Shown: positions 1 to 64,000 of the stretch, piece by piece
How the letters are laid out: each line of letters opens with the position of its first letter
Numbering within the stretch: the stretch's first letter is position 1
Origin: Alphaproteobacteria bacterium
Lineage (GTDB): Bacteria > Pseudomonadota > Alphaproteobacteria > SP197
Direction of reading: 5' to 3'
Assembly: GCA_965228895.1 (NCBI GenBank)
Contig: OZ245842.1
Span: forward strand, 3,328,001-3,392,000
DNA: 64,000 bases
Program-made: the position numbers and the translations under genes
Notes under the pieces: generated by a model
What the model was told of the DNA's origin: nothing
The model's input: only the letters and a program-made list of their open reading frames with translations
Databases searched by the model: none

Positions 1-1
1 T

Positions 2-1477
2 TAAGAGTTGCACGCCGTCGTGCACGCCGCCGTTCTGCAGCAGCGTCGCGATCCTGGCGACGTCGTGCACGTTCGGAAACACGCCGGCCGCCATGAACGG
101 AACGCCCGGCGACCCGTCCGTCTCGTGGGTGTGCGATTTCGGCAGGGTCATGACGCCGATCGGGTGCAGAACGTCGCGGGTCAGGCTTGCCCACAGCGAG
201 GCGTCCGGCCCTTCGTGCTGCTTGACCAGCGCATCCATGGCGGCGGCCAGAACGAAACTGTCCATGTTGCGGTAGCGGAACACCTCGCCCGGCCCCCAGT
301 CATAGTCGGAACCGGCAAACGCCGCATCCAGCTTGCCCGACGCGGTCTCGGCCTCCAGGAACGCGATCAACGTCGGCGCATCCTCATCCTCGGAATACCA
401 GATGCGGCTTTCGCGATCTGGGCCCGCCTCGCCGATGCCGCTTGCCATGCTTAGCAGATCGGCAAGGGTCACGTCGTCCCAGCCGTCGTGATCGGCGTTG
501 ACGTCCAGGATGTCCCTGACCTTCATGGCAAAGACTTCGTCGCCGTACTTCTCGGCGAGATAAAGCAGGCTCACCATGCCGGCCAGCGACTTGGTGACCG
601 AATAGACGCTGTGGCGCATCTCCTCGCAATAAGGAAAGTCGCCATAGTCAGTCTCGCAGACGCCAAGATAAAGCACACCGTCAAGCACCACACCGGTCGC
701 GCTGATCGGCACGTTGGTGTGCAGACCCTTCAGGCTGGCTAGCGCGCGCGGGCTCAACCCGTCTACCAATTCCGCGAGCGGTCTGACCGGCAGGCGCATC
801 GCGCGGTCGCGTTCGAAATCGGCAATCAGTCCTTCGGCGTTGTCGACGGTCTTCGGCAGATACGTCCCATCGATCCGGCCATAGGCGATGAACTCGTTGT
901 CGGGCGCGGTCTGCTGGACGACCTGGAACACGAGATCCGAGATCATCCCATCGTCAAAAACGAAGGTCGCGATGCCGTTATGCGCCTCGGCCATCCACTC
1001 GCCGCCGACCAGGGAGAAGGGGAACGACGCGCGCGACAGCCCGTCATCCAATGGCTCCGACCACACGCGCCCCGGCGACACGGCGAGGTGCCAGGGTACG
1101 GGCTCGCCGGTGCTGGCGATCAGATCGCCGCTGACCGGAATCAGATAATCGCCGTGGCTGATGAAGCTCAGCTCGAACGGTGGCGACCAGCCGTCAAACG
1201 GACCCTCGATATTGAAACCCTTTGTTGCCGTGCCCGGCAGAACCAGCGTGCCGGAAAACGCATGCAACGCCGGCCCCGCCTCACCGACGGCCATGAACCA
1301 GTCGTTGTGCACGGGTCCGTCCGGCTGGGCCGTGCCGTTGATCAGCATGGCGGCGGTCAGTTCGGTGCGCTCGTCGCCCGGCGGTTCGACATCGGCCAGG
1401 GCAAGGAGCGGTGCGACCGCGATCAGGATGACCGCCAGCAACGCTGGCGCAAGTCGTCGTGGAACACGCGGTGTCAT
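2..1477 (-). CDS. Secreted serine hydrolase, beta-lactamase class C/AmpC-like fold (3' end runs off the window)
   Basis: Manually translated from ATG at 1477 (absent from the ORF track because there is no stop in the window). Signal peptide MTPRVPRRLAPALLAVILIAVAPLLALA; SxxK motif (YSVTKS), LLSMASG and YxN motif (FRYRN). Confidence 0.8.
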   Translation of the reverse strand, partial: MTPRVPRRLAPALLAVILIAVAPLLALADVEPPGDERTELTAAMLINGTAQPDGPVHNDWFMAVGEAGPALHAFSGTLVLPGTATKGFNIEGPFDGWSPPFELSFISHGDYLIPVSGDLIASTGEPVPWHLAVSPGRVWSEPLDDGLSRASFPFSLVGGEWMAEAHNGIATFVFDDGMISDLVFQVVQQTAPDNEFIAYGRIDGTYLPKTVDNAEGLIADFERDRAMRLPVRPLAELVDGLSPRALASLKGLHTNVPISATGVVLDGVLYLGVCETDYGDFPYCEEMRHSVYSVTKSLAGMVSLLYLAEKYGDEVFAMKVRDILDVNADHDGWDDVTLADLLSMASGIGEAGPDRESRIWYSEDEDAPTLIAFLEAETASGKLDAAFAGSDYDWGPGEVFRYRNMDSFVLAAAMDALVKQHEGPDASLWASLTRDVLHPIGVMTLPKSHTHETDGSPGVPFMAAGVFPNVHDVARIATLLQNGGVHDGVQLL

Positions 1478-1614
1478 CGGCCCTACCCCTCTTGATTGTT
1501 GTCGAACGCTCTCCGTAACCGTTGTGTCTGCTTGATCGCGCGCGTCGCGAACGCTGGCGGATAATCTAGCCCAGGTGGTGCGCAAGCCCTATTGGCGACG
1601 CCACCGTCAGCAAA

Positions 1615-1643
1615 TTGCATACATTGTCATTGTATGTATGCAA
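1615..1643. promoter_or_regulatory. AT-rich inverted repeat, probable transcription-factor operator (GntR/FCD-like half-sites)
   Basis: Perfect 10-bp inverted repeat TTGCATACAT-N9-ATGTATGCAA in the intergenic region upstream of the serine hydrolase. Confidence 0.55.
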
Positions 1644-1710
1644 ACGATGACGAGTCAACCTAAACCGGTGCGCGCGGGCGTTTCCGCACCCCGTGAAACC
1701 CTACAAACGC

Positions 1711-2676
1711 TTAAGTTTCCTGCGCTTGCGCCTCTTTGGCCGGCACGCCATAGGCGGTCTTCAGGTCCGCCAGAGGTTCGTGGATATGGGCCCAGAAGTC
1801 CCAGTCCGGCGCGAAAACGTCGGTGGTCATCTGCTGGCCGCGCGACCACGCCTCCCAAAAGTGGACGGGATCGAGCGCGCCCTTGTGGGACCCCGCTGCC
1901 TCGATCAACTCAATGCCCAGATGCCAGCTGAACAGCACCGGCAGGATGTGACCGGACATCGGTTCAATGGGGTGCATGCCGGCGGTGAAGGTCGAGACCA
2001 AGATCTCGCCGGCATAGGTCGTGTTGTAGTCGCTCAAGAGATGCGTGGTGTCGTGGGGCACGGCGAAGATCGCATTAAGCGAGTTTTCCGCACCGGGAAA
2101 GGCAAAGCCGTGGGACGTGTACTGGTGCCAGAAGCCATGACCCAGCGTGACCTCCGGCAAGGCCTCCAGCGCGTGAAAACGCGCCTCCAGCGCCGGGTCG
2201 TTGTTGTCACCCTGGTAGGGCAGCAACCACGGCATGACGTCGCCCTCGTCCCACATCTTGTGCGTGATCGAGAGCATGTTGTGACGCACCATGTCCATGC
2301 CCGCCCAACGCAGATGACCGAGTGCCGCTTCGTTCATTTCCTTCAGGTAGGGTGCATCGAAACCGAGCGCTGCCGCATAGTCTTCGACCCGCTTGACCTT
2401 CATCTGATCGACGACACCATCAACAAACGCCATGACGGCGACAAAACCTATCGCGCGTCCACGCAGGTCGTCGCCCGTGACGGCACCTGCCAATTCGCCG
2501 GACGTCACAGCGTCCGCCACGTCGAGCGGCTTCGCCAAGCCAAAGAAAAAGTGGCCCGCCGCCGCGATCGCCGCGCGGTCGTCGTCGCTCGGCGCTCCGT
2601 TTTCGCCGGCGGACGCGACCGTCTTCATCGCGCCCAGAATGGCGCCGACCGCCTCTGGTGATGCATCGACCTTCAT
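1711..2676 (-). CDS. Conserved protein with TerB-like N-terminal part and Coq4-like C-terminal metal-binding domain
   Basis: ATG 2676 with GGGAGAG RBS; AFVDGVVD..AAALG segment; LPEVTLG followed by HDTTH-x11-E, the Coq4-type HDxxH-x11-E motif. Confidence 0.6.
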   Translation of the reverse strand: MKVDASPEAVGAILGAMKTVASAGENGAPSDDDRAAIAAAGHFFFGLAKPLDVADAVTSGELAGAVTGDDLRGRAIGFVAVMAFVDGVVDQMKVKRVEDYAAALGFDAPYLKEMNEAALGHLRWAGMDMVRHNMLSITHKMWDEGDVMPWLLPYQGDNNDPALEARFHALEALPEVTLGHGFWHQYTSHGFAFPGAENSLNAIFAVPHDTTHLLSDYNTTYAGEILVSTFTAGMHPIEPMSGHILPVLFSWHLGIELIEAAGSHKGALDPVHFWEAWSRGQQMTTDVFAPDWDFWAHIHEPLADLKTAYGVPAKEAQAQET

Positions 2677-2701
2677 GGTGCTCTCCCGTCCCCGCCCGCG
2701 C

Positions 2702-2853
2702 TTGGAGCGGATCATGGTGAGGTGGAACCGATTGACGGTTCCACCTCACCATGTGAATCCGCTCTCCATCTATCTCTCCACCTATGAGTAGAGCAGATTC
2801 ACCTGCCTTGATGGAGTCGCAAAGCAATTCCATCAAGGCAGGATCTGCTCTAG
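2702..2853. repeat. CIR/RIME/Bru-RS-like intergenic palindromic repeat, copy 1
   Basis: Two long stem-loops (CATGGTGAGGTGGAACCG/CGGTTCCACCTCACCATG and TAGAGCAGAT...ATCTGCTCTA), GANTC sites, and an end that overlaps the TAG stop of the doxDA-like gene. Homologous to 11105-11214. Confidence 0.85.
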
Positions 2854-3968
2854 CCGGCGAGCTCGGCGTCGGCGCTCCACGTCGCGCCGTTGATGGCTTC
2901 AAAACGTAACTCATAGGCGCCCGGCTGCAACGCCAACCCGCTTGCCGGTGCGGGCAGGGTGATCGTCGCGCGCGCGCCGGTCGACCCGCTGAAGCCGACG
3001 ACCTCGGTCTTAAAGTGTGCTGCCCAGACATAGGGGTAGACGTTTTGGATGGCGCTTTCCGGCAGCGCCGCCAGCGCCGCGCCGTCCCATGTCGCGACCA
3101 CGGTGCCACTTTTGTCCGTCAACGTCACGTCGACGACATAGGCAGCACCCGTATCGGGTCCGGCGTTGACATAGGCATCGAACGTCACGCTGCCGTTGTC
3201 GGCGAGCGCGACGTCGGTGAGCGCGATGTGATGGCGGTGAAAGCTGACCCGCGGATCAAGCGGCGACACCACCGCACCGAACAGGATGTGATAGGTGCCG
3301 ACCGTGAAAACCGCGCACACCAGCGCCAGCGCGATACCCGCCCGCCGTGTCGCCACGGGCGTCAACGCGCCGCTGGTCAGCCACACCAACCACAGCCGCC
3401 TGGCCTTCTCCACCGCGCGCGCGAACAGCACGTGATCCAGCGACAACCGTCCGCCGCCGGCGATCACCACCGCACCGCTCATGGCGACGCCGGAGACCGC
3501 CATGGTCCACTCGTCCAGACAGGTCGAACCCATCCAGCCGAAAATCACCATCAACGCGATGTTGAGACCGACACTGACCAGCGCCAGCCCGCGCGTGATG
3601 AGTCCGAAGATCAGGCCAAGCCCGACGATCAGCTCGGCGATCGTCCATGCCCACACGGACAGGTCGATCAGCGCGGGATTAGCCAACGACCACTCCAGCG
3701 GCTCCTGGATCCACAGCGCGCCGGGCAAGGCGTGCACCATCTTGTTGGCGACGAAGCCCGCGGACTCGAAGTCCAGCTTCACCGCAAAGTCGACACCGTG
3801 GATCTCATGGAAGTCATAGATCAACCGGCGGCTCGCGCCGCCCCAGAAGATGAACCCCTGGACCAGGCGCGCGCCCAACACCGTCAACGCGATCAGCGGA
3901 AACGCGCTCAACCAAATCAGCCTCGACCGGTCGCCTTCGTCATGAATCGCCCATTGCTGCATCGCCAT
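2850..3968 (-). CDS. doxDA: Thiosulfate:quinone oxidoreductase-like DoxD-DoxA fusion
   Basis: RLVQGFIFWGGASRR and GWMGSTCLDEW motifs of DoxD, several TM helices, and a soluble C-terminal DoxA-like domain. Confidence 0.75.
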   Translation of the reverse strand: MAMQQWAIHDEGDRSRLIWLSAFPLIALTVLGARLVQGFIFWGGASRRLIYDFHEIHGVDFAVKLDFESAGFVANKMVHALPGALWIQEPLEWSLANPALIDLSVWAWTIAELIVGLGLIFGLITRGLALVSVGLNIALMVIFGWMGSTCLDEWTMAVSGVAMSGAVVIAGGGRLSLDHVLFARAVEKARRLWLVWLTSGALTPVATRRAGIALALVCAVFTVGTYHILFGAVVSPLDPRVSFHRHHIALTDVALADNGSVTFDAYVNAGPDTGAAYVVDVTLTDKSGTVVATWDGAALAALPESAIQNVYPYVWAAHFKTEVVGFSGSTGARATITLPAPASGLALQPGAYELRFEAINGATWSADAELAG

Positions 3969-4075
3969 CGCCTGGTCCCCTCCTCGGTGTGGCTATGGCG
4001 GACAGTATGCCTCAGCGGAGACGCGGGGGACACGGATAGGTGGTCAAGCTGGCCATCTCCATCCCGCGCCGATCA

Positions 4076-4999
4076 TCAACCAAACGACGCTAGTCTGTGG
4101 ATCGGTCCGTTCAGCACGTGATTGACCCAGCCCCAGCGCATCGCGATCCTGCTTTCGTCCTGCTCCTCGAACGCGTGGCCCAAGGCCTCGAAGGCGCTGA
4201 CGATGTGATAGAGCAGGATGCGATGAGGCGACGGCTCGGCCTTCGCGGTCCGGGCGTAACGTGCGAGTGCACGCTTCTCGAAATCGCTGCCGAACGAGGA
4301 GAAATAGCGGAGATCCATGTTGCGGTCGTCGATGCCGACATCCTCGAAGTCGAAGATCGCGTTCAGCGCGCCGGTTGTCTCATCCACCGCGAAGTTGCCG
4401 GCCCAGGGATCGCCATGAACGACAACGAGATCATGATCCGGCACCGCGACGTCGCGGTAGTGGCTGAGCGTCAGGTCCAAGCCATCTCGCACACGCGGAT
4501 CGTCCAGCCGGCCTGCCAGCATGTCCGCCAACGCGTCGGCGCTGGGGAGAATGTTGACGCGCTTCAGCCCGAGCTCGCGGCGTTCGCCTTCCGAAAACGC
4601 GGTGTGAATCTCGGCGAACGTCCGGCCGAGGTCATCGGCCAAGCGGACGCCTAGCGCGGAGGCACCGATCTCCGGCTCCGGTCCGCCGCCGACCTGCATG
4701 CCGGCGATCTTCCGTCGGACCTGAATGGCGTCGTCGTCGCTGAAAAAGATGATGGGCGGCACCTGGACCGAGAGCCGCTCGGCGAGACGTCCCAGGACCC
4801 GTCGTTCACGGCCAAGCCGCTGAGTGGCTTCTTCGCTGTCGGCGACCAGCACCATAAGGTCGTCCGGCAGATGAGCGATCCAACGCCACCAACGAAACGA
4901 GAGTTGGATGTCGGACGGCGCGACGTCGATCGCAAAATTGTCACCGAGTTCCCTTGCCAACCAGTCTTCGGTGACTGTTACATCGCGATCGTTGGCCAC
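4076..4999 (-). CDS. Aminoglycoside phosphotransferase/choline kinase-like family protein
   Basis: HGDPWAGN (Brenner) and IFDFED motifs; GTG 4999 with AAGGAGG RBS. Confidence 0.8.
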   Translation of the reverse strand: MANDRDVTVTEDWLARELGDNFAIDVAPSDIQLSFRWWRWIAHLPDDLMVLVADSEEATQRLGRERRVLGRLAERLSVQVPPIIFFSDDDAIQVRRKIAGMQVGGGPEPEIGASALGVRLADDLGRTFAEIHTAFSEGERRELGLKRVNILPSADALADMLAGRLDDPRVRDGLDLTLSHYRDVAVPDHDLVVVHGDPWAGNFAVDETTGALNAIFDFEDVGIDDRNMDLRYFSSFGSDFEKRALARYARTAKAEPSPHRILLYHIVSAFEALGHAFEEQDESRIAMRWGWVNHVLNGPIHRLASFG

Positions 5000-5072
5000 A
5001 ACCGCCTCCTTGGAGGTTGCACGGAGTCTATCGCGCCAGCCGACCGGCGTCACGACGGCCGCGAACGCTACC

Positions 5073-5471
5073 CTACCCCGCCTTGCGTTCGTTCAGCACC
5101 GCCGCGGTCTTCAAGAGCGCCTCCATCAGACGCCGCTGCGCGGTCCTGGGATCGCAGCCGGCGATGGCGCCGATCTTCCACCAGGGCGTCCGGTTGGCGC
5201 GCGCCCAGGCGATGCGCGCGTCGTCGTCGTCCATCAGCTGCAGCCACGGGATCGCCTCATCCATGGCGTCGATGTCCCGGGGCGACGGCGTGATGCGGAT
5301 GCGCCCAACGCCGGCATAGCCATAGGCCTCCTGGGCGGCGTGCACGTAATCCGGCCAGTGGCTGCGGTGTTCGTGCGGGCCTTTGACCGCGGGCAGACGG
5401 CGCAGCGTGCGCGCCGCTTCACTCAGACGTTCCATGATCTCGGCGGCGGTGATGTCGTCGGGATGGGTCAT
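5073..5471 (-). CDS. Phage DUF6362-like protein (helical C-terminus resembling late-transcription regulators)
   Basis: ERLSEAARTLRRLP..SHWP..PSPRDIDAMDEAIPWL..IAWARA..PWWKI. ATG overlaps the TGA of the replication gene (ATGA). Confidence 0.7.
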   Translation of the reverse strand: MTHPDDITAAEIMERLSEAARTLRRLPAVKGPHEHRSHWPDYVHAAQEAYGYAGVGRIRITPSPRDIDAMDEAIPWLQLMDDDDARIAWARANRTPWWKIGAIAGCDPRTAQRRLMEALLKTAAVLNERKAG

Positions 5472-6415
5472 CCGTTCTCCACGGGTTTGTCTTGGGCGTT
5501 GGCAAACACCACGTCGGCGCCCCAGCGTTTGCGCAGCTTGGCCTCGATCGATGGCCCCGGCGGCGGGCCGGTCAGCGTCAGCGGCGCATACCCGACCGCC
5601 TCCAGGGGCGCGATCACCTCGCGGAACGTCTTGATGTTGCGCACGTCCTTTCGCATCAGCGCCTTCACCGCCATCCAACGCTCGGCGGGCGAGAGCGGCG
5701 GCGGTTCGGTTTCCGTGCGGCCGTCTTTTTCGGCAAAGCTTTGGGCGCGACGCAGCCACGCCTTCAGCCCGGCGCGCGGATCGGCCCAGCGCCGGCCGTT
5801 GGCGCGACTGTGATCGCAAAACTTTTCGATCTCCAGTTTCAGGTCAGCGTTGGGTGCCGCCGCCTTCGCCCAGTCGTGAAACGCCGGGTCGTCGGCGAGC
5901 GCGCCGAGCCCCGCCAATCCGTCATCACAAAAAGGGGGCGGGCCCTCCTCTTTTGGACTCTTGCTTTGTGGAGTCTGGGGTTCTGGACTCTGGGCTTCTG
6001 GATTATGGGTCTTAAGCGCCGTCCGATCGTCCCCATCGCTCACCTGTTTAGCCGCCGCCAGTTTGGGGTTGCCGCCCTTCTTGCCGTTGGCGCGCGCGGC
6101 GCGCAGGCGCCGGGCGTCGCGGATCATGCGCCGCGAAAAGACGGTGCCCTGTCTGTTGCGCGAGAAGACGCCGGCGGCCTCCAGCTCGCCCATCAGGTCA
6201 CCGATGCGCGCCTCGGCCATGCCGGTCAGCTTGGCGAGGTGGCTCGCGTCCAGCGCGCGGCCGTTGATCGTCAGGTAGCCGTACGGCTCGGCCTCGTGCA
6301 TCAGGCACAGGCACTCGATCCACAAGCCGCGCGCCTCCAACGAACAGATGCGCAGGGCCTGGTCGCCACGCCAGTCGGTCGGAAAGAACTTCATCCACGG
6401 TTGTGCCGCCGTCAT
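5468..6415 (-). CDS. Phage replication initiator-like protein (N-terminal wHTH, YdaU/DUF1376-like)
   Basis: PWMKFFPTDW..LRICSLEARGLWI..CLMHE..GVFSR..SRRMIRD..NGKKGGNP, followed by a low-complexity linker. Confidence 0.75.
   Translation of the reverse strand: MTAAQPWMKFFPTDWRGDQALRICSLEARGLWIECLCLMHEAEPYGYLTINGRALDASHLAKLTGMAEARIGDLMGELEAAGVFSRNRQGTVFSRRMIRDARRLRAARANGKKGGNPKLAAAKQVSDGDDRTALKTHNPEAQSPEPQTPQSKSPKEEGPPPFCDDGLAGLGALADDPAFHDWAKAAAPNADLKLEIEKFCDHSRANGRRWADPRAGLKAWLRRAQSFAEKDGRTETEPPPLSPAERWMAVKALMRKDVRNIKTFREVIAPLEAVGYAPLTLTGPPPGPSIEAKLRKRWGADVVFANAQDKPVENG
5954..6001. repeat. Iteron-like short repeats inside the replication gene (putative phage origin)
   Basis: TCTGG at 5974, 5982, 5989 and 5997 (7-8 bp period), plus TGGACTCT twice. 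Confidence 0.45.
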
Positions 6416-6717
6416 TTGGTCACCCCTTCCAGGTGACCCATGTCGCGCAGGTTATCCTTGCAGTGGCCGCACAGCCGGTTGCCGATGCCCTCGCTGCGGA
6501 ACAGACGCCGGCATGACAGGCATTTGCGTTTCGACGTCGCCGTCACCGACGGCCGCCGCGCCGGGCGTGGCGCCGGCTGGTTCTTCTTGAAGCGTTGGAT
6601 CTTGCGCGTGACCGATCCGGTGCTGCGCCTCAACTCTCTCGCGATGACCTTGACCGGCGTGCCGCGCGCCAGCAACCGCTCCAGGTGTTGAACTTCCTGA
6701 TCGTCCCAGTGTGGCAT
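6412..6717 (-). CDS. GcrA-like HTH protein with C-terminal C4 zinc finger
   Basis: MPHWDDQEVQHLERLLARG..IARELRRS..SVTRK resembles the GcrA N-terminus; CLSC-x13-CGHC. ATGA overlap with the replication gene. Confidence 0.65.
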   Translation of the reverse strand: MPHWDDQEVQHLERLLARGTPVKVIARELRRSTGSVTRKIQRFKKNQPAPRPARRPSVTATSKRKCLSCRRLFRSEGIGNRLCGHCKDNLRDMGHLEGVTK

Positions 6718-6800
6718 GGTGGTTTCGTTCCCATGAAGTCGCCCCCCGCCAGTTGCGGTCGCAAGGGTCCCCTGCCCGATTGCTTTTCTTATGAAGATGA

Positions 6801-6846
6801 GACGGCTGCCGGCCGGGAGGGGTAGTGGAGGCAACCGGCAGCCGTC
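6801..6846 (-). other. Strong intergenic hairpin with CCUCC-rich loop (possible sRNA or cis-regulatory RNA)
   Basis: 12-bp perfect stem GACGGCTGCCGG/CCGGCAGCCGTC; minus-strand loop UUGCCUCCACUACCCCUCCCGG. Confidence 0.5.
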
Positions 6847-6863
6847 CCTTAGGCGCGGCAGTT

Positions 6864-7262
6864 CTAACTGGGCCCGGAGCCACCCGCCCGGAGGCTCAAT
6901 CGACCGTCCGTCGCCTTCGTGCTGCGCCTGCGGAAGAACCCCGCGCGCGGCACCACGAGAACCTTGGCCTTGCGGCCCGACGCGTTCGCCCGCCGTGAGC
7001 CACTGTCGACGATGCGCCCACGACGGATCAGCTCCGAGCAACGCGGCCTGACCGTCAGCACCGAGAGACCCAGTCGCGTCGCCACCTCATCGGGCGTCAG
7101 ACCGTCGGAGAACCACAGGCAGTCGAACACCCGCTCCCTGATGGTCGCGATACCGACCTTGTCGGCGGCCTGCCGGCCGGCTCGCTCAGCCGCGGGATTG
7201 CTGGATTCCGATGGATCGGGGGTGAACCCCGGGGTTAAGGCTGGGCTGGTGTGTTGCGTCAT
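6864..7262 (-). CDS. Phage winged-helix DNA-binding protein (in the cro position)
   Basis: GLTPDEVATRLGLSVLTVRPRCSELIRRGRIVDSGSRR..SGRKAKV; divergent from the repressor. Confidence 0.75.
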   Translation of the reverse strand: MTQHTSPALTPGFTPDPSESSNPAAERAGRQAADKVGIATIRERVFDCLWFSDGLTPDEVATRLGLSVLTVRPRCSELIRRGRIVDSGSRRANASGRKAKVLVVPRAGFFRRRSTKATDGRLSLRAGGSGPS

Positions 7263-7275
7263 GATTCCCTATGTG

Positions 7276-7325
7276 ATAGGAATTACCCTATTGCGTCAAG
7301 GCCAAAACCTAGTCGCAATTCCTAT
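7276..7325. promoter_or_regulatory. Repressor operator cluster and leftward -35 element
   Basis: ATAGGAATTACCCTAT (7276-7291); degenerate CAAGGCCAAAACCTAG (7297-7312) and TAGTCGCAATTCCTAT (7310-7325); minus-strand TTGACG at 7299-7294. The -10 element is unclear. Confidence 0.7.
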
Positions 7326-7346
7326 TCACCAGAGCGACACTCAATC

Positions 7347-8054
7347 ATGGCCGAAACCCCACGGGAGCTGATCAAGCGGCTGGTCGAGGCGCGCGACAAC
7401 TTGACGCTTGCCGACCTGTCGCGCGCGCTAGGCCTGAACCACGCCTACTTCCAGCAATACGTCTCCGGGCGCTCGCCGAAGAAGGGCCTGCCCGAGGACG
7501 TGCGCGAGGGCGCGGCCCACCTGCTGGGCATCGATCCCGACCGGCTGCGCGAGAGCCAGCGGCTGCCGGTTGGCTTGGCGCAGGACGGCGAACACGCGCG
7601 AGCAGTGTCGGTGGTCACACAATCAACAAGAAGTGGCCCACCTAGCGGCGCAGTCTCGGTAGAGTATGGTTCTCGCGATTTCCCGATATACGGGTCGTCC
7701 CAAGCCGGCAATGAAGGGCAAGTTGTCGACTATGACCATGTCGTCGAATACCGCCACAGGCCGCCGGAGCTCATCGGCGTGAACGGCGCGTGGGGCATGT
7801 ATGTGGTCGGCGACAGCATGGAGCCCCGCTACTTCCACGGCGACCGTGTCCACGTGAACCCGCACAAGCCGGTCCGCGCGGGCCGCTTCGTCGTCATCGT
7901 GCGCCACGACAACACGGCGCTCGTCAAACAGTTCGTCGCCAAGAACGACAGCCGTTTCAAGCTGCGCCAACTGAACCCCAAGCGCGATATCGAAATCCCC
8001 GCTGACGAGGTTCAGGGCTGCTTTCTGATTGTCGGCGCGACCGACGCCGATTAG
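7347..8054 (+). CDS. CI/LexA-like repressor (HTH + S24 autopeptidase)
   Basis: N-terminal HTH (LADLSRALGLNHAYFQQY), Ala-Gly cleavage site (SQAG), catalytic Ser in VGDSMEP and Lys in ALVKQF. Confidence 0.9.
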   Translation: MAETPRELIKRLVEARDNLTLADLSRALGLNHAYFQQYVSGRSPKKGLPEDVREGAAHLLGIDPDRLRESQRLPVGLAQDGEHARAVSVVTQSTRSGPPSGAVSVEYGSRDFPIYGSSQAGNEGQVVDYDHVVEYRHRPPELIGVNGAWGMYVVGDSMEPRYFHGDRVHVNPHKPVRAGRFVVIVRHDNTALVKQFVAKNDSRFKLRQLNPKRDIEIPADEVQGCFLIVGATDAD

Positions 8055-8089
8055 CCCACAGCACTTGGCAAGTCGTAGGCTGTGGCCGC

Positions 8090-8119
8090 TTGACAAATAG
8101 GGTAAAACCTATCTACAAT
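8090..8119 (+). promoter_or_regulatory. Near-consensus sigma70 promoter with a repressor operator in the spacer
   Basis: TTGACA (8090-8095)-N18-TACAAT (8114-8119); operator ATAGGGTAAAACCTAT at 8097-8112. Confidence 0.8.
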
Positions 8120-8150
8120 CTCCCGCTAACGAGGACGTAGGGAGATCGCC

Positions 8151-8540
8151 ATGCCCGAGCCGTTGAGCCAGCCCAAAACCTGGACCCTTACCCTGCTGGA
8201 ACGCGAGTTGAAGGACGCGGCCGCCAGTCCGCCGCTGTCGCTGGCCCGCATGCGCGTGTTGCGCTGGCTGGCCGAGCTGGAACCGGGCGAGGCCGACATC
8301 CTGTGGGGCCGCGCCGTCGGCCTCACATGGACGGCGCTCGCCGCCGAGCGCGACGGCGTCAACGACCGCACCATCGCCCACCGCCTCTACCTGCCGGCGC
8401 TCGAACGGCTCAAGACCGCCGCGACGCTGGACGCCTTTGACCAGGTCGTCGCCGATTGCACCCACGCGCTCGTCACCGCCGGCGCACGGCTCGACCGGCG
8501 CTTCGACGCGCTTGACGATCAGACCGCTGACGCAGCCTAG
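8151..8540 (+). CDS. Second, divergent DUF6362-like protein
   Basis: VLRWLAELEPGEADILWGRAVGLTW..RTIAHRL..AL aligns by eye with AIPWLQLMDDDDARIAWARANRTPW..RTAQRRL..AL of 5073-5471; GGGAG RBS. Confidence 0.6.
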   Translation: MPEPLSQPKTWTLTLLERELKDAAASPPLSLARMRVLRWLAELEPGEADILWGRAVGLTWTALAAERDGVNDRTIAHRLYLPALERLKTAATLDAFDQVVADCTHALVTAGARLDRRFDALDDQTADAA

Positions 8541-8770
8541 CAAAGACGATGTGGCTGACCCAACTGAGGTCAGTTTAGCTCTTTGCTAGAGAATCGTTGG
8601 AACAATGCGAGCAATCAAAGAAAAACCCGGCTGAACGGGAATAGACTAGAGAATACGCCCTCCATACGATCAATCCATTGCGCATAATCCGGAAGAACTA
8701 CATCTAAATTGGGTATTATAGACTCAAAACTTCTCGCATAACGCGTATTACTGTTGCAGCATCATTCTTT

Positions 8771-9262
8771 ATGAACACTGCAACGTCAGAATATCCGCCG
8801 CTTCTCGCCCTCGGCTGGCATCCAATGACCATCGGTGGCCTTAGAACGCTCTGCGTTGATCAGATGCACTCGTCACTGACTCGTGCAAAGATCATGGACG
8901 GACTCGAGGCTGTTCTGGGTCAACTTAATTCAAGCGGCCTTAAAATGGAGATCTGGGTTGACGGAAGTTTTGTGACCAAGAAGCTGAATCCACAGGACGT
9001 GGATTTTGTTGCAAGGGTCGATGGCGCTGACTTTGACTCTGCATCACCTCAACAGAAGCAAATCTTGAGATGGTTGGCTAGCGACCTGAAGTCCCAATAC
9101 AAATGCGATACCTACTCGTTTATTGAATACGACAAGTCCCATTCCTTGGGCGAAGTCGGAGAATGGCATCGAGCCTACTGGCTAAGGCAGTTTGGTTTCA
9201 GCCGAAGTGTCAGAGCGAAGGGCCTTCCAGTGCTCACCCTCCCCTATGTTGTGATGCCATGA
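8771..9262 (+). CDS. Pol-beta superfamily minimal nucleotidyltransferase (DUF6932-like)
   Basis: YPPLLALGWHP N-terminus; IWVDGSFVTKKLNPQDVDFV (GS..DxD); candidate third acidic residue in CDTY; C-terminal W..QFGFSR..KG. Confidence 0.8.
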   Translation: MNTATSEYPPLLALGWHPMTIGGLRTLCVDQMHSSLTRAKIMDGLEAVLGQLNSSGLKMEIWVDGSFVTKKLNPQDVDFVARVDGADFDSASPQQKQILRWLASDLKSQYKCDTYSFIEYDKSHSLGEVGEWHRAYWLRQFGFSRSVRAKGLPVLTLPYVVMP

Positions 9263-10197
9263 CAGACATCGCACAAATTCTTCGAGATTTGCGGGATACC
9301 GAGGCAGAGCGACAGCGACTTCACGAACTCGCCCAGGACATGGCCGAGTACGAAGCCCTCGAAATCAACCTATTGTCATTGGAGAAACGTGAGAGATTAC
9401 TGAGAACCCAGTTTGAAGAAATCTCCGCTGTCGTCGATGAGAGCATCTGCGATTACAGGATTATCCCAGAACTACCTGATAGGTATCCACTTGCAGCTAT
9501 CGGCGCATGTTTGCAGAAGTTTCAAGAGCTCTTTTCGATTGTATTCGACGCTGTCAAGAACAAGCCAAAACTCCGAGCTCACATTTCGGCCGAAGTCCTT
9601 GACCAGTCCACCCTCAATTTCGGCTACGCATACAGTGGCTCACTCGGCTTTGCATTCACCGTTCCAAGCGAGAGACTCCTCCTAATCGAATCAGAGATCG
9701 ATATGGCCGCACGGCTATTTCTCTCCATTCTCAAATGTGAAAGCCCAGACGATATCAGGAAGCTGGTTCCAACTGTCGGAGTAGCGTCAATCACTCGCGC
9801 ATATGAACTCTCGCAGGTTCACGGCAGCTACGCATTCAATACTCAAGTGCAATGGAGAAAAGGCGGAGACGTAACTCACGATGTGATGATACACGCGGCC
9901 GATTTTGAGAGATTGAGAGCAATCATCGATGAGACGGGAGAAGAGGAAACAGAGACCTTCGAAATGACCGGCCGCCTTGTTGGATTGGACGTCGATACAA
10001 ACTATTTTCACATGACGTTTCCTGGGGCCGAAGATCTTAAGGGCAGCCTCTCAGACGGGTTCTTCGGAGGCTTGGCATTGTCGGTCCCCGGCCTGTATCA
10101 AGCCAATCTGATGCGAAAATGGAGGCTTCACTATTCTACGGGGCAAGAAGACGAGGATTGGATTCTTCTACAACTACGACCGATCTCGTCAAACTAG
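9259..10197 (+). CDS. Uncharacterised partner of the nucleotidyltransferase (coiled-coil N-terminus, beta-rich C-terminus)
   Basis: ATG 9259 overlaps the NTase stop (ATGA); 312 aa; lower GC than the flanks. Confidence 0.75.
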   Translation: MTDIAQILRDLRDTEAERQRLHELAQDMAEYEALEINLLSLEKRERLLRTQFEEISAVVDESICDYRIIPELPDRYPLAAIGACLQKFQELFSIVFDAVKNKPKLRAHISAEVLDQSTLNFGYAYSGSLGFAFTVPSERLLLIESEIDMAARLFLSILKCESPDDIRKLVPTVGVASITRAYELSQVHGSYAFNTQVQWRKGGDVTHDVMIHAADFERLRAIIDETGEEETETFEMTGRLVGLDVDTNYFHMTFPGAEDLKGSLSDGFFGGLALSVPGLYQANLMRKWRLHYSTGQEDEDWILLQLRPISSN

Positions 10198-10619
10198 CCA
10201 TTCAAGAGAAACTGTCGGCCACACTCTCTATAACTCGAACATGGTTTGGTCTGTTGTCTTCGGTCCCAACTAACATTGAACAGCCGAAGCCCCAGTGAGC
10301 ACTGAGGCAGCAACGGGCGAAAGCCGCAGCGGTGTGGTCAGCCTAGGAGTTCGCGAGAAATGCTTCCTGCCATTTCGGCTAACCGCAAAGACGCCGCAAT
10401 CACGCTTCTGACGTGGCGCTAGGCTAAACCTCTGCCCCCAGAGACTCACCTATCCGCAATAAGGTGTAACCCTTCGTAGTGCGCGACCTCTGAGCTGGGC
10501 TCGCTATCCTTTCTGTCGTTGAACGGCCCTTGCCAGGACGCCTCCGATAACCGGCAGGCATGGCAAGGATGCCGGGAAACACCGCGCGCAAGACGCGGTG
10601 ACCTGGGAGGAGAGACACC

Positions 10620-11108
10620 ATGGCGATGACAGAGCTCGCCGCGGCGACGCGGCGCGAACCCGATCCTTATGGCCTGAGCGGATGGCTGATCCTGGTCATC
10701 GTCTCGATCGTTGCCGGGCTCGCCTGGAACCTGTTTGTCCTCAAGGAAACCACAAGTTTGTTCACAGGCGCGGAGGCACAGGTCTTCCTGGCCGCCGCCG
10801 AGCCCGCGCACTATCAGCTCTCCATGTTGGAGATCTTCGTCAGCGGCTGCCTCGTCCTCGCCAACCTCGTCTTGATCGGCATCTTCTTCACCCGCCATCG
10901 CCAGTTTCCGGCCGCGTTCATCATGGTCGCGCTGTTCTCGGTCGCGTGGATCATCACCGACGCGCTGCTCTACCGGTCGATCTTTCCGTCCGACCCGCTG
11001 TTCGACGTCCGCAGCGCCCACGAGTTCGCCCGCGCCGCCGTCTTTGCGTTGATCTGGGTGCCCTACATGCTCGTCTCCAAACGCGTGAAGGCGACGTTCG
11101 TCCACTAG
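10620..11108 (+). CDS. DUF2569-like membrane protein
   Basis: GLSGWLIL N-terminus, about 4 TM helices, WVPYMLVSKRVKATFV C-terminus. Confidence 0.75.
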   Translation: MAMTELAAATRREPDPYGLSGWLILVIVSIVAGLAWNLFVLKETTSLFTGAEAQVFLAAAEPAHYQLSMLEIFVSGCLVLANLVLIGIFFTRHRQFPAAFIMVALFSVAWIITDALLYRSIFPSDPLFDVRSAHEFARAAVFALIWVPYMLVSKRVKATFVH

Positions 11109-11214
11109 AGCAGATCCCATTTTGATGGGATCTGCTCTACTCATAGATAGAGAACGGATTCACGTGGTGAGGTGGAACCGCTGAAGGGTTCCACCTCACC
11201 ACGATCAGCTCTAA
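11105..11214. repeat. CIR/RIME-like intergenic repeat, copy 2 (110 bp, inverted relative to copy 1)
   Basis: TAGAGCAGATCCCAT-TTTG-ATGGGATCTGCTCTA hairpin plus CGTGGTGAGGTGGAACC..GGTTCCACCTCACCACG hairpin; GATTC site; overlaps the TAG of the upstream gene. Confidence 0.85.
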
Positions 11215-11309
11215 CGCGACTTGCCTCATGGTGCGGTGCCGACACCCATGGACGCGGTGGCGTCCCGGTTGTTAGGTTCGCTTCATAGCGCACACACCGG
11301 GATTCCTTC

Positions 11310-13379
11310 ATGCGGCTGGCGGTCGATACGGGCGGCACCTTCACCGATCTTGTGATCGAGGACGATGACGGGCGGCTCAGTCTCTATAAGTCGCCGACCA
11401 CGCCGGCCAATCCGGTCGACGGCGTGATGCACGTGCTCTCCATCGCCGGCGACGACCGCGGCACCGGCCTGGAAGGGCTGCTCAGCGCGACCGATCTCTT
11501 CGTCCACGGTACCACGGTCGCGACCAACGCGGTGGTCACGGGTGCGACGGCGCGCACCGCGTTCCTAACAACCGCCGGCCACCCGGATATCCTGACCTTG
11601 CGTGAGGGCGGGCGCATCGGCCTGCCGCTGTTCGACTATACGATCCCCTACCCCGAACCCTACATCCCGCGCGCGCTGACCTTCGAAATCCCTGAGCGTA
11701 TCGGGCCGGACGGCGCGGTCCTGACCCCGCTCGACGACGACACTTGCATCGAAATCATCGAACGAATCCGCGAGGCCGAGGTCGAGGCGATCGCGGTCTG
11801 CCTGCTCTGGTCGATCGTCAACCCGATCCACGAACACCGGCTGGAAATGCTACTGCGCAAACACCTGCCCGGCCCCGCCGTCAGCCTGTCGCACCGTGTG
11901 AACCCGTCCTTGCGCGAATACCGGCGCGCCTCGTCGACCGCCATCGACGCCTCGCTCAAACCGCTCATGGCGGCCTATGCACGCGAACTGGCGAGCCGGT
12001 TGAACGCCGCCCAGTTCGCCGGGCGCGCGCTCTTCGTCACGTCGCAAGGCATGACACGCGATCTCGCCGACGTCGCGGCCAACCCTATCCACACGGTGAA
12101 GTCCGGTCCCGCTATGGCGCCGGTCTCAGGCCGTCACTACGCCACGCTCGACGGCAACGCGCCGATGGCGATCGTCGCCGATACCGGCGGCACCACCTAT
12201 GACGTCGCCCTGGTGCGCGACGGCCTGATCCCGGAAACCCGGGAGACCTGGATCGGCCAACCCTATCTCGGCCACATGACCGGCTTTCCCTCCATCGACA
12301 TTCAAAGCGTCGGCGCCGGCGGCGGCTCGATCGCCTGGGTCGACGGCGGCGGCCTGCTTCATGTCGGCCCGCAAAGCGCCGGTGCTGATCCCGGTCCCGC
12401 CTGTTATGACCTCGGCGGCGACGAGGCGACGGTGACCGACGCGGCGGTCGTGCTCGGCCTGATCGATCCGGAGTTTTTTTTGGGCGGCAGCATCACGCTC
12501 GACACCGCACTGGCGCGCCATGCCGTCAAACGTCATGTCGCCGGGCCGCTCGGTCTGCCGGTCGACGAAGCCGCGCTCGCGATCTTCGCGCTCGTCAACG
12601 AAACCATGGCCGGCGCCATCGAGGACATCACGGTCAACCAGGGCGTCGACCCGCGCGATGCCGTCCTGATCGGTGGCGGCGGCGCGGCCGGCCTCAACAG
12701 CGTCGCCATCGCGCGCCGGCTTGGCTGTCGCTGCGTCATCTTTCCCGACACCGGCGCGGCGCTCAGCGCCACCGGCGGTCTGTTGTCGCCGCTCAGCGAT
12801 GACTTCTCGACCTTCTTTCCGGCGCGCTCGTCGGCGTTCGACAAGACGAGCGTCAACGCCGGCCTCAAGCGGCTCACCACGCTCGCCGAAGGGTTCGCCG
12901 CCAAGGCCGGCGCCAACGCGAACCCGCGGATCGACTACAGCGTCGAAGCCCGTTACGCCCAACAGATCTGGGAGATCAAGGTGCCGCTGACGGTCTCCCG
13001 CTTCTTGTCGAACGACGATGTCGTCAACCTGTGCAACGCGTTCCATGCGCTGCATCGTGAGATCTTTGCCTTCGACGACCCGTTGGGTGAGATCGAGTTC
13101 ATCAACTGGCGCGCCACCGTCGCCTGCGACCTGCGCGACAAACCGGTCGGCCAGCTCGATGGCGCGGACGGCGCCAAGGCGGGCGTCCACGAACGCACCG
13201 TCGTGTTCCCCGGGCCCAACGTCCTGACCGTGCCGATCCACCGGTTTGAGGCGCTCGCCGTCAACGACGACCATGGCGGCCCGGCGATCGTCGAGACGCC
13301 CTTCACCACCATCGTCATCGACCCGGGCACCCGCTTCCAGCGCACGGAGTCCGGCAGCCTGGTCGTGCTGATCGATTAG
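11310..13379 (+). CDS. hyuA: Hydantoinase A/oxoprolinase family, ATP-binding subunit
   Basis: VDTGGTFTD, HGTTVATNA, SGPA, DTGGTTYD and GAGGGSIA..GPQSAGADPGPACY motifs. Confidence 0.92.
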   Translation: MRLAVDTGGTFTDLVIEDDDGRLSLYKSPTTPANPVDGVMHVLSIAGDDRGTGLEGLLSATDLFVHGTTVATNAVVTGATARTAFLTTAGHPDILTLREGGRIGLPLFDYTIPYPEPYIPRALTFEIPERIGPDGAVLTPLDDDTCIEIIERIREAEVEAIAVCLLWSIVNPIHEHRLEMLLRKHLPGPAVSLSHRVNPSLREYRRASSTAIDASLKPLMAAYARELASRLNAAQFAGRALFVTSQGMTRDLADVAANPIHTVKSGPAMAPVSGRHYATLDGNAPMAIVADTGGTTYDVALVRDGLIPETRETWIGQPYLGHMTGFPSIDIQSVGAGGGSIAWVDGGGLLHVGPQSAGADPGPACYDLGGDEATVTDAAVVLGLIDPEFFLGGSITLDTALARHAVKRHVAGPLGLPVDEAALAIFALVNETMAGAIEDITVNQGVDPRDAVLIGGGGAAGLNSVAIARRLGCRCVIFPDTGAALSATGGLLSPLSDDFSTFFPARSSAFDKTSVNAGLKRLTTLAEGFAAKAGANANPRIDYSVEARYAQQIWEIKVPLTVSRFLSNDDVVNLCNAFHALHREIFAFDDPLGEIEFINWRATVACDLRDKPVGQLDGADGAKAGVHERTVVFPGPNVLTVPIHRFEALAVNDDHGGPAIVETPFTTIVIDPGTRFQRTESGSLVVLID

Positions 13380-13470
13380 TCTCGTCGAACGGGGTGCGTT
13401 GCCGTAACCTGACCACAGAACAGCCGAAGGAAGAGAATCGAGCGCAACTGATCGAACGGGGAGATTGGCC

Positions 13471-14238
13471 ATGTGGGCAATCCGCGCAAGCTTGGGTCTT
13501 GCGGTGTTGGTGATGTTTGCTACCTCGAGCGCGGCAGAAGAATGTGTCGAAGCGGTCCAGGGCCGGATTGCCTGGGACTATGACGGAAACACGGTATGGG
13601 AGCCGGACAATATCCGCCGCCTTTGCCGCGGGGCTGAATCAATTGAACCTGCCATGTGCTTCCTGCGCGTCATGCATGGCGGCGTGAGTTATGGCGGCGG
13701 CGTCAATTGGCGGTGGCAAAACGCCATCGACCTGTGTGAACAGTCCGCCGATGCGACGCGGACGGTCGAATGTTTCCAGCGGCAGCTTCAAGATGGCCAA
13801 CGTTGGCAGGACGCTATCCCGGCCTGCGACGAGCGCGTCGCCTGGTTGGACGTGATCGATGACGGCGGTGGCGGTGACGGCGGTGGCGCGATCGTGCGCC
13901 GCGTCCTGCCCGACGGCAAAGTGGAGTCACGGTTTCCCGATGGGACCATTCGCTTGGACTATTCGGGTGGCTACACCATCATCACCCCCGACGGCCAAGA
14001 GCAGATCTTTCTTTTCCAGGACGTCCAAGGCGCGACGCCACCAAGCACGCCTCCGGACTCCGCCCATGAAAATTGGCTGGCCCAGCAGAACGAGAGCCTG
14101 CTGATCATCATCACGACCTTGGTCGGCAACGACGAGGCATCGGTGAACAATTACGTGGCCAACGAAAGCGCGGACCTGTCGGCCTATCAGCGCATGAACA
14201 GGCATATCGACACGATCGATTTGCTCGTTCGTCCGTAG
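13471..14238 (+). CDS. Secreted Cys/Trp-repeat hypothetical protein
   Basis: Signal peptide; repeated C..W...N...LC units; PDG beta-hairpin repeats; GGGAG RBS. Confidence 0.65.
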   Translation: MWAIRASLGLAVLVMFATSSAAEECVEAVQGRIAWDYDGNTVWEPDNIRRLCRGAESIEPAMCFLRVMHGGVSYGGGVNWRWQNAIDLCEQSADATRTVECFQRQLQDGQRWQDAIPACDERVAWLDVIDDGGGGDGGGAIVRRVLPDGKVESRFPDGTIRLDYSGGYTIITPDGQEQIFLFQDVQGATPPSTPPDSAHENWLAQQNESLLIIITTLVGNDEASVNNYVANESADLSAYQRMNRHIDTIDLLVRP

Positions 14239-14248
14239 ATGGGGCCCG

Positions 14249-14818
14249 ATGATGTTCAGACGAACCATGACCACCATACTTGCGGCGCTGATTGGCCTCA
14301 GCGTCGCCGGATCAGCGCTGGCGCAAGAGTCGGAGACGGAGGGCGGCAGCCTTCCGCCTCTCGAAGAGCGTTTGGAACGGTTGAACCAGGTCGGTAGCCA
14401 GGGTGGTGCCGGCGAAGACCTCGCGCTACCCGACCCTCCAGCCGCCGGTTTCGCTTCGGAGGAAACCGACGCGGCCTATCAAAGTGCGCTTCAGGCCTAC
14501 TACACCTATCGCGAAGCCGGTTACGCGCACCGGCTTGGTGTCTTCGAGTGGCAGGACGTGTCGTCGAAGATCATATTTGTCGTCGTGATCGTGCTGGTTT
14601 TTGCCGGCATTTACTTCGCCGCCATTCAGTTCCATGTCGGCTTGAGGCGCCGCGAACAAACAGGTGCGAAGGACGAGCCGGAGGCCACCGAGTTCGTGTT
14701 TTCGCTGAGCGAGTTCAAGGTCAAGTCGCCGGTGTTGGGCGTCATCGTGCTGACCATATCGCTCGCCTTCTTCTATCTCTATCTCGTCTACGTCTATCCG
14801 ATCGTGAACGTTTTCTAA
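14249..14818 (+). CDS. Hypothetical membrane protein with signal peptide and 2 TM helices
   Basis: ALA-Q signal peptide; two hydrophobic helices; starts 10 bp after the previous gene. Confidence 0.7.
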   Translation: MMFRRTMTTILAALIGLSVAGSALAQESETEGGSLPPLEERLERLNQVGSQGGAGEDLALPDPPAAGFASEETDAAYQSALQAYYTYREAGYAHRLGVFEWQDVSSKIIFVVVIVLVFAGIYFAAIQFHVGLRRREQTGAKDEPEATEFVFSLSEFKVKSPVLGVIVLTISLAFFYLYLVYVYPIVNVF

Positions 14819-14951
14819 CGACACGGGCCCCCATGCGCGAAAGTTTGAATCGCGTTCAGACCCGCTGGCTACCTGGTCCTGGTCTCTGATTTCGTTGCCT
14901 CTACTCGTCGGACGTGCGAACTACAGGCGCGCATGTCAGGAGTTCTTTTTC

Positions 14952-15731
14952 GTGAGCCCAGCAAACTTTGATTCCTACGTCATCTGCACGTCACCACGCA
15001 GCGGCAGCACGCTTCTGTGCACGCTCCTGCGTGCAACGGGCGTTGCCGGTAACCCGGAGTCATACTTTCATAACCCCTCGCTCTCGGAGTGGCGGACCGA
15101 AGTCGGCCTACCGGCGGAATCTTCGGCGCCGGAACGGGAAGCCTTGCGTGAAGTCTTCCGCGCCGTCATCCAAGAGGGCAGCCTCGACACCGGCATATTC
15201 GGGCTGCGCCTGCAGCGTCACAGCTTCGACTATTTCACGCAGAAGCTTGCCGTCCTTTACCCCGAGCCCTCAACCGATCGTCAGCGGTTCGAAGCCGCTT
15301 TCGGGCGCACGCTGTTCCTGCACCTGACACGCGAGGACAAGGTCGAGCAGGCCGTTTCGTACATGAAAGCGCAGCAGTCGGGTTTGTGGCACCAGGCGCC
15401 CGACGGTTCCGAACTGGAACGCCTTTCACCGCCACAAGAGCTTCGCTACGACAGCAAACAGATTCAGGCGCAGATTGACGACATGCAAGCCATGGATGCC
15501 GCCTGGATCAACTGGTTTGCGCGGGAAAACATCGAGCCGCTGGGCGTGACCTATAAGGCGCTTTCCGCTGACCCCGCAGGCGTACTGCAAACCGTGCTGG
15601 CCCGTCTCGGTCTCGATCCCGACAAGGCCAGCGGCGCCGAACCCGGCGTTGCGAAGCTGTCTGATCAAACGAACCACGATTGGGTAACGCGCTTCCGCAC
15701 CGAACAGCCTGACAACGAGGCTCGTGATTAG
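14952..15731 (+). CDS. Stf0/NodH-like sulfotransferase
   Basis: ICTSPRSGSTLL (5'-PSB) and LTREDKVEQAVS..A..SGLWH motifs. Confidence 0.88.
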   Translation: MSPANFDSYVICTSPRSGSTLLCTLLRATGVAGNPESYFHNPSLSEWRTEVGLPAESSAPEREALREVFRAVIQEGSLDTGIFGLRLQRHSFDYFTQKLAVLYPEPSTDRQRFEAAFGRTLFLHLTREDKVEQAVSYMKAQQSGLWHQAPDGSELERLSPPQELRYDSKQIQAQIDDMQAMDAAWINWFARENIEPLGVTYKALSADPAGVLQTVLARLGLDPDKASGAEPGVAKLSDQTNHDWVTRFRTEQPDNEARD

Positions 15732-15808
15732 AAGGGCAGCTTCGATTCGATAGCCCGGCACCTCACAGCACCGTCAATTTTCCTACTATATTTCAAAGAC
15801 TTGCACGA

Positions 15809-15830
15809 TGCTGCCAGCAGGGTGGCAGCA
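15809..15830. promoter_or_regulatory. Palindrome upstream of the GST gene, candidate WYL/YafY operator
   Basis: Perfect TGCTGCCA-N6-TGGCAGCA just downstream of TTGCAC (15801-15806). Confidence 0.6.
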
Positions 15831-15879
15831 GGGTGTTGCTATCCCCACGCACCCCGCCACCCCGACAGAGGAAGCAGCC

Positions 15880-16488
15880 ATGATAACGCTCTATCACAAC
15901 CCCTATTCCCAGCATTGCCGTCGTGTCGTCGCGCTGATGGAAGAAGCCGGCCTCGACTACGAACTCGTTCATGTCGCCCTCGACAAGGGCGAACACTTTG
16001 GCGATGCCTTCACCGCCATCAACCCCAACCATCAGGTGCCCGCGCTGGTCGACGGTGACGTCACGATCTTCGAATCCAATGCGATCCTCAGGTACCTCTG
16101 CGCCAAGCACGGCCTGACCGATTGGTATCCCGACGACACCGCTCAACGCGCGGCGGTCGACCAGTGGCTCGACTGGAATCAGAGCCGCCTGTCGCCCAAT
16201 GTCATCAACATCGTGCTGAACAAGGTCTTCATGGGCGATCAAGGCGACAAGGCAGCAATCGCGCGCGGCGAACAGGCGATGCCTGAACTGGGCGCGATCC
16301 TGAACGCCGGCCTCAACGGCCACGACTACCTGGCGGGCGATCGGCCGACCATCGCCGACCTTTCGGTTGCCTCCAACATCGCGCAACTCGGTTTTGCCGA
16401 CGCGGTGCCCGACCAACCGAAACTCGGCCAATGGTACGCCCGCGTCAGCGCGCTGCCGGGATTCCAAAAATCGATGCCCAGCGCCTAA
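15880..16488 (+). CDS. Glutathione S-transferase family protein
   Basis: INPNHQVPAL..IFESNAILRYL and YLAGDRPTIAD motifs. Confidence 0.92.
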   Translation: MITLYHNPYSQHCRRVVALMEEAGLDYELVHVALDKGEHFGDAFTAINPNHQVPALVDGDVTIFESNAILRYLCAKHGLTDWYPDDTAQRAAVDQWLDWNQSRLSPNVINIVLNKVFMGDQGDKAAIARGEQAMPELGAILNAGLNGHDYLAGDRPTIADLSVASNIAQLGFADAVPDQPKLGQWYARVSALPGFQKSMPSA

Positions 16489-16540
16489 AGACCTTCGCGA
16501 TGGGGCCGGGCCGCAAAACGGTCCGGTCCAATTGCGTGCG

Positions 16541-17362
16541 CTACTGCAGCAAAACCATGGGACTGCCGACATCGACAACGCCGATACCGCGATGCGCCTT
16601 ATAGCCCAACAATTCCTGGACCCGCTCCGGCATCTCGCGCACTTTCTCGATCGGCACGGTCAGGAACGTGTTTTCTTCCGTGCGCAGCCAGCCGACGACG
16701 TAACCGAAAAACATGCCGCGCCGCCACTGGTCGGTCGTCGTGTTGGCGCCGCCGCCATGCACCGCGCAGCCCAGATAGAACAGCGCCGAGCCCGCATCCA
16801 TCTCGGCGCGCTGGATCTCGTGCGGCTCCGCCTCGCGCTCCGGCGGCCACAGGTGGCTGCCCGGCACGACCTGGGTCGCGCCGTTCTCGATCGTGAAGTC
16901 GGAAAGCGCGAACATCGCCTCGACCTGCAACAGCGGTTTCGGACCCTTCAACTCCTGCCAGGCGTCCTCATCGCGATGCAGCATCTGCGCGCTTTCGCCC
17001 GGCCCGATCTGGATCAACTGCGCGGTGTTCAGCAGATAATCCTCGCAGTTCGGCAGCAGAAGAATATCGGCGACTTCGGTCATCAACCGCGATTGCATCA
17101 TGTCGACAAAGGTCTTGGAGCGCGCCGGCAAGCCGTCCAGCCGGATCGTCTGGCTGCCGTAGAACTCGACGAAAAAATCCTCTGTGGGATTGCGCAGACC
17201 CGGCGCGGTCGCCGCGACCGCGTCGTCGAGGTCGCCGTTCAGGCTCGCCAGTTGCTCGGGCGTCAGCACGTCCTTCACGATGGCCGCGCCGTCACGCAGC
17301 AGAATCTCGGCAAGGTCAGCCGCCTCGATCGAACCGTCCACACGCTGCAGTTCTTGCGTCAT
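16541..17362 (-). CDS. Phytanoyl-CoA dioxygenase (PhyH) family Fe/2OG enzyme
   Basis: QMLHRD, FTIENGATQVVPGSH and HGGGAN..R motifs. Confidence 0.9.
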   Translation of the reverse strand: MTQELQRVDGSIEAADLAEILLRDGAAIVKDVLTPEQLASLNGDLDDAVAATAPGLRNPTEDFFVEFYGSQTIRLDGLPARSKTFVDMMQSRLMTEVADILLLPNCEDYLLNTAQLIQIGPGESAQMLHRDEDAWQELKGPKPLLQVEAMFALSDFTIENGATQVVPGSHLWPPEREAEPHEIQRAEMDAGSALFYLGCAVHGGGANTTTDQWRRGMFFGYVVGWLRTEENTFLTVPIEKVREMPERVQELLGYKAHRGIGVVDVGSPMVLLQ

Positions 17363-17467
17363 GGCGCTTTCCTCCCTCTGCCCTGTCGGGCTTTGAAGTA
17401 TGATGAAGGCCCGGGGATCGTGCAACCAAGGCCAACGACGACGGGCCGATGACCAGGAGGAAGAAGC

Positions 17468-18190
17468 GTGCGCCGCGCTGACCGGCTGTTCCAGCTGATC
17501 CAGATCCTGAGAAGCGCCAGCGGGCCGCTCACCGGGCGCCAGCTCGCCGAGGAGTTGGAGACATCCCTGCGCACGGTCTATCGCGATATCGCCGATCTTC
17601 TAGCCCAGCGCGTGCCGATCCGTGGCGAGGCCGGTGTCGGCTATGTCCTGGAACCCGGCTACGACATGCCGCCCTTGATGCTGACGCCCGACGAGATCGA
17701 AGCCGCCGTGCTGGGCGCCCAATGGGTCGAAGAGCACGGCGATCCCGCCCTGGTGCGCGGCGCGCGCGATTTGATCGCCAAGATCAGCGATGTCGTGCCC
17801 GATCACCTGCGCCCGATGCTGGTGGATACGATCGTGACCGCGCCGGCGGCCCGAACGCCCGAACCCGACGCCCTCGATATGGAGCGCCTGCGCACCTACA
17901 TGCGCACCAAGGGCAAGATCAGGATCCGTTATCGCAACGGCGACGGCCACGAGTCCGAACGGGTGATCTGGCCGGTCGGTCTGGTCTACTTCGAGACCGT
18001 GCGCTTGATCGCGTCCTGGTGCGAATTGCGCGAGGACTTCCGCAATTTCCGCACCGACCGCATCACCGCCGCCACGTTCCTGGACGAGACCTATCCCGGC
18101 CGCATCGAGGATCTGCGCGCCGCCTGCCTGAAACACGAACTCAAGCGCCAGGCGGAAAAAGCCGCGGCTGACGAAGCCGCGCCACCGTGA
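17468..18190 (+). CDS. YafY-family HTH-WYL transcriptional regulator
   Basis: MRRADRLFQLIQIL..SLRTVYRDI..GEAGVGY..LMLTPDE; WCELREDFRNFRTDRI. Confidence 0.92.
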   Translation: MRRADRLFQLIQILRSASGPLTGRQLAEELETSLRTVYRDIADLLAQRVPIRGEAGVGYVLEPGYDMPPLMLTPDEIEAAVLGAQWVEEHGDPALVRGARDLIAKISDVVPDHLRPMLVDTIVTAPAARTPEPDALDMERLRTYMRTKGKIRIRYRNGDGHESERVIWPVGLVYFETVRLIASWCELREDFRNFRTDRITAATFLDETYPGRIEDLRAACLKHELKRQAEKAAADEAAPP

Positions 18191-18231
18191 ACGCGTTGTC
18201 GTAGGCGGCCGCGTCGCGTACCCTCGCCACC

Positions 18232-20001
18232 ATGGATTCAAACGACAGAACCACCATCAGCGGTGTCGATCTCGCGCTGTTTCACCGGCGCATCGAGGGC
18301 ATCACCCGCAAGATGCAGAACACGCTGCTGCGCACCGCGCGCTCCGGCGTTATCAACACCGGCCGCGACTTCTCCTGCTGCATTCTGACCGCAGGATGCG
18401 AGCTTATGTCGGTCGCCGAGAGCCTGCCGATTCATGTCATGGCGGGACCGGACATGATGGCGCAATCCATGCTGGACCTGCATCCGGGCATCCGGCCAGG
18501 CGATGCTTTCCTGCATAATTCGCCTTATCACGGCTGTTCCCACGCGGCCGACCTGTCGGTGCTGGTGCCCGTGTTCGACCGCGACGGCGTCCATCGCTTC
18601 ACGGTGCTGGCCAAGGCGCACCAGGCCGATATCGGCAACGCGATCCCGACCACCTATCACGCCGCGGCCCGCGATGTTTATGAGGAAGGCGCGCTGATCT
18701 TTCCGGCGACCCAGGTGCAGTCGGACTATCGCGACATCGCCGACATCATCCGCCTGTGTGAAATGCGCATCCGTGTGCCCGAACAATGGCGCGGCGACTA
18801 TCTGGCCAGTCTCGGCGCGGCGCGGGCCGGCGAGCGTGAGCTCCAGGCGCTCACCGACGAGCTCGGCTGGGAGCGCTTTCAGGCGCTGATCACCGGCTGG
18901 TTCAACTACAGCGAACGGGTCATGGGCCAGGCGATCTCGCGGCTGCCCGCCGGCCGCGCCACCGGTTCGACCAGCCACGACGCTTTCCCCGGCACCGGCC
19001 CCAACGGCATCCCCATCAACGCCGAGATCGCCGTCGACCCGGCGAACGAGCTGATCGAGATCGACCTGACCGACAACATCGATTGCCTGCCCAACGGGCT
19101 TAACCTGAGCGAAGCCTGCGCGCGCACGGCCGCCATGGTCGGCACCTTCAACAGTCTCGGCCTCGATGTCCCGACCAACGCGGGCAGCTTCCGGCGCTTG
19201 CGCGTGCACCTGCGCGAAAACTGTGTCGTCGGCATCCCGCGCCACCCGACAAGCTGCTCGGTCGCGACCCAGAACGTCGCCGACCGGCTGACCAGCGCGG
19301 TGCAGCTCGCCTTCGCCAAACTGGGCGAAGGTTTCGGCCTGGCCGAGACCGGCGCGGTGCAGACGGCCGCCCAGGCGGTCGTCTCCGGCCGCGACCCCGC
19401 CCATGGCGACCGGCCCTATGTCGACCAGCTTATCCTGGGCGATACCCTGGGCGCCGCCGGTCCCGACGCCGACGGCTGGCTCGCCATGATCACCACCGGC
19501 ACCGCCGGCATGTCGTTTTACGACAGCGTCGAGGTCGACGAGCTACGCCACCCGATCCTGGTCCACCAGCGCCGCCTGATGCCCGACACCGAAGGCCCTG
19601 GCCGCCATCGCGGCGCACCCGCTTCATTGGTCGAGTTGGGCCCGCGCCTGGCGTCCATGGAGGTGCTCTACCAAAGCGACGGCACCCGCCATCCGCCCCA
19701 GGGCGCGCGCGGCGGCGGTCAGGGCGGCGCGGCGCAGAACTTCATCAAGCGCGCCGACGGCACCATCGAGGAAGCCGATGGGTGGGCCCGGGTCGTGTTG
19801 GAACCGGGCGACACGGTCACCGGCATTTCGTGCGGCGGCGGCGGTTACGGCCCACCCGAGAAACGCGATGCTGAGGCGGTCGCCGCCGACGTCATGGCCG
19901 GCCTCATCAGCAGGGAACGCGCTCAGGAAATCTACAAGGTCGCGACCGACGAAACCGGCCGGCTCTACGCCAAAGCGACCCAGAAGCTGCGCGAAAGCTA
20001 A
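18232..20001 (+). CDS. hyuB: Hydantoinase B/oxoprolinase family subunit
   Basis: RTARSGVI..DFSC, HNSPYHGCSHAAD, AHQADIG and GGGGYGPP motifs. Confidence 0.92.
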   Translation: MDSNDRTTISGVDLALFHRRIEGITRKMQNTLLRTARSGVINTGRDFSCCILTAGCELMSVAESLPIHVMAGPDMMAQSMLDLHPGIRPGDAFLHNSPYHGCSHAADLSVLVPVFDRDGVHRFTVLAKAHQADIGNAIPTTYHAAARDVYEEGALIFPATQVQSDYRDIADIIRLCEMRIRVPEQWRGDYLASLGAARAGERELQALTDELGWERFQALITGWFNYSERVMGQAISRLPAGRATGSTSHDAFPGTGPNGIPINAEIAVDPANELIEIDLTDNIDCLPNGLNLSEACARTAAMVGTFNSLGLDVPTNAGSFRRLRVHLRENCVVGIPRHPTSCSVATQNVADRLTSAVQLAFAKLGEGFGLAETGAVQTAAQAVVSGRDPAHGDRPYVDQLILGDTLGAAGPDADGWLAMITTGTAGMSFYDSVEVDELRHPILVHQRRLMPDTEGPGRHRGAPASLVELGPRLASMEVLYQSDGTRHPPQGARGGGQGGAAQNFIKRADGTIEEADGWARVVLEPGDTVTGISCGGGGYGPPEKRDAEAVAADVMAGLISRERAQEIYKVATDETGRLYAKATQKLRES

Positions 20002-20153
20002 CCGCGCCACGCTGTGCTCACGGCGTTGACACACGCGTGCCGTCGGGTGCACGGTTTTGACCCAAGCCAACTGGCACTTGGCAAACCGGACAGGGCCATC
20101 GTGCGCACGGCGTTTGTTGCGCCGCGTTCGTCAATGATGATCGGATAGGTGCC

Positions 20154-21161
20154 ATGGCTGAGCTTTCGCTTATCGATATCGAACCGCTGTTCGGCAACAG
20201 TGACACCAAGCGCCGGGAGACGGACCGGCGCATTCGCGACGCCGTCTTCGAGACGGGCGGCTTTGTCGTCGCCAACTATCCCGACGCCGACAAGGTCGAT
20301 GACCGCGCCCATACTATGCTGTCGTTCTTCGATTTGGCCGACGACCACAAGCGCTCGGTCGCCTCGCGCGTCATGGCGCCCGACAACGCGCGGATCTACC
20401 GCGGCTACATGGCGACGCTCGGCGCCATCAACGAGACCCAGCACGAGATCTACGATATCGGGCCGGACGATCCCGTCGGCGGGCCGCCGATTGCCGGCAT
20501 GCACATCCTGGCCGAAGAGAACATCTGGCCCGCCGTCGAGCCGACCGCCGGCTGGCAAGCGACCATGCGGGCCTACTACCGCCATATGGACGCAGTCGCC
20601 ATGGCGGTCATGCTCTCGGTCGGCCGGGCCGCCGGCTTCAGCGACGACGACCTCTTGGGTCGCTTTGACGGCGGCAACTCCACGCTGCGGCTTCTCAACT
20701 ATCCCGAACTGCCGTTGGACACCTTTGTCGCCGACGAAATGCCGGACGAACGCCACCCTGACGGCGAAGGCACGCCGCTGGCGTCGGGCCGCCATACGGA
20801 TGGCGCCGGCGTCTCGCTCCTGTGGCAGCGTCAGCCGGGCCTCCAGGCCCAGGCGCCGGACGGCACGTGGCGCGACGTGCCGCGCATCGAGAACTGCATC
20901 TCCGTTCATCTTGGCGACGTGTTGGAGACCATGACCGATGGCGAGGTTCCCGCCACGCCGCACCGGGTCGTCAACCTGGGGACTGCGCGCCAATCCGTAG
21001 GCTACTTTCTCGAGCCCGCGCTGTCGGCCCCGCTCTCACCGCTGGAGGCGGACGATGCCGCGGGCGACGCCCTGTCGGGGCGCGGCACCTATGGCTGGCA
21101 CCTCCTGCGGCGCCTGCACAACTACCCGCCTTACAAACATCTGGTACCCTGGCCGTCCTAG
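20154..21161 (+). CDS. Isopenicillin N synthase-like Fe(II)/2OG oxygenase
   Basis: LRLLNYP, HTD, ATPHRV and RQS motifs. Confidence 0.88.
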   Translation: MAELSLIDIEPLFGNSDTKRRETDRRIRDAVFETGGFVVANYPDADKVDDRAHTMLSFFDLADDHKRSVASRVMAPDNARIYRGYMATLGAINETQHEIYDIGPDDPVGGPPIAGMHILAEENIWPAVEPTAGWQATMRAYYRHMDAVAMAVMLSVGRAAGFSDDDLLGRFDGGNSTLRLLNYPELPLDTFVADEMPDERHPDGEGTPLASGRHTDGAGVSLLWQRQPGLQAQAPDGTWRDVPRIENCISVHLGDVLETMTDGEVPATPHRVVNLGTARQSVGYFLEPALSAPLSPLEADDAAGDALSGRGTYGWHLLRRLHNYPPYKHLVPWPS

Positions 21162-21194
21162 AGCAGATCCCGCAGACGACGGAGAGGACAACCC

Positions 21195-21578
21195 ATGTTT
21201 TTGCCCATTATCCCCGACGGCGCGTCCAAACCCATCGCGCCCTATGTGCATGGCGCGAAGACCGGCGACACCGTCTATGTCTCCGGCACGCTGGCCATCG
21301 ACGGCGAGGGCAACAGTCTCCATATCGGCGATATCGACGCACAGACCCGCTACGTGCTCGATCAGGTGATCGCGGTCGTCGAGGCTGCCGGCGGCACCCG
21401 CGCCGACATCGCCTACAACATGATCTTCCTGAAGAACAAAACCGACTACGCCGCGTTCAATGCGATCTATGCGGAGTACTTCGGCGACAACCCGCCAGCG
21501 CGCTACTGCATCGTCTCCGAACTCGTGCGCGACGAGTTCCTGGTCGAGGTCGCTTCCGTCGCCTATCTGGGACGTTGA
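21195..21578 (+). CDS. rutC: Rid family protein, RutC-like
   Basis: IIPDG..PIAPYV..VYVSGTLA..AQTR..PPARYCI..LVE, a RutC-like pattern. Confidence 0.75.
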   Translation: MFLPIIPDGASKPIAPYVHGAKTGDTVYVSGTLAIDGEGNSLHIGDIDAQTRYVLDQVIAVVEAAGGTRADIAYNMIFLKNKTDYAAFNAIYAEYFGDNPPARYCIVSELVRDEFLVEVASVAYLGR

Positions 21579-21709
21579 CGACACGAGGCGCTGGCAACCG
21601 GCTCTAATGACCATCAGCGCGCGTGAACCTGTCTGTCTGGATTACAACCGTCGCACGCATTAGGCTCTAACCGGACGAGGACGTTGTCTGCGACGGGGGG
21701 CGCCGTAGC

Positions 21710-23206
21710 GTGGATTACACGAACGTCAAGTCAGCCTGTATCATCGGCGCGGGCGTTGCGGGGCTGGCGGCCGCAAGCGCCCTTCGTCAGGTCGGTGTGA
21801 CATGCACGGTGATCGAACGCAACGACCGGTTGGGCGGCGTCTGGACCGACGGTTATCTCGACTACGGCCTGCAAGTACAGAAGGAACTCTATGAGTTCCC
21901 CGGCTTTGCCTTTCCCGCTGACGCCCCGCCGTTTCCACGTGGCGAAACCGTCCAACAATACCTGACGGATTTTGCGGAGTGCGCCTGTGTTCGTGACCTC
22001 ATCGCGTTCAACACGAGCGTCGAGGACATCAAGCCGCAAAGTGATAGTGCCGGTTGGCTGGTCACGATCGCCAGGGACGGCGAGGTGCGCCAAGAGCTCT
22101 TCGACCTCGTCGTCGTTTGCGTGGGCCTCTATTCAAACATACCCCATCAGCCGGACGTTCCCGGCAGCGACGATTTTAAGGGCGCGATCCATCACATTTC
22201 CGACCTCAAGAGCGCCGACCTGTTGGACGGAAAGCGTGTTGCCGTGGTGGGCTTCGGCAAGAGCGCGACCGACGCGGCACTCGCGGCAAGAAACCACGCC
22301 GACGAAGCCCATATTGTCGTGCGAAAGCTGCACTGGCCGGTGCCGCAGCGGCTTGCCGGGGTCCTGCCCTTCAAGTGGGGCCTCCTCAACCGTCTGACCG
22401 TGACCATGTCACCGCCTTACAAATCCCCGACACCGTTCCAGAAGGGCGTGCATTCCATCGGCAAACCGTCGGTCTGGCTTTACTGGCGCTCGGTCGAACT
22501 GCTCCTGTGTGTGCAGCTACAGCTGTGGTCGCGGTTCGGCACGCGCCAGAGCCTTGTGCCGGACGAACCCGCACATATCGGTGCGTTCAGTGAAGCGACC
22601 ATGGTTCCGCGTCCCGAGTTCTACCGGGCTGTGCGCCGCAACGAGATCCGCTTCCACAAAGGCACGATCGATCGGCTAAACCCGGACGGCGCCGTCCTGG
22701 ACGACGGATCCGTTCTTGACGTCGACACCATCATCTTCGGAACCGGGTGGCGCAGCGACTACCGCTTTCTGTCGCAGGATCTGCAGCGCACCATCGGTTT
22801 CGAAGACGACGGCATCTATCTCTACCGGCAGATGCTGCATCCCGACGTTCCCGGCTTGGCGTTCGTCGGCTATGCGTCGACGGTCTCGAACACGCTTGCT
22901 TATAGCGCCCAGGCCCACTGGCTCGCCGCCCTGATTGACGGGCGCCACAGTTTGCCGGATCGCGACAGCCAGCTTGACGAGATTGCGCTCATCAAGTCCT
23001 GGAAGCGCAGCTGGATGCCGTACAGTCACGCCCGCGCGGCGCGCTTGATCGTGCATCTGCAGCACTATCTCGATGAACTCATGACCGACCTCGGCCATGA
23101 TCCCCGGCGCAAGACCGGCATGTTCGCGCCACTTGCCGAGGTGTTCGCACCCTATCAGCCCAGCGACTACCGCGAGTTGGCAGTCGTTCAGCGCGACAAG
23201 ACCTAG
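21710..23206 (+). CDS. Flavin-containing monooxygenase (FMO-like)
   Basis: IIGAGVAG, LGGVW, FKGAIHH, VVGFGKSA and GTGW motifs. Confidence 0.88.
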   Translation: MDYTNVKSACIIGAGVAGLAAASALRQVGVTCTVIERNDRLGGVWTDGYLDYGLQVQKELYEFPGFAFPADAPPFPRGETVQQYLTDFAECACVRDLIAFNTSVEDIKPQSDSAGWLVTIARDGEVRQELFDLVVVCVGLYSNIPHQPDVPGSDDFKGAIHHISDLKSADLLDGKRVAVVGFGKSATDAALAARNHADEAHIVVRKLHWPVPQRLAGVLPFKWGLLNRLTVTMSPPYKSPTPFQKGVHSIGKPSVWLYWRSVELLLCVQLQLWSRFGTRQSLVPDEPAHIGAFSEATMVPRPEFYRAVRRNEIRFHKGTIDRLNPDGAVLDDGSVLDVDTIIFGTGWRSDYRFLSQDLQRTIGFEDDGIYLYRQMLHPDVPGLAFVGYASTVSNTLAYSAQAHWLAALIDGRHSLPDRDSQLDEIALIKSWKRSWMPYSHARAARLIVHLQHYLDELMTDLGHDPRRKTGMFAPLAEVFAPYQPSDYRELAVVQRDKT

Positions 23207-23227
23207 GACGTCGTCGCCAAAGCGGCC

Positions 23228-23569
23228 TTAAACCTCCGTCATGAACCGCGAGCTTGACTGCAGGTAGCCCCCGTGATCGGGGTGGCGCGACCAGACGTCC
23301 TGCCAGACGTCGCTGGCGAAGGCCTTTTCGATCTCCCTATCGCGCGTCGCCTTGTCGGGCCAGCGGATGATCCAGGTGACGTTGGCTTCGCCGATCGGTG
23401 CACCGATCGGGTCAGTGCCGTCGATTTCTGGCGCGGCCTCGCCCGCCTCGACCCAGAAGCCGACGACATCGAACAGCTGGCGCAGAACCGGCACCGCCTC
23501 CTCGCCCCATTTCTTGTAGGCCTCATAGATGTCCGGCCGGATGTGATAGTCGCGGACCTCGTAGATCAT
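23228..23569 (-). CDS. NIPSNAP family protein
   Basis: MIYEVRDYHI..VVGFW..WIIRW; GGAGGAG RBS. Confidence 0.8.
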   Translation of the reverse strand: MIYEVRDYHIRPDIYEAYKKWGEEAVPVLRQLFDVVGFWVEAGEAAPEIDGTDPIGAPIGEANVTWIIRWPDKATRDREIEKAFASDVWQDVWSRHPDHGGYLQSSSRFMTEV

Positions 23570-23591
23570 CGTCTCCTCCGGTACTTGATCG

Positions 23592-24374
23592 TCACGCCGG
23601 CTTGAACCCGCGCATATGGGCGGGACGCAGTTCGCCGCATTCGGCGGCGGCCTTCGCCGCGGCCCACATTTCGATGTAGTACTCACCATCGCCGGCGCCG
23701 CGCTTTTCCAGTTCGTCACGGCCCTTGCCGGTGAAGACGTCGTAGTCTTCGCTCAGAACATCGATCAGAAACGCGTTGCGGTCGCGCGTTGAGATGTCTT
23801 GGAAACCCGCCTTCTCCAAGGCGTCGACATAGAACGGCATCGAATGCATGCCGAACGTCAGGCCGACGGCGTTCAACCACCGTTGCATTTCCGGTCCCGG
23901 TGTTTTCTCGTCGCGCCGCGTCCAGTCGCTGGCGACAAACACACCGCCCGGCCGCAGCACGCGGTAGACGTCGGCAAACAGCGCATGTTTGTCCTCGATA
24001 TGGATCATCGCATCCTTGCTGAACACGACGTCGAAGCTTTCGTCGGCCAGCGGGAAGGGTCCGGGCTCGACAAGCTTGTAGCTGATCCGGTCCGCAAGGC
24101 CCTCGCGCTCGGCCCGCGCGATGCTGCGGTTCATCAGCGGCTGTTCGATATCGATCCCCAGCACACTGCCGGCGCCATAGTCCTTCACCAGAACGACATC
24201 GCACCCACCACAGCCCGAGCCGACATCCAGGACGTCCTTGCCGGTGATGTTGAGGCCATCGAGAAACAGCGCGATCTCTTCCTTGCCGCCCGGCGACAGA
24301 AATCCGTCGCCCCACACCATCTCCATCACATCCATAAAGCTTTCGGTGTATTCGACCTCGTGTTCGCTGCTCAT
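23592..24374 (-). CDS. SAM-dependent methyltransferase (phosphoethanolamine/sarcosine N-methyltransferase-like)
   Basis: WGDGFLSPGG, VLDVGSGCGG, FDVVFSKDAMIHI and VLRPGG motifs. Confidence 0.85.
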   Translation of the reverse strand: MSSEHEVEYTESFMDVMEMVWGDGFLSPGGKEEIALFLDGLNITGKDVLDVGSGCGGCDVVLVKDYGAGSVLGIDIEQPLMNRSIARAEREGLADRISYKLVEPGPFPLADESFDVVFSKDAMIHIEDKHALFADVYRVLRPGGVFVASDWTRRDEKTPGPEMQRWLNAVGLTFGMHSMPFYVDALEKAGFQDISTRDRNAFLIDVLSEDYDVFTGKGRDELEKRGAGDGEYYIEMWAAAKAAAECGELRPAHMRGFKPA

Positions 24375-24585
24375 GGTTGCCCCCTTGTTGTCCACGCGTC
24401 TCGGTAATGATGGCAAAGCGCTCGACTCGACCGCTCGTCGACTTGATCGCGCCCGTTTTGTTGACCAGTCATTCAACGCAACATTTCTCGTCGGCGCAAC
24501 GATCGTGTTGCCGCCAGTTTGCTCTTTAGCATCCATATCTACAGTGTAAGATTACAGGTCTGCGACCACAGGCCGAGGCAAGCGT

Positions 24586-25794
24586 ATGGGTTCGACCACG
24601 TCCGATGTCGTGATTACCGCTGATGCCCATGTCGGCGAGCCCGAGGCATTGCGCCGGCGCATGCCGAAATCCTATCGCGACCGGATGCCCAGGCTGGTCA
24701 GGCTCAAGGACGGCAATGTCACGTTCCCCGCCAACGGCGAGAAACCCAACAAACGCCGTAAGCGTCGCAAGCCGACACCCGAAGACATGATGCGCGAGTT
24801 TCGCGACGATCCCTCTGAAGGCACCGATCTCGACCGGCGCCTGCACGACATGGCGCTGGAAGGCGTCGACGGTCAGGTGATCTTTCCGAATGTCGGACTG
24901 GCGTGCTCTCTGGGCGACGAGCCCGCGGGCTATTATCACGCCTGGGCGCGCGCCTATAACGACTTCGTCTGGGACGTGTTCGGCACCGTCCATGACCGGT
25001 TCAAACCGGCCGCGATGCTGGCGGTCGACGATCCCAAGCGCATGATGGCCGAGGCCGAGCGTTGCCTGAAGCGGGGCTTCGCGTCGTTCTTCCTGCCGGC
25101 AACGGTGCCGTGGCAGCCCTATCGTATGCCGGTCTACGATCCCCTGTGGTCGCTTGCCGCCGAAGCTGATGTGCCCATCAACTTCCACATCTTTTCCGGC
25201 AACCTGGCGTTTCGCGGCGACTTCGCCAGCATCGCCGAGCTAAGCCCCGGCCGCTACCGCAAGGCGCGCGCGGTGAGCGCCGAGGAGGACAAAAACAACA
25301 TGCCGGAGATGGTCGGTATCTCCGTCGTCGGCATGGCCGCCGGCATGTCGCCGATCGTCGAACTGTGCGGTTCCGGCGTTCTTCAGCGTCACCCCGACCT
25401 CAAGTTCGTCATCACGGAGTCCGAATGCGGCTGGCTCGCCTGGGTTCTCCACGCCATGGATCAGATGCAGGAGCGTCGCTATCTCGGCATGTTGGAGCTT
25501 GACCTGAAACCCAGCGAGTACTTCCACCGCCAGGGCTTCGTTTCAATCAGCGACGATCCGATCGCGCTGCACAACGTTGCGTTCACCGGCACCGACTGCC
25601 TGCTCTGGGGCAACGATTATCCGCACGACGAGGGCATCTTTCCACACGGCAAAAGGCCGATCGCGGAAATCCGCGACAAGCTGACAAGAAAACAAGCTCA
25701 CGACATTTTGTGCGGCAATGCCGCGCGCCTTTACGGCTTCGACCTCAAGAAACTCGCCGCCACCCGTGACGAGGTTACCTGTCAACGCCACTAA
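24586..25794 (+). CDS. Amidohydrolase_2 family protein
   Basis: TADAHVGEP, PINFH and LWGNDYPHDEG motifs. Confidence 0.88.
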   Translation: MGSTTSDVVITADAHVGEPEALRRRMPKSYRDRMPRLVRLKDGNVTFPANGEKPNKRRKRRKPTPEDMMREFRDDPSEGTDLDRRLHDMALEGVDGQVIFPNVGLACSLGDEPAGYYHAWARAYNDFVWDVFGTVHDRFKPAAMLAVDDPKRMMAEAERCLKRGFASFFLPATVPWQPYRMPVYDPLWSLAAEADVPINFHIFSGNLAFRGDFASIAELSPGRYRKARAVSAEEDKNNMPEMVGISVVGMAAGMSPIVELCGSGVLQRHPDLKFVITESECGWLAWVLHAMDQMQERRYLGMLELDLKPSEYFHRQGFVSISDDPIALHNVAFTGTDCLLWGNDYPHDEGIFPHGKRPIAEIRDKLTRKQAHDILCGNAARLYGFDLKKLAATRDEVTCQRH

Positions 25795-25946
25795 ACGATC
25801 ACCCAAACGTTGACGGCCTTCGTTTGACCATACTTTTCCTAAAGGAGAACGCTACCGACCCCGAACACGCCACAAAGGCACCCTAATTCTGAGCCCTTGT
25901 GGCACATCAAAAAACAACCGGCAAAGTCCGGTTCAGGAGGTTTCGT

Positions 25947-27089
25947 ATGTACAGAAAGTCTAAAGCGACCCGTCTGGTCGATGATCTCATCAGCGGCGAC
26001 ATCTCGCGCCGCGATTTCCACAAGACCCTCGGCGCAGCGGGCCTGGGTCTCGCCGGCACCACGACCATGGCCGGTTCCGCCTTTGCGCAGAACACCAATC
26101 CCGCCGACCTCGTCGTCTTCGAGTGGGCCGGCTACGAACTGCCGGAGTTTTTCCCGGCCTATGTCGAGAAATTCGGCACCGAACCCACCTTCTCCTTGTT
26201 TGCCGAGGAAGAAGAAGCACTGCAGAAGCTGCGCTCCGGTTTTCCGACCGACATCTCGCATCCGTGCAGCGGCTCGGTCGCACGCTGGAACGATTCAGGC
26301 GCCCTTCGCCCGATCGATGTCTCCAAGATCGAAGCCTGGGACGATATCTTCCCGACGACCAAAGACATCCGCGGCGTTCAAATCAATGGCGAGTACTTCT
26401 TCATGCCGTGGGACTGGGGGAACAGCTCGATCCTCTATCGCCCCGACCTCCTGCCCCTGACGCCGGAAGAAGAGTCCTATGACGTTCTTCTGCGGCCCGA
26501 GCTGCAGGGCAAGATCGCCATGTTCGATTCGGTCGACTCCACGTTCGCCGTCGGCGGCCTGTTGTCCGGTGCCGAAGACATCTTCGCCATGACCGACGAG
26601 GAGATCGAGGCCGCGACCCAGATCGTGCGTCAGCTGCACGGCAACGTCCGCTACTACTGGGCCTCGCCGACCGAGTTCGAGCAATCCATGGCCGCTGGCG
26701 AAGTCGTCGCCGCGTGGTCGTGGAACAGCTCGATCATCGAACTCAAGAACCAGGGCATCGACGTCAAGTTCATGAACCCCAAGGAGGGCATCATGACCTG
26801 GATCTGCGGTTTCACCGTCATGACCTCGGGCGATTCCGCTGACGATCTGATCTACGACTACCTGAACGCGACCATGGACCCGCGCGCAGGCAAGTTTTTG
26901 ATCGAAGAGTACGGCTACGGTCATTCCAACGAGAAGACCTATGAGCTAATCGACGAAGAAGTCCTGGCTTCCCTCGGCATTCTCGATCCTGAGGCGCTGA
27001 TGGCTCAGGGCAATTTCTATGACGAGATCCCCGCCGACATCCGCGAGAAGATGATCAACAAGTTCGACGAAGTGAAGGCAGGCTTCTAG
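25947..27089 (+). CDS. PotD/PotF-like ABC substrate-binding protein with Tat signal
   Basis: ISRRDFHK twin-arginine signal; FEWAGY, MPWDWG and PKEG motifs. Confidence 0.85.
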   Translation: MYRKSKATRLVDDLISGDISRRDFHKTLGAAGLGLAGTTTMAGSAFAQNTNPADLVVFEWAGYELPEFFPAYVEKFGTEPTFSLFAEEEEALQKLRSGFPTDISHPCSGSVARWNDSGALRPIDVSKIEAWDDIFPTTKDIRGVQINGEYFFMPWDWGNSSILYRPDLLPLTPEEESYDVLLRPELQGKIAMFDSVDSTFAVGGLLSGAEDIFAMTDEEIEAATQIVRQLHGNVRYYWASPTEFEQSMAAGEVVAAWSWNSSIIELKNQGIDVKFMNPKEGIMTWICGFTVMTSGDSADDLIYDYLNATMDPRAGKFLIEEYGYGHSNEKTYELIDEEVLASLGILDPEALMAQGNFYDEIPADIREKMINKFDEVKAGF

Positions 27090-27115
27090 GCCAGCTCAAT
27101 CTCAAGACAAGACAT

Positions 27116-27151
27116 GCCGCCGGCGCCCACAAGCGCCGGCGGTTTTGCTTT
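27116..27151 (+). terminator. Rho-independent terminator
   Basis: GCCGCCGGCGC-CCACAA-GCGCCGGCGGT stem followed by TTTGCTTT. Confidence 0.75.
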
Positions 27152-27180
27152 GGATGCACACCTTAGAGGCGGTCGTCGAG

Positions 27181-27747
27181 TCAGCCGAACTTTGGCGGTG
27201 TCGGCAGGCCGTCTTCGATCTCGATATCGAAGGCGGTCACCATGTAACCCATGATCGCATAGAGGCCGCACAGGACGACGACCTCGACGACCCCGGCCTC
27301 GCCGTGGGCCGCGACAATGCGTTCTTGGATGTCTTCAGGAATCGACTGCTTCGCATCGATCGCGTCGACGGCCTGCAACACCGCGCGCGATGCGTCGGGC
27401 AGGCTCTCCGGCAGCTTGCCGATGGTCAGCTCATCGATGACGTCCTGGCTGATACCGGCCTGCTTGGCCGGGCGCTGGTGGTGCGACCACTCGTAGCCGA
27501 AACCCTGGCGCGACGCGTAACGCAGAATAGCAAGTTCGCGCACGTCATCGGGCAGGACCCCGTGAAAGCGAAGGTGTTCGCCAAGCTGCCCAGCCTTGGC
27601 CGCGACGCCCGGGTTGTTGAACATGCGCACATAGACTTCGGCCAGCCTGGCGCGGCCATCCGCATGGGACCGCGTTGAGGCCATGTGCTCGAAGATCTTG
27701 AGGTCGTCACCGGTCAGCGTTTCGGTGGGATCGGGAAGCTTCGCCAT
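27181..27747 (-). CDS. Carboxymuconolactone decarboxylase/AhpD-like protein
   Basis: LPDDVRELAILR..YEWSHH..GVVEVVVLCGLY. Confidence 0.85.
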   Translation of the reverse strand: MAKLPDPTETLTGDDLKIFEHMASTRSHADGRARLAEVYVRMFNNPGVAAKAGQLGEHLRFHGVLPDDVRELAILRYASRQGFGYEWSHHQRPAKQAGISQDVIDELTIGKLPESLPDASRAVLQAVDAIDAKQSIPEDIQERIVAAHGEAGVVEVVVLCGLYAIMGYMVTAFDIEIEDGLPTPPKFG

Positions 27748-27851
27748 ACGCCATCAATCTCCCGTATCAGCGGGCATGAATGCCGGCGCCGCATCACGTA
27801 ATGCGTAGGGCGCCGGCAGGGTCGTATGAAACCGGCCGTGATGCCTGGCTG

Positions 27852-28082
27852 TTACTGGAACCGGCCCGAAATGTCGTCCCACAAGGCGCCGGTCGCCGCA
27901 CCCGCAGCACCACCGATCGCCGCGCCGACTGCCGGGCTTCCGGCCATCGCGCCGACGATGGTGCCGCCGACCGCGCCGACGGCGCCGCCAGTCAGCGCCT
28001 GCTGTTCCTGGCGTGACAGATCCGAACATCCGGCCGTTCCAAGGAAGACCACCGCGACAGCGGCAACACAGAACTTCTTCAT
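27852..28082 (-). CDS. Small glycine-zipper lipoprotein (OsmB/YMGG-like)
   Basis: Lipobox TAGC; GGAVGAVGG..GAAIGGAAG. Confidence 0.8.
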   Translation of the reverse strand: MKKFCVAAVAVVFLGTAGCSDLSRQEQQALTGGAVGAVGGTIVGAMAGSPAVGAAIGGAAGAATGALWDDISGRFQ

Positions 28083-28109
28083 GTTTCGATCCTCTCTTCT
28101 GACGCCGGC

Positions 28110-28487
28110 TTAGAGCGGCTGAACGGTATAGACACGCACCATGGTCGAGATGACCGGGCGGCCCGTATCGTCGGGATTGGCGATGTAATAGTCGGTCACG
28201 TCGACAGAGACTTCACCGATCGTGCGTCCCTTTACGGCGGCGATCAGATGCGGCACGAAGCTGCGTTCATCCGCCATCATGGTGTCGCCCTTGAGCTGGC
28301 GTTCAAACTCCAGCACATGCATGACGCCCGAGACGAAGGCGACACGCTGGCCCTCGTCCATCTGCTGCCAATGGGTGCCGTCCAGCACCATGAACTCCTG
28401 CGCCTCGGCCTTGTCCCCCGGCACGCCCGCCAGGGCCAGCCCCAGTGCCAACACCGTCGCCAGGCCAAATCGTCTCAACATCAACAT
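28110..28487 (-). CDS. Secreted hypothetical protein
   Basis: Signal peptide ending AEA-Q; DGTHW..RVAFVSG. Confidence 0.6.
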   Translation of the reverse strand: MLMLRRFGLATVLALGLALAGVPGDKAEAQEFMVLDGTHWQQMDEGQRVAFVSGVMHVLEFERQLKGDTMMADERSFVPHLIAAVKGRTIGEVSVDVTDYYIANPDDTGRPVISTMVRVYTVQPL

Positions 28488-28632
28488 CGCTCATCCCCAA
28501 TCTCGTTATCTCACCGGGGCTCGCAACGCCCGGTTGATGCCGACTCTAACACGCACCGCATGATGGCTTCCACCGCGTGTTGGAAAGAACGCAGCGCCAT
28601 GAGACAGTGCCCGCGCAACTGGGAGCCATACC

Positions 28633-29862
28633 ATGACCACAGGCGTTGGTGGATCGACGGCAGAGACCGAACTCGCCAAACTCACCTCGATGCGCGACGG
28701 CATCGCACCGATCACCGATGCGGAGTGCGCGGCGCGTATCGCCAAGGCGCAAGCGCTGATGGGCGAGGCCGGGATCGATGCGCTCTATCTCGATGCGTCA
28801 ACCAGCCTCTACTATTTCACCGGCCTCCGCGTTCACGCCAGCGAACGGTTGACCGGCGCGGTGCTGCCGGCTGACGGCGACATCGCCTATGTCGTTCCGG
28901 CGTTCGAGGAAGCGGCGATTCTGGAAATGCTGCCCTCAGCCGGCGACATCCGCGGTTGGCAGGAGCATGAGGACCCGACCGCGCTGGTCATCGACACCCT
29001 GCGCGACATGGGCGCGGCCAGCGGCACGTTGGCGGTCGACGAGACGACGCCCTTCTTCACCTTCGACGGCCTGCGCCGTGCCGGCAACTCCTTCGACTTC
29101 GTCAACGCCAGCCAGATCACCGCCACCTGCCGCATGATCAAGTCGGATGCGGAGATCGCGTTGATGCAGCGCGCCAAGGGTATGACGCTGGAAGTCCACA
29201 AGGCGGCCGCGCGGATTCTGCATGACGGCATCACGACGACAGAGGTCCAAGGGTTCATCGAAGAAGCGCACCGGCGCGTCGGCGTTGACGGACCGACCAC
29301 GTTCAACATTGTCTTGTTCGGCGAAGCCACCGCCTATCCTCACGGCGTGCCCTATGCGCAGACCTTGAAGGAAGGCGACATGGTGCTGATCGATATCGGC
29401 GCCACGGTCGAAGGCTACAACTCCGACATCACGCGCTCATATGTCCTCGGCGAACCGTCGGCGCGTGAGCGCGAAGTATGGGATGTCGAGAAAGCCGCCC
29501 AGGCAGCCGCCTTCGATGCCGCCCAGGTCGGCGCACCCTGCGGTTCGGTCGACGACGCCGCGCGCCGTGTCATCGAAGCCGCCGGCTTCGGCCCCGGCTA
29601 TGCGCTACCCGGCCTGCCCCACCGCACCGGTCACGGCGTCGGGCTCGACGTCCACGAGTGGACCTATCTGGTCAAAGACAACCCGACACCGCTTGAACCC
29701 GGCATGTGTTTTTCTAACGAGCCGACGATCTGCATATACGGCGAGTTCGGCATCCGCCTGGAAGACCACTTCTATATGACCCCCGACGGCCCCCGCTGGT
29801 TTACCCAGCCGAGCCATTCCGTCGACGACCCCTTCGGTTACGAAGCGGCCGCCGACGGTTAA
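28633..29862 (+). CDS. Xaa-Pro peptidase (M24 family)
   Basis: GYNSDITR, HRTGHGVGLDVHE, FSNEP and GIRLED motifs. Confidence 0.93.
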   Translation: MTTGVGGSTAETELAKLTSMRDGIAPITDAECAARIAKAQALMGEAGIDALYLDASTSLYYFTGLRVHASERLTGAVLPADGDIAYVVPAFEEAAILEMLPSAGDIRGWQEHEDPTALVIDTLRDMGAASGTLAVDETTPFFTFDGLRRAGNSFDFVNASQITATCRMIKSDAEIALMQRAKGMTLEVHKAAARILHDGITTTEVQGFIEEAHRRVGVDGPTTFNIVLFGEATAYPHGVPYAQTLKEGDMVLIDIGATVEGYNSDITRSYVLGEPSAREREVWDVEKAAQAAAFDAAQVGAPCGSVDDAARRVIEAAGFGPGYALPGLPHRTGHGVGLDVHEWTYLVKDNPTPLEPGMCFSNEPTICIYGEFGIRLEDHFYMTPDGPRWFTQPSHSVDDPFGYEAAADG

Positions 29863-29880
29863 GGGCACCGACGCCCGGAC

Positions 29881-30963
29881 CTATTCGCCGTAATAGGCCT
29901 TGGTCTCCTGCCAGAGCTCCAGGTACTGCTCGCGCTTGCCATCGTCCATCGGTCTGCCGAAATGCAGACGATCGACGTTCTCCGGGTCTGTCAGGACCTG
30001 CCGGGTCATCGAATCCTCCGACAACGCGCCGACGGCGTCCTGGTTCGCCGTTACCGGCGCGCCGCCAGCCTCCGCCCAGTCGCCATAGAACTCGGCGCTG
30101 GTGAGATAATTGAGGAACGCATAAGCGGCATCCGGATTGGGCGCGTCAGCCGGAATGACAACCGCGTCACGCCAGGCCAGCGCGCCTTCTTCCGGCACGA
30201 TGAACGCGACGGGCTGGTCGAGGTTTTCCTTCGCCTTCTCCGTTGAGTCCGTCCACATGATCGAGACGTCGCACTGTCCGCCGCCAATCGCCTTCATCCA
30301 CTGGTCTTCCGACGACCAGAACATGGTGATCTGCGGTTTCAGCTCGCGCAGCTTCTCACGGATCGCATCCATATCGGACGGGTCATGAGGATCCTGGCCC
30401 AGGGCCAGGGCGGCGAATTGAACGGAGTCGACGGCATCGTCACGCCAGCACACGCGCCCGGCATGGGCGGGGTCCCACAGCACGTCGACCGAAGTAGGCG
30501 GTGTGTCGAACACGTCGGTGTTGTAGCTGATGCTGGTCGCGCCCCAGATCCATGCGACCGCGTAGAGTTCACCATCCTTGCTGAACTCAGGTGAGTCGCG
30601 CATAGCGGCGAACAGGCTGTCGAAGTTCTCCAGTTTGCTTTGGTCGATCGGCTGTATCAGCCCCTCGTTCGCGGCGTTCATGACATAGACCTCGTTGATG
30701 ATGCCGATGTCATAGGCGCCGGGATTGGTGCGCATCTTGGTGAACATTTCTTCGAACGACGTGTGGTAGTCGTGCACGACATCCGTGCCGTTCGCTTCCT
30801 TGAAGTGTTCGATGGCGAACGGTTGGTCTGTGCCCCAGCCGTTCCAGTTGATCACGTTGACCTCGTCGGCCGATGCCATGGTCACGCCTGCGACAACGCT
30901 GACAACGATCGCCGCCGCTGCGGTCCGCGCAGCACGGTAGGTGGTTTCGAAAACCGAATACAT
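29881..30963 (-). CDS. PotD-like polyamine ABC substrate-binding protein
   Basis: Signal peptide; NWNGW, WIWGATSISYN and PEEGALAW motifs. Confidence 0.85.
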   Translation of the reverse strand: MYSVFETTYRAARTAAAAIVVSVVAGVTMASADEVNVINWNGWGTDQPFAIEHFKEANGTDVVHDYHTSFEEMFTKMRTNPGAYDIGIINEVYVMNAANEGLIQPIDQSKLENFDSLFAAMRDSPEFSKDGELYAVAWIWGATSISYNTDVFDTPPTSVDVLWDPAHAGRVCWRDDAVDSVQFAALALGQDPHDPSDMDAIREKLRELKPQITMFWSSEDQWMKAIGGGQCDVSIMWTDSTEKAKENLDQPVAFIVPEEGALAWRDAVVIPADAPNPDAAYAFLNYLTSAEFYGDWAEAGGAPVTANQDAVGALSEDSMTRQVLTDPENVDRLHFGRPMDDGKREQYLELWQETKAYYGE

Positions 30964-31172
30964 GGTGCCTCCCCTCGTCGTTTCGGGCCCCGCACAATCG
31001 GGGGTCCCTTCGTGTCTCGTCGGACAAACGACGCCCGAGACAACCCTTGGAGTTGGTTGCCTCGTTCAATGCTTTGGCATGGCCGGCACCTTGTCAAGAA
31101 GTGTGACAGGTCTTGTGCAGCGCGCGGTCGGGCTGCTATCGATGGGCGGCCATCAGCAGGGGGCAACGCGCC

Positions 31173-32066
31173 ATGACACAGACCATTCCGCAAACCCCGT
31201 TCGCGTTGCTCTCCGGCAGTGCCGGTTGGGGCATCCGGTTTCCCGACGACCTCGAGGAACCGGGCGTCCGCGTCATCGAACGCGACATGAGCTTCGAGAC
31301 GCCGTGGGGCGCCGTCGATCACTGGCAGCTCATCGAGCTCGACGACAGGCTGACCGGCGGCGCGGGCACGCGCCAGATCCTCAACGTCTTCTCCCACGGC
31401 TGGCCCAACGAAGCGATCGACAACGGCGCCCACCGGCGCGTCGCCTGGGTGTTGCAGCAGGCCGGCGTCAAAAAGATCCTGGCCGACAGCACCTGCGGCT
31501 CGCTCAACAAGGCCGTCTGCCCCGGCGACTTCGTCATTCCCCGCGATATCCTGGACTTTTCGCAGACCCAGTATTCGCTGATGCCCGGCCGGCATCGTCA
31601 CATTCCGCTGGCGCAGCAACTGTTCTGCCCGGCGCTGGGCAAAACGCTTCAGGAAACGGCCACCGCGTCGTGGCCCACCTCGTCACGGGTCTATGGCCAC
31701 GGCACCGGCATCGTCGCCACGCACAACTGGGGACCGCGCTTCACCAGCCGCGCCGAAGCGCAAGCCTTTCGCCAGCTCGGCGGCGATGTCGTCAACCAGA
31801 GCATCGGACCGGAGGCAAGCGCGGCGCGCGAGATCGGCGCCTGCTTCATCAGCGCCAGTTATGTCGTCTGTTTCGAAGACGGCATCGCCGAGGAAACCGG
31901 CGACGGCGCCGCGATCGACGCGCTCCACGAAGATCTGGCGAAGGTCTCAACGCGCATCAGCCTGCATGCGCTGGCGCGTGCCACGGGCGATCAAACCTGC
32001 GGCTGCGGCGCTCTGCTCACGGCGTCACGCACCGACGATCTCGACTGGCGCCCCGGCAGCGGCTGA
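31173..32066 (+). CDS. MTAP/purine nucleoside phosphorylase family protein (divergent)
   Basis: FETPWG, SHG, CGSLN..PGDFVIP, GPRFTSRAE..GGDVVN..PEA..ARE. Confidence 0.82.
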   Translation: MTQTIPQTPFALLSGSAGWGIRFPDDLEEPGVRVIERDMSFETPWGAVDHWQLIELDDRLTGGAGTRQILNVFSHGWPNEAIDNGAHRRVAWVLQQAGVKKILADSTCGSLNKAVCPGDFVIPRDILDFSQTQYSLMPGRHRHIPLAQQLFCPALGKTLQETATASWPTSSRVYGHGTGIVATHNWGPRFTSRAEAQAFRQLGGDVVNQSIGPEASAAREIGACFISASYVVCFEDGIAEETGDGAAIDALHEDLAKVSTRISLHALARATGDQTCGCGALLTASRTDDLDWRPGSG

Positions 32067-32069
32067 CGC

Positions 32070-33194
32070 TCAGCCGGCGTTCGCCGGCGCCTCGATACCC
32101 ATCCGCTCCAGCAGATGACAGGCGAACTCCCAGTTCGTCGCTTCCCAGGGATGCAGCGGCGCGCGATTGCCGGTGCCTGCGGCAAGTCCGCGCTGGACGC
32201 CTTCGATGATCACCTTGTCTTCGGCCATGAACGCATGCACCGCATCGTTGGCCTCGGCGATTGTGGTTTGGTCGACCGGCTCGTTGCCTTCCGGATAAAG
32301 CGCCAGCCACATGTGCGCACGCAGGCTTTGCGGCCCGTCTGGCATGACGGAGAGCCATAGCGCCGACCCGCCGTCGATAGCGAAGGCAAGGGCGGGATAG
32401 ATGCAGATCAAATGGCTCGCCGTCACGTCTTCCTCCGCGACACCGCGCCGGCGCGCCGGTTCGACCGCATAAGATGCGTTGGTGCGCATCAGGTGATGGT
32501 TGAACCCCGGCCCGCCCTTGAGGTTCTCGATCGTCGCCGTCGGTGTCGTGTCTTCCAGCGTCGCCTTGTGGACACGGAAGACGTGGTAACTCTCGCAGAA
32601 GTTCTCGACCAGGACCTTCCAGTTGCACGCAAAGCTCATGTCCTCGCGCAGAATGACCTCGTGTTTGTCGAGCTCCAGTGGCGCGATGCGCGGCTCGAGA
32701 TCGGCCAGCGCCGGCGCCAGAGGTTCAGCGTTCTCGTCCAGATTGACGAAGACGAGTCCCTGCCAGATCTCCAGCCCGAGCCGCTTCAAGCCGATATCGC
32801 CCAGCGCGGCGCGGTCCATATGGGGCGCGCCCATCAGTTTGCCGGTCAGGTCATAGGACCAGGCGTGATAGGGACAGGAAAAGACGCTCGTGTTGCCCGA
32901 TCCCGATGCAATGACCGCCGAGCGATGGGCGCAGACGTTGGAGAACGCACGCACCTCGCCATCGCGCCCGCGCGCGACCAGCACCGGCTGGCCGGCCAGA
33001 TCGAAGGTCAGATAGTCGCCGGCGTTCTTGAGCTCCGAGACATGGCCGACCACGATCCAACCGCTGGCAAAGACAGTCTCGCGCTCCAGCTTCGCCATCG
33101 CCTCGCTGGTATAGGCTTCTGGCGGCAGAGCAACGCGATCACCATGTGTCCGGCGCGCGTCGGCCCACGCGCTGAGTGTGGTTTCGATTGACAT
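32070..33194 (-). CDS. Rieske non-heme iron oxygenase alpha subunit (choline monooxygenase/CntA-like group)
   Basis: CAHR..CPYHAW Rieske motif; NWK..ENFCESYH..VH; ED..IIEGVQRG. Confidence 0.9.
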   Translation of the reverse strand: MSIETTLSAWADARRTHGDRVALPPEAYTSEAMAKLERETVFASGWIVVGHVSELKNAGDYLTFDLAGQPVLVARGRDGEVRAFSNVCAHRSAVIASGSGNTSVFSCPYHAWSYDLTGKLMGAPHMDRAALGDIGLKRLGLEIWQGLVFVNLDENAEPLAPALADLEPRIAPLELDKHEVILREDMSFACNWKVLVENFCESYHVFRVHKATLEDTTPTATIENLKGGPGFNHHLMRTNASYAVEPARRRGVAEEDVTASHLICIYPALAFAIDGGSALWLSVMPDGPQSLRAHMWLALYPEGNEPVDQTTIAEANDAVHAFMAEDKVIIEGVQRGLAAGTGNRAPLHPWEATNWEFACHLLERMGIEAPANAG

Positions 33195-33206
33195 GACCGG
33201 ACCCTA

Positions 33207-33512
33207 TCACGCGTCCCTGGCGGCAAGCACGGCTTTGATCAGGTCCTCCGGCACGTCGTCGGGAACTGGCGCGTTCTGCTCATCAAAGGCGCGCTTCGCG
33301 ACCTCGATCGTTCGGCGATAGGCGGCGAGGTAATCGCGGCATTCCCGGCACACTTTCAGGTGCAACTCGAAAACGAATCGCTGCCGGTTGGGAAGCTCGC
33401 CCTCCAGATAGGCCAGAATGAAATCTTCGAACTCCCGGCACGTGATCATCAATGGCATGTGGTTCAGCATCATGCCGTGCAACCACTTCATGGGACGTAA
33501 CCCGTCAGCCAT
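33207..33512 (-). CDS. Zinc-finger (zf-HC2/ZAS) anti-sigma factor
   Basis: ITCREF..YLEGEL..FELHLKVCRECRDY; GGAGG RBS before ATG 33512. Confidence 0.85.
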   Translation of the reverse strand: MADGLRPMKWLHGMMLNHMPLMITCREFEDFILAYLEGELPNRQRFVFELHLKVCRECRDYLAAYRRTIEVAKRAFDEQNAPVPDDVPEDLIKAVLAARDA

Positions 33513-33556
33513 CAGCACCTCCCTGCCGGCTGGCGCACGATCCGGCCCATGACATT

Positions 33557-33583
33557 GATGCCGGTCCCGATTGTTTCGTTACA
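33557..33583 (-). promoter_or_regulatory. Candidate ECF promoter
   Basis: Minus strand TGTAAC-N16-GCATC upstream of the anti-sigma gene. Confidence 0.5.
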
Positions 33584-33609
33584 TCGAACGATCCATGGTG
33601 AAATCACCA

Positions 33610-34242
33610 TCACAGCTCTCCCTTCAGAACCGGCTCCAACAGCTTCTTCAGCGCCGAGCGGCCACGATGCAGACGCACCTTCACGTTCGCCTCGCTGATG
33701 CCAAGTCCCTCAGCCACTTCGCTTGTCGACAACTCCTCGATATCGCGCAGCTTCAGAACCACCCGGTAGTTTTCCGGCAGCTCATCGATCATGCGGTGGA
33801 CGAGATCGCGCCGGTCCTTTTGGTCGTAAATTTCGTCCGGCGTCGCCAAGGCCGACCAGGAGCCTTCGATACGGCAAGCGTTCTCGTCGAACGACGGCAA
33901 CCAGTCGTCGATCGGCACGTCGGTAATGTTGCGACGTGACCGCAGTTTCATTAGCGCCTGGTTGACGGTGATCCGGTGCAGCCATGTCTTGAGGCTGGAG
34001 CGTTCTTCGAAACCACCGATCTTGGCGAGCGCGTTGATCAACGCCTCTTGCGCACAATCCTCGGCCAGCGACCGCTCGCCCAGGATGCGTTGGGCGGCCG
34101 CGATCATGGCACCGGCATGGGTACGCACCAGAATTTCGGCCGCCGACGCCTCGCCCGCCTTCAACGCGGTCACCAGCGACGCCTCGTCAATCGAAGCTTT
34201 GGTCATCGACCTCGATCTATGGTCGAGCCCCTCGTCCATCAC
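33610..34242 (-). CDS. ECF sigma-70 factor (start uncertain, 34242 or 34206)
   Basis: AEDCAQE..FEERSSLKTWLHRI and LPENYR..LRDIEELS..VKVRLHRGR. Confidence 0.92.
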   Translation of the reverse strand: MMDEGLDHRSRSMTKASIDEASLVTALKAGEASAAEILVRTHAGAMIAAAQRILGERSLAEDCAQEALINALAKIGGFEERSSLKTWLHRITVNQALMKLRSRRNITDVPIDDWLPSFDENACRIEGSWSALATPDEIYDQKDRRDLVHRMIDELPENYRVVLKLRDIEELSTSEVAEGLGISEANVKVRLHRGRSALKKLLEPVLKGEL

Positions 34243-34365
34243 CGCAGCTTACCACCCAGCGACCATCGCGCATGCCGCACAATCAGGGAATATCGCAGCG
34301 GCGACTCCGCCACCGTTCCGTACGGCCTATACTTCCTGACAGCCGGGTGACAACGGGAGGGTGGC

Positions 34366-34773
34366 GTGCGTGAGGACTGGCGAAGGGCCGCGATTGACGG
34401 CGATGCCGACACGATCGAACGTCTGCTGGCCGAAGGTATCGATGTCGAAGGTCTGGATCACTATGCCCAGACCGCTCTGATGTTGGCCGCGCGACACGGC
34501 CATGGTTCGGTGGTCGGCTTGCTGCTGGCCGCAGGCGCCGATAAGGATGTCACCGCCAAGTACAAGCTCAGCGCACTCATGCTGGCGGTCGTTAATCGCC
34601 ATCAGAGTGTCGCCAGGCAGTTGGTCGATGCCGGTGCCAATACGCGGTTGCGCAGCAGCGGCGAGACCGGGTTCTCCGGCCAGACCGCCGCGGAAATGGC
34701 CACGCAAGGTGGCCTTCACGAACTCGCCGCCTACATCGCAGCGGCCGATAAAGGCGCCGCAACGGACAGATGA
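34366..34773 (+). CDS. Ankyrin-repeat protein
   Basis: TALMLAA..GH..VGLLLAAGAD repeats. Confidence 0.88.
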   Translation: MREDWRRAAIDGDADTIERLLAEGIDVEGLDHYAQTALMLAARHGHGSVVGLLLAAGADKDVTAKYKLSALMLAVVNRHQSVARQLVDAGANTRLRSSGETGFSGQTAAEMATQGGLHELAAYIAAADKGAATDR

Positions 34774-34793
34774 CACGAATTCGCTCACAATAG

Positions 34794-34820
34794 CGTAACC
34801 AAACCCTCAATCGGCGCATC
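34794..34820 (+). promoter_or_regulatory. Candidate ECF promoter for the antiporter/Rieske operon
   Basis: CGTAAC-N16-GCATC, with the same core and spacing as 33557-33583. Confidence 0.5.
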
Positions 34821-34888
34821 GGACACCCATCTGTTGGTGATTGGGTTCCCCGCAAGCGCCGGGGGTTTGGAAGGGGGCTTGTGTTCGC

Positions 34889-36142
34889 ATGACGGTCGGT
34901 TTGCTCGTGGTAATGCTGGTTACCGCTGCCTTCACCATGGTGGCGCAACGGCTGTCGACCACGGTGATCACCGCACCCATGGTGTTCCTGGCGCTGGGTT
35001 ACCTGGCGTCGCTGACGGGCTTGCTGCCTCACCAGGAGGTCGAGGTGGCCTTGCATCTGGTCGCCGAGATCGCGCTGATCATTCTGTTGTTCCTGGACGC
35101 CGCCCAGATGGACGTGATGGCGTTGCGCCGGCGCCATGTGTGGCCGACGCGCATGCTGGCGATCGGCCTGCCGCTCACCATCGTACTCGGCACGCTGGCG
35201 GCCCTGCCCTTCCTCGACGGCTGGCCGCTGGTCGGCGTGGCGCTTGTGGCCGCCATTCTGGCGCCGACCGATGCGGCGCTCGGCCAGGCGGTCGTCACCA
35301 ACCCGCTGGTTCCCGACCGCGTGCGCCGTGCACTGACCGTCGAAAGCGGCCTCAACGACGGCCTGGCGCTGCCCGCCGTTCTGCTCTTCGCCAGCCTGGC
35401 CGCCGAGGTCATGGATAGCGAACGGACCAACTGGCTGGTGTTCGGCGCTCAACAGCTGATCCTCGGACCCATCGCGGGCCTTATCGTCGGTTTCGCCGGT
35501 GCCAAGCTCCTGCTCTATGCCAAGGATCGCCATTTAACGTCCACCACCTACGAAGGCATCGGCGCGCTCGCCATGGCGTTTGCCTGTTATCTGGCGGCCG
35601 ACGCGGTCGGCGGCAACGGCTTCATCGCCGCCTTTGCAGGCGGCCTGACCTTCGGCGCGATCGTCGAGGGACGCTGCAAGTTCGTCTATGAGTTCACCGA
35701 GAGCGAAGGCCAGATGCTGGCCTGGGCGGCCTTTTTCCTGCTCGGCCTGGCGCTGGTGCCCGAGGCGATCCAGCACCTCACGTGGTCAAGCCTGGCGATC
35801 ATCTTGATCAGCCTGTTCGTCGTGCGCCCTGTCGCTATCTGGCTGTCGCTGATCGGTACCAACGCCGCGCCCATTACCCGCCTTTTCTTCGGCTGGTTCG
35901 GGCCGCGCGGCCTGGCGACGGCGCTCTTCGCGCTGCTGATCCTGGAACAGATCACCGACGAGCTTTCCGCGCCCGTACTGGCGCTCGCGATCAATGCTGT
36001 GTGGATCAGCGCGCTGCTGCACGGCCTTAGCGCCATGCCGGCGGCCAAACGCTACGCCAAGGTCGTCGCGGCGATGGGGCCGTGCGCGGAGACGCAAGCT
36101 ATCGACGGCTCCGCCAAACCGCTTGTCACGCGAGACCATTAA
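34889..36142 (+). CDS. Cation:proton antiporter (CPA1/NhaP-like)
   Basis: LAPTDAALG, ESGLNDG and GWFGPRG motifs; many TM helices. Confidence 0.92.
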   Translation: MTVGLLVVMLVTAAFTMVAQRLSTTVITAPMVFLALGYLASLTGLLPHQEVEVALHLVAEIALIILLFLDAAQMDVMALRRRHVWPTRMLAIGLPLTIVLGTLAALPFLDGWPLVGVALVAAILAPTDAALGQAVVTNPLVPDRVRRALTVESGLNDGLALPAVLLFASLAAEVMDSERTNWLVFGAQQLILGPIAGLIVGFAGAKLLLYAKDRHLTSTTYEGIGALAMAFACYLAADAVGGNGFIAAFAGGLTFGAIVEGRCKFVYEFTESEGQMLAWAAFFLLGLALVPEAIQHLTWSSLAIILISLFVVRPVAIWLSLIGTNAAPITRLFFGWFGPRGLATALFALLILEQITDELSAPVLALAINAVWISALLHGLSAMPAAKRYAKVVAAMGPCAETQAIDGSAKPLVTRDH

Positions 36143-36177
36143 CCGAAGACCACAACGTTCCTGTCTGGGAGAAGTTC

Positions 36178-37812
36178 ATGAACAAAACAAGTGTCGCCAA
36201 ACTCGACGACCTCAAAGACCGCAAGCCGACCTATGCCCTGGTCGGCGAAGTCGACCTTGTCGTCGTGCGTTTCGGCGAGGAAGTCTCCGTCTTCTATGGC
36301 CGCTGCCTGCATCGCGGTGCCTTGATGGCCGACGGTTTTGTCAGTGGCGACAACTTGATCTGCGGCGTCCACTACTGGGACTACCGGTTGGACTCCGGCG
36401 TCAGCGAATACGCCAACGACGAGAAGCTGCCGAAGTTCTCTTCGTGGATCGAAGACGGCGAGGTCCTGGTCGATGCCGACGAGATCGCCACCTGGGCGCT
36501 CGACAATCCGCAACCGTTCAACCGCGACGCCTACTTGGGCCTTTATGCCGACACCAGCCACGGCACGCCGGAAGAACCCTATAACGGCCTGATCCAGCAA
36601 TACGCCAAGGACGCGCTGACCAAAACCGGCCACCATGGTCGCGTCGAAGCCATGGGCGTGCCGCGCGACGACCTGCCGACCTGGGACGACATTCAGATCT
36701 TGACGGCGCAGCTCCACAAGGCGCCGCTGCTCGACGACCACGACGTCGGCACCGACGTGGTCATCGGCCCGCGCGCGCAGAAACCGCTGCGCCTGAAGAT
36801 CCCGCTTTTTGTCTCCGACATGAGCTTCGGCGCACTGTCCGAACCCGCCAAGATCGCACTCGCGCGCGGCGCGGAGATGGCGGGAACCGGCATCTGTTCG
36901 GGCGAAGGCGGCATGCTGCCGGAAGAACAGCAGAACAACTCCCGCTACTTCTATGAACTCGCATCAGCGCGCTTCGGTTTCGCCTGGGAGAAGCTGCAGA
37001 ACGTGCAGGCGTTCCACTTCAAAGGCGGCCAGGGTGCGAAGACCGGCACCGGCGGCCACCTGCCCGGCCCCAAGGTCAAGGGCAAGATCGCCGAGGTACG
37101 TGGTCTCGACGAAGGCCAGCCCGCCGTTTCACCGCCGCGTTTCCCGGAGTGGACGGAGCCACACCAGATCCGCGACTTCGCCGATGAGGTGCGCGACCGC
37201 ACCGGCGGCATTCCGATCGGCTACAAGCTCTCGGCCCAGCACATCGAAAAGGATATCGACGCCGCGCTCGAAGTCGGCGTTGACTATATCATCCTGGACG
37301 GGCGCGGCGGCGGCACCGGTGCCGCCCCCATCATCTTCCGCGACAACATCTCGGTGCCGACGATCCCGGCGCTCGCCCGCGCACGCCGTCACCTCGACCG
37401 GTCCGGCCAGAAGGACATCACGCTGGTCATCACCGGCGGTCTGCGCAAGCCAGCGGATTTCGTCAAAGCGCTCGCCATGGGCGCCGACGCCGTTGCGGTC
37501 GCCAACTCAGCCATGCAGGCGATCGGCTGCATCGCCATGCGCGCGTGCCACACCAACAACTGCCCGGTCGGCATCGCAACGCAGAAACCGCATCTGGTGT
37601 CGCGCCTGGTGGTCGAGAAGTCCGCCGTGCAGTTGAAGAACTTCTTCGATGCGTCGGTCGAGCTCATGCAGGTCATGGCGCGCGCCTGCGGCCACGATCA
37701 TCTCTCAGAGTTCACCATCGACGACCTGACCACCTGGAAATCCGACATGGCGGCGCTCTCCGGCGTCGCCTTCGGCGGTGTCGGCCCGGCCGACGACCGC
37801 CATGCGCAATGA
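36178..37812 (+). CDS. Rieske [2Fe-2S] domain fused to FMN-binding glutamate-synthase-family domain
   Basis: CLHRG..CGVHYW; MSFGALS, SGEGG, QGAKTGTGGHLPG, DGRGGGTGAAP; CIAMRACHTNNCP ([3Fe-4S]-type). Confidence 0.9.
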   Translation: MNKTSVAKLDDLKDRKPTYALVGEVDLVVVRFGEEVSVFYGRCLHRGALMADGFVSGDNLICGVHYWDYRLDSGVSEYANDEKLPKFSSWIEDGEVLVDADEIATWALDNPQPFNRDAYLGLYADTSHGTPEEPYNGLIQQYAKDALTKTGHHGRVEAMGVPRDDLPTWDDIQILTAQLHKAPLLDDHDVGTDVVIGPRAQKPLRLKIPLFVSDMSFGALSEPAKIALARGAEMAGTGICSGEGGMLPEEQQNNSRYFYELASARFGFAWEKLQNVQAFHFKGGQGAKTGTGGHLPGPKVKGKIAEVRGLDEGQPAVSPPRFPEWTEPHQIRDFADEVRDRTGGIPIGYKLSAQHIEKDIDAALEVGVDYIILDGRGGGTGAAPIIFRDNISVPTIPALARARRHLDRSGQKDITLVITGGLRKPADFVKALAMGADAVAVANSAMQAIGCIAMRACHTNNCPVGIATQKPHLVSRLVVEKSAVQLKNFFDASVELMQVMARACGHDHLSEFTIDDLTTWKSDMAALSGVAFGGVGPADDRHAQ

Positions 37813-37822
37813 GGGGACGATC

Positions 37823-39799
37823 ATGAACGCCGAAAACCTCGACTGGATTGCCGTCGGCCATGTCGACGATCTGCCGGAAGGCCGAGTCAAGACGGTCACC
37901 GCACGCACCGTCTCGATCTGCCTCTCCCACTTCGACGGCCAGTGGGCCGCCATGGACAACCGCTGCCCGCACCAGGGCGGACCGCTCGGCGAAGGCTCGA
38001 TCGAAAAAGGCGCCGAAGGCCAGTGCTGGATCCGCTGCCCCTGGCACGGCTGGGACTTCGATCCCCTGACCGGCGCACCGCCCGGCGGCCATGAGGACAC
38101 CGGCCAGAAACTCTTCCCCGTCGACATCCGCGACGGCAAGATCTTCGTCGGCATGGAGCCCGAGCCGCCGCATGAACGCACGGCGACCGACGTCATGGCC
38201 GAGACCATGGTCAACTGGGGCGTCAAACGCGTCTTCGGCATGGTCGGCCACTCCAATCTGGGCCTTGCTGACGCCATCCGCCGTCGTGTCATCGACGGCG
38301 ACGTCTCCTATATCGGCATCCGCCACGAAGGCGCCGCTGCCTTCGCGGCTTCCGCCTATGGCAAGTTGACCGGCAAACCTGCCGCGTGCTTGACCATCGC
38401 CGGTCCCGGCGCGACGAACCTGTTGACCGGCCTGTGGGACGCCAAGGTCGATCGCTCGCCGGTGTTGGCGCTGACCGGTCAGGTGCAGACTCAGGTGTTC
38501 GGCCCGGGCGCGTTTCAGGACATCGACCTGCGCTCGGCCTTCGACGCCGTCACCCGTTTCTCGCAGCCGGTGCTCAGCACGTCGAAGCATGCGGAACTGA
38601 TGTCGCTGGCGTGCAAAAACGCCATCGTCGAGCGCGACGTCGCCCACCTGATCTTTCCCGACGACATGCAGACCATGCCCAGCGACGCGCCGGCAGGCGG
38701 GCCGGAAGGGCGGACCGGCGGTTCGGTGGTCGTGCCCGAAGACGCGGATCTTGAGAAAGCCGCGCGGATGATCAACGACGCCAAGCGGCCGGTTATCGTC
38801 ATGGGTCACGGCGCGGTCGCTGCGCGCGATCATGTCATCGCCCTTGCCGAACGCATCGGCGCGCCGGTCATGACCACATTCAAGGGCAAGGGCCTGATCG
38901 CCGACAGCCATCCCAACGCTGCCGGCGTGCTCGGCCGCTCCGGCACGCCGATCGCCAGCTGGTTCATGAATGAGGCCGATCTCTTGATTGCACTCGGTAC
39001 GTCGTTCTCCAACCACACGGGCATCACTGACTACAAACAGATCATCCAGGTCGACTTCGAGCGTATGCAGCTCGGCAAGTTTCACCCGGTAACCCTGCCG
39101 ATCTGGGGCGAGATCGCCGCCTTCTGCGACGCCGTCTCTCCGCGCATCGCCGGCAGCCGCGACGCGATCGACCAGATCGGCGAGCTCGACGAACGTTGGC
39201 GCATTTGGCGCGAGGAAAAGGCGACGCGGCTCGGCGAGAACCGCGGCCAGGGCATCCATTCAGCCGCCCTCTTCAAGACGCTGACGGAACTCTGTCCTGA
39301 TGACGCGATCATCCCGGTCGACGTCGGTAACAATACCTATTCGTTCGGCCGCTACTTCGAAACGAAGGGTCAGCGCGTCCTGATGTCCGGTTATCTCGGC
39401 TCCATCGGTTTCGGCTTTCCCGCCGCCATGGGCGCGTGGGCGGCGACCCAGGACTTCCCCGTGTACGCCGGGCGCAAGGTCATCTCGATCTCCGGCGACG
39501 GCGGGTTTGGCCAGTACGCCATGGAGTTCAACACCGCCGTCAAATACAACATGGACATCACCCACATCCTTTTGAACAACGCCGAGCTAGGCAAGATCTC
39601 GAAAGAGCAGCGCGCCGGTGAGTGGGAAGTCTGGGAAACCAACCTGCACAACCCGCCGTTCTCGACCTATGCCCGTCTGTGCGGCGGTCATGGCGTCAAG
39701 GTCAGCAAAACCGAAGACCTTCATGACGCCATTGCCGAGGCCATCGCCCACGAGGGCCCCGCGCTGGTCGAGGTCATGACCGACGCGGAACTTGTCTAA
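37823..39799 (+). CDS. Rieske [2Fe-2S] domain fused to ThDP-dependent pyruvate-oxidase/ALS-like enzyme
   Basis: CPHQG..CPWHGW; RHEGAAAF, GPGATN and GDGGF..NN ThDP motifs. Confidence 0.9.
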   Translation: MNAENLDWIAVGHVDDLPEGRVKTVTARTVSICLSHFDGQWAAMDNRCPHQGGPLGEGSIEKGAEGQCWIRCPWHGWDFDPLTGAPPGGHEDTGQKLFPVDIRDGKIFVGMEPEPPHERTATDVMAETMVNWGVKRVFGMVGHSNLGLADAIRRRVIDGDVSYIGIRHEGAAAFAASAYGKLTGKPAACLTIAGPGATNLLTGLWDAKVDRSPVLALTGQVQTQVFGPGAFQDIDLRSAFDAVTRFSQPVLSTSKHAELMSLACKNAIVERDVAHLIFPDDMQTMPSDAPAGGPEGRTGGSVVVPEDADLEKAARMINDAKRPVIVMGHGAVAARDHVIALAERIGAPVMTTFKGKGLIADSHPNAAGVLGRSGTPIASWFMNEADLLIALGTSFSNHTGITDYKQIIQVDFERMQLGKFHPVTLPIWGEIAAFCDAVSPRIAGSRDAIDQIGELDERWRIWREEKATRLGENRGQGIHSAALFKTLTELCPDDAIIPVDVGNNTYSFGRYFETKGQRVLMSGYLGSIGFGFPAAMGAWAATQDFPVYAGRKVISISGDGGFGQYAMEFNTAVKYNMDITHILLNNAELGKISKEQRAGEWEVWETNLHNPPFSTYARLCGGHGVKVSKTEDLHDAIAEAIAHEGPALVEVMTDAELV

Positions 39800-39833
39800 G
39801 GCGCGGCGATCCGACACCTAGAAGGAGACCACC

Positions 39834-40685
39834 ATGGCTGATACCAGCCCGCTTACCTCATGCCCGCCCGATGCCTTGGTCGACACGCGTCACATGACCC
39901 ATCAGGCGATGCAACTGCTCAGCAAGGCGGCGCTTGCCAACCTGGAACCGGTCGACGATTACAGCCACACCAACATGGGTTGGGATATCAAGCACGGCGC
40001 GTTTTTGACGCAACCGATCACGACAGCCGGCGGCGACCTCTATGTCGGTCTGGTCTTCGCCAGTTTGACGCTTACGATCGTGCGCGGCGGCGCCATCACC
40101 GCGCAGCTTGATCTGAACGGCATCTCCGACAACGCGGCCGGTCAGTGGCTCGATGCCCAGCTTGCCGAAACCGGCCTCAAACCGGCATCGGCCATGACGC
40201 TCTTCTATGACCTGCCGGCCGAGGTTACCGGCATCACCACCTATTCAAGTGCGGGGCTTGGACCCTGCCTCGTCACCCTCGGACACTGGTTCGCCTTTGC
40301 CGACGGGCTGCTCTCCACGTTCGCCAACGCCAACGCCGCTCTCAATCCAGGACCCAGCCCGGTGCGCTGCTGGCCCCATCATTTCGATATCGCGACTTAT
40401 GTCAGTCTCGAGGAAGGCGACTTCGAAACCGCCAAGGGTATCGGCGTCGGCCTGTCACCCGGCGACGGCAGTTACGCGCAGCCCTATTTCTATGTCACGC
40501 CCTTCCCCGCGCCCGACCTCGCCGCCCTGCCGCCTGCGCCGGCCCCCGGCCACTGGCACAGCGAAGGCTTCGTCGGCGCCATCGCGACCGGCGAAGAACT
40601 CCTCACCCTCGACGACATTGCGTCCGGCGCCGCCGCCTTCGTCGACCAGGCGTTCGCCATCGGCCGTGAGAAACTTGGGGTCTAG
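39834..40685 (+). CDS. DUF5996-like protein
   Basis: PVRCWPHHFDIA and GLSPGD..QPYFYVTPFP motifs. Confidence 0.7.
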   Translation: MADTSPLTSCPPDALVDTRHMTHQAMQLLSKAALANLEPVDDYSHTNMGWDIKHGAFLTQPITTAGGDLYVGLVFASLTLTIVRGGAITAQLDLNGISDNAAGQWLDAQLAETGLKPASAMTLFYDLPAEVTGITTYSSAGLGPCLVTLGHWFAFADGLLSTFANANAALNPGPSPVRCWPHHFDIATYVSLEEGDFETAKGIGVGLSPGDGSYAQPYFYVTPFPAPDLAALPPAPAPGHWHSEGFVGAIATGEELLTLDDIASGAAAFVDQAFAIGREKLGV

Positions 40686-40690
40686 ATCCG

Positions 40691-41374
40691 ATGGCCGCCG
40701 CGCTCACCATCGCCGTCATCTTCATGGTCTCGTTCACCGTCGTGCGGATCGCCGCCGTTGCCATGCGGCTGACTGGCCTGCCGGAAACGGTCGCACGCCT
40801 GCAGTGTCTCTCGGCGCTGACCGGCACCGGTTTCACGACCAGCGAGTCGGAGATGATCGTCAACTATCCGGTCCGCCGGCGCATTCTCGGCCTGCTCATG
40901 GTCACCGGCAATCTGGGGCTGGCCTCGGTCGCCGCGACCCTCATCGTCTCGCTGGTCGACACGGAACCGCGCGCCGGCGCCATCGCCTGGCAGGCCGCAA
41001 TGATGGCGATCGCCGTCGCCATCGTCGTCACGGTCATGTCGCGCGCCATCGTCGACCGCGCCATGTGCGGGCTGATCGGTAAGATCCTGTTGCGCACGAC
41101 GACGCTCGGCAAACGCCACTATCACCGTGTGTTGCAGGTCGATACCGGCTACAGCGTCACCGAGCACCAGTATCGCGGCGCGCGGACGCTATCGCTCACA
41201 GACCTGCCCGCCCCGTTTCACGACCTGCAGCTTCTGGCGAAACGTGGAGAACGTGAACACCTCGGCGAAGACATCGCCGATGACGCCATGATCATGCCTG
41301 GCGATATCCTGGTTTGTTACGGTCACGATGATGTTCATGAACGCTTCGCCGAAGAATTTTTCAATCCGTCATAG
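40691..41374 (+). CDS. Membrane protein with K+-channel-like segment and RCK_C/TrkA-C-like tail
   Basis: ARLQCLSALTGTGFTTSESE..NYPVRRRI; C-terminal I.PGDILVCYG. Confidence 0.72.
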   Translation: MAAALTIAVIFMVSFTVVRIAAVAMRLTGLPETVARLQCLSALTGTGFTTSESEMIVNYPVRRRILGLLMVTGNLGLASVAATLIVSLVDTEPRAGAIAWQAAMMAIAVAIVVTVMSRAIVDRAMCGLIGKILLRTTTLGKRHYHRVLQVDTGYSVTEHQYRGARTLSLTDLPAPFHDLQLLAKRGEREHLGEDIADDAMIMPGDILVCYGHDDVHERFAEEFFNPS

Positions 41375-41476
41375 TCGTTCGCGAGGTGCGCGTCGTATGA
41401 CGATTCCGTAGCCCAATCGCCCTATCGTGGTATAAAAAACCTGACCACAACCAAAAACGTTGAAGGCGGGGACGGT

Positions 41477-42052
41477 ATGACCCACGACGCGGGCGCGTCA
41501 TCGACAGGGGCTGACTTCTGGCAACCCTATCTCGAAGCGGACGAGCGGCTACTTTGGCAAGGCCGGCCTGCTGGCGGCGTCCGTCTGGACGAGCGGCTTC
41601 GGCGCCGGCTGTTTTTCGGCATCCTGTTCATCGGCATCTTTGTCTACCTGATCTTCGGCGAACAAATCACCGGCGCGCCCTCGCCCAGCAGCTTTCCGCC
41701 AGGCGCCGGCATCGCCGTAATCGTTCTCGGCATCCTGTGGCTCGCCGTACCGGTCATCTCGGACGCCGTCACGCGCGCGCGCACCCGTTATGCGCTCACC
41801 AACAAACGCGCGCTGATCGCCCGGGGCGGTTCGGGCCACCGCATCAAGAGCTACGCCATCGACAGCCGCACCGAGATCGACTACCGGCCCAGCAACCTCG
41901 CCGCCATAAACTTCGCCCAACGCCGCGAGAGCGTGATGGAGACAAGTGGTACGACACAGGGGCGTGGCTTCGTCGGCGTCGGCTTTCGTTACCTGACCGA
42001 CGGCGAAAAGGTCTATGACCTCATGACCAAGGTCCAGCGCGGCGAGGTATAG
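41477..42052 (+). CDS. Membrane protein with PH-like C-terminal domain
   Basis: ERLLWQGRP, 2 TM helices, RYALTNKRALI. Confidence 0.7.
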   Translation: MTHDAGASSTGADFWQPYLEADERLLWQGRPAGGVRLDERLRRRLFFGILFIGIFVYLIFGEQITGAPSPSSFPPGAGIAVIVLGILWLAVPVISDAVTRARTRYALTNKRALIARGGSGHRIKSYAIDSRTEIDYRPSNLAAINFAQRRESVMETSGTTQGRGFVGVGFRYLTDGEKVYDLMTKVQRGEV

Positions 42053-42074
42053 GCCGCACCACCCTAGCGTGGCG

Positions 42075-43175
42075 TTAGTCGGGCGGGATCAAGACCAGCT
42101 TGCCGGTGTGTTTCTTCTCCAGGAAGTCGCGTTGCGCCTCGACGATGTCTTGAAGCGGGTAGGTCTTGGCAACGACCGGGCGAATCTCGCCACGTTCGAT
42201 GTAACCGACCAGGTTTTCGAACACTATATCGTCCTGGAACGTGCAGCCGAAGAAGCTGAGGTCCTTGAGATAAAGCGTCCGCACATCAAGTTCGACGATA
42301 GGACCCGCGATGGCGCCCGCTGTCGTATAGCGCCCGCCGCGGCGCAGAACGTCCAACAGGCTTGGCCAGTCGCTGCCGGCGACCAGGTCGACCACCACGT
42401 CGACGGACTCACGCCCCAGCGCCTCGACCAGATTCGATCCGCGTTCGATGATGTGATCGGCGCCCAACGCCCTGACCTCATCGGCCTTGGCGCCGCCGCA
42501 CACCGCCCAAACCTCGGCACCGCGGCGTTTGCACAATTGCACCGCTGCCGATCCGACACCACCGGACGCACCGGTGATCAGTACCTGCTCGCTGCCCACG
42601 TCGGCGCGGTGCAGCATGCCTTCGGCGGTTGAATAGGCACAAGGGACCGACGCGAGCTCGGCATCCGACCAATCGCAGTCAACCCGGTGGGACTCACGTG
42701 ACGGCGCCACCGCGAACTGCGCGAAACCGCCATCACATTCCGAACCGAAGGTCCAGCATTCGAACGGGCGATAACCGACGGGCGTGCGCAGCATGTTGCG
42801 GACAATCACCCGCTCACCCAAGCGTGCCTTATCAACGCCGTTGCCGACGGCAACAACAACGCCGCAGCAATCAGCGCCCTGGATGCGCGGAAAATGCAAC
42901 GGTGTACCCGACCAACTGCCGTCATCGTCCGACGCGGTTGCGAATCCCTCTTCACCGCCGACGTTCGTATCCGACGTCACCGCCTTGGAATACCAGGCGG
43001 TCCGCGTGTTGATGTCGGTGTTGTTGATGCCGGCCGCGCGCACCTGAATCAGGACCTCGCCCTCGCCGGGTTTCGGCACCGGCACATCGGTGCGGTAGCT
43101 CAGCTTGTCGAACCCGCCATGCCCGGTCAGCAGGACGGCCGCCATGGTGTCGGGGAGTTTCGGCTGTCCGGTCAT
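42075..43175 (-). CDS. MDR/Zn-alcohol dehydrogenase family oxidoreductase
   Basis: AAGINNTD, PRIQGAD, ITGASGGVG and GKLVL motifs. Confidence 0.9.
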   Translation of the reverse strand: MTGQPKLPDTMAAVLLTGHGGFDKLSYRTDVPVPKPGEGEVLIQVRAAGINNTDINTRTAWYSKAVTSDTNVGGEEGFATASDDDGSWSGTPLHFPRIQGADCCGVVVAVGNGVDKARLGERVIVRNMLRTPVGYRPFECWTFGSECDGGFAQFAVAPSRESHRVDCDWSDAELASVPCAYSTAEGMLHRADVGSEQVLITGASGGVGSAAVQLCKRRGAEVWAVCGGAKADEVRALGADHIIERGSNLVEALGRESVDVVVDLVAGSDWPSLLDVLRRGGRYTTAGAIAGPIVELDVRTLYLKDLSFFGCTFQDDIVFENLVGYIERGEIRPVVAKTYPLQDIVEAQRDFLEKKHTGKLVLIPPD

Positions 43176-43183
43176 GATCGCTC

Positions 43184-45484
43184 CTATTCGTCGCCCCAAC
43201 CCAGGACGTTGCGCATGATGCTCCATCGTGGTGTGGAGGCGGCATCGGCTTTGCCGTCGATCCAGTGGTCGACCATACGGTCGTGAAAGCCATCGGTCCG
43301 CTGTAAACGCATCCAATAGTTTAGGAACTGGGTTAGCTGGTCGGCGTTTCCAGGCAGCAGATAGGCGATCAGAAACGGGCTGCCCAGATTGTTCGGTACC
43401 ACGGCCGTGTAGTCGGTCCGCCGCGATGTCCACGCCTTCGCCTGCTCCAATGTCCAGATCGCCGCGTCGACATCGGGATGGTCAGGCAGTTCATCATAGC
43501 TCTTCACCACCTTGACATCGGCGTTGGGCATCAGACGTTTGACCAGCGGCACCAGGACGGGATCGTCGAAGGCGCCGATGACAAGGTCCTGCTGCGCAAG
43601 AATGGCGTCGCGGGAGAGGAAACTGTTGACTTCGTCGGCCCGTACGATCAGCGCCAGGGGACTCTGAAGATAAGGTTCGGAGATGGAGAGATGCTGCAGT
43701 CGGCTATCCGTGACGTAGATGCCCGACACCGCCATATCGAAGCGACCGTCCGCCAAGTCGTCGGCCAGACTCTGCCATTCGAACGGGATCAGCCGCAGTT
43801 TGACGTTCAGGTCCTGTGCGAGTTTGTAGACATAGGCAATGTCGTATCCAACCAACTCACCTCGCTCGTTCGTGTAGCTGAACGGAATCACATTGGGGTT
43901 GTAGCCAACCCTGATCTCGCTGGTGCTCTGAATTCGGGCAAGCGCGCCCATGGTGGAATCGGCCACCGTGTCGGCCGCGCTGCCAGCCGCCGTGTCGGCC
44001 GCGCTGTCGACCTCCGCATCGCCCCCTGTATCGGCCGTGGTGTCGGTCCCCGCTTGTGATGTCGTAGCTGCCGCGTCGGTCTGGCTTGCATCACTGGGTT
44101 TTTCGATCACCACCGTCACATGTTCGGTCAACTCTGGCGCAAGCTGAAAGGCCAGATAGGACGGCGTCTCCTCATCGACCACCGCGTCCTGGATGAACCG
44201 CCCCGCCGTGGTGATAATGGCGATAGCGGCAATGCTGACGCCCAGCGACCACATCAGACGCGACACGCGCAATTTGAGGTGACCGTAATAGTGCAAGGTG
44301 ACCAAAAAGGTAACGAAGGTGAACCCCATCACCGACGCGACCACCTGTCCATAACGGGTGATGGTCATCATACCGACATAGAGTCCCGTGGCATCGGCGG
44401 GGAACTGCAGCCAACTGACCAGGAAGTCCACCGCGTCAATTGACGAGCTGGGCGAACCAATTCCCGACAACAGGCTGACGAAGGGCAGCGACAGCTCCTG
44501 ACTGTCACTCAACGGAACGCGGTAGTAATAGGCGCCGAACAGAACGAACAGCCAGATGAAGAAGTTGCCGAGTTGCGCCAGCGGATAGCTCACCGCCAGC
44601 GTGGTCTTGATGATCTCGCCGCGGTTCTCATCCTTGATGCCCTGTTGCTCGGCGAGCTTTTCGGCCGCCTGCTGGATGAAAGGCAGTGCCGCCACCGATA
44701 GGCTGGTGACCACGGCGATAACCAAGCCATTCTGGACGTCGCGGATAACCTCGCGCGTGGTGACCGGACAGACTGCTGAGATCAGCGACGGCAGGATCCA
44801 AAAGGCCAAGATCACCGTGCCCGCGATCATCACGAGCAGATAAAGCGAGAGATCCGCCAGGTCGGTCGGGTCCAGCGTGCCGGCGGTCTTGGCGAACAGT
44901 GCACAGACGCCGAACGGCGCAAGCAGAACGACCCAGCGCCAAATTGTCACGCTCGCGCCGCGGATCAGATCCAACACATCGAGAAACGTTTCCTTGTTGT
45001 CGATCCGTTGGATGGCGATGCCATAGACAATCGAGAAAACTACGACGGCCGGAACGTAGTTGCGCGCCAGCGCCAGGAACGGGTTGGACGGGATCAGATG
45101 ATCCAGCAGTCCGGGGCCTTCCTGCGGCGCGTTGGCGTTGATGAAGCTGGGCGGCGGCACCTCTGGAATCGCGATCGACAGCAGGAAGATGATCAGGAAC
45201 GTCGTGCCCCAGACGACCAGGTAGACGAGCCAGCTGCAACGGAAGAGCCGCCACGCCGTGTCTGGCGAAAGCCGCCCCAGGCCATGCAGCAGCGAGCAGA
45301 TGATGTAGGGGAAAACCACCACCTCCATCAGCTTCACATACGTCTGGCCGACGGGTTGCAGCACCTTCGCCTGGTCGCCGAAAAACAGCCCGATCGCAAC
45401 GCCGGCAAGGGCGCCGATCAGGACCCAAAGCGGCAGCCTGCGGGCATAAGAAGATGTTTCTGACGTCACGCTCGCCTCATCCAA
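43184..45484 (-). CDS. DAACS (dicarboxylate/amino acid:cation) symporter fused to a C-terminal family-3 solute-binding domain
   Basis: N-terminal DAACS helices (IPSNPF..LAPFGV); Ala/Thr/Asp linker; RIQSTSEIRVGY..PFSY..GYDI..FDMAVSG. Confidence 0.85.
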   Translation of the reverse strand: MDEASVTSETSSYARRLPLWVLIGALAGVAIGLFFGDQAKVLQPVGQTYVKLMEVVVFPYIICSLLHGLGRLSPDTAWRLFRCSWLVYLVVWGTTFLIIFLLSIAIPEVPPPSFINANAPQEGPGLLDHLIPSNPFLALARNYVPAVVVFSIVYGIAIQRIDNKETFLDVLDLIRGASVTIWRWVVLLAPFGVCALFAKTAGTLDPTDLADLSLYLLVMIAGTVILAFWILPSLISAVCPVTTREVIRDVQNGLVIAVVTSLSVAALPFIQQAAEKLAEQQGIKDENRGEIIKTTLAVSYPLAQLGNFFIWLFVLFGAYYYRVPLSDSQELSLPFVSLLSGIGSPSSSIDAVDFLVSWLQFPADATGLYVGMMTITRYGQVVASVMGFTFVTFLVTLHYYGHLKLRVSRLMWSLGVSIAAIAIITTAGRFIQDAVVDEETPSYLAFQLAPELTEHVTVVIEKPSDASQTDAAATTSQAGTDTTADTGGDAEVDSAADTAAGSAADTVADSTMGALARIQSTSEIRVGYNPNVIPFSYTNERGELVGYDIAYVYKLAQDLNVKLRLIPFEWQSLADDLADGRFDMAVSGIYVTDSRLQHLSISEPYLQSPLALIVRADEVNSFLSRDAILAQQDLVIGAFDDPVLVPLVKRLMPNADVKVVKSYDELPDHPDVDAAIWTLEQAKAWTSRRTDYTAVVPNNLGSPFLIAYLLPGNADQLTQFLNYWMRLQRTDGFHDRMVDHWIDGKADAASTPRWSIMRNVLGWGDE

Positions 45485-45552
45485 CGCCGCCAGAGACTAA
45501 CGAGCGGCCTTGGTCCCGTCGAGCATCTGGGACCTCCATCTGGCGCGCTCGC

Positions 45553-45888
45553 CTAGATCATCGGTACGTAGTCGTACTCACCAATGCCCTGCAGAACCAG
45601 AAATGTTGTTGACGTCTCCAGTCCGTTGGTCACCAGATGCGGTCGCTTAGCCACGACGGTATAGGTCTCACCGGGTTCCAGATCGACTGCCTCCTTGGGG
45701 TTCTGGAGATAAATCCGCAGCAGCCCCTCCAGCACATAGAACGTGTCGGCGATGTTGTTGTGGTAATGCCACGGCACCGACTGGGTCGACGAAATCTGGT
45801 GCTCGGTGATATGAAAACCCGGACGCTCGGCGTGCATTACGGTGCGCTCGACCTCATAGAGGTGACTGGCGTCTTTCAGCGGTTCCAT
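45553..45888 (-). CDS. Cupin domain protein
   Basis: PWHYH..DTFYVLEG..RPH. Confidence 0.85.
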   Translation of the reverse strand: MEPLKDASHLYEVERTVMHAERPGFHITEHQISSTQSVPWHYHNNIADTFYVLEGLLRIYLQNPKEAVDLEPGETYTVVAKRPHLVTNGLETSTTFLVLQGIGEYDYVPMI

Positions 45889-45994
45889 GGCGGGCCCCTG
45901 TCGCTATGATGCCGGCACCATCATAGATCGTTCGGCGAGCATGCGTGTAGAATTTCGACCCCTCGCAGCCGCCATATTCCGCAGGTTTTCGCCC

Positions 45995-47599
45995 ATGGCT
46001 CAGAATAATCGCTATGACTACATCATCGTCGGCGCCGGATCCGCCGGTTGCGTCTTGGCCAACCGACTGAGCGAGGACGCGAGCGCCAGTGTGCTGATCG
46101 TCGAGGCCGGCGGCAGCGATAAGAACATGCTGATCCAGATGCCGGGGGCCGCCGCCATGGCGGCGCGCGACACGCGTTTCAGCTGGGGTTATGTCGGCGA
46201 GCCGGAGCCGCACCTGAACGGGCGCGGGATTCTGGAGGCGCGCGGGCGGGTGCTCGGCGGTTCGTCGTCGATCAACGGCCTGGTCGCCAACCGGGGCAAC
46301 ACGCGCGACTACGACGGCTGGGCCGCCGGCGGCCTGAACGCCTGGTCCTATGCCCACTGCCTGCCCTATTTCAAGAAGATGGAGACCTTCGATCGCGGCG
46401 CCAACGATTGGCGCGGCGGCGATGGCCCCCAGCACATCGAATCATGCCCGGCCCAGGGCCCGCTCGACCAGGCATTCCTCGCCGCCGGGCAAGAAGCCGG
46501 CTACGCCTTCACCCAGGACCAGAACGGCGAACACCACGAAGGCTTCCACGTCGCCCAGAGCTTCACTCGCAACGGCAAACGCTGGAGCACCGCGGACGGT
46601 TACCTGCGTCCGGCACTGCAGCGCCCGAACCTCACCTTGATGAGTGGCGCGCTTGCCCATCGCGTTGTCTTCGATGGCAACCGCGCGGTCGGTGTGGAGA
46701 TCGAACACGGCGGTAGCGTCGAACGCCATGAGGCCGAGCGTGAGGTGATCCTGGCGGGCGGCGCGATCAACTCGCCGCAGCTTCTTTTGCTCTCGGGCGT
46801 CGGCGATCCCGCGCACCTCGCCGAACACGATATTGCGGTCAACGCCGACGTACCGGCGGTTGGCCGGCACCTTGAAGACCATCTGATCGTGCCGATCCAG
46901 TATTCGACACCGCCGGGCGTGTCGCCGGCCGGCAAGTTCAACGGCCTCGGACGCTACCGCATCGGTGCACAATGGCTTTTCTTCAAGTCCGGCCTCGGCG
47001 CGTCGAATTTTTGCGAGACCGGCTGTTTCTTCAAGAGTTCCGATGACGCCGCCTATGCGGACATCCAGCATGAGTTCTATCCGGTCTGCGCCCAGATGGG
47101 CGAGCCGGACGCCAACGTCGCGGAAGGCTTCATGTTCTCCATGGGCATCATGCGCCCGCAAAGTCAGGGGCGCGTCTGGCTCAAATCCGCCGACCCGCGC
47201 GCCCATCCCGCGATCCTCTTCAACTATCTGGATACCGAAGCCGACCGGCGCGTGATGATCAATGGCCTCAAACGCACCCGCGAGATGGCCGCCCAGTCGG
47301 CGTTCGACCCCGTGCGCACGGCGGAACTCTCACCGGGCCCCGACGTGCAGAGCGATGCGGAGATCCTGGCCTGGCTGGCTGCCGAAGGCTCGACCGAATA
47401 CCACCCATGCTCGACCTGCCGCATGGGCACCGGCGACGACAGCGTCACCAACGGCGACGGTCAGGTGCACGGAACCGAAGCGCTGCGCGTGATCGATGCC
47501 TCGATCATGCCCAGCAACGTCACCGCCAACCTGAACGCACCGGTCATCATGATCGCCGAAAAACTGGCCGACGCCATCCGCGGCAGGCCGCCGCTTTAA
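45995..47599 (+). CDS. GMC oxidoreductase, choline dehydrogenase-like
   Basis: YDYIIVGAGSAG, LGGSSSING, YHPCSTCRMG and ANLNAP motifs. Confidence 0.9.
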   Translation: MAQNNRYDYIIVGAGSAGCVLANRLSEDASASVLIVEAGGSDKNMLIQMPGAAAMAARDTRFSWGYVGEPEPHLNGRGILEARGRVLGGSSSINGLVANRGNTRDYDGWAAGGLNAWSYAHCLPYFKKMETFDRGANDWRGGDGPQHIESCPAQGPLDQAFLAAGQEAGYAFTQDQNGEHHEGFHVAQSFTRNGKRWSTADGYLRPALQRPNLTLMSGALAHRVVFDGNRAVGVEIEHGGSVERHEAEREVILAGGAINSPQLLLLSGVGDPAHLAEHDIAVNADVPAVGRHLEDHLIVPIQYSTPPGVSPAGKFNGLGRYRIGAQWLFFKSGLGASNFCETGCFFKSSDDAAYADIQHEFYPVCAQMGEPDANVAEGFMFSMGIMRPQSQGRVWLKSADPRAHPAILFNYLDTEADRRVMINGLKRTREMAAQSAFDPVRTAELSPGPDVQSDAEILAWLAAEGSTEYHPCSTCRMGTGDDSVTNGDGQVHGTEALRVIDASIMPSNVTANLNAPVIMIAEKLADAIRGRPPL

Positions 47600-48744
47600 G
47601 CGGTAATCTTGGTGAAGCGGCGGCGTTGGTAACCGACGACCACGGGCAGATAACCGCCTTCTGTGAAAGCCACGTCCAGTTCGCGCGAGCCGGTGTCAAC
47701 ATGCAGCACGGGCGTTTCGGCAAGCTTGGCCGGGGTCGCGACGACGATCAGGTTGTCGCGGCCGATCCGCTCAAGGATCGGCGGACTGAGCTGCAGATTG
47801 CCGCGACCGAGCACAAAACCCTGCGCGCCGATCGGGCTCAACACCAGACAGCAGGCGGCATAGCGATCAAGCAGCGGCAGGATGTCCGCCTCGGCGACGT
47901 CCTTGGCCACCAGCGCACCGCCGGCGACCGCGTCGATGCCCAGCATGGTCTTGTCGATACGCAGCCGGTCGCCGATCGCCTTGACCGTACTACCCGCACC
48001 CAGCAGGTAGAGCGTGTCGGGGTTCTCGTTCATCGCTTCGACAATGCCGCGTGCAATGGCCTCCTTGATGTCGGCTTCGTCTTCGTGGGCAATCAGCATC
48101 TTGGCCGACTGGGTCAGCGTGGGCTCATAGGGTGTCGTCGCGGCGTCGTATAGCTTCACCGCCCATTCACCGCGTCGGTATCGAGTTTCGTCCAGATCCA
48201 GCACCTCGACCGTCGTCGTCTTGAGCGCGCCGGACAGAAAGCCGGCAACGATCTCGGCCGTGTGTGCCGGGCTGGTGCCGAACACGCCGGAATACATCTT
48301 GACGCCCGACGGGATGCCCAGGATCGGCACGGTCTGCGACGTGACGGCGCAGATGTCGCGCGCGGTGCCGTCACCGCCGCAAAACAGGATGAGGTCGGCA
48401 TTGGCATCCATGAAACGGCGTGCTGCGGCTTGCGTGTCGTCGCGCGATGTCGCCCCACCGGGATCGTAGACCACCTCGATGTTTTGAAACCCCGCTTCCT
48501 CCAGGGCCGCCGCGCCCATCGCGCCGGCGCAGGTCAGCCAGTGCGGTTCGCCACGCCGGGACGACACGGCAAGACGGCGGCGCAGTTCCCGTAACGTTTC
48601 CTCCGCCCGGCCCGGCGCAACCGGCGACGCGCCACGCCGGCGCGCCTCCTCGGCCACGTCATCGGTACCTTTCAAGCCGACGCGCCCGCCCATGCCGGCG
48701 ATCGGGTTGATCACAAAACCGATGCGCCGTCCGGTTTCGGTCAC
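47596..48744 (-). CDS. ATP-NAD/AcoX kinase family protein
   Basis: INPIAGMGG, GGDGTARD and GIPSGVKMYSG motifs. Confidence 0.85.
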   Translation of the reverse strand: MTETGRRIGFVINPIAGMGGRVGLKGTDDVAEEARRRGASPVAPGRAEETLRELRRRLAVSSRRGEPHWLTCAGAMGAAALEEAGFQNIEVVYDPGGATSRDDTQAAARRFMDANADLILFCGGDGTARDICAVTSQTVPILGIPSGVKMYSGVFGTSPAHTAEIVAGFLSGALKTTTVEVLDLDETRYRRGEWAVKLYDAATTPYEPTLTQSAKMLIAHEDEADIKEAIARGIVEAMNENPDTLYLLGAGSTVKAIGDRLRIDKTMLGIDAVAGGALVAKDVAEADILPLLDRYAACCLVLSPIGAQGFVLGRGNLQLSPPILERIGRDNLIVVATPAKLAETPVLHVDTGSRELDVAFTEGGYLPVVVGYQRRRFTKITA

Positions 48745-48753
48745 GGGACGTGT

Positions 48754-49164
48754 CTACAGCCGGTCGAGTTCGATATCCTCGCAGGACATGCCGAACGCCG
48801 CCAGCCCGCCTTCGATGTAATCCGACAGAAGCGGTATGCCGATCAGGTAGGCCGCGGTGTGTTCGGTATGCTGCTGCTCGGCCAGCGCCAGGGCGTCGTC
48901 CCAGTCTTCGGCGTCGTGATCGCCGCGTCCGACCCAGGTCAGCGCGACCAGCGCACACTGTTCGTCCCAGTTCAGCCCGTCGATGGCGTCGCGCAATTCC
49001 TCGAACGTCGGATCGTCCTCATAGGCTTCCAGCACCTGAACGACGCCGTCGTCGGTTGCGTTGGAGCCGTAGTCCGGCTCGACGACGCCTTCCTGCGCGT
49101 CAAACTCGCGCGCTCTGAGCATGATGTAGCAGACCTTGGTGCGATCGATACTGGGCGTGGCCAT
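48754..49164 (-). CDS. DUF3775-like protein
   Basis: LVALTWVGRGD..W..YLIGIPLLSDYIEGGL. Confidence 0.82.
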   Translation of the reverse strand: MATPSIDRTKVCYIMLRAREFDAQEGVVEPDYGSNATDDGVVQVLEAYEDDPTFEELRDAIDGLNWDEQCALVALTWVGRGDHDAEDWDDALALAEQQHTEHTAAYLIGIPLLSDYIEGGLAAFGMSCEDIELDRL

Positions 49165-49221
49165 GGCCATCTCCTGCGATTTCCTTTGTCCCGAACGTGA
49201 CGCCAAAGGCGCGGCCTCGCC

Positions 49222-49235
49222 TTGACGCAAATCAA
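49222..49235. promoter_or_regulatory. FNR/FixK-like box
   Basis: TTGAC-N4-ATCAA (9 of 10 consensus positions) between divergent genes. Confidence 0.6.
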
Positions 49236-49321
49236 CGCAACGGCACGCACCGCGACATGGCAGCCATGGCTCGGGCTAGGTTATGGTGCTCTGGAGCAAA
49301 CAGAACATCGGGGGCGCCACG

Positions 49322-50224
49322 ATGGCACAGTCGGAAACGATCGGTTTCGTCGGCCTGGGCAACATGGGCTGGCCCATGGCGGGAAACCTCTGCAAGGCCG
49401 GTTTCATGGTTGTCAGCATGGATACGGATGCCAAGAGGCAGGCCGCGTTCGCCACGACCTTCGGTGCCGAGATGGCGGTCGGACCGGAATCCTTCGCCCG
49501 GACCGACCGGCTCATCACCATGCTGCCGGATGGCAACATCGTGGCCGACGTGCTGGTCGGCGCGGGCGGCCTGCTCCGCCACCTGCCAAAGGATAGCCTG
49601 GTCATCGACATGAGCTCCGGCGATCCCGCGGCCTATGACGCGATCACGCCCGACATCGAACGGCTCGGCCATGCGATGATCGATGCGCCGGTCTCCGGCG
49701 GCACGGGCGGCGCCGAGGCCGGGACGCTGACCATCATGACCGGCGGCGATGACGCGGCCATCGATCGCGCTTTGCCGCTGTTCGAGGTGATGGGCGGCAA
49801 GATCTTCCGCACCGGCGGTTTCGGCAGCGGCCAGGCCATGAAAGCGTTGAACAACCTGGCCTCGGCGACGGCACTGATGGTGACCATTGAGGTCTTGATC
49901 ACCGCCCAGCGCTTCGGTCTCGATCCCGCGCTGGTCAACAGCATTCTCAACGTCTCGACCGGCCGTAACAATTCGACCGACAAGAAGATCGCGCCGCATG
50001 TCTTGAGCCGCACCTTCGATTCCGGCTTCGGGTTGTCCTTGATGGCCAAGGACCTGCGTACCGCCCATGCCATCGCCGAACGCACGAAGACATCCGTGCC
50101 GCTCAGCGATCTCGCCGTCCAGATGGCCCAGCAGGCTAGCGAAGCCTTGGGTCCCGACGCCGACCACACCGCCGTTGCCCTGTGGATCGAAGACCGGATC
50201 GGCGAGGCGTTGAACGCAAGCTGA
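49322..50224 (+). CDS. Beta-hydroxyacid dehydrogenase (3-hydroxyisobutyrate DH family)
   Basis: GFVGLGNMG, DAPVSGG, MKALNN and LMAKD motifs. Confidence 0.9.
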   Translation: MAQSETIGFVGLGNMGWPMAGNLCKAGFMVVSMDTDAKRQAAFATTFGAEMAVGPESFARTDRLITMLPDGNIVADVLVGAGGLLRHLPKDSLVIDMSSGDPAAYDAITPDIERLGHAMIDAPVSGGTGGAEAGTLTIMTGGDDAAIDRALPLFEVMGGKIFRTGGFGSGQAMKALNNLASATALMVTIEVLITAQRFGLDPALVNSILNVSTGRNNSTDKKIAPHVLSRTFDSGFGLSLMAKDLRTAHAIAERTKTSVPLSDLAVQMAQQASEALGPDADHTAVALWIEDRIGEALNAS

Positions 50225-50233
50225 CGCAGTGCT

Positions 50234-51358
50234 TTATAGCCGCCGGTCCAGCACGGCCTGCAGCGCGGTGATCAGCTGCAGCTTGCCGTCCAGCCCCATA
50301 CCCGAGCGGTCGATGTGCGAGAAGCCATCGATGACGAAGACCTCGCTGCCGGCGACCGCATTGCCCAAGGCAATGCTTTGCGTATAGGGGATCAGCGTGT
50401 CGTCGCGGCCGTGGATCAGGATCAGGCGGCCTTCCAGGTGGCTGAGGTCATAGGCGGCCGGCGACAGCGCCTCAAGCTGGTCGGTGATTGCCGGCGGCAG
50501 GCGTTGCAACAGGTCGTCGACAGCAGCGGGATCATCATTGATCATGACATCCAACAGCGCCTGGCCCTCCGGTCCCAATCCGGCGACGAGATCATCGATT
50601 GGCACGTTCTCCGACCGGCTGCGGCGCTCGGCGATTGCCTGAAGCAGCGCGCGGTCCTCAGCATTCTCGAGCAGGTCGGTGTTACTCGCCAGCAACAGCC
50701 ACTTGGCGGCAGGCACGGGATCGGCAAACTGCCAGGTCTCGCCCGACCCCTCGCGGTAGCGGCCGGTAGTCGCGAAGGTGATGACGGCTTCCGTATCGTG
50801 ATAACCGCCCAGCCCGACCAGGAAGTCGATCTTGTCGCCGGCATCCGGCTCCATACTCGCCATGACGGCCAAGCCCACCGCATAGGAGATCGCCGCCACG
50901 CCGACGTCATGGCCTTCCGGCAACGGGTCGCTGCCGGCCAGGTAGACGACGCCATCGGCGATTGAACGCGCGTCGTCCGGCCGGATTTCCACCGCGCGCG
51001 ATCCCGCGAGGTCGGGCACCAGAACCAGAAAGCGCGCCCGCGCCAGGGACATCGCCAGGTCGACCAGGCGCGCATCGTCCTTGCCGTCGGGCGTGAAGCC
51101 CGGCACCAGGACCAGGCCGGCGCCGATCGGCTGCAAGGGCTCGTAGATATCGGCCACCGACAGCCGGCCGTCGATGGTGTAGGTAACCGTGCTGCGCCGC
51201 GGCTGGGGCGTCGTCTCTTTAAGCGTGCTGGCTCCGCTGCCGACATCGATATCCTGCAGCACCCGCGTTGCTTCCCAGCTCTGCTTGGAAACGCAGGCCC
51301 CCAGCACAACCACAAGGGCGAGCATCGACATCGTCCATCGGCTACGAGACAGCGTCAT
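50234..51358 (-). CDS. Alpha/beta hydrolase lipoprotein
   Basis: Lipobox LGAC; AISYA elbow; IHGRDDTLIP; FSHI. Confidence 0.75.
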   Translation of the reverse strand: MTLSRSRWTMSMLALVVVLGACVSKQSWEATRVLQDIDVGSGASTLKETTPQPRRSTVTYTIDGRLSVADIYEPLQPIGAGLVLVPGFTPDGKDDARLVDLAMSLARARFLVLVPDLAGSRAVEIRPDDARSIADGVVYLAGSDPLPEGHDVGVAAISYAVGLAVMASMEPDAGDKIDFLVGLGGYHDTEAVITFATTGRYREGSGETWQFADPVPAAKWLLLASNTDLLENAEDRALLQAIAERRSRSENVPIDDLVAGLGPEGQALLDVMINDDPAAVDDLLQRLPPAITDQLEALSPAAYDLSHLEGRLILIHGRDDTLIPYTQSIALGNAVAGSEVFVIDGFSHIDRSGMGLDGKLQLITALQAVLDRRL

Positions 51359-51403
51359 GAACGTTAGTTTAGCACGCGCGACGGCAAGACAGGCGCGACC
51401 CGA

Positions 51404-51874
51404 TCACTCCAAGCCGGAGTCGGACGACGATTGTGATGTCAGGATACGCCGGCTTTCCTCGGCGTCCTTGCCGAAGGTAAAGCGGAACCGGTTACCGAAT
51501 TGATCGATGCCGATGCCCATGCCCGAATGGCAGCCATCGGCGACGAACGTCGCCAGAATGAACCGTCCGTCCGTACATTGCAGTTCGGCGCTGCCCAGGC
51601 TGCCGCGGCACTCGGGCACCTGACGGCGATAGTCGAAGGAACCGATGCATTCGATACCCGAACGCACGCCGATCACCTCGATCGAACCGACGCCCTCGGG
51701 ATAACTCGTCGAGCGGCCAACAAACGCCTCGACACGGTCGGTGAAGATACCCATCACATCGACCGTCACCGGCAGTTCGGGTTCCGGTTCAGGTTCGGGC
51801 GCGGCGCAAGACACGACAATGAGACAACCGGCCAACAGCACGGTTGTTTTCAGCCAATGCGAGGCCTTAACCAT
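51404..51874 (-). CDS. Hypothetical lipoprotein
   Basis: VVSC lipobox, PEPEPEPE linker, CTDGR..G.G.DQFG. Confidence 0.65.
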
Positions 51875-52808
51875 CCTCGCCATGCCAGCGAAGCGGCGAT
51901 GCGCCCGCTTCGACCAATGTGCCCGCTTCTCCCGCGACGATCGCTTCCAGATCCTTCAGCGCCCCGATCGCCGCCGTACCGCCGGTGCCCTCGGCGAACA
52001 AACAGGCTGCGTCCACCTTCGGCCCCATCGACCCGGCGGCGAAGTCGAGACGCCGCAAGGCATCGGCCGAGGCGCGCCTGATCGGTTTGGCCTCCGGCTT
52101 GCCCCAGTCGACATAAACCGCGTCCACATCGGTCGCCATGACGTAGAGGTCGGCATCCAATTCGCGCGCCAAAAGCTCGCCCGCCAGATCCTTGTCGATC
52201 ACCGCCTCGATGCCGTGCAGTTTGTGGTTCTCGTCATAGACCGTCGGGATGCCGCCGCCGCCGGCACAGATGACGATGGTGTTCTTTTCCAAAAGCCACG
52301 TTATCGGGCGGATCTCAAAAATGCGTTTGGGTTTCGGCGATGCGACAACACGGCGCCAGGCGTCGCCGTCCTGGCGGATCGACCAGCCCTTTTCCTGGGC
52401 CAGGCGCTCGGCCTCGTCCTTACCGTAAACCGGACCGATGAACTTTGTCGGGTTGTCGAAGGCGGGATCGGTGCCGTCGACTTCGATCATGGTCAGCATG
52501 GTCGCAAACGGCACGTCGGGCGCCAGCAGGTTGCCCAGTTCCTGTTCGATCATGTAGCCGATCATGCCTTCGGTCTGGGCGCCCAGCACATCCAGGGGAA
52601 AGACCTCGTCCGGCTTATAGGCCGCGCCCTGCAACGCGAGCAGGCCGACCTGCGGGCCGTTGCCGTGGGAGATGATGACCTGGTGTTTCTCGGCGATCGG
52701 CGCCAATGCCGCCGCCGCGATCTGGACGTTGGCGCGCTGGGCCTCGGCGGTCAGCGGCTCGCCGCGGCGCAGCAGCGCGTTACCTCCCAGCGCGACAACG
52801 ATACGCAT
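51867..52808 (-). CDS. arcC: Carbamate kinase
   Basis: [20 protein letters not shown] and GSMGPK motifs. Confidence 0.96.
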
Positions 52809-52810
52809 GA

Positions 52811-53812
52811 TCAGTCCCCGATGGTGGCGACAAGCACCGCCTTGATCGTGTGCATGCGGTTCTCCGCCTCCTCGAACACCACGGACGCTTCCGATTCGAA
52901 GACGTCATCGGTCACCTCCATCGAGTCGATACCGTACTTGTCATAGATCTCCTTGCCGACCTCGGTCTCGGTGTTGTGGAACGCGGGCAGGCAATGCATG
53001 AATTTTGTGTGACGGTTGCCGGTCATCGCCATGACCTCGCGGGTGACCCGATAAGGCGTCAGCAGTTTGATGCGTTCCTGCCAGACCGAATCCGCCTCGC
53101 CCATGGAAACCCAGACATCGGTGCAGATGTAATCGGCGCCATCGACCGCCTGTTTGACGTCTTCGGTAAAGGTGAATCGCGCGCCCGTGTCCTCGGCGAT
53201 GCCCTGACACTGCGCGATCAGCTTTTTGTCGGGCCACAAAGACTCCGGTCCGGCGAAACGCACGTCCATGCCCAGCTTCGCGGCAACCACCAGATAGGAA
53301 TGGCCCATGTTGGCGCGGGCATCGCCCATATAGCAGAAGCTGATATCGGAGATGTGCTTGTGGGTGAACTCCGTCATCGTCAGCACGTCGGCCAGCATCT
53401 GGGTCGGATGGAACTCGTCGGTCAGGCCGTTATAGATGGGCACGCCGGCATTGGCGGCCAGTACCTTCGCGTCATCCTGCGAGAAGCCGCGAAACTCGAT
53501 GGCGTCATACATGCGGCCCAGCACCCGCGCGGTGTCGCGCGCGGTTTCCTTGTGGCCGATATGGGAGCCGGATGGGCCCAGATAGGTCACATGGGCGCCC
53601 TGGTCATAGGCGGCGACCTCGAACCCGCTTCGCGTGCGCGTCGAATCCTTTTCGAAGATCAGCGCGATGTTCTTGCCGCCCAGCCGCCGGCGCTCGTAGC
53701 CGCCGTATTTCGCCGCCTTCAAGTCGCGCGACAGGCGCAACAGAAATCGGATCTCGTCGGGCGCAAAGTCAAGCAGGGTCAAAAAGCTCCTGCCTTTCAG
53801 GTTCATGGCCAT
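52811..53812 (-). CDS. arcB: Ornithine carbamoyltransferase (catabolic by context)
   Basis: [18 protein letters not shown] and HCLP motifs. Confidence 0.95.
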
Positions 53813-53843
53813 GGCGGCGGTTCTCCTCTGCGTCGGCCTGTGG

Positions 53844-55076
53844 TCAGGCGGGGTCGCGCACCAAGGGGCAGGTCATGCAGTGACCGCCCCCGCGCCCGCG
53901 TCCCAGCTCGTTGCCCGGGATCGTGATCACCTCGATGCCGGCCTTGCGCAGCAAGGTGTTGGTATAGGTGTTGCGCTCATAGGCGACGACCACGCCGGGC
54001 TCCAACGCCACGACGTTGTTGCCATCGTCCCACTGCTCGCGTTCCCGGACATAGGCATCGCCGCCGGTGCTGACGGTGCGCAGTCCGCCCTTGCCCAAGT
54101 CCAGAACGTCGGCGACGACATCGACGAAGCTGTCCTTCTCCGCGGTCACCTCAAGCGTGCGGTCACCATCACCCGGCCTCAGGCTGAATGGCCGGATACG
54201 GTCGACGACACCGGGGAAGATGTTGGCGACGTCGCGGTCGCACAGCGTGAAGACCGTGTCCAGGTGCATATAGGCGCGCTCGCGCGGCATTGCCGCGACA
54301 ACGACCCGTTCCGCACCACCCTTGGCGAACAGGCCCTTGGCGACCTGGCCGACACCCTGGCGGCTCGACCGCTCGCCCATGCCGATCAAGACCGTCTTGT
54401 TGCCGACGGGCATGATGTCGCCACCCTCCACGCTCGCCAAGCCGTGGTCGTGGTCGACGTCCTCGCCCCACCAGATCTGGAAATCGTCGTCCGCGAACAT
54501 CGGGTGGTGGCGATAGATCGCCGCCATGTTCAAGGTCTCCTGGCGGCGCGCCGGCCAGAACATGTGGTGCAGCGTAACGCCGCCATAGACCCACGCCGTC
54601 GTGTCCCGGGTGAATAGCTGGTTCGGCAACGGCGCCAGCACAAAGTCCTGCGGTTCCATCACGGCAGCCAGCGACGGGCCGGGCTTGAACGGCAGTTCGT
54701 CCAGGTTCATGCCGCCGATCAGGATGTTGGAAAGCTGCTCGGCATCCATCTCCATCATCGCGGCATGCAGATCGGCCGCCAGCCCAACACCGACCAGTTC
54801 CTCGCGGATGCGGCGATCCAGGAGCCAGCGCCGCGCCTCCCGGTTCGCCATGGTTTCTTCGAGCAACTCGCGCACGAAAAAGACCTCGGCGCCGCGATAA
54901 CGCATGGCGTCGACAAACTCGTTGTGCTCGGCGCGCGCCTGCTTGACCCAGATAACGTCATCGAACAGCAGTTCATCGCAGTTCGACGGCGTCAACCGTG
55001 TCAGCGCCAGGCCAGGCCGGTGCACGATTACTTTCTTCAGTTTTCCGATTTCCGAATGGACACCAAAGGCGGTCAT
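53844..55076 (-). CDS. arcA: Arginine deiminase
   Basis: GVHSEIG, LFDD, FTRD, EGGD, MHLDT and [11 protein letters not shown] motifs. Confidence 0.97.
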
Positions 55077-55144
55077 CGCGTGTTTCTCCCGATCCACCAT
55101 CGCCAATCACGCCACAACCATGCGTCGATTTTCTTCGTCCCGCG

Positions 55145-55158
55145 TTGATGGAAATCAA
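55145..55158. promoter_or_regulatory. Perfect FNR/FixK/ANR box
   Basis: TTGAT-GGAA-ATCAA between divergent arcA and the antiporter gene. Confidence 0.85.
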
Positions 55159-55279
55159 TGTCGCCTACCGGAGTGTCGGCAAAACTCAGTGTCATCGTAA
55201 GCGTCAGTCCGTTTTGCCCCGCGCGCGCCTCGCGCGCCGGCCTGCTGGCGCTTGTCCTTTTCTGGGAGGGAACGGACTT

Positions 55280-56716
55280 ATGGCCATGTCCACCGACGAT
55301 CAGCCGAAAGAGCGGCGGTTTCAATTCCCCACTGCTTTTACCATCTTGTTCGCGCTCACCATCGTGGTCGCGGCGCTGACCTGGATCATCCCGGCCGGGC
55401 AGTATGACCGTGCCTATAACGAGGCGCTCGACCGCGACGTGCCGGTGCCCGGCACCTATCAGGAGGTCGCGGCCAACCCGCAAGGGCCGATCGACGTCAT
55501 CCTGGCGCCGATCGCCGGCCTCTATAATCCGCAGACCTACGAGGCCAACGCCATCGATGTGGCGGTCTTCGTGTTGGTCATCGGCGGCTTCATCGGCGTT
55601 GTCGCCAAGACAGGCGCGATCAACGCGGGGATCGGCAGTGTCATGCGCGCGCTGAAGGGCCGCGAGAAATGGCTGATTCCGATTTTGATGGCGTTGTTTG
55701 CCTTTGGCGGCACGACCTATGGCATGGCCGAGGAGACGCTCGCTTTCTATATGATCGTCATTCCGGTGATGATCGCCGCCGGTTACGACTCGTTGACCGG
55801 TGTCGCCGTCATCATGCTGGGCGCGGCCGTCGGGGTGCTCGGCTCCACCGTCAATGCGTTCGCTACCGTAATCGCCTCGGATGCCGCCGGCATTCCGTTC
55901 ACCGATGGCATCATCCTGCGTTTCGTCATCCTCGGCGTCGGCTGGCTGATCTGCGTCCTCTATGTCATGCGCTACGCCGAGCGCGTGCGCAAAGACCCCG
56001 AAAAATCCCTTGTCGCTGACCGCCGCGAGTCGAACGAAAAGCATTTCCTGAAAGGTCACAGCGCCGAGGCGGACGTGCCGTTTACCTTGAAGCGCCGCAT
56101 CGTCCTGGTGCTGTTCGGCGCCACCTTCGCGATCATGATCTGGGGCGTATCGTCGGCCGGCTGGTGGATGGCCGAGATGTCCGGTCTGTTCCTGGTCGCC
56201 GCCATCGTCGTCGGTATTGTCGGACGGTTGGGTGAGCATGAGTTTACCGACACCTTTGTCGACGGCGCCCGCGACCTCCTGGGCGTGGCGCTCATCATCG
56301 GCGTTGCGCGCGGCATCGTCGTCGTCATGGACGACGGCCTGATCTCCGACACGATCCTTTACTGGTCCGAACAATCGGTCGAGGGCCTGCACGCGATCGC
56401 GTTCATCAACGTCATGTATTGGCTGGAAGTCGTGCTGTCGTTCTTCGTGCCGTCGTCGTCCGGGCTTGCCGTCTTGAGCATGCCGATCATGGCGCCGCTC
56501 GCCGACTTCGCCGATGTCCAGCGCAGCCTGGTCGTCACCGCCTATCAGTCGGCCAACGGTCTGGTGAACTTCATCAACCCGACCTTCGCCGTCGTCATGG
56601 GCGGCCTGGCGCTGGGCCGCGTGCCCTATGAACGGTGGCTGCGCTTCACCTGGCCGCTGCTGCTGATCATGACGGTCGTGATCATGGCGGCGCTCAGCAT
56701 CAGCGTGGTCGTGTGA
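55280..56716 (+). CDS. YfcC-family arginine/ornithine antiporter
   Basis: FPTAFTIL..PAGQY, GMAEE and PSSSG..MPIMAP motifs; adjacent to arcABC. Confidence 0.88.
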   Translation: MAMSTDDQPKERRFQFPTAFTILFALTIVVAALTWIIPAGQYDRAYNEALDRDVPVPGTYQEVAANPQGPIDVILAPIAGLYNPQTYEANAIDVAVFVLVIGGFIGVVAKTGAINAGIGSVMRALKGREKWLIPILMALFAFGGTTYGMAEETLAFYMIVIPVMIAAGYDSLTGVAVIMLGAAVGVLGSTVNAFATVIASDAAGIPFTDGIILRFVILGVGWLICVLYVMRYAERVRKDPEKSLVADRRESNEKHFLKGHSAEADVPFTLKRRIVLVLFGATFAIMIWGVSSAGWWMAEMSGLFLVAAIVVGIVGRLGEHEFTDTFVDGARDLLGVALIIGVARGIVVVMDDGLISDTILYWSEQSVEGLHAIAFINVMYWLEVVLSFFVPSSSGLAVLSMPIMAPLADFADVQRSLVVTAYQSANGLVNFINPTFAVVMGGLALGRVPYERWLRFTWPLLLIMTVVIMAALSISVVV

Positions 56717-56741
56717 TCGGGCGCTAGGGCCATCGCGTACC

Positions 56742-57638
56742 ATGGATCGGCGCAGCCATCGGTTCGTGGCTCTGTGCCTGCCGATGATGCTGGCCTTGGG
56801 CGTCAGTTCGGTCGGCCACGCCCATCACGGCCATACGCACATCTATGATGGGTTCGAAGGCAGCGTCATCGGGCAGGATTTCTGGCACTTCAGTCAGGCT
56901 CGGCCGGATGCCGTTTGGGTCGCCACCGATGTTGTCCGAAATGGCCACGGCGCGCTGGCGATCCGGATCGGGCCGGAAGACACCCATCCCGCCACAATGA
57001 TGCAGCGCAACGAGGTGCGCGTCGCTAAGGCTTACCAACTGCCGTTCGGCGCGGACGTCTGGTACGGCTTCAGCTTCAGGATCGAAGGCGAGATCGAACG
57101 AAGAGCAAGCACCCGGTGGATTATCGGCCAGTGGAAAGAGGATTCTGATGCAAGCCCGTTTTTGGCGCAACGCTTCGACAACGGTGTCTTTCACATTACG
57201 GTCCAGGACGATATCTGCCGCGTGCTGGTGGCCGCCGCCAATGGGCCAGAGGGCGGCCTGACGACGGACATCGCTCACCATGAGCTCGGTGGATTCGACT
57301 TCGTCTCGGACTTCTGGACCCAAGACTGCACGCCCGAACTGACGATCGCGCGGGGCGACAATCCAACCCTGCCGGACCCCTATGGCAACTGGGTCGATAT
57401 GGTCTATCACATCAAGGGCGACCGAGATGGCCACGGGCTGATCGAGATCTGGGCCAATGGCCGCTTTATTGCCCGCGTGACCGGCTCGATCGGCAGCGAT
57501 CGAACAAACGGTCCGATGCAGTACTTCAAGATCGGCATGTATCGCGACATCATGCCCGGGTCGGCCACCATCTATGTCGACGACTTCAGGCGAGGTGCGA
57601 CCCGCAGCGACATTGACCCGGTTCACGAAGTGCCCTGA
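56742..57638 (+). CDS. Secreted polysaccharide lyase (heparin lyase I-like) family protein
   Basis: Signal peptide; QRNE, WYGFSF, IIGQWK and YFKIGMYR motifs. Confidence 0.75.
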   Translation: MDRRSHRFVALCLPMMLALGVSSVGHAHHGHTHIYDGFEGSVIGQDFWHFSQARPDAVWVATDVVRNGHGALAIRIGPEDTHPATMMQRNEVRVAKAYQLPFGADVWYGFSFRIEGEIERRASTRWIIGQWKEDSDASPFLAQRFDNGVFHITVQDDICRVLVAAANGPEGGLTTDIAHHELGGFDFVSDFWTQDCTPELTIARGDNPTLPDPYGNWVDMVYHIKGDRDGHGLIEIWANGRFIARVTGSIGSDRTNGPMQYFKIGMYRDIMPGSATIYVDDFRRGATRSDIDPVHEVP

Positions 57639-57663
57639 CCAGTCGTGACCTCGCTTGCGCTAC

Positions 57664-58251
57664 TCAGATCGCGATTGCCAATTCCATCCGCCGCCAGGGG
57701 TGGAGCAGACGACGGTCGTCCTTGGCGAACGCGAAGTAGTTGCCGCCGCCGGGCGGCTGATCGTGTTCGCGGGCAATTTCGTGGCCCGCGACATGGCACA
57801 GCAGCAACGTGCCGATCGCGCCATGGCCGACGAACAGCACGTCGCCGCTGTCATGACGGTTCAAGACCGCCTCGACCTCGCCGACGATACGAACCTGTGC
57901 GTCGATCGCACGCTCCCAACCACGCACGCTTTCTTCGGGCGCGGCAAAGAACCGGTCGGCGACCGCTTCGAACGCGTCCGACGGTAGAAATCCGGTCGCC
58001 GATCGGTCGTTTTCGTGCATGGCCTTGCGAACCTCGACGGCGAGACCTGACGTCTGCGCGATGATCTCGGCGGTTTCGACGGCCTTCACCTCGCCGCTCG
58101 CCACGATGCGCGCGGTGTCTCGCAGGCACGGATGCCCGGCGAACGCTTCGGCGCGTGCGCGGCCGACCTCGCTCAGTGACCACGAAGGCACCGGCACGGC
58201 GGGATCGATCGTGACCTCCGGATGAGTGAGATAACGTACACAGACAGCCAT
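57664..58251 (-). CDS. Histidine phosphatase family protein
   Basis: THP..W.LS..G, S.E.KA.ETA and VGHG motifs. Confidence 0.82.
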   Translation of the reverse strand: MAVCVRYLTHPEVTIDPAVPVPSWSLSEVGRARAEAFAGHPCLRDTARIVASGEVKAVETAEIIAQTSGLAVEVRKAMHENDRSATGFLPSDAFEAVADRFFAAPEESVRGWERAIDAQVRIVGEVEAVLNRHDSGDVLFVGHGAIGTLLLCHVAGHEIAREHDQPPGGGNYFAFAKDDRRLLHPWRRMELAIAI

Positions 58252-58276
58252 GTACGTTGTTCTAAAGCCCGCAGCG

Positions 58277-59647
58277 CTAGCGGCCAATCCTCAGGTTGCT
58301 GAGCTCCTGGCCGATCGCGCGGAAAGCGGACTGCAACTCAGCGGCACTCGGCGAATCAAAGTAGTTGTCCGGCTCGCTCGCGCAGCCGCGCATCAGGTTA
58401 CGCACCGTGTTCGAGCTGACCTGGAACGTAATGGTGTAGATGATGATCCCCTCGGCCTTGATGTTGTTGCATACAGCAGTCGTGCGGTTGTTGAGCCGTC
58501 TGATTGCCCGACTGGAATTGCTGGTTCCAAGCCGCTCCGCCGACAGGTAGCCATAGGCGGAGTAAACCGACGAGCTCATGACATTCTCACCATCTGTCAT
58601 CAACACGATGGCCTTCCGGAACTCCTCATCGTCATAGGCATGGCCTTCGGTAAATGGTTCGGTGGGCGATATGACGCGCCAGCCCCAAACCAAGCCGGTA
58701 TTGATGTGCGTGTTGCCGGCAGAGGCCATCTCGTTGATCTTGGCGTCGATGAAGGATTTGGTGCTGGTCAACGGCAACAGTTCCGCCGGGCAATAGCGAT
58801 TGGGCGTGGCCCAGCGCGACGTGTTGTAACCTGACCAGTTGTTGTTGCGGTCATCGGGCCACAGGAAGGCCTCCCAGCGGCGGTTGTTGCTGGTCGGCGG
58901 GACATCGGTACGGTCCCTGTTGCCACCACGCGCCATGACGCAGCCTTCCCAATCGAACGGATCGAAGTCGTCTTCGTCAAACGCGTCGTTCAGATGGGCA
59001 AAATCGTCGCCGACATTGACCGCGGCCGCAAAGGGCACGATGCCGACCAGCAGAAGCTCGTTCTCCGTGCTGTCACCGAACAGGATGTCGACGAAGGTGC
59101 GCGACGCCGTTTTCAGGCTGTTCATCTTCGTCGTGCCCATGGAGCCCGTGTTGTCGAGCACCAGGACCACTTCCAGACCTTTGGTTTCACGAACAATAAC
59201 GGTCGAGGCCGAGACAGTCAGAGTATCGATACCGACGATGCTCATCAGCGTGGTGTTGATCGTGGCCGTCGCTTCCAGCTCGATCTCATCGTCGGTCAGC
59301 GTCATTTCCGGTGTCGCCGCCACGCCGACTTCATTCGCCGGATAGTTCGCCTCGAAAAAGGCCTCCATGAGCTCCTCCAGCTCGGCCTCGTCGGTGATGG
59401 AGGAGGCGCCAACAGCCAGGCCCGCCGCGTCGAGCGCGTAACCCAGCCGCGATTTCACCAGGTAGGCGCGCCCCATATCGATGGCTGCGCCGCCGGCCAT
59501 GCAAAGAGGGATCAAGGCGAGCGCAAAGACCACCGCCACAGCGCCGCGACGGTCTGTCAGAACGTCACGGCAGAACCGCCATGAACTCCTCGACAACCCG
59601 ACTGAATGGCACATCCTGGTGAACCAGAAACCACACCGCGTAACCAT
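58277..59647 (-). CDS. TadG-like Flp pilus-associated protein with vWA domain (start uncertain)
   Basis: DRRGAVAVVFAL..AIDMGR..ALDAA; VLDNTGSM MIDAS motif; LMTDGEN. Confidence 0.88.
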   Translation of the reverse strand: MVTRCGFWFTRMCHSVGLSRSSWRFCRDVLTDRRGAVAVVFALALIPLCMAGGAAIDMGRAYLVKSRLGYALDAAGLAVGASSITDEAELEELMEAFFEANYPANEVGVAATPEMTLTDDEIELEATATINTTLMSIVGIDTLTVSASTVIVRETKGLEVVLVLDNTGSMGTTKMNSLKTASRTFVDILFGDSTENELLLVGIVPFAAAVNVGDDFAHLNDAFDEDDFDPFDWEGCVMARGGNRDRTDVPPTSNNRRWEAFLWPDDRNNNWSGYNTSRWATPNRYCPAELLPLTSTKSFIDAKINEMASAGNTHINTGLVWGWRVISPTEPFTEGHAYDDEEFRKAIVLMTDGENVMSSSVYSAYGYLSAERLGTSNSSRAIRRLNNRTTAVCNNIKAEGIIIYTITFQVSSNTVRNLMRGCASEPDNYFDSPSAAELQSAFRAIGQELSNLRIGR

Positions 59648-59932
59648 GTTGACGACCCCTCCTCGACACGGTTGCTCCCGCGAACGCCGGGATCGCAAAA
59701 GTGGCTGCGAAACCTCTTGGCGGCCCCGTTTGAGTCGCGCCAAAACCCCAACGCATTTACTACTTGTATCGTGTAGAGTTTATTAATTACAAGAGGTTGC
59801 AATCATTTTTTCCATGAAACTATCAGAAATCACGCACAAGCTGCGGCGCGACAACGCGCCAGGCCGGTCCAGGGCCGTCTCAATGTGGTTCGAACACATG
59901 ATTTGCCAGGCGTTTTGTCGTTGCTGGCGGTA

Positions 59933-61390
59933 TCAGCCGGCGCCTTCTTCGTGAACCCCGGCGGCAAACCGGTCGGCCAGCACGTGGACCGGCGGACCGA
60001 GTGGGCCGCCCGGCGCGACGTCGTCGAACACCGCGCTAATCTGCCCGGCGCGCTCCCTCAGCGGCCCCGGCACGGGACGCTTCGTCACTTGAAGCGCGCG
60101 CATAGCGATCGGCGCCAGCGATGCCAGCACCAGATCCAGGCAACGACCGGCGCGCGCCTGCTTGGTCCAGGCCAGGAACACCGGCGATGCCACGTCGTTT
60201 TGGCCAAAGCCCCCGGACTCGCTGCCGGGTAGCAAGGTCGTCTGGGCATAGAGCCTGGCCTCCTCCTCGTACCCCGTGGCCGCCATGGGCAGGCAGCCCA
60301 TGTAGCTGCGCCGGCCGCCTTCCGTCTCGCCCTCGTCGAACAATTGGTCCAACAACAGCGAGACCGAGCCATCCAGCAGCTTGGCGCCATGCCGTTCGCC
60401 GATGACGCAGAGATTGGCATAGGCCGATGTCACCATGTCCATTGCCATGACCGCCTGGGCATTGTGATAACCGCCGGTCGAAACGAACTGGCCGAACGGA
60501 TGGTCGACATCGGCGTCAAGCAGCACAGGATTATCGGTCGCTGCGGCCAGCGATTCCGTCGCGATCTCCTCGGCCATGGTGGCGGCGCGATGGGTCTGGC
60601 CCAGCAAACGCGGCATGATGCGAAAGCTGACCGGCGCCTGATAGGGCCGGCGCGCACCACCGTGGCCGCCGTCGATGAGCCGCCGCACCGTGCTGAGCGC
60701 CCAGGCGTCGTGCTTGTTGTTCCAACAGTCTTCCAACGCTTCGGCAAAGTGACCGAGCGGTGCGTTGAACGCTTCGGCGGACAACGCAAACACCTCCGCG
60801 GCCAGTGTCAGGCGGTTCATCGCCGCCAGCGCCGTGTCGGTGACCAGCGCGCTTGCCGCGGGCGAGCCGTTGACCAGAGACAGCATGTCTTTTTCCGCCG
60901 GTTCGACCTTCTCGGCCACCCCGGCAAACAGGTGCGACAGCGATAGGATCTCACCGGCCCCGCCCTGTCCCTTGGCCGGCACCTGGGGCAGCGGCGCACC
61001 ATCCAGCATCGCCGCCACGGCTTGCGCGACCTGCGGCGAGACCGCAGCGTGGCCCTCGACGAAATTCGCCAGCCTGGCCAGGACAATCAGCCTGACGACA
61101 CGCTCCGGCAAAACGTCGCCCCATGAGGCCGCCGCAGCGGTTGGCGGGAACTTAGCTTGCGCCTTGCGCTCCTGCGGCGACAACCGCCGTTTCGCCTCTT
61201 GACCCATGCCGGTCGTAACGCCATAGATCGTCACATCCGGATCGTTCTCCAGGATGTCCTCAAAGCGCGACCGCGCGTCCGCAATAGCCACAACGGCCGT
61301 CTCACCCAGCGTCACGGCCTCGCCGCGCCAGCCGACCCGGCGGGCGGCGTCCAGTGTGATGTCACGACGGCGATCAATGACGAAAACCAT
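59933..61390 (-). CDS. Aromatic amino-acid lyase (HAL/PAL) superfamily protein lacking the MIO Ala-Ser-Gly
   Basis: IYGVTTGMG, KDMLSLVNG, YQAPVSFR and TDNP are present; the MIO loop reads GQGGAGEI. Confidence 0.85.
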   Translation of the reverse strand: MVFVIDRRRDITLDAARRVGWRGEAVTLGETAVVAIADARSRFEDILENDPDVTIYGVTTGMGQEAKRRLSPQERKAQAKFPPTAAAASWGDVLPERVVRLIVLARLANFVEGHAAVSPQVAQAVAAMLDGAPLPQVPAKGQGGAGEILSLSHLFAGVAEKVEPAEKDMLSLVNGSPAASALVTDTALAAMNRLTLAAEVFALSAEAFNAPLGHFAEALEDCWNNKHDAWALSTVRRLIDGGHGGARRPYQAPVSFRIMPRLLGQTHRAATMAEEIATESLAAATDNPVLLDADVDHPFGQFVSTGGYHNAQAVMAMDMVTSAYANLCVIGERHGAKLLDGSVSLLLDQLFDEGETEGGRRSYMGCLPMAATGYEEEARLYAQTTLLPGSESGGFGQNDVASPVFLAWTKQARAGRCLDLVLASLAPIAMRALQVTKRPVPGPLRERAGQISAVFDDVAPGGPLGPPVHVLADRFAAGVHEEGAG

Positions 61391-61498
61391 GGTGCCTGTC
61401 TCCCAATACAAAGAGACGCGACCTTAGCTGGCGCGGACGGCGGCGCGATAGACGATACTTGGCGTGGGCAGGCGCGCGCTGACTGATGCATTCAGTTT

Positions 61499-61526
61499 TT
61501 GACCGAACGTTCCAGACTAGTATGAT
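61499..61526 (+). promoter_or_regulatory. tetR promoter overlapped by an operator
   Basis: TTGACC-N16-TATGAT; TTGACCGAACGTTCCA matches the 62144 operator (reverse complement) at 13 of 16 positions. Confidence 0.6.
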
Positions 61527-61546
61527 GCAGGATCGGAGGGTCGCGG

Positions 61547-62128
61547 ATGCCGTGGGAAAAGAGCTACAAAGAAACCGATGTGCTGGAGCGTGCCATGCTG
61601 GCGTTCTGGGCGCGCGGCTACGAGGCGACGTCGATCAACGATCTGGTCGAGGTGACCGGCATCAATCGCGGCAGCCTTTATGCCGCCTTCGACGACAAGC
61701 ATGGGCTCTTCACGCAGGCCTTGCGCCACTATGACCGCGTCCATCGGCAGGACTATCTGACACGGCTTGCCGCACGCCACGGGCCGAAAGACGCCATCCT
61801 CACTGCCTTCCAGGACGCCGCCCGCAATATCGGGCGCGGCGCCAAGCCGGCCGGCTGCCTGTTGGTCAACACGGCGCTTGAACTCTCGCCCCACGACCCG
61901 GAGATCCGGCAGTTCGTTGGTGGCAGTCTGAAGGCTGTCGAAGACTTTTTCTGTTCGATGATCGAGGCGGGCCAGGAAGACGGCTCGGTCAAGTCGACAT
62001 TATCAGCGCGTAAGACGGCACAGGCGCTGATGGGTCTCTTTTTGGGCCTGCGTGTGCTCACCCGGTCATCGGCCAATCGCCAGGCGCTTGACGCCGTCAC
62101 CGAGCAGGCACGAACCATGTTGTCATAA
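61547..62128 (+). CDS. TetR family regulator (NemR/ComR-like)
   Basis: FWARGYEATSINDL..GINRGSLYAAF; GCLLVN. Confidence 0.93.
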   Translation: MPWEKSYKETDVLERAMLAFWARGYEATSINDLVEVTGINRGSLYAAFDDKHGLFTQALRHYDRVHRQDYLTRLAARHGPKDAILTAFQDAARNIGRGAKPAGCLLVNTALELSPHDPEIRQFVGGSLKAVEDFFCSMIEAGQEDGSVKSTLSARKTAQALMGLFLGLRVLTRSSANRQALDAVTEQARTMLS

Positions 62129-62143
62129 AAAATTTGAGTGATT

Positions 62144-62159
62144 TGGAACGATCGTTCTA
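62144..62159. promoter_or_regulatory. TetR-type operator
   Basis: Near-perfect palindrome TGGAACGATCGTTCTA just upstream of the RBS. Confidence 0.7.
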
Positions 62160-62178
62160 CACACCGAAGGAGGAAATC

Positions 62179-62748
62179 ATGAGTGTTTCATACGTCGAAC
62201 GGGATCAGGCCGATCCCATTACCCTGGCCTTCTATGACAAGGCTGAGGACCGCTTTCAGGCGCTGCTGAACATCTTCAAGGTATTCGGCCACCAGCCGGA
62301 ATACGGCACCGTCTTCACCGACATGATTATGGCGGTCCTTAAGGACGGCGTTCTCGACTGGCAGACCAAAGAACTGCTGATCTTGAAGGCGACACAGCGC
62401 AACCAGTGTCAGTACTGCGTCGTCCAGCATGAGCGCGTCTCCAATATGCTGGGCATCGACGACGCCAAAATCGCCGATCTCGACGCGGATCTCTACCAGG
62501 CCAGCCCGCACTTCACCGAAGGCGAAAAGGCGTTGCTCGACCTGACGGTGCAAATCGGCGAGGATGCCAATCGCATCCCCAAAGCGCTATGGGATCGCCT
62601 GCACGCCAACTGGACCGAACCGCAGATCGTCGACGCCGTCTTTGTCATCACGATCTATATCGCGGTCTCAAAGTTCGGCGACGCCCTGGGCGTTGAACTG
62701 GAGCCCATGTTCGACGGCGTCAAACCGATCCTTTCCGTCGAACACTAG
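62179..62748 (+). CDS. AhpD/CMD-family peroxidase-like protein
   Basis: KELLIL..NQCQYCVVQH (CxxC); AAGGAGG RBS. Confidence 0.85.
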   Translation: MSVSYVERDQADPITLAFYDKAEDRFQALLNIFKVFGHQPEYGTVFTDMIMAVLKDGVLDWQTKELLILKATQRNQCQYCVVQHERVSNMLGIDDAKIADLDADLYQASPHFTEGEKALLDLTVQIGEDANRIPKALWDRLHANWTEPQIVDAVFVITIYIAVSKFGDALGVELEPMFDGVKPILSVEH

Positions 62749-62972
62749 GTGATGGCGCGCCGCCGACGCCTGCCCGGTTGCTTATGACCAATCCGACCGT
62801 TTGACCGTGTTGCCGAACGCTCAGGCTTCGTCTTGGGCGCCATGTGCGCAAAATGCGCACGCGATGGTCGAAGTCGTGTAGACTGGCCTATTGGATTACG
62901 CACGCGAAACCACCGGCTTCGGCAAACCCGACGCTAGAGGATGCGCTACACGCGCCAAGAAAAGGAGATTCA

Positions 62973-63128
62973 ATGGCCAGGCAACCCAACTACCGTTTCG
63001 AGCGGGAAGAACGCACGCGCCAGAAAGCTGCGAAAAAGGCAGCCCGCCTTGCCGCCAAACAGGAAAAAGCAGCGGCGAAAAAAGACGCTGAGTCGGATTC
63101 TCAGTCAACCGAACCGTCGGAGACCTAG
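62973..63128 (+). CDS. Small basic Lys/Ala-rich protein
   Basis: MARQPNYRFEREER..KAAKK; AAGGAG RBS. Confidence 0.65.
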   Translation: MARQPNYRFEREERTRQKAAKKAARLAAKQEKAAAKKDAESDSQSTEPSET

Positions 63129-63297
63129 GTTCGGTGAGGCGGGAACAGCGGCTCTAGGAACTTTTCCTATGGCGCTGGCACCAAGCTTTATGTTGATGTC
63201 ACCGGCCGCGGCAATTGATCAGCGCCTCCGAGAAAGTCGACCTACCGCTTGCCATGGGCAGTTGCCAATCAGCTAGAACTGATCGGCACCGCCAATT

Positions 63298-63492
63298 TCA
63301 GCGGCTGCTTCCCGAGAATGACCGGACCGGCAAGCCATTGCGCCAAGCGTTCGTCGACTTGCACGATGAACAGATCCGCTCACCCGACCACTTGCTGGCG
63401 AAGGTGTTCTTGCACCTCAAGCATGTGCGCGATCTCGCAACATCTTGAGCTGAGTGGTTATCGGCCGTCGCTTCATCTGCAGAACGGGTCAC
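63298..63492 (-). CDS. Small C4 zinc-finger protein
   Basis: RTCLRC..F.S...GERICSSCK; GTG overlaps the upstream TGA. Confidence 0.65.
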   Translation of the reverse strand: MTRSADEATADNHSAQDVARSRTCLRCKNTFASKWSGERICSSCKSTNAWRNGLPVRSFSGSSR

Positions 63493-63800
63493 GGTGTATC
63501 CTTCCCACGCCCGCCCAGCCAAGCGAGGTCCTCCAGCGCGAGTGCGATGAGCTCGCGGCGGCGTGGCTCCTGTCCTTCAATCGTCGCCGCAAACAGTTGG
63601 ACGAGATACTGCGCTCTTGCCGTCGCGTCCGCGCATGTCTCGGCAGGCGCCGCCAACAACGTTGTTTCCAACGCGTCCTGGCGACACTTCAAGTCAGCCT
63701 GATGGGCGTGGAAATCCTCAAGGCGCTGACGCCGGCTCTCTGTCGCCTCGCGGGCAGACTTTTCTCGATGCGCATCAAGATCAACAGGATCGTCTGTCAT
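63489..63800 (-). CDS. Conserved-looking helical hypothetical protein
   Basis: MTDDPVDLDAHR..LLAAPA..A.YL; GGAGG RBS. Confidence 0.7.
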   Translation of the reverse strand: MTDDPVDLDAHREKSAREATESRRQRLEDFHAHQADLKCRQDALETTLLAAPAETCADATARAQYLVQLFAATIEGQEPRRRELIALALEDLAWLGGRGKDTP

Positions 63801-63878
63801 CAGGACTCTTGGCCTCCAGTGCCCGAAACAATGCTTGCGCCAACCATGCCTGCAGTCGGCTGCGACGCGGAATACGCC

Positions 63879-63998
63879 TCATGCAACATCGGCAACTTCA
63901 TCCGTCCAAACGCGGAACGTCTCGAGTGTGTTGGGCCCGAACGTTGTCGTCATGGCGACGTCGGTCGCATCCCGGCCACGCGCCAATAGGACCCTGCC
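63879..63998 (-). CDS. Transglutaminase-family protein, C-terminal end (partial)
   Basis: Manual translation GRVLLARGRDATDVAMTTTFGPNTLETFRVWTDEVADVA*; GRDAxDV motif. Confidence 0.75.
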   Translation of the reverse strand, partial: GRVLLARGRDATDVAMTTTFGPNTLETFRVWTDEVADVA

Positions 63999-64000
63999 GA

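Follow-up and report, generated by a model that had tools for sequence, protein, structure and literature searches.

In the MNT-HEPN system (MntA-HepT, type VII toxin-antitoxin), a minimal nucleotidyltransferase (NTase) gene lies upstream of its partner gene and overlaps it, and MntA AMPylates HepT. AbiE and MenAT are two-gene, NTase-containing cassettes of the abortive infection (Abi) or toxin-antitoxin (TA) kind, and their NTase toxins, AbiEii and MenT, target tRNA 3' ends. In phage lambda, rexAB directly follows the repressor gene. PD-lambda-2, which has a HigB-like component, has been validated as a TA-like Abi system (Vassallo et al. 2022; PMC9519451). PDC-M63 is catalogued in PADLOC-DB v2 among systems that are candidates by their authors' own statement, and that were selected because they lie within BREX, DISARM or type I RM loci (bioRxiv 10.1101/2024.01.29.577857). 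When PDC-M63AB was deleted from its native prophage in E. coli NILS69, infectivity changed for 0/10 phages, and the passages of that paper that treat the deletion report no difficulty in obtaining it (PMC12409345). Our literature search returned no paper that mentions DUF6932, the Pfam family of the NTase described below, and a search combining minimal NTases, phage defence, prophages and OB folds yielded none that names the pair.

We analysed a 64,000-nt stretch of alphaproteobacterial DNA (the window), for which an original prediction, made from the letters alone, had proposed an undescribed two-gene module made of a 163-aa NTase and a 312-aa partner. Its elements are the following:

8771..9262, + strand: gene A, predicted 163-aa minimal nucleotidyltransferase (DUF6932 / PDC-M63A; PF22014, PADLOC, phrog_9194, conserved motif)
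9259..10197, + strand: gene B, encoding the 312-aa partner (PDC-M63B), modelled as three domains: helical hairpin, alpha/beta domain, acidic OB fold (PADLOC, model)
9259..9262, + strand: 4-nt ATGA stop/start overlap, read in the sequence as ...GCC ATG A.., translational coupling of A and B

Both open reading frames are indeed as proposed, gene B starting with the ATG at 9259. Against PADLOC, A matches the PDC-M63A profile PDLC04744 at 1.9e-31 (107 bits, profile positions 4-148 of 152) and also PDLC04745 at 1.8e-9. B matches the PDC-M63B profile PDLC04749 at 5.3e-5 and 20.4 bits, a score that is weak taken alone; 25/25 of its relatives match PDC-M63B models, the best at 2.2e-14. The two genes are adjacent on one strand, as in PDC-M63, here with the ATGA overlap. 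The pair is thus probably best read, from its sequence, as a divergent alphaproteobacterial member of PDC-M63. Since both proteins match models of an already named system, the claim of an undescribed one falls: the pair is already searchable in PADLOC and is not a discovery. With it goes the novelty of the NTase-based module, while the guess that this module is of the Abi or TA kind is backed by the context set out below. What is new here is the constant order of the two genes, a swap slot shared with AbiE, the position after cI, and the association of DUF6932 with partners that resemble PD-lambda-2B.

A described counterpart is the PDC-M63 pair gp42/gp41 of Escherichia phage mEpX1, which has the same order, overlap and sizes (~160 aa and ~310 aa) and also stands behind a repressor gene. 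In two lambdoid phages, mEpX1 and vB_EhrS_59, cI is followed by the A homolog, an overlapping 310-aa gene and then N. The divergence is nevertheless considerable: A is 33% identical to its mEpX1 homolog, and B aligns with gp41 by hhalign at a probability of 40.5% (E 2.9e-4, 210 columns). Moreover, mEpX1 is a phage, whereas the element that hosts the pair in the window is a remnant and not an intact prophage.

The homologs stay together. A lies immediately 5' of B on the same strand in 7/7 distinct related loci with upstream DNA, and across eight loci including the window the junction is ATGA in 6/8, a 1-nt overlap in one and a 2-nt gap in another. Among the seven loci, A-A and B-B identities co-vary (r 0.76, over 21 non-independent pairs). 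The distribution is sporadic: B is present in 3/401 genomes sampled from the class, its own genome counted, and that genome carries a single copy. A tblastn of B gave no match in our phage or plasmid collections; homologs of A and B do occur in temperate phages and in a satellite.

The surroundings of the pair are best described through four further features:

8516..10428, no strand: variable low-GC cargo segment, or swap slot (GC, and blastn boundaries against two same-genus genomes)
5073..8540, no strand: phage-derived regulatory/replication module, prophage remnant (phage-family matches)
7251..8054, + strand: CI/LexA-like repressor gene (HTH + S24 peptidase; Peptidase_S24 6.7e-14, phrog_4 1.3e-23), upstream of the pair and co-oriented with it
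8151..8540, + strand: small DUF6362-like gene separating the repressor gene from the slot (DUF6362 1e-6, under the Pfam cut-off; phrog_6836 7e-4)

Homology with both genomes of the same genus ends at 8515 and restarts at 10429-10431 (blastn), the last ~25 nt of the DUF6362-like gene falling inside the variable segment. The slot measures 1913 bp here, 1944 bp in the first of these genomes (G001) and 1220 bp in the second (G002). In G001 it holds AbiEi (4.2e-92) and AbiEii (9e-118), and in G002 an unrelated 329-aa phage-family ORF. A single chromosomal slot thus offers a natural three-way swap, with AbiE, PDC-M63 or an unrelated gene in three genomes. GC is 0.486-0.500 across 8501-10000 and 0.62-0.69 on both flanks (500-nt windows), in agreement with the lower GC that had been noticed at first; the 43-45% given then came from two 60-nt lines, and the 500-nt averages are somewhat higher. 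Low GC, the sporadic presence of B and its single copy suggest that the cassette is horizontally acquired, mobile cargo.

The idea that it is prophage cargo has to be qualified. Phage-family neighbours and the CI-like repressor speak for it, but the phage module is just 3.5 kb long, with neither integrase nor structural genes seen next to it, no tRNA in the window and no att-like direct repeats flanking the segment. The module also matches phrog_1123, and its replication-initiator matches are weak. It keeps 87-88% DNA identity in G001 and G002, being conserved like the chromosome; it is an old remnant of a degraded prophage, and expression of the pair from the repressor operon is therefore an analogy only. 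A scan for promoters and terminators at the locus gave nothing above shuffle level. The likeness to lambda rexAB, also a co-oriented two-gene cassette just downstream of a repressor gene, is drawn for position, with none claimed for sequence or fold, and the mechanism is presumably different. The rexAB-like position behind a repressor gene recurs across phage lineages that are far apart.

Taken together, the co-conservation and coupling of the two genes, the presence of AbiE in the same slot and the position behind phage repressors support a TA-like or Abi cargo. We favour, at a probability of roughly 55%, the reading in which the pair is a divergent PDC-M63 member, carried as horizontally acquired cargo in the repressor-proximal swap slot of a degraded prophage and expressed in lysogens as a TA-like or Abi module. 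That it is a TA-like anti-phage module is probable, and the mechanism proposed below is an inference.

A contains the motif DGSF-x8-DVD (D64-G65-S66-F67 ... D76-V77-D78), as originally noted, and its catalytic residues are conserved: in an alignment of 37 sequences G65, S66, D76 and D78 are invariant and D113 is found in at least 90%, together with a C-terminal motif, YW.RQFGFSR..KG. DUF6932 (PF22014, 4.5e-23) is the sole Pfam family matched at E<=1, and phrog_9194 is matched at 2.7e-26. By its motif, A is predicted to be a catalytically intact minimal nucleotidyltransferase. Its model is confident (pLDDT 94.6), and in a fold search against 48,161 chains just three reach Z>=5, all of them minimal NTases (2rff 6.0, 1ylq 5.3, 8xeh_E 5.0). 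Even the best match is modest (Z 6.0, rmsd 4.7; Foldseek best E 0.065). For A and B alike, single sequences and profiles gave nothing significant against solved structures, and Foldseek searches of the models against the PDB gave no match at E<=1e-3. The nearest solved folds to A, at these low scores, would then be MNT-type minimal NTases, one of them the MNT subunit in a HEPN-MNT complex.

B, also modelled with confidence (pLDDT 94.6), is made of a helical hairpin (2-58), a central alpha/beta domain that contains GSLGF at 127-131, an acidic stretch near 224-235 and a C-terminus rich in beta strands (227-308), an anatomy that had been correctly anticipated from the translation. In the model, the C-terminal domain (residues 227-312) superposes on OB folds: CusF (2qcp, Z 9.0, rmsd 2.9, 73 residues), the Rim1 SSB (Z 8.8, 77 residues) and bacterial SSBs (Z about 7), with alignments that span nearly the entire target domains. 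As modelled, this domain is an OB fold, an assignment that concerns the fold only and implies no ligand. The domain is acidic, with a pI of 4.42 (4.75 for the whole of B; family median of the OB domain 4.99, n=70), which does not favour nucleic-acid binding by B. Pfam offers no family for B at E<=1, we recognised no enzyme motif, and among 70 relatives the most-matched Pfam family reaches 4/70, a noise level. In the alignment of these 70 sequences only Y66, Q89, G174, F250 and G262 are invariant, S128 being near-invariant. With invariant residues so limited, B is probably a non-enzymatic, three-domain protein. In a wide VIA structure search with B, its N-terminal helical hairpin dominated the matches.

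The comparison with the NTase systems named at the outset can now be made. A shares with MNT-HEPN the GS-x(9-11)-DxD motif and the third carboxylate (G65-S66 ... D76-x-D78 ... D113), and MNT folds match it (8xeh_E, Z 5.0; HI0073, Z 4.8). B, however, is not a HEPN protein: it has no Pfam HEPN match, a different three-domain fold and, as foreseen, no conserved Rx4-6H column pair in its 70 aligned relatives. With AbiE and MenAT the pair shares the two-gene NTase-containing architecture and the slot of G001, but A matches neither AbiEii/DUF1814 (PF08843, Pfam) nor the PADLOC AbiEii models at E<=1. The order is also reversed, with the NTase first and B downstream, and B gives no match to the AbiEi wHTH or to any HTH (Pfam, PADLOC).

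On our preferred reading, the pair would be expressed in a lysogen-like state as a complex, with B either holding A in check or steering it. A phage cue might be sensed via the hairpin or the OB domain of B, which would set A to nucleotidylating a target and arrest growth. That target may be the 3' ends of tRNA, by analogy with AbiEii/MenT, or B itself, by analogy with MntA acting on HepT; in the latter case the candidate acceptors would be Tyr66, which is invariant, and Ser128, which is nearly so. The confident models of both proteins point to D76/D78 in A, and to Y66, S128 and the OB domain in B, as the places to look. A bolder version, which we put forward as tentative and consider rather doubtful, is that of a new class of NTase immunity, in which a minimal NTase is joined to a non-enzymatic, acidic-OB sensor. 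Through a DNA-mimicking surface of its OB domain or hairpin, this sensor would detect either a phage protein or a DNA-binding factor, after which either B would be nucleotidylated in a type VII-like manner (Tyr66/Ser128) or the NTase would be released onto tRNA; DUF6932 would then be an exchangeable effector shared with PD-lambda-2-like Xre-peptidase systems.

The notion of an exchangeable effector comes from the other DUF6932 genes. Nine of them stand over the Pfam cut-off in the 401 genomes, and in 5/9 the downstream gene encodes an Xre-HTH with an M78 peptidase; three of these five partners match PD-Lambda-2_B at 1e-77 to 1e-83. At locus L021 the downstream frame looks like a wrong reading frame and was rejected as the partner. 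Lying upstream of PD-Lambda-2_B-like genes, DUF6932 holds the place of the HigB-like component of PD-lambda-2, which ties the candidate PDC-M63 to a validated TA-like defence system. The pair in the window differs from it: PADLOC gives no PD-lambda-2 match for B, which is no Xre-peptidase, and a third gene is absent.

These TA-type partners also feed the view that the pair is purely an addiction module, stabilising a plasmid or a prophage with no anti-phage role, one protein being toxic to cells that have lost the cassette and its partner neutralising it. The coupled two-gene architecture, the sporadic and mobile distribution, and the lack of any defence in the sole published deletion test (PMC12409345) would all suit it. 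That same test weighs on the other side, as the passages describing it report no difficulty in deleting the homologous pair, unlike what is expected with a classical antitoxin (PMC12409345). In addition, the cassette lies here in a chromosomal remnant with nothing left to stabilise, and its slot carries in a sibling genome AbiE, a known Abi system. We therefore regard pure addiction as unlikely.

It is just as improbable, in our judgement, that the pair is a lysogeny "moron" serving the phage, either by modulating induction or repressor stability or by a Rex-like, or superinfection, exclusion of close relatives. Such a gene pair would be expected to lie where this one does, immediately behind cI in two lambdoid phages and behind a CI-like repressor here, and to have homologs in temperate phages and a satellite, as this one has. 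But in many related loci no repressor adjoins the pair, which at locus L002 follows a lysis cassette, and the cassettes on the PDC list were chosen for being nested in BREX, DISARM or RM loci (bioRxiv 10.1101/2024.01.29.577857). This reading overlaps with the one we prefer if exclusion is counted as defence.

Signalling of the CBASS or mCpol type, in which the product of A would be a nucleotide second messenger, with B as a receptor or effector of a novel kind, is very improbable. The fold search does bring up CD-NTases for A (Z 4.0-4.2), and there is a marginal profile match to a CD-NTase (E 0.46), but with its 163 aa A fits the minimal NTases, of ~100 residues, over their whole length, and the CD-NTases, of 270-370 residues, in the core fold alone. 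Neither A nor B matches a PADLOC CBASS model at E<=1, which bears out the initial remark that B contains no known CBASS effector, and Pfam and structure searches recognised no effector or nucleotide-sensor domain in B. To A as an antibiotic (small-molecule) nucleotidyltransferase of the ANT/Lnu kind, with B as unrelated cargo, we give next to no credit: the matches to ANT(3'')(9), AAD(9), LinB and ANT(4') (Z 4.1-4.7) do not extend beyond the Pol-beta core that all of them have in common, solved chains of ANT, AAD and Lin proteins have 250-265 residues as against 163, no NCBIfam resistance model matches, and the strict coupling of A to B in 7/7 loci argues for a joint function.

A last observation concerns the fold of B and DUF6575 (PF20215), a domain listed for the validated defence systems of Vassallo et al., although the text of their supplement does not mention it. 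No likeness was seen at the sequence level: PF20215 does not match B at E<=1 (Pfam), and it is not in the 25 most-matched families listed for its 70 relatives. The model of B, however, aligns over its full length with a DUF6575 protein from an uncultured siphovirus (Foldseek E 1e-14, 281 columns, TMq 0.55), and DUF6575 clusters are among the nearest neighbours of the Atlas model of a B homolog, with TM values of 0.53-0.59.

Between 8516 and 10428 the GC content falls to 49-50%, versus 62-69% for the surrounding chromosome, and this segment holds two genes joined by an ATGA stop/start overlap:

8771-9262, plus strand: gene A, nucleotidyltransferase of 163 aa
9259-10197, plus strand: gene B, partner protein of 312 aa

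The pair is real, and the original prediction had described it accurately in its details: coordinates, sizes, overlap and the DGSF-x8-DVD motif of A, present at D64-F67 and D76-D78. It is not undescribed, as had been claimed, but already catalogued in PADLOC as PDC-M63: A matches PDC-M63A (1.9e-31) and B matches PDC-M63B (5.3e-5), and PDC-M63B models match all 25 relatives of B examined (25/25, best 2.2e-14). By these profile matches, we assign the pair as a divergent member of this known, untested candidate system. The accessible text of the source preprint presents PDC systems as 145 untested 'phage defence candidates', chosen because their cassettes lie within BREX, DISARM or type I RM loci (bioRxiv 10.1101/2024.01.29.577857). 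When PDC-M63AB was deleted from a prophage in E. coli NILS69, no defence was seen, in the accessible part of that report, against the phages used (PMC12409345). No other experimental test of PDC-M63, nor the name DUF6932 (the Pfam family of A), was found in the literature searched.

The strongest contextual argument for a defence or toxin-antitoxin (TA) role of the pair comes from comparing two genomes of the same genus, G001 and G002. The flanks and a phage-like module (5071-8515) are 87-88% identical at the DNA level in both; homology ends at 8515 and restarts at 10429-10431. One site carries three different cargoes in three genomes, one of them a known abortive-infection/TA system (AbiE):

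Window's genome, 1913 bp: the PDC-M63 pair
G001, 1944 bp: AbiEi (PADLOC 4.2e-92) and the AbiEii nucleotidyltransferase toxin (9e-118; Pfam PF08843, 2.1e-41)
G002, 1220 bp: one low-GC ORF of 329 aa (L012, contig G002:C18, 896-1885, minus strand of the locus), phrog_32483 (1.1e-29)

No Pfam or PADLOC model matches the G002 ORF, a candidate cargo gene at the site filled by AbiE or PDC-M63 in the other two genomes. A second variable spot adjoins the phage-like module: an APH-family phosphotransferase gene (4076-5053, minus strand) is absent in G002, where 9 bp separate the flanking matches, and has an 82% identical copy in G001. The interval between the DUF2569 and hydantoinase genes holds a palindrome of about 85-125 nt (11101-11225), with an inverted second copy at 2697-2773 (84%) and several 84-nt copies (86-89%) scattered in its own genome, G001 and G002; the pattern suggests a dispersed repeat of the REP/MITE type.

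Protein A belongs to DUF6932 (4.5e-23) and to phrog_9194. An alignment of 37 relatives shows no variation at G65, S66, D76 or D78 and at least 90% conservation of D113; a C-terminal block, YW.RQFGFSR..KG, is conserved as well. Its AlphaFold model is confident (pLDDT 94.6) and, against 48,161 representative solved chains, reaches Z≥5 for three only, all minimal nucleotidyltransferases: 2rff (Z 6.0), 1ylq (5.3) and 8xeh_E, the MNT chain of a HEPN-MNT complex (5.0). Below them come HI0073, Pol mu, ANT enzymes, the CCA-adding enzyme, TdT, poly(A) polymerase and CD-NTases. Foldseek returns the same families with weak E-values. These structural scores are low; because the list is uniform and the catalytic motif intact, an active minimal Pol-beta-fold nucleotidyltransferase is a sound prediction.

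No Pfam or NCBIfam family matches B, and no Pfam family is prominent among 70 of its relatives (at most 4/70 per family, the noise level). It is no orphan: matches at E≤1e-3 number 577 cluster representatives among 1.84 billion. Its model, also confident (pLDDT 94.6), has three parts:

Residues 2-58: helical hairpin
Residues 61-225: alpha/beta domain with near-invariant G127-S128
Residues 227-308: beta domain

OB folds superpose on the beta domain (CusF, Z 9.0; Rim1 SSB, 8.8; bacterial SSBs, about 7). Its acidity speaks against a classical nucleic-acid-binding role: the pI is 4.75 for the whole protein and 4.42 for the OB domain (family median 4.99, n=70). As the family's only invariant residues are Y66, Q89, G174, F250 and G262, and an Rx4-6H motif is not conserved among the relatives, we see no enzyme signature in the sequence. 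Foldseek aligns the whole model over 281 columns with a DUF6575 protein from an uncultured siphovirus (E 1e-14) and matches two further phage proteins at about 1e-8; an Atlas look-up with the B homolog P0016 gave the same DUF6575 lead. In the accessible text of Vassallo et al., DUF6575 is among the domains of validated defence systems (PMC9519451).

A is the sole recognisable enzyme of the pair, its catalytic motif intact, and B looks like a sensor or adaptor. For these reasons our preferred reading is a TA-like or abortive-infection module, where A would be under the control of B. The earlier functional guess, a nucleotidyltransferase-based module of this type, is reasonable, and AbiE in the G001 slot speaks for it. 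The target that A nucleotidylates would be cellular, for instance the ends of tRNAs, on which AbiEii and MenT act. Alternatively, A might modify B itself, as MntA nucleotidylates HepT, with Tyr66 and Ser128 as candidate acceptors.

The slot follows a repressor gene and then a small DUF6362-like gene, all on the plus strand; a second DUF6362-like gene, on the minus strand, lies on the other side of the repressor region:

5073-5819, minus strand: DUF6362/phrog_6836-like gene
7251-8054, plus strand: CI/LexA-like repressor (S24 peptidase 6.7e-14, phrog_4 1.3e-23)
8151-8540, plus strand: DUF6362/phrog_6836-like gene

Eight phage records carry A homologs: mEpX1 (three), PhiR30_1, Erwinia vB_EhrS_59 (two), Streptococcus MissE1 and the satellite Javan304. 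The annotated order in mEpX1 and vB_EhrS_59 is cI, A homolog, an overlapping 933-nt gene and N, the place occupied by rexAB in lambda. The mEpX1 gene product, gp41, aligns collinearly but weakly with the B profile (hhalign probability 40.5%, E 2.9e-4). The description as prophage cargo holds in that a phage-like module is present, but this is only a 3.5-kb remnant with no integrase or structural genes seen beside it; the window contains no tRNA, and no att-like repeats flank the segment. Viral contig L003, which carries a PDC-M63 pair, has a resolvase-like ORF and one resembling DUF6362 by eye close by; the DUF6362-like genes there and in the window hint at a shared alphaproteobacterial phage lineage.

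Nine other DUF6932 genes exceed the cut-off in 401 genomes of the class. Their partners, taken as the next stop-to-stop frame downstream on the same strand, are:

L022, L023, L024: Xre-HTH plus M78 peptidase (PD-Lambda-2_B, 1e-77 to 1e-83)
L025, L026: similar HTH plus M78 protein, weaker scores
L020: short HTH protein
L027: distant B relative (hhalign probability 93.5%)
L028: doubtful B relative (19%)
L021: no partner assigned

PD-lambda-2 is, in the accessible text, a validated TA-like abortive-infection system whose Xre-peptidase is toxic alone and rescued by an upstream HigB-like protein (PMC9519451). DUF6932 lies in the position of the latter, and so holds the 'upstream partner' place in two kinds of TA-like defence modules.

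We scanned genome, viral and metagenome contigs, plus the 401 genomes, for B homologs. After merging duplicates (L001 = L017 = L029; L019 = L030) and excluding L016, which ends at a contig edge, seven distinct loci had upstream DNA (L001, L002, L003, L013, L014, L015, L019), and in 7/7 the gene immediately upstream of the B homolog, in the same orientation, is an A homolog. Counting the window, six of eight loci have the ATGA junction; of the other two, one has a 1-nt overlap and the other a gap of 2 nt. A-A and B-B identities co-vary between loci (r 0.76, 21 non-independent pairs). With the window's genome counted, B occurs in 3/401 sampled genomes and DUF6932 above cut-off in 12/401; the window's own genome has one copy. 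Such a sporadic distribution is expected for mobile cargo. On L015, a metagenome contig of 2.2 kb, the B homolog (1064-2004) occupies two reading frames (1064-1894 and 1816-2004), through either a frameshift in this copy or an error in sequencing. Finally, a small basic ORF (about 80 aa, with a Lys/Arg/Gly-rich C-terminal half), not found in the window (best tblastn E 0.35), lies directly upstream of A in four of the seven related loci (L001, 7172-7495; L003, 604-846; L013; L015); it may be a third, optional member of the system or a regulator.

Follow-up and report, generated by a model that had tools for sequence, protein, structure and literature searches.

A possible electron-exchanging pair of Rieske-fused flavoenzymes in a five-gene, apparently ECF-controlled block of an alphaproteobacterium

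Glutamate synthase (GltS) acts physiologically in the reductive direction; modules such as CDGSH and rubrerythrin are of fairly high potential, unlike the low-potential ferredoxins that drive this enzyme. PoxB-type enzymes are oxidases, and it is the tail of PoxB that conveys PoxB to quinone. KefC-KefF, KefB-KefG and KhtU-KhtT (Bacillus subtilis) are examples of CPA antiporters paired with accessory subunits of the redox or RCK type, and the anti-sigma factor of the ECF16 group is a six-helix membrane protein. For the ECF16 sigma factors themselves, passages in published work give the promoter consensus tGTAACc-N16-CGAA (PMC3420878, PMC3511200), and portray Caulobacter sigmaF, Bradyrhizobium EcfF and Brucella BcrS as responding to H2O2, chromium or HOCl (PMC3420878, PMC3511200, PMC8315932). 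Type 5 CDGSH proteins join CDGSH to a glutamate-synthase FMN domain; their published description is limited to how the domains are arranged and assigns them no function (Lin et al. 2011, PMC3174974).

The locus analysed here lies in a window of 64,000 nucleotides (the whole stretch of DNA studied) and comprises the following features.

33207..33518, - strand: zinc-type (ZAS) anti-sigma factor, ~103 aa or shorter (Pfam zf-HC2, 8.9e-10)
33610..34242, - strand: ECF sigma factor, transcribed divergently to the operon (Pfam Sigma70_r2, Sigma70_r4_2)
34366..34773, + strand: ankyrin-repeat protein, 135 aa (Pfam Ank_2, 5.8e-19)
34795..34825, + strand: ECF-type promoter candidate (conserved element, regex, PWM)
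34889..36142, + strand: CPA1 cation/proton exchanger, 417 aa (Pfam Na_H_Exchanger)
36175..37812, + strand: Rieske-GltS, a Rieske domain with a glutamate-synthase FMN/[3Fe-4S] core, 545 aa (Pfam Rieske, Glu_synthase)
37823..39799, + strand: Rieske-ThDP, a Rieske domain with a PoxB-like ThDP enzyme, 658 aa (Pfam Rieske, TPP_enzyme_N/M/C)
39834..40685, + strand: divergent DUF5996-like protein, 283 aa, soluble (PF19459, sub-threshold)
40691..41374, + strand: fifth gene, RCK_C/TrkA_C-fold membrane protein, 227 aa (predicted structure)

The five genes from the exchanger onwards are all co-directional on the + strand and are separated by gaps of 32, 10, 34 and 5 bp, in keeping with the 5-35 bp that a preliminary description of this DNA had reported. 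The + strand open reading frames of the block have GC3 values of 0.78-0.84, and a weak scan of that strand found no terminator-like sites within the block, which would best be explained as one transcription unit. The exchanger ATG at 34889 has GAAGGGGG before the start codon, the alignment of Rieske-GltS (start 36175) to its homologues begins at residue 2, and the Rieske-ThDP ATG at 37823, with which the previously reported gap is consistent, sits after GAGGGG. The preliminary description had set the beginning of the unit at 34889; this holds for the exchanger ATG, but the ankyrin gene and a promoter candidate lie further upstream.

That candidate, ~65-95 bp upstream of the exchanger ATG, consists of GTAACC (-35), a 15-nt spacer and GCATCGGACA (-10 region). 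The element TGTAACC...(G/T)CATCTGACA precedes the exchanger both in the window and in 8 loci that carry an ECF-like gene in divergent orientation, being weaker in two of the related loci surveyed (L070 and L080), and a strict-regex match upstream of the first gene was confined to ECF-bearing loci (5/80). With a PWM built from nine sites, the window's own site included, the operon promoter was the top match in the whole 5.5-Mb genome at 24.0 bits, the next reaching 18.4. The sigma factor scores 102.8 bits against the NCBIfam sigma70-ECF model (cut-off 42.9). Its anti-sigma neighbour carries the motif C-x25-H-x3-C-x2-C and has no hydrophobic segment; weak RsrA and ChrR matches are among its NCBIfam anti-sigma families, all below cut-off. 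In 8/80 loci the exchanger is preceded by a sigma homologue in divergent orientation, and an anti-sigma homologue occurs in 8/80, each time with the ECF gene. The ankyrin gene, between the ECF gene and the promoter, falls outside the conserved set: none of the 80 loci gave a tblastn match to it. The operon is apparently driven by a dedicated ECF sigma/zinc anti-sigma pair, which together with the promoter lends substance to an earlier suggestion of a role in stress; by analogy the inducing stimulus may be of the stress type.

Both enzymes carry a Rieske domain, as had been noticed from the sequence (Pfam Rieske, 4.8e-11 for Rieske-GltS and 6.4e-17 for Rieske-ThDP). In Rieske-GltS the Glu_synthase match is strong (1.1e-88), the core aligns with the GltS FMN domain in PDB 7mfm, 1llw and 1ea0, and the Pfam search found no amidotransferase, central or GXGXG domain; Pfam and alignment together bear out the preliminary description of a synthase-like protein with FMN and Fe-S motifs and no glutamine amidotransferase. 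An alignment of 36 homologues shows no variation at the Rieske ligands (C44, H46, C63, H66) or at the [3Fe-4S] triad (C452, C458, C463), and equivalents of GltS E903, Q969, K972 and R992 are retained while Q978 is replaced by His. The protein thus retains, from glutamate synthase, the FMN site, the cluster triad and most of the residues of the 2-oxoglutarate site. Relatives of Rieske-GltS with 63-86% identity occur in several phyla; where the core has its close kin (56-67% identity), CDGSH or Fer4_19+CDGSH replaces the Rieske domain, and one 46% identical relative of the core is fused with rubrerythrin, an electron consumer.

The best PDB match of Rieske-ThDP is E. coli PoxB (3.8e-70), covering PoxB residues 4-528 of 572. 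Only four residues follow the end of this match, and the PoxB membrane tail (residues 529-572) is missing. With both the RHE and the GDGGF...NN motif in place, the comparison shows a protein that keeps the ThDP catalytic motifs of PoxB while having lost the membrane/quinone tail and gained a Rieske domain.

We surveyed 80 related loci around the GltS-like gene, counting partners within 10 kb. The ThDP gene was within this distance in 40/80 loci and directly downstream in 32; the exchanger was found in 31, in 30 of them as the gene immediately before the GltS-like one. The DUF5996-like gene was present in 13/80 loci and the RCK_C protein gene in nine, all of which also have the exchanger. Among 401 genomes of the source's class, 13 have Rieske-GltS, 17 have Rieske-ThDP and 11 have both (chance expectation ~0.6), although related genomes are not independent, so that these counts overstate significance. 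In 5/11 of the genomes with both enzymes the two genes are unlinked. The exchanger clade occurs in 11/19 genomes with either enzyme vs 10/382 without, and the DUF5996-like gene in 12/386 genomes, 11 of the 12 having one of the two enzymes. Co-conservation, on which the preliminary description had made its proposal depend, is thus borne out by the ThDP gene near the GltS-like gene in half of the loci and by both enzymes in 11/13 genomes. Marine bacteria carry the gene set widely. The exchanger and the DUF5996-like protein are real recurrent partners of the enzymes, the exchanger link being seen in Alphaproteobacteria only among the loci examined. On a quick GltS tree (74/81 rows) the arrangements are reshuffled often, supported branches forcing at least 4-5 changes per arrangement class.

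A third Rieske fusion is encoded, together with a partner gene, in the same genome, ~500 kb from the operon. It joins a ferric-reductase-type dihaem membrane domain to a Rieske domain and matches the Ferric_reduct and MsrQ models, the MsrQ similarity being weak. In 25/80 loci the dihaem-Rieske gene, followed by a partner gene whose product begins with a hydrophobic helix, adjoins the enzyme pair. A Pfam search with the partner protein gave no family, and its identification as MsrP was rejected on this ground. The dihaem-Rieske gene is present in 8/13 Rieske-GltS genomes. The self-contained chain proposed in the preliminary description does not fit these data: the operon is not self-contained because this partner is encoded ~500 kb away, and six genomes among the 401 have the ThDP enzyme only and two the GltS-like enzyme only.

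The exchanger (Na_H_Exchanger, 1.1e-34) consists of the membrane domain only, and an RCK tail was not found. It scores 120 bits against NhaP2-type K+/H+ models (cut-offs 309-471) and shows PTD and ND motifs. The Pfam search with the fifth-gene protein was empty; its 711 homologues are all unnamed, PF02080 being found on 1 of 120 listed. The helical membrane part of the protein contains an invariant SALTGTGFTT loop, and its AF2 model (pLDDT 81) shows a three-helix membrane part and a C-terminal RCK_C/TrkA_C-fold domain. Foldseek matched the model to KtrA, TrkA, the MthK RCK domain and KhtT, and superposition on 3jxo_B gave TMt 0.69 with an rmsd of 2.3 over 77 columns; on this model the fifth-gene product is a membrane part plus a predicted RCK_C-fold domain. 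Of the ion transporters announced earlier, the CPA1 exchanger stands, but the fifth gene has no recognisable transporter sequence. As to the DUF5996 assignment, the protein's own PF19459 score is sub-threshold (22.5 bits; cut-off 25 bits) but many of its 2049 homologues carry PF19459; its atlas neighbours are DUF5996. A His/Asp cluster (H23, D42, H182, H183, D185, D211 and H242) is unchanged across 41 sequences, and the AF2 model (pLDDT 94.8) gave no clear match in a PDB fold search.

We tentatively favour an ECF-driven transcription unit whose core is two flavoenzymes that would exchange electrons through their built-in Rieske domains. Both enzymes would be dehydrogenases. The GltS-like core would convert a glutamate-type amino acid to a 2-oxoacid and ammonium, with electrons passing from FMN through [3Fe-4S] to Rieske, and the PoxB-like enzyme would oxidatively decarboxylate a 2-oxoacid, with electrons passing from ThDP through FAD to Rieske. 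Both Rieske domains would then deliver single electrons to a common acceptor, most likely the MsrQ-like dihaem membrane protein, which itself bears a Rieske domain. Electron output is favoured because CDGSH or rubrerythrin is the fusion partner of the sister cores, and also because the PoxB quinone tail has been replaced and the dihaem partner matches Ferric_reduct/MsrQ. The exchanger may keep protons and cations (K+, Na+ or NH4+) in balance while the chemistry or the inducing stress goes on, and the RCK_C membrane protein is its probable regulator because all nine loci with it have the exchanger and KhtT is among its structural matches. The His-rich DUF5996-like protein could serve the GltS-like enzyme as a dedicated accessory, perhaps in metal or cluster handling. 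Counting against this reading, 25/80 loci have no partner within 10 kb and diverse neighbours, and 10/19 dihaem-Rieske genomes carry neither enzyme. Five of the six ThDP-only genomes lack both the GltS-like and the dihaem-Rieske genes at the thresholds used, and therefore the ThDP Rieske domain must have another partner too. The conserved 2-oxoglutarate-site residues would be compatible just as well with the reductive direction.

A closed couple, one form of the chain in the preliminary description, takes that direction. In it the PoxB-like enzyme would oxidise pyruvate or another 2-oxoacid and the electrons would pass from Rieske to Rieske, [3Fe-4S] and FMN to drive the reductive amination of 2-oxoglutarate, free ammonium serving as the nitrogen source; the pair would be a pyridine-nucleotide-independent glutamate synthase for which the exchanger would supply or balance NH4+/K+ and protons. 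The joint presence of the enzymes in 11/13 Rieske-GltS genomes, the ThDP gene directly downstream (32/80 loci; a 10-bp gap here), the conserved substrate-site equivalents and cluster triad and the usual reductive direction of GltS all fit such a couple. We nevertheless consider it doubtful, as the GltS-like gene is missing in 6/17 Rieske-ThDP genomes and the reverse holds in 2/13, 40/80 loci have no nearby ThDP gene, the third Rieske protein, that of the membrane, is found together with the pair, the sister-core fusions suggest output, and the amidotransferase and ammonia tunnel are absent.

It is unlikely that the two are independent, co-regulated enzymes exchanging neither electrons nor substrates, with Rieske as a generic docking module (e.g., for ferredoxin-NAD(P) reductase) and the exchanger, DUF5996 and RCK_C genes as co-induced stress genes. 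Each enzyme is found alone in some genomes, the N-terminal Fe-S module is interchangeable within the family, the arrangements were reshuffled many times, and some of the 25 partner-less loci adjoin stress-type genes (Hsp20, an AhpD-like CMD protein, an EgtD-like methyltransferase and MscS). However, co-occurrence of the enzymes, DUF5996 and dihaem-Rieske holds when genes are unlinked, and this weakens the proposal because co-regulation alone does not predict it. Ordinary pyruvate oxidase and glutamate synthase genes lying together by chance, suggested by the best family and PDB matches to PoxB/pyruvate oxidase and the GltS large subunit, are wholly improbable and already contradicted by the domain content read from the sequence, with equivalog cut-offs missed widely (391.8 vs 742 bits for the pyruvate oxidase model, 128.2 vs 1047 for the GltS-like protein), the missing domains and tail noted above, Rieske domains on both co-conserved proteins and a separate 1570-aa GltS-matching open frame in the genome.

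Literature searches found no description or study of the enzyme pair or gene set, in agreement with the preliminary description. Like the glutamate synthase large subunit and Fd-GltS (PF01645; 1EA0, 1LLW, 7MFM), Rieske-GltS has an FMN barrel and a C-x5-C-x4-C [3Fe-4S] triad, but it lacks the amidotransferase, central and GXGXG domains, has His for Q978 and an N-terminal Rieske fusion, and GltD is not nearby. With type 5 CDGSH proteins it shares the FMN/[3Fe-4S] core (66-67% identity) and a small N-terminal [2Fe-2S] module, Rieske standing in place of CDGSH. Rieske-ThDP has the three ThDP-enzyme domains of E. coli PoxB (pyruvate:ubiquinone oxidoreductase; 3EY9/3EYA) and of related pyruvate oxidases and PQO (9EV3-9EV6, 1POW), with the activating Glu (RHE) and GDG...NN Mg/ThDP motif of PoxB; unlike PoxB it carries a ~120-residue N-terminal Rieske domain, lacks the C-terminal membrane-binding region 529-572 and scores far below equivalog cut-offs. 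The unlinked third partner resembles MsrPQ (YedYZ) and the ferric-reductase-domain family in its Ferric_reduct dihaem membrane domain, but has a Rieske domain where those systems rely on a flavin reductase or quinol. The protein encoded next to it is not MsrP, and both genes lie outside the window. As in KefC-KefF, KefB-KefG and KhtU-KhtT, an antiporter gene stands beside genes for a separate RCK_C-fold protein and flavoprotein oxidoreductases, and the fold matches of the fifth-gene model include KhtT (7AGV); here, however, the exchanger is CPA1, not CPA2, the predicted RCK_C protein is membrane-anchored and the oxidoreductases are unrelated to KefF/G. Finally, set against the passages on ECF16 promoters (PMC3420878, PMC3511200), the operon promoter has an identical -35 and similar spacing, but its -10 is GCATC(T/G)GACA rather than CGAA, and in place of the ECF16 membrane anti-sigma factor there is a short soluble zinc-finger protein.

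The gene set consists of five open reading frames on the + strand (34889-41374), with a GC3 of 0.78-0.84 that corresponds to the codon bias of real genes. Given the likeliest starts, the intergenic gaps are 32, 10, 34 and 5 bp, and a weak scan for terminator-like sites on the + strand found none within the five-gene block.

34889-36142, +: gene 1, CPA1 exchanger; likeliest start ATG 34889
36175-37812, +: gene 2, Rieske-GltS enzyme; likeliest start ATG 36175
37823-39799, +: gene 3, Rieske-ThDP enzyme; likeliest start ATG 37823, after GAGGGG
39834-40685, +: gene 4, DUF5996-like protein; likeliest start ATG 39834
40691-41374, +: gene 5, RCK_C membrane protein; likeliest start ATG 40691

The preliminary description had read this block as two Rieske enzymes with a DUF5996 protein and ion transporters; Pfam and NCBIfam showed this to be right, and genes 4 and 5 could be described more closely. 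Two neighbours were rejected as members of the set, having no match in 80 loci (the regions around Rieske-GltS relatives in species-representative genomes): a 135-aa ankyrin-repeat protein at 34366-34773 (+), flanked by the ECF sigma gene and the operon promoter, and a downstream 191-aa ORF (41477-42052). Further along the window, a 766-aa frame at 43184-45484 (-) joins an SDF sodium:dicarboxylate symporter domain to an SBP_bac_3 family-3 solute-binding domain, which is an unusual fusion, and at 47596-49230 (-) a DUF3775 protein comes after an NAD-kinase-fold protein of 382 aa.

Genes 2 and 3 both matched PF00355 Rieske with C-x-H ... C-x-x-H ligands. In gene 2, the PF01645 Glu_synthase FMN-binding synthase domain (1.1e-88, residues 231-537 of the long ORF) could be aligned to the FMN domain of the glutamate synthase structures 7MFM, 1LLW and 1EA0. 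The four Rieske ligands of this protein (CLH...CGVH) were invariant in 36 homologues, as was its [3Fe-4S] triad C-x5-C-x4-C (C452, C458 and C463), which aligned to the GltS triad. Comparison with Synechocystis Fd-GltS showed conserved counterparts of E903, Q969, K972 and R992, and His in place of Q978; we take these five (Synechocystis numbering) to be 2-oxoglutarate-site residues of GltS with catalytic roles. Gene 3 contains Rieske together with TPP_enzyme_N, _M and _C by Pfam, and has the activating Glu in RHE, GDGGF...NN and the Rieske motifs CPH...CPWH. The middle ThDP domain is present, a domain shared by FAD-free relatives, and the best equivalog models were pyruvate oxidase and PoxB, both below cut-off. 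Besides one copy of each Rieske fusion, the window's own genome (G000) has a separate frame of 1570 aa that matches GltS.

The Rieske-GltS family is very large. All 8000 of the 8000 scored homologue candidates were significant, with the top 120 at 84-100% identity, and a relative was encoded at 589 of 600 pattern hits in species-representative genomes. The best 80 of these (63-86% identity) came from Alpha-, Beta- and Gammaproteobacteria, Poribacteria, Gemmatimonadota, Bacteroidota, Verrucomicrobiota and Ignavibacteriota. Clustering at 50% gathered the family into essentially a single cluster; the next clusters had the same core at 56-67% identity, with CDGSH, Fer4_19 + CDGSH or nothing at the N-terminus. 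A 38%-identical relative carried CDGSH, Fer4_19 and Rieske together, and more distant FMN/[3Fe-4S] cores had a C-terminal rubrerythrin, or rubredoxin and CCG. To judge from these architectures, the N-terminal module is a putative exchangeable one-electron adaptor, since the same core carries different N-terminal modules. Together, these proteins (representatives P0122-P0152) display a family-wide swap of electron-transfer modules on one FMN/[3Fe-4S] core. The CDGSH form corresponds to the 'type 5 CISD' described by Lin et al. (2011), given as an architecture only in the available parts of the sources (PMC3174974, PMC5859297). One stop codon was flagged inside the GltS-like match in each of G195, G110, G303, G355 and G053, genomes of the same class as the window; it is probably the gene's own stop overrun by the match, because the matches reach query residues 538-542, beyond the typical 536 aa of homologues.

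We compared the window proteins with the 80 loci by tblastn, using flanks of up to 10 kb; 61 of the 80 had at least 3 kb upstream and at least 5 kb downstream.

Genes recurring at the 80 Rieske-GltS loci
Rieske-ThDP orthologue: 40/80 loci; directly downstream on the same strand in 32
CPA1 exchanger: 31/80 loci; directly upstream in 30
DUF5996-like: 13/80 loci
RCK_C membrane protein: 9/80 loci; exchanger present in 9/9
ECF sigma and anti-sigma: 8/80 loci each
Dihaem-Rieske protein, 355 aa: Ferric_reduct dihaem membrane domain and C-terminal Rieske; weak MsrQ similarity
Dihaem-Rieske partner protein, 253 aa: N-terminal hydrophobic helix, no Pfam family
None of the window's partners: 25/80 loci

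Neighbourhood conservation had been put forward in the preliminary description as a check on the operon, and co-conservation was indeed seen, with the ThDP enzyme at 40 and the exchanger at 31 of the 80 loci. The dihaem-Rieske protein and its partner are two further recurrent genes that emerged from clustering of the flanking ORFs, each in 25/80 loci. In G000 the pair lies at C1:2865618-2867458 (-), ~500 kb from the window and behind small membrane ORFs. At this locus (L094, C1:2865618-2868900) two same-strand small ORFs for hydrophobic peptides precede the pair, so that the membrane module has the appearance of a four-gene unit.

The DUF5996-like gene and the dihaem pair were never found together in any of the 80 loci, and two arrangements can therefore be distinguished. 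The first is exchanger - GltS - ThDP - dihaem-Rieske - partner; the second, as in the window, has ECF/anti-sigma divergent from exchanger - GltS - ThDP - DUF5996 - RCK_C. A quick tree of the GltS-like proteins, built from 74 of 81 rows (L014, L023, L026, L029, L061, L079 and L088 were dropped owing to a short match or a stop), required at least 4-5 changes on supported branches for each arrangement class, indicating that the gene links do not reflect one inherited block. Neighbours of the 25 partner-less loci were diverse and showed no common pathway among the 46 of 96 flanking ORFs scanned. In such loci the GltS-like gene adjoins a free-standing CDGSH + Fer4_19 protein at L024:4134-4880, an EgtD-type histidine methyltransferase at L062:8986-9948, an AhpD-like CMD protein and a cytochrome b561 at L067:5324-8247, and Hsp20 at L079:9403-9876. 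In a Bacteroidales locus an EgtD-type methyltransferase stands directly upstream of it. CitMHS transporters occur in L024 and L048, that of L024 with TrkA_C domains.

The distribution of the genes was then profiled in a sample of 401 genomes, G000 included, from the class to which the window belongs.

Occurrence in the 401-genome sample
Full-length Rieske-GltS: 13 genomes
GltS core only (residues ~129-538): 7 further genomes
Rieske-ThDP: 17 genomes
Both enzymes: 11 genomes
GltS only: 2 genomes, one just 67% complete
ThDP only: 6 genomes
Dihaem-Rieske gene: 19 genomes
Exchanger clade (38-100% identity): 21 genomes

These counts are descriptive and do not amount to tests, because related genomes are not independent. 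The two enzyme genes were less than 5 kb apart in 6 of the 11 two-enzyme genomes; in the remaining 5 they lay 46-530 kb from each other or on different contigs. The dihaem-Rieske gene occurred in 8/13 GltS genomes and 9/17 ThDP genomes, and 10 of its 19 genomes had neither enzyme. The exchanger clade was present in 11 of 19 genomes with either enzyme as against 10 of 382 others, and adjoined the GltS-like gene in 6. The DUF5996-like gene was sought in a 386-genome sample, which reused earlier handles where shown and whose overlap with the 401-genome sample is partly established. It was found in 12 genomes, of which 9 had Rieske-GltS, 2 had Rieske-ThDP only and one (G240) had neither; the remaining four GltS genomes, each searched, gave no match.

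Gene 1 has the PF00999 Na_H_Exchanger membrane domain (1.1e-34). APTDA and LNDG are visible in its translation, and we take the TD and ND motifs to be CPA1 exchanger signatures. It came closest to NhaP2-type K+/H+ models, at 120 bits against equivalog cut-offs of 309-471. Gene 5 gave no Pfam match, even at E 10, for the whole protein, either half or two homologues; its 711 homologues are all unnamed, and PF02080 was found in one of the 120 listed. In the AlphaFold model (pLDDT 81), helices surround an invariant SALTGTGFTT loop and there is a C-terminal domain, which Foldseek matched to the RCK_C/TrkA_C domains of KtrA, TrkA, the MthK RCK and the antiporter subunit KhtT with a probability of ~1.0 and an E of only ~1e-3. 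Atlas neighbours of the protein also carry TrkA_C. The simplest reading is that gene 5 encodes a regulatory subunit of the exchanger, since all nine loci with the RCK_C protein hold an exchanger; a small channel is the alternative. Kef and Kht antiporters are a precedent for oxidoreductase or RCK subunits. The exchanger may serve to balance protons, K+/Na+ or ammonium.

Gene 4 scored 22.5 bits against PF19459, which has a 25-bit gathering threshold. Its 2049 homologues are nearly all unnamed, and many of those listed carry PF19459, which is why we assign gene 4 to a predicted divergent DUF5996 subfamily; its Atlas neighbours are DUF5996 clusters in which 13-57% of the members have the family. 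The gene adjoins the GltS-like gene in Verrucomicrobiota and Gemmatimonadota loci as well, and an Ignavibacteriota locus gave a partial match. Eight residues (H23, D42, S44, H182, H183, D185, D211 and H242) were invariant across 41 aligned sequences, and this His/Asp cluster suggests a metal site. When the AlphaFold model (pLDDT 94.8) was compared with the PDB by Foldseek, no match reached E <= 0.001. VIA-align wide gave a best Z of 7.2 (T4 MotA C-terminal domain), with frataxin/CyaY rows at Z 6.1-6.6 over residues ~146-283; we claim no fold from these values, since they fall in the range that the tool calls common.

Divergent from the operon are an ECF sigma gene (Sigma70 regions 2 and 4) and a gene for a short zinc-finger anti-sigma, a zf-HC2 protein with C-x25-H-x3-C-x2-C and no hydrophobic segment. 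The element TGTAACC-N15/16-(G/T)CATCTGACA precedes the exchanger gene of the window, and likewise that of 8 loci in which an ECF-like gene lies divergently; it is weaker in loci L070 and L080.

34795-34825, +: promoter candidate, GTAACC...GCATCGGACA, after the ankyrin gene that no other locus has

A strict regular expression matched the element ahead of the first gene at 5/80 loci, all with the ECF gene, and missed two TCATC variants and L080. With a nine-site weight matrix, which includes the window's own site, that site ranked first in the 5.5-Mb genome at 24.0 bits; the next site, at 18.4 bits, had no convincing downstream gene. Across the genome, a strict search for the motif yielded 8 matches vs 4 for a control pattern, and no copy of the motif was found at the dihaem-Rieske operon of G000. 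By analogy with RsrA-type zinc anti-sigmas, which are a model for thiol/oxidant sensing, the stimulus of the ECF factor could be a thiol or oxidant signal. On the same strand as the anti-sigma gene, and 12 bp after it, is a gene for a GbcA-like Rieske oxygenase alpha subunit (32070-33194 (-), Rieske + Ring_hydroxyl_A), which scored 138 bits, below cut-off, against the glycine-betaine monooxygenase model. It possibly shares a transcript with the sigma/anti-sigma pair; matches to it in related loci were partial (23-33%), except in L085, where a protein encoded on the other strand had 31% identity over 88% coverage.

We favour the reading that both enzymes would act as dehydrogenases. The substrate of the GltS-like core would be an amino acid of the glutamate type, and that of the PoxB-like enzyme a 2-oxoacid, possibly the product of the GltS-like enzyme. 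Both substrates would be oxidised, and the electrons would exit via the Rieske domains to a common acceptor, for which the dihaem-Rieske membrane protein is the likeliest candidate. Three observations point in this direction: enzymes of the PoxB type function as oxidases, and gene 3 has the quinone tail replaced; the modules on sister cores (CDGSH, rubredoxin-type or rubrerythrin) are fairly high-potential or electron-consuming; and ferric-reductase domains carry electrons outward. The closed couple of the preliminary description, in which 2-oxoacid oxidation would drive reductive amination, is a serious rival. A further alternative, that these are two independent, co-regulated enzymes with a generic partner, draws support from the ThDP-only genomes, five of six of which lack both other Rieske proteins; co-occurrence that persists when the genes are unlinked is what a functional module predicts. 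Chance neighbourhood was rejected as a reading of the gene set.

The dehydrogenase reading can be extended to a stress-induced route independent of pyridine nucleotides, which as a whole we regard as improbable. Under a thiol/oxidant-sensing zinc anti-sigma switch, a glutamate-type amino acid would be deaminated and the 2-oxoacid so formed decarboxylated, both oxidatively, with all four electrons passing via Rieske domains to the dihaem protein and on to a periplasmic client, in a manner resembling MsrPQ repair. The RCK_C-gated CPA1 exchanger would clear the load of ammonium and protons, and the His-rich DUF5996 protein would keep the labile [3Fe-4S] and Rieske centres metallated.

Identity of 63-86% across phyla is the level that a core enzyme shows, but we found no assigned function in the literature: searches for Rieske-GltS, Rieske-ThDP, DUF5996 and the gene set returned no description, the supplements of the CDGSH papers aside. 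An electron-transfer couple or a two-step oxidation of amino acid and 2-oxoacid, if true, would represent an undescribed wiring of flavoenzymes by fused Rieske plugs in abundant marine bacteria. For testing this, the window offers three handles. The first is a dedicated sigma/anti-sigma switch whose candidate promoter has been mapped and whose regulon apparently comprises a single operon; the second is the recurrent cation/proton exchanger, with its RCK_C protein; and the third is a DUF5996 subfamily almost confined to genomes that have the Rieske-GltS or Rieske-ThDP enzyme. It also presents a case in which the membrane partner, the dihaem-Rieske protein, is unlinked.

Among known regulators, the promoter can be compared with that of ECF16 (sigmaF / EcfF / BcrS), whose consensus is tGTAACc-N16-CGAA and whose sigma factors, in the available parts of the sources, answer to H2O2, chromium and HOCl (PMC3420878, PMC3511200, PMC8315932). 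The window -35 is identical to that of this consensus; the -10 is GCATCnGACA and not CGAA. The ECF16 anti-sigma is a six-helix membrane protein, unlike the short window protein without a hydrophobic segment. Because both the -10 and the anti-sigma type differ, we have not filed the window sigma factor under ECF16.

The pair of enzymes was rejected as an ordinary GltS and PoxB. Gene 2 has 545 residues compared to ~1500 in GltS (GltB / Fd-GltS), its score against the GltS equivalog NF008730 (128.2 bits) is below the 1047-bit cut-off, and Pfam found no match in it to the amidotransferase, central or GXGXG domains. Gene 3 scored 391.8 vs 742 bits against NF006377 (pyruvate oxidase) and 318.7 vs 792 bits against NF006591 (ubiquinone-dependent pyruvate dehydrogenase). 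It aligned to residues 4-528 of the 572 of E. coli PoxB and ends 4 residues later, without the C-terminal part of PoxB. In PoxB, the C-terminal peptide mediates membrane binding and gates quinone reduction; the absence of this part indicates that the PoxB route to quinone is replaced in gene 3 by the Rieske domain.
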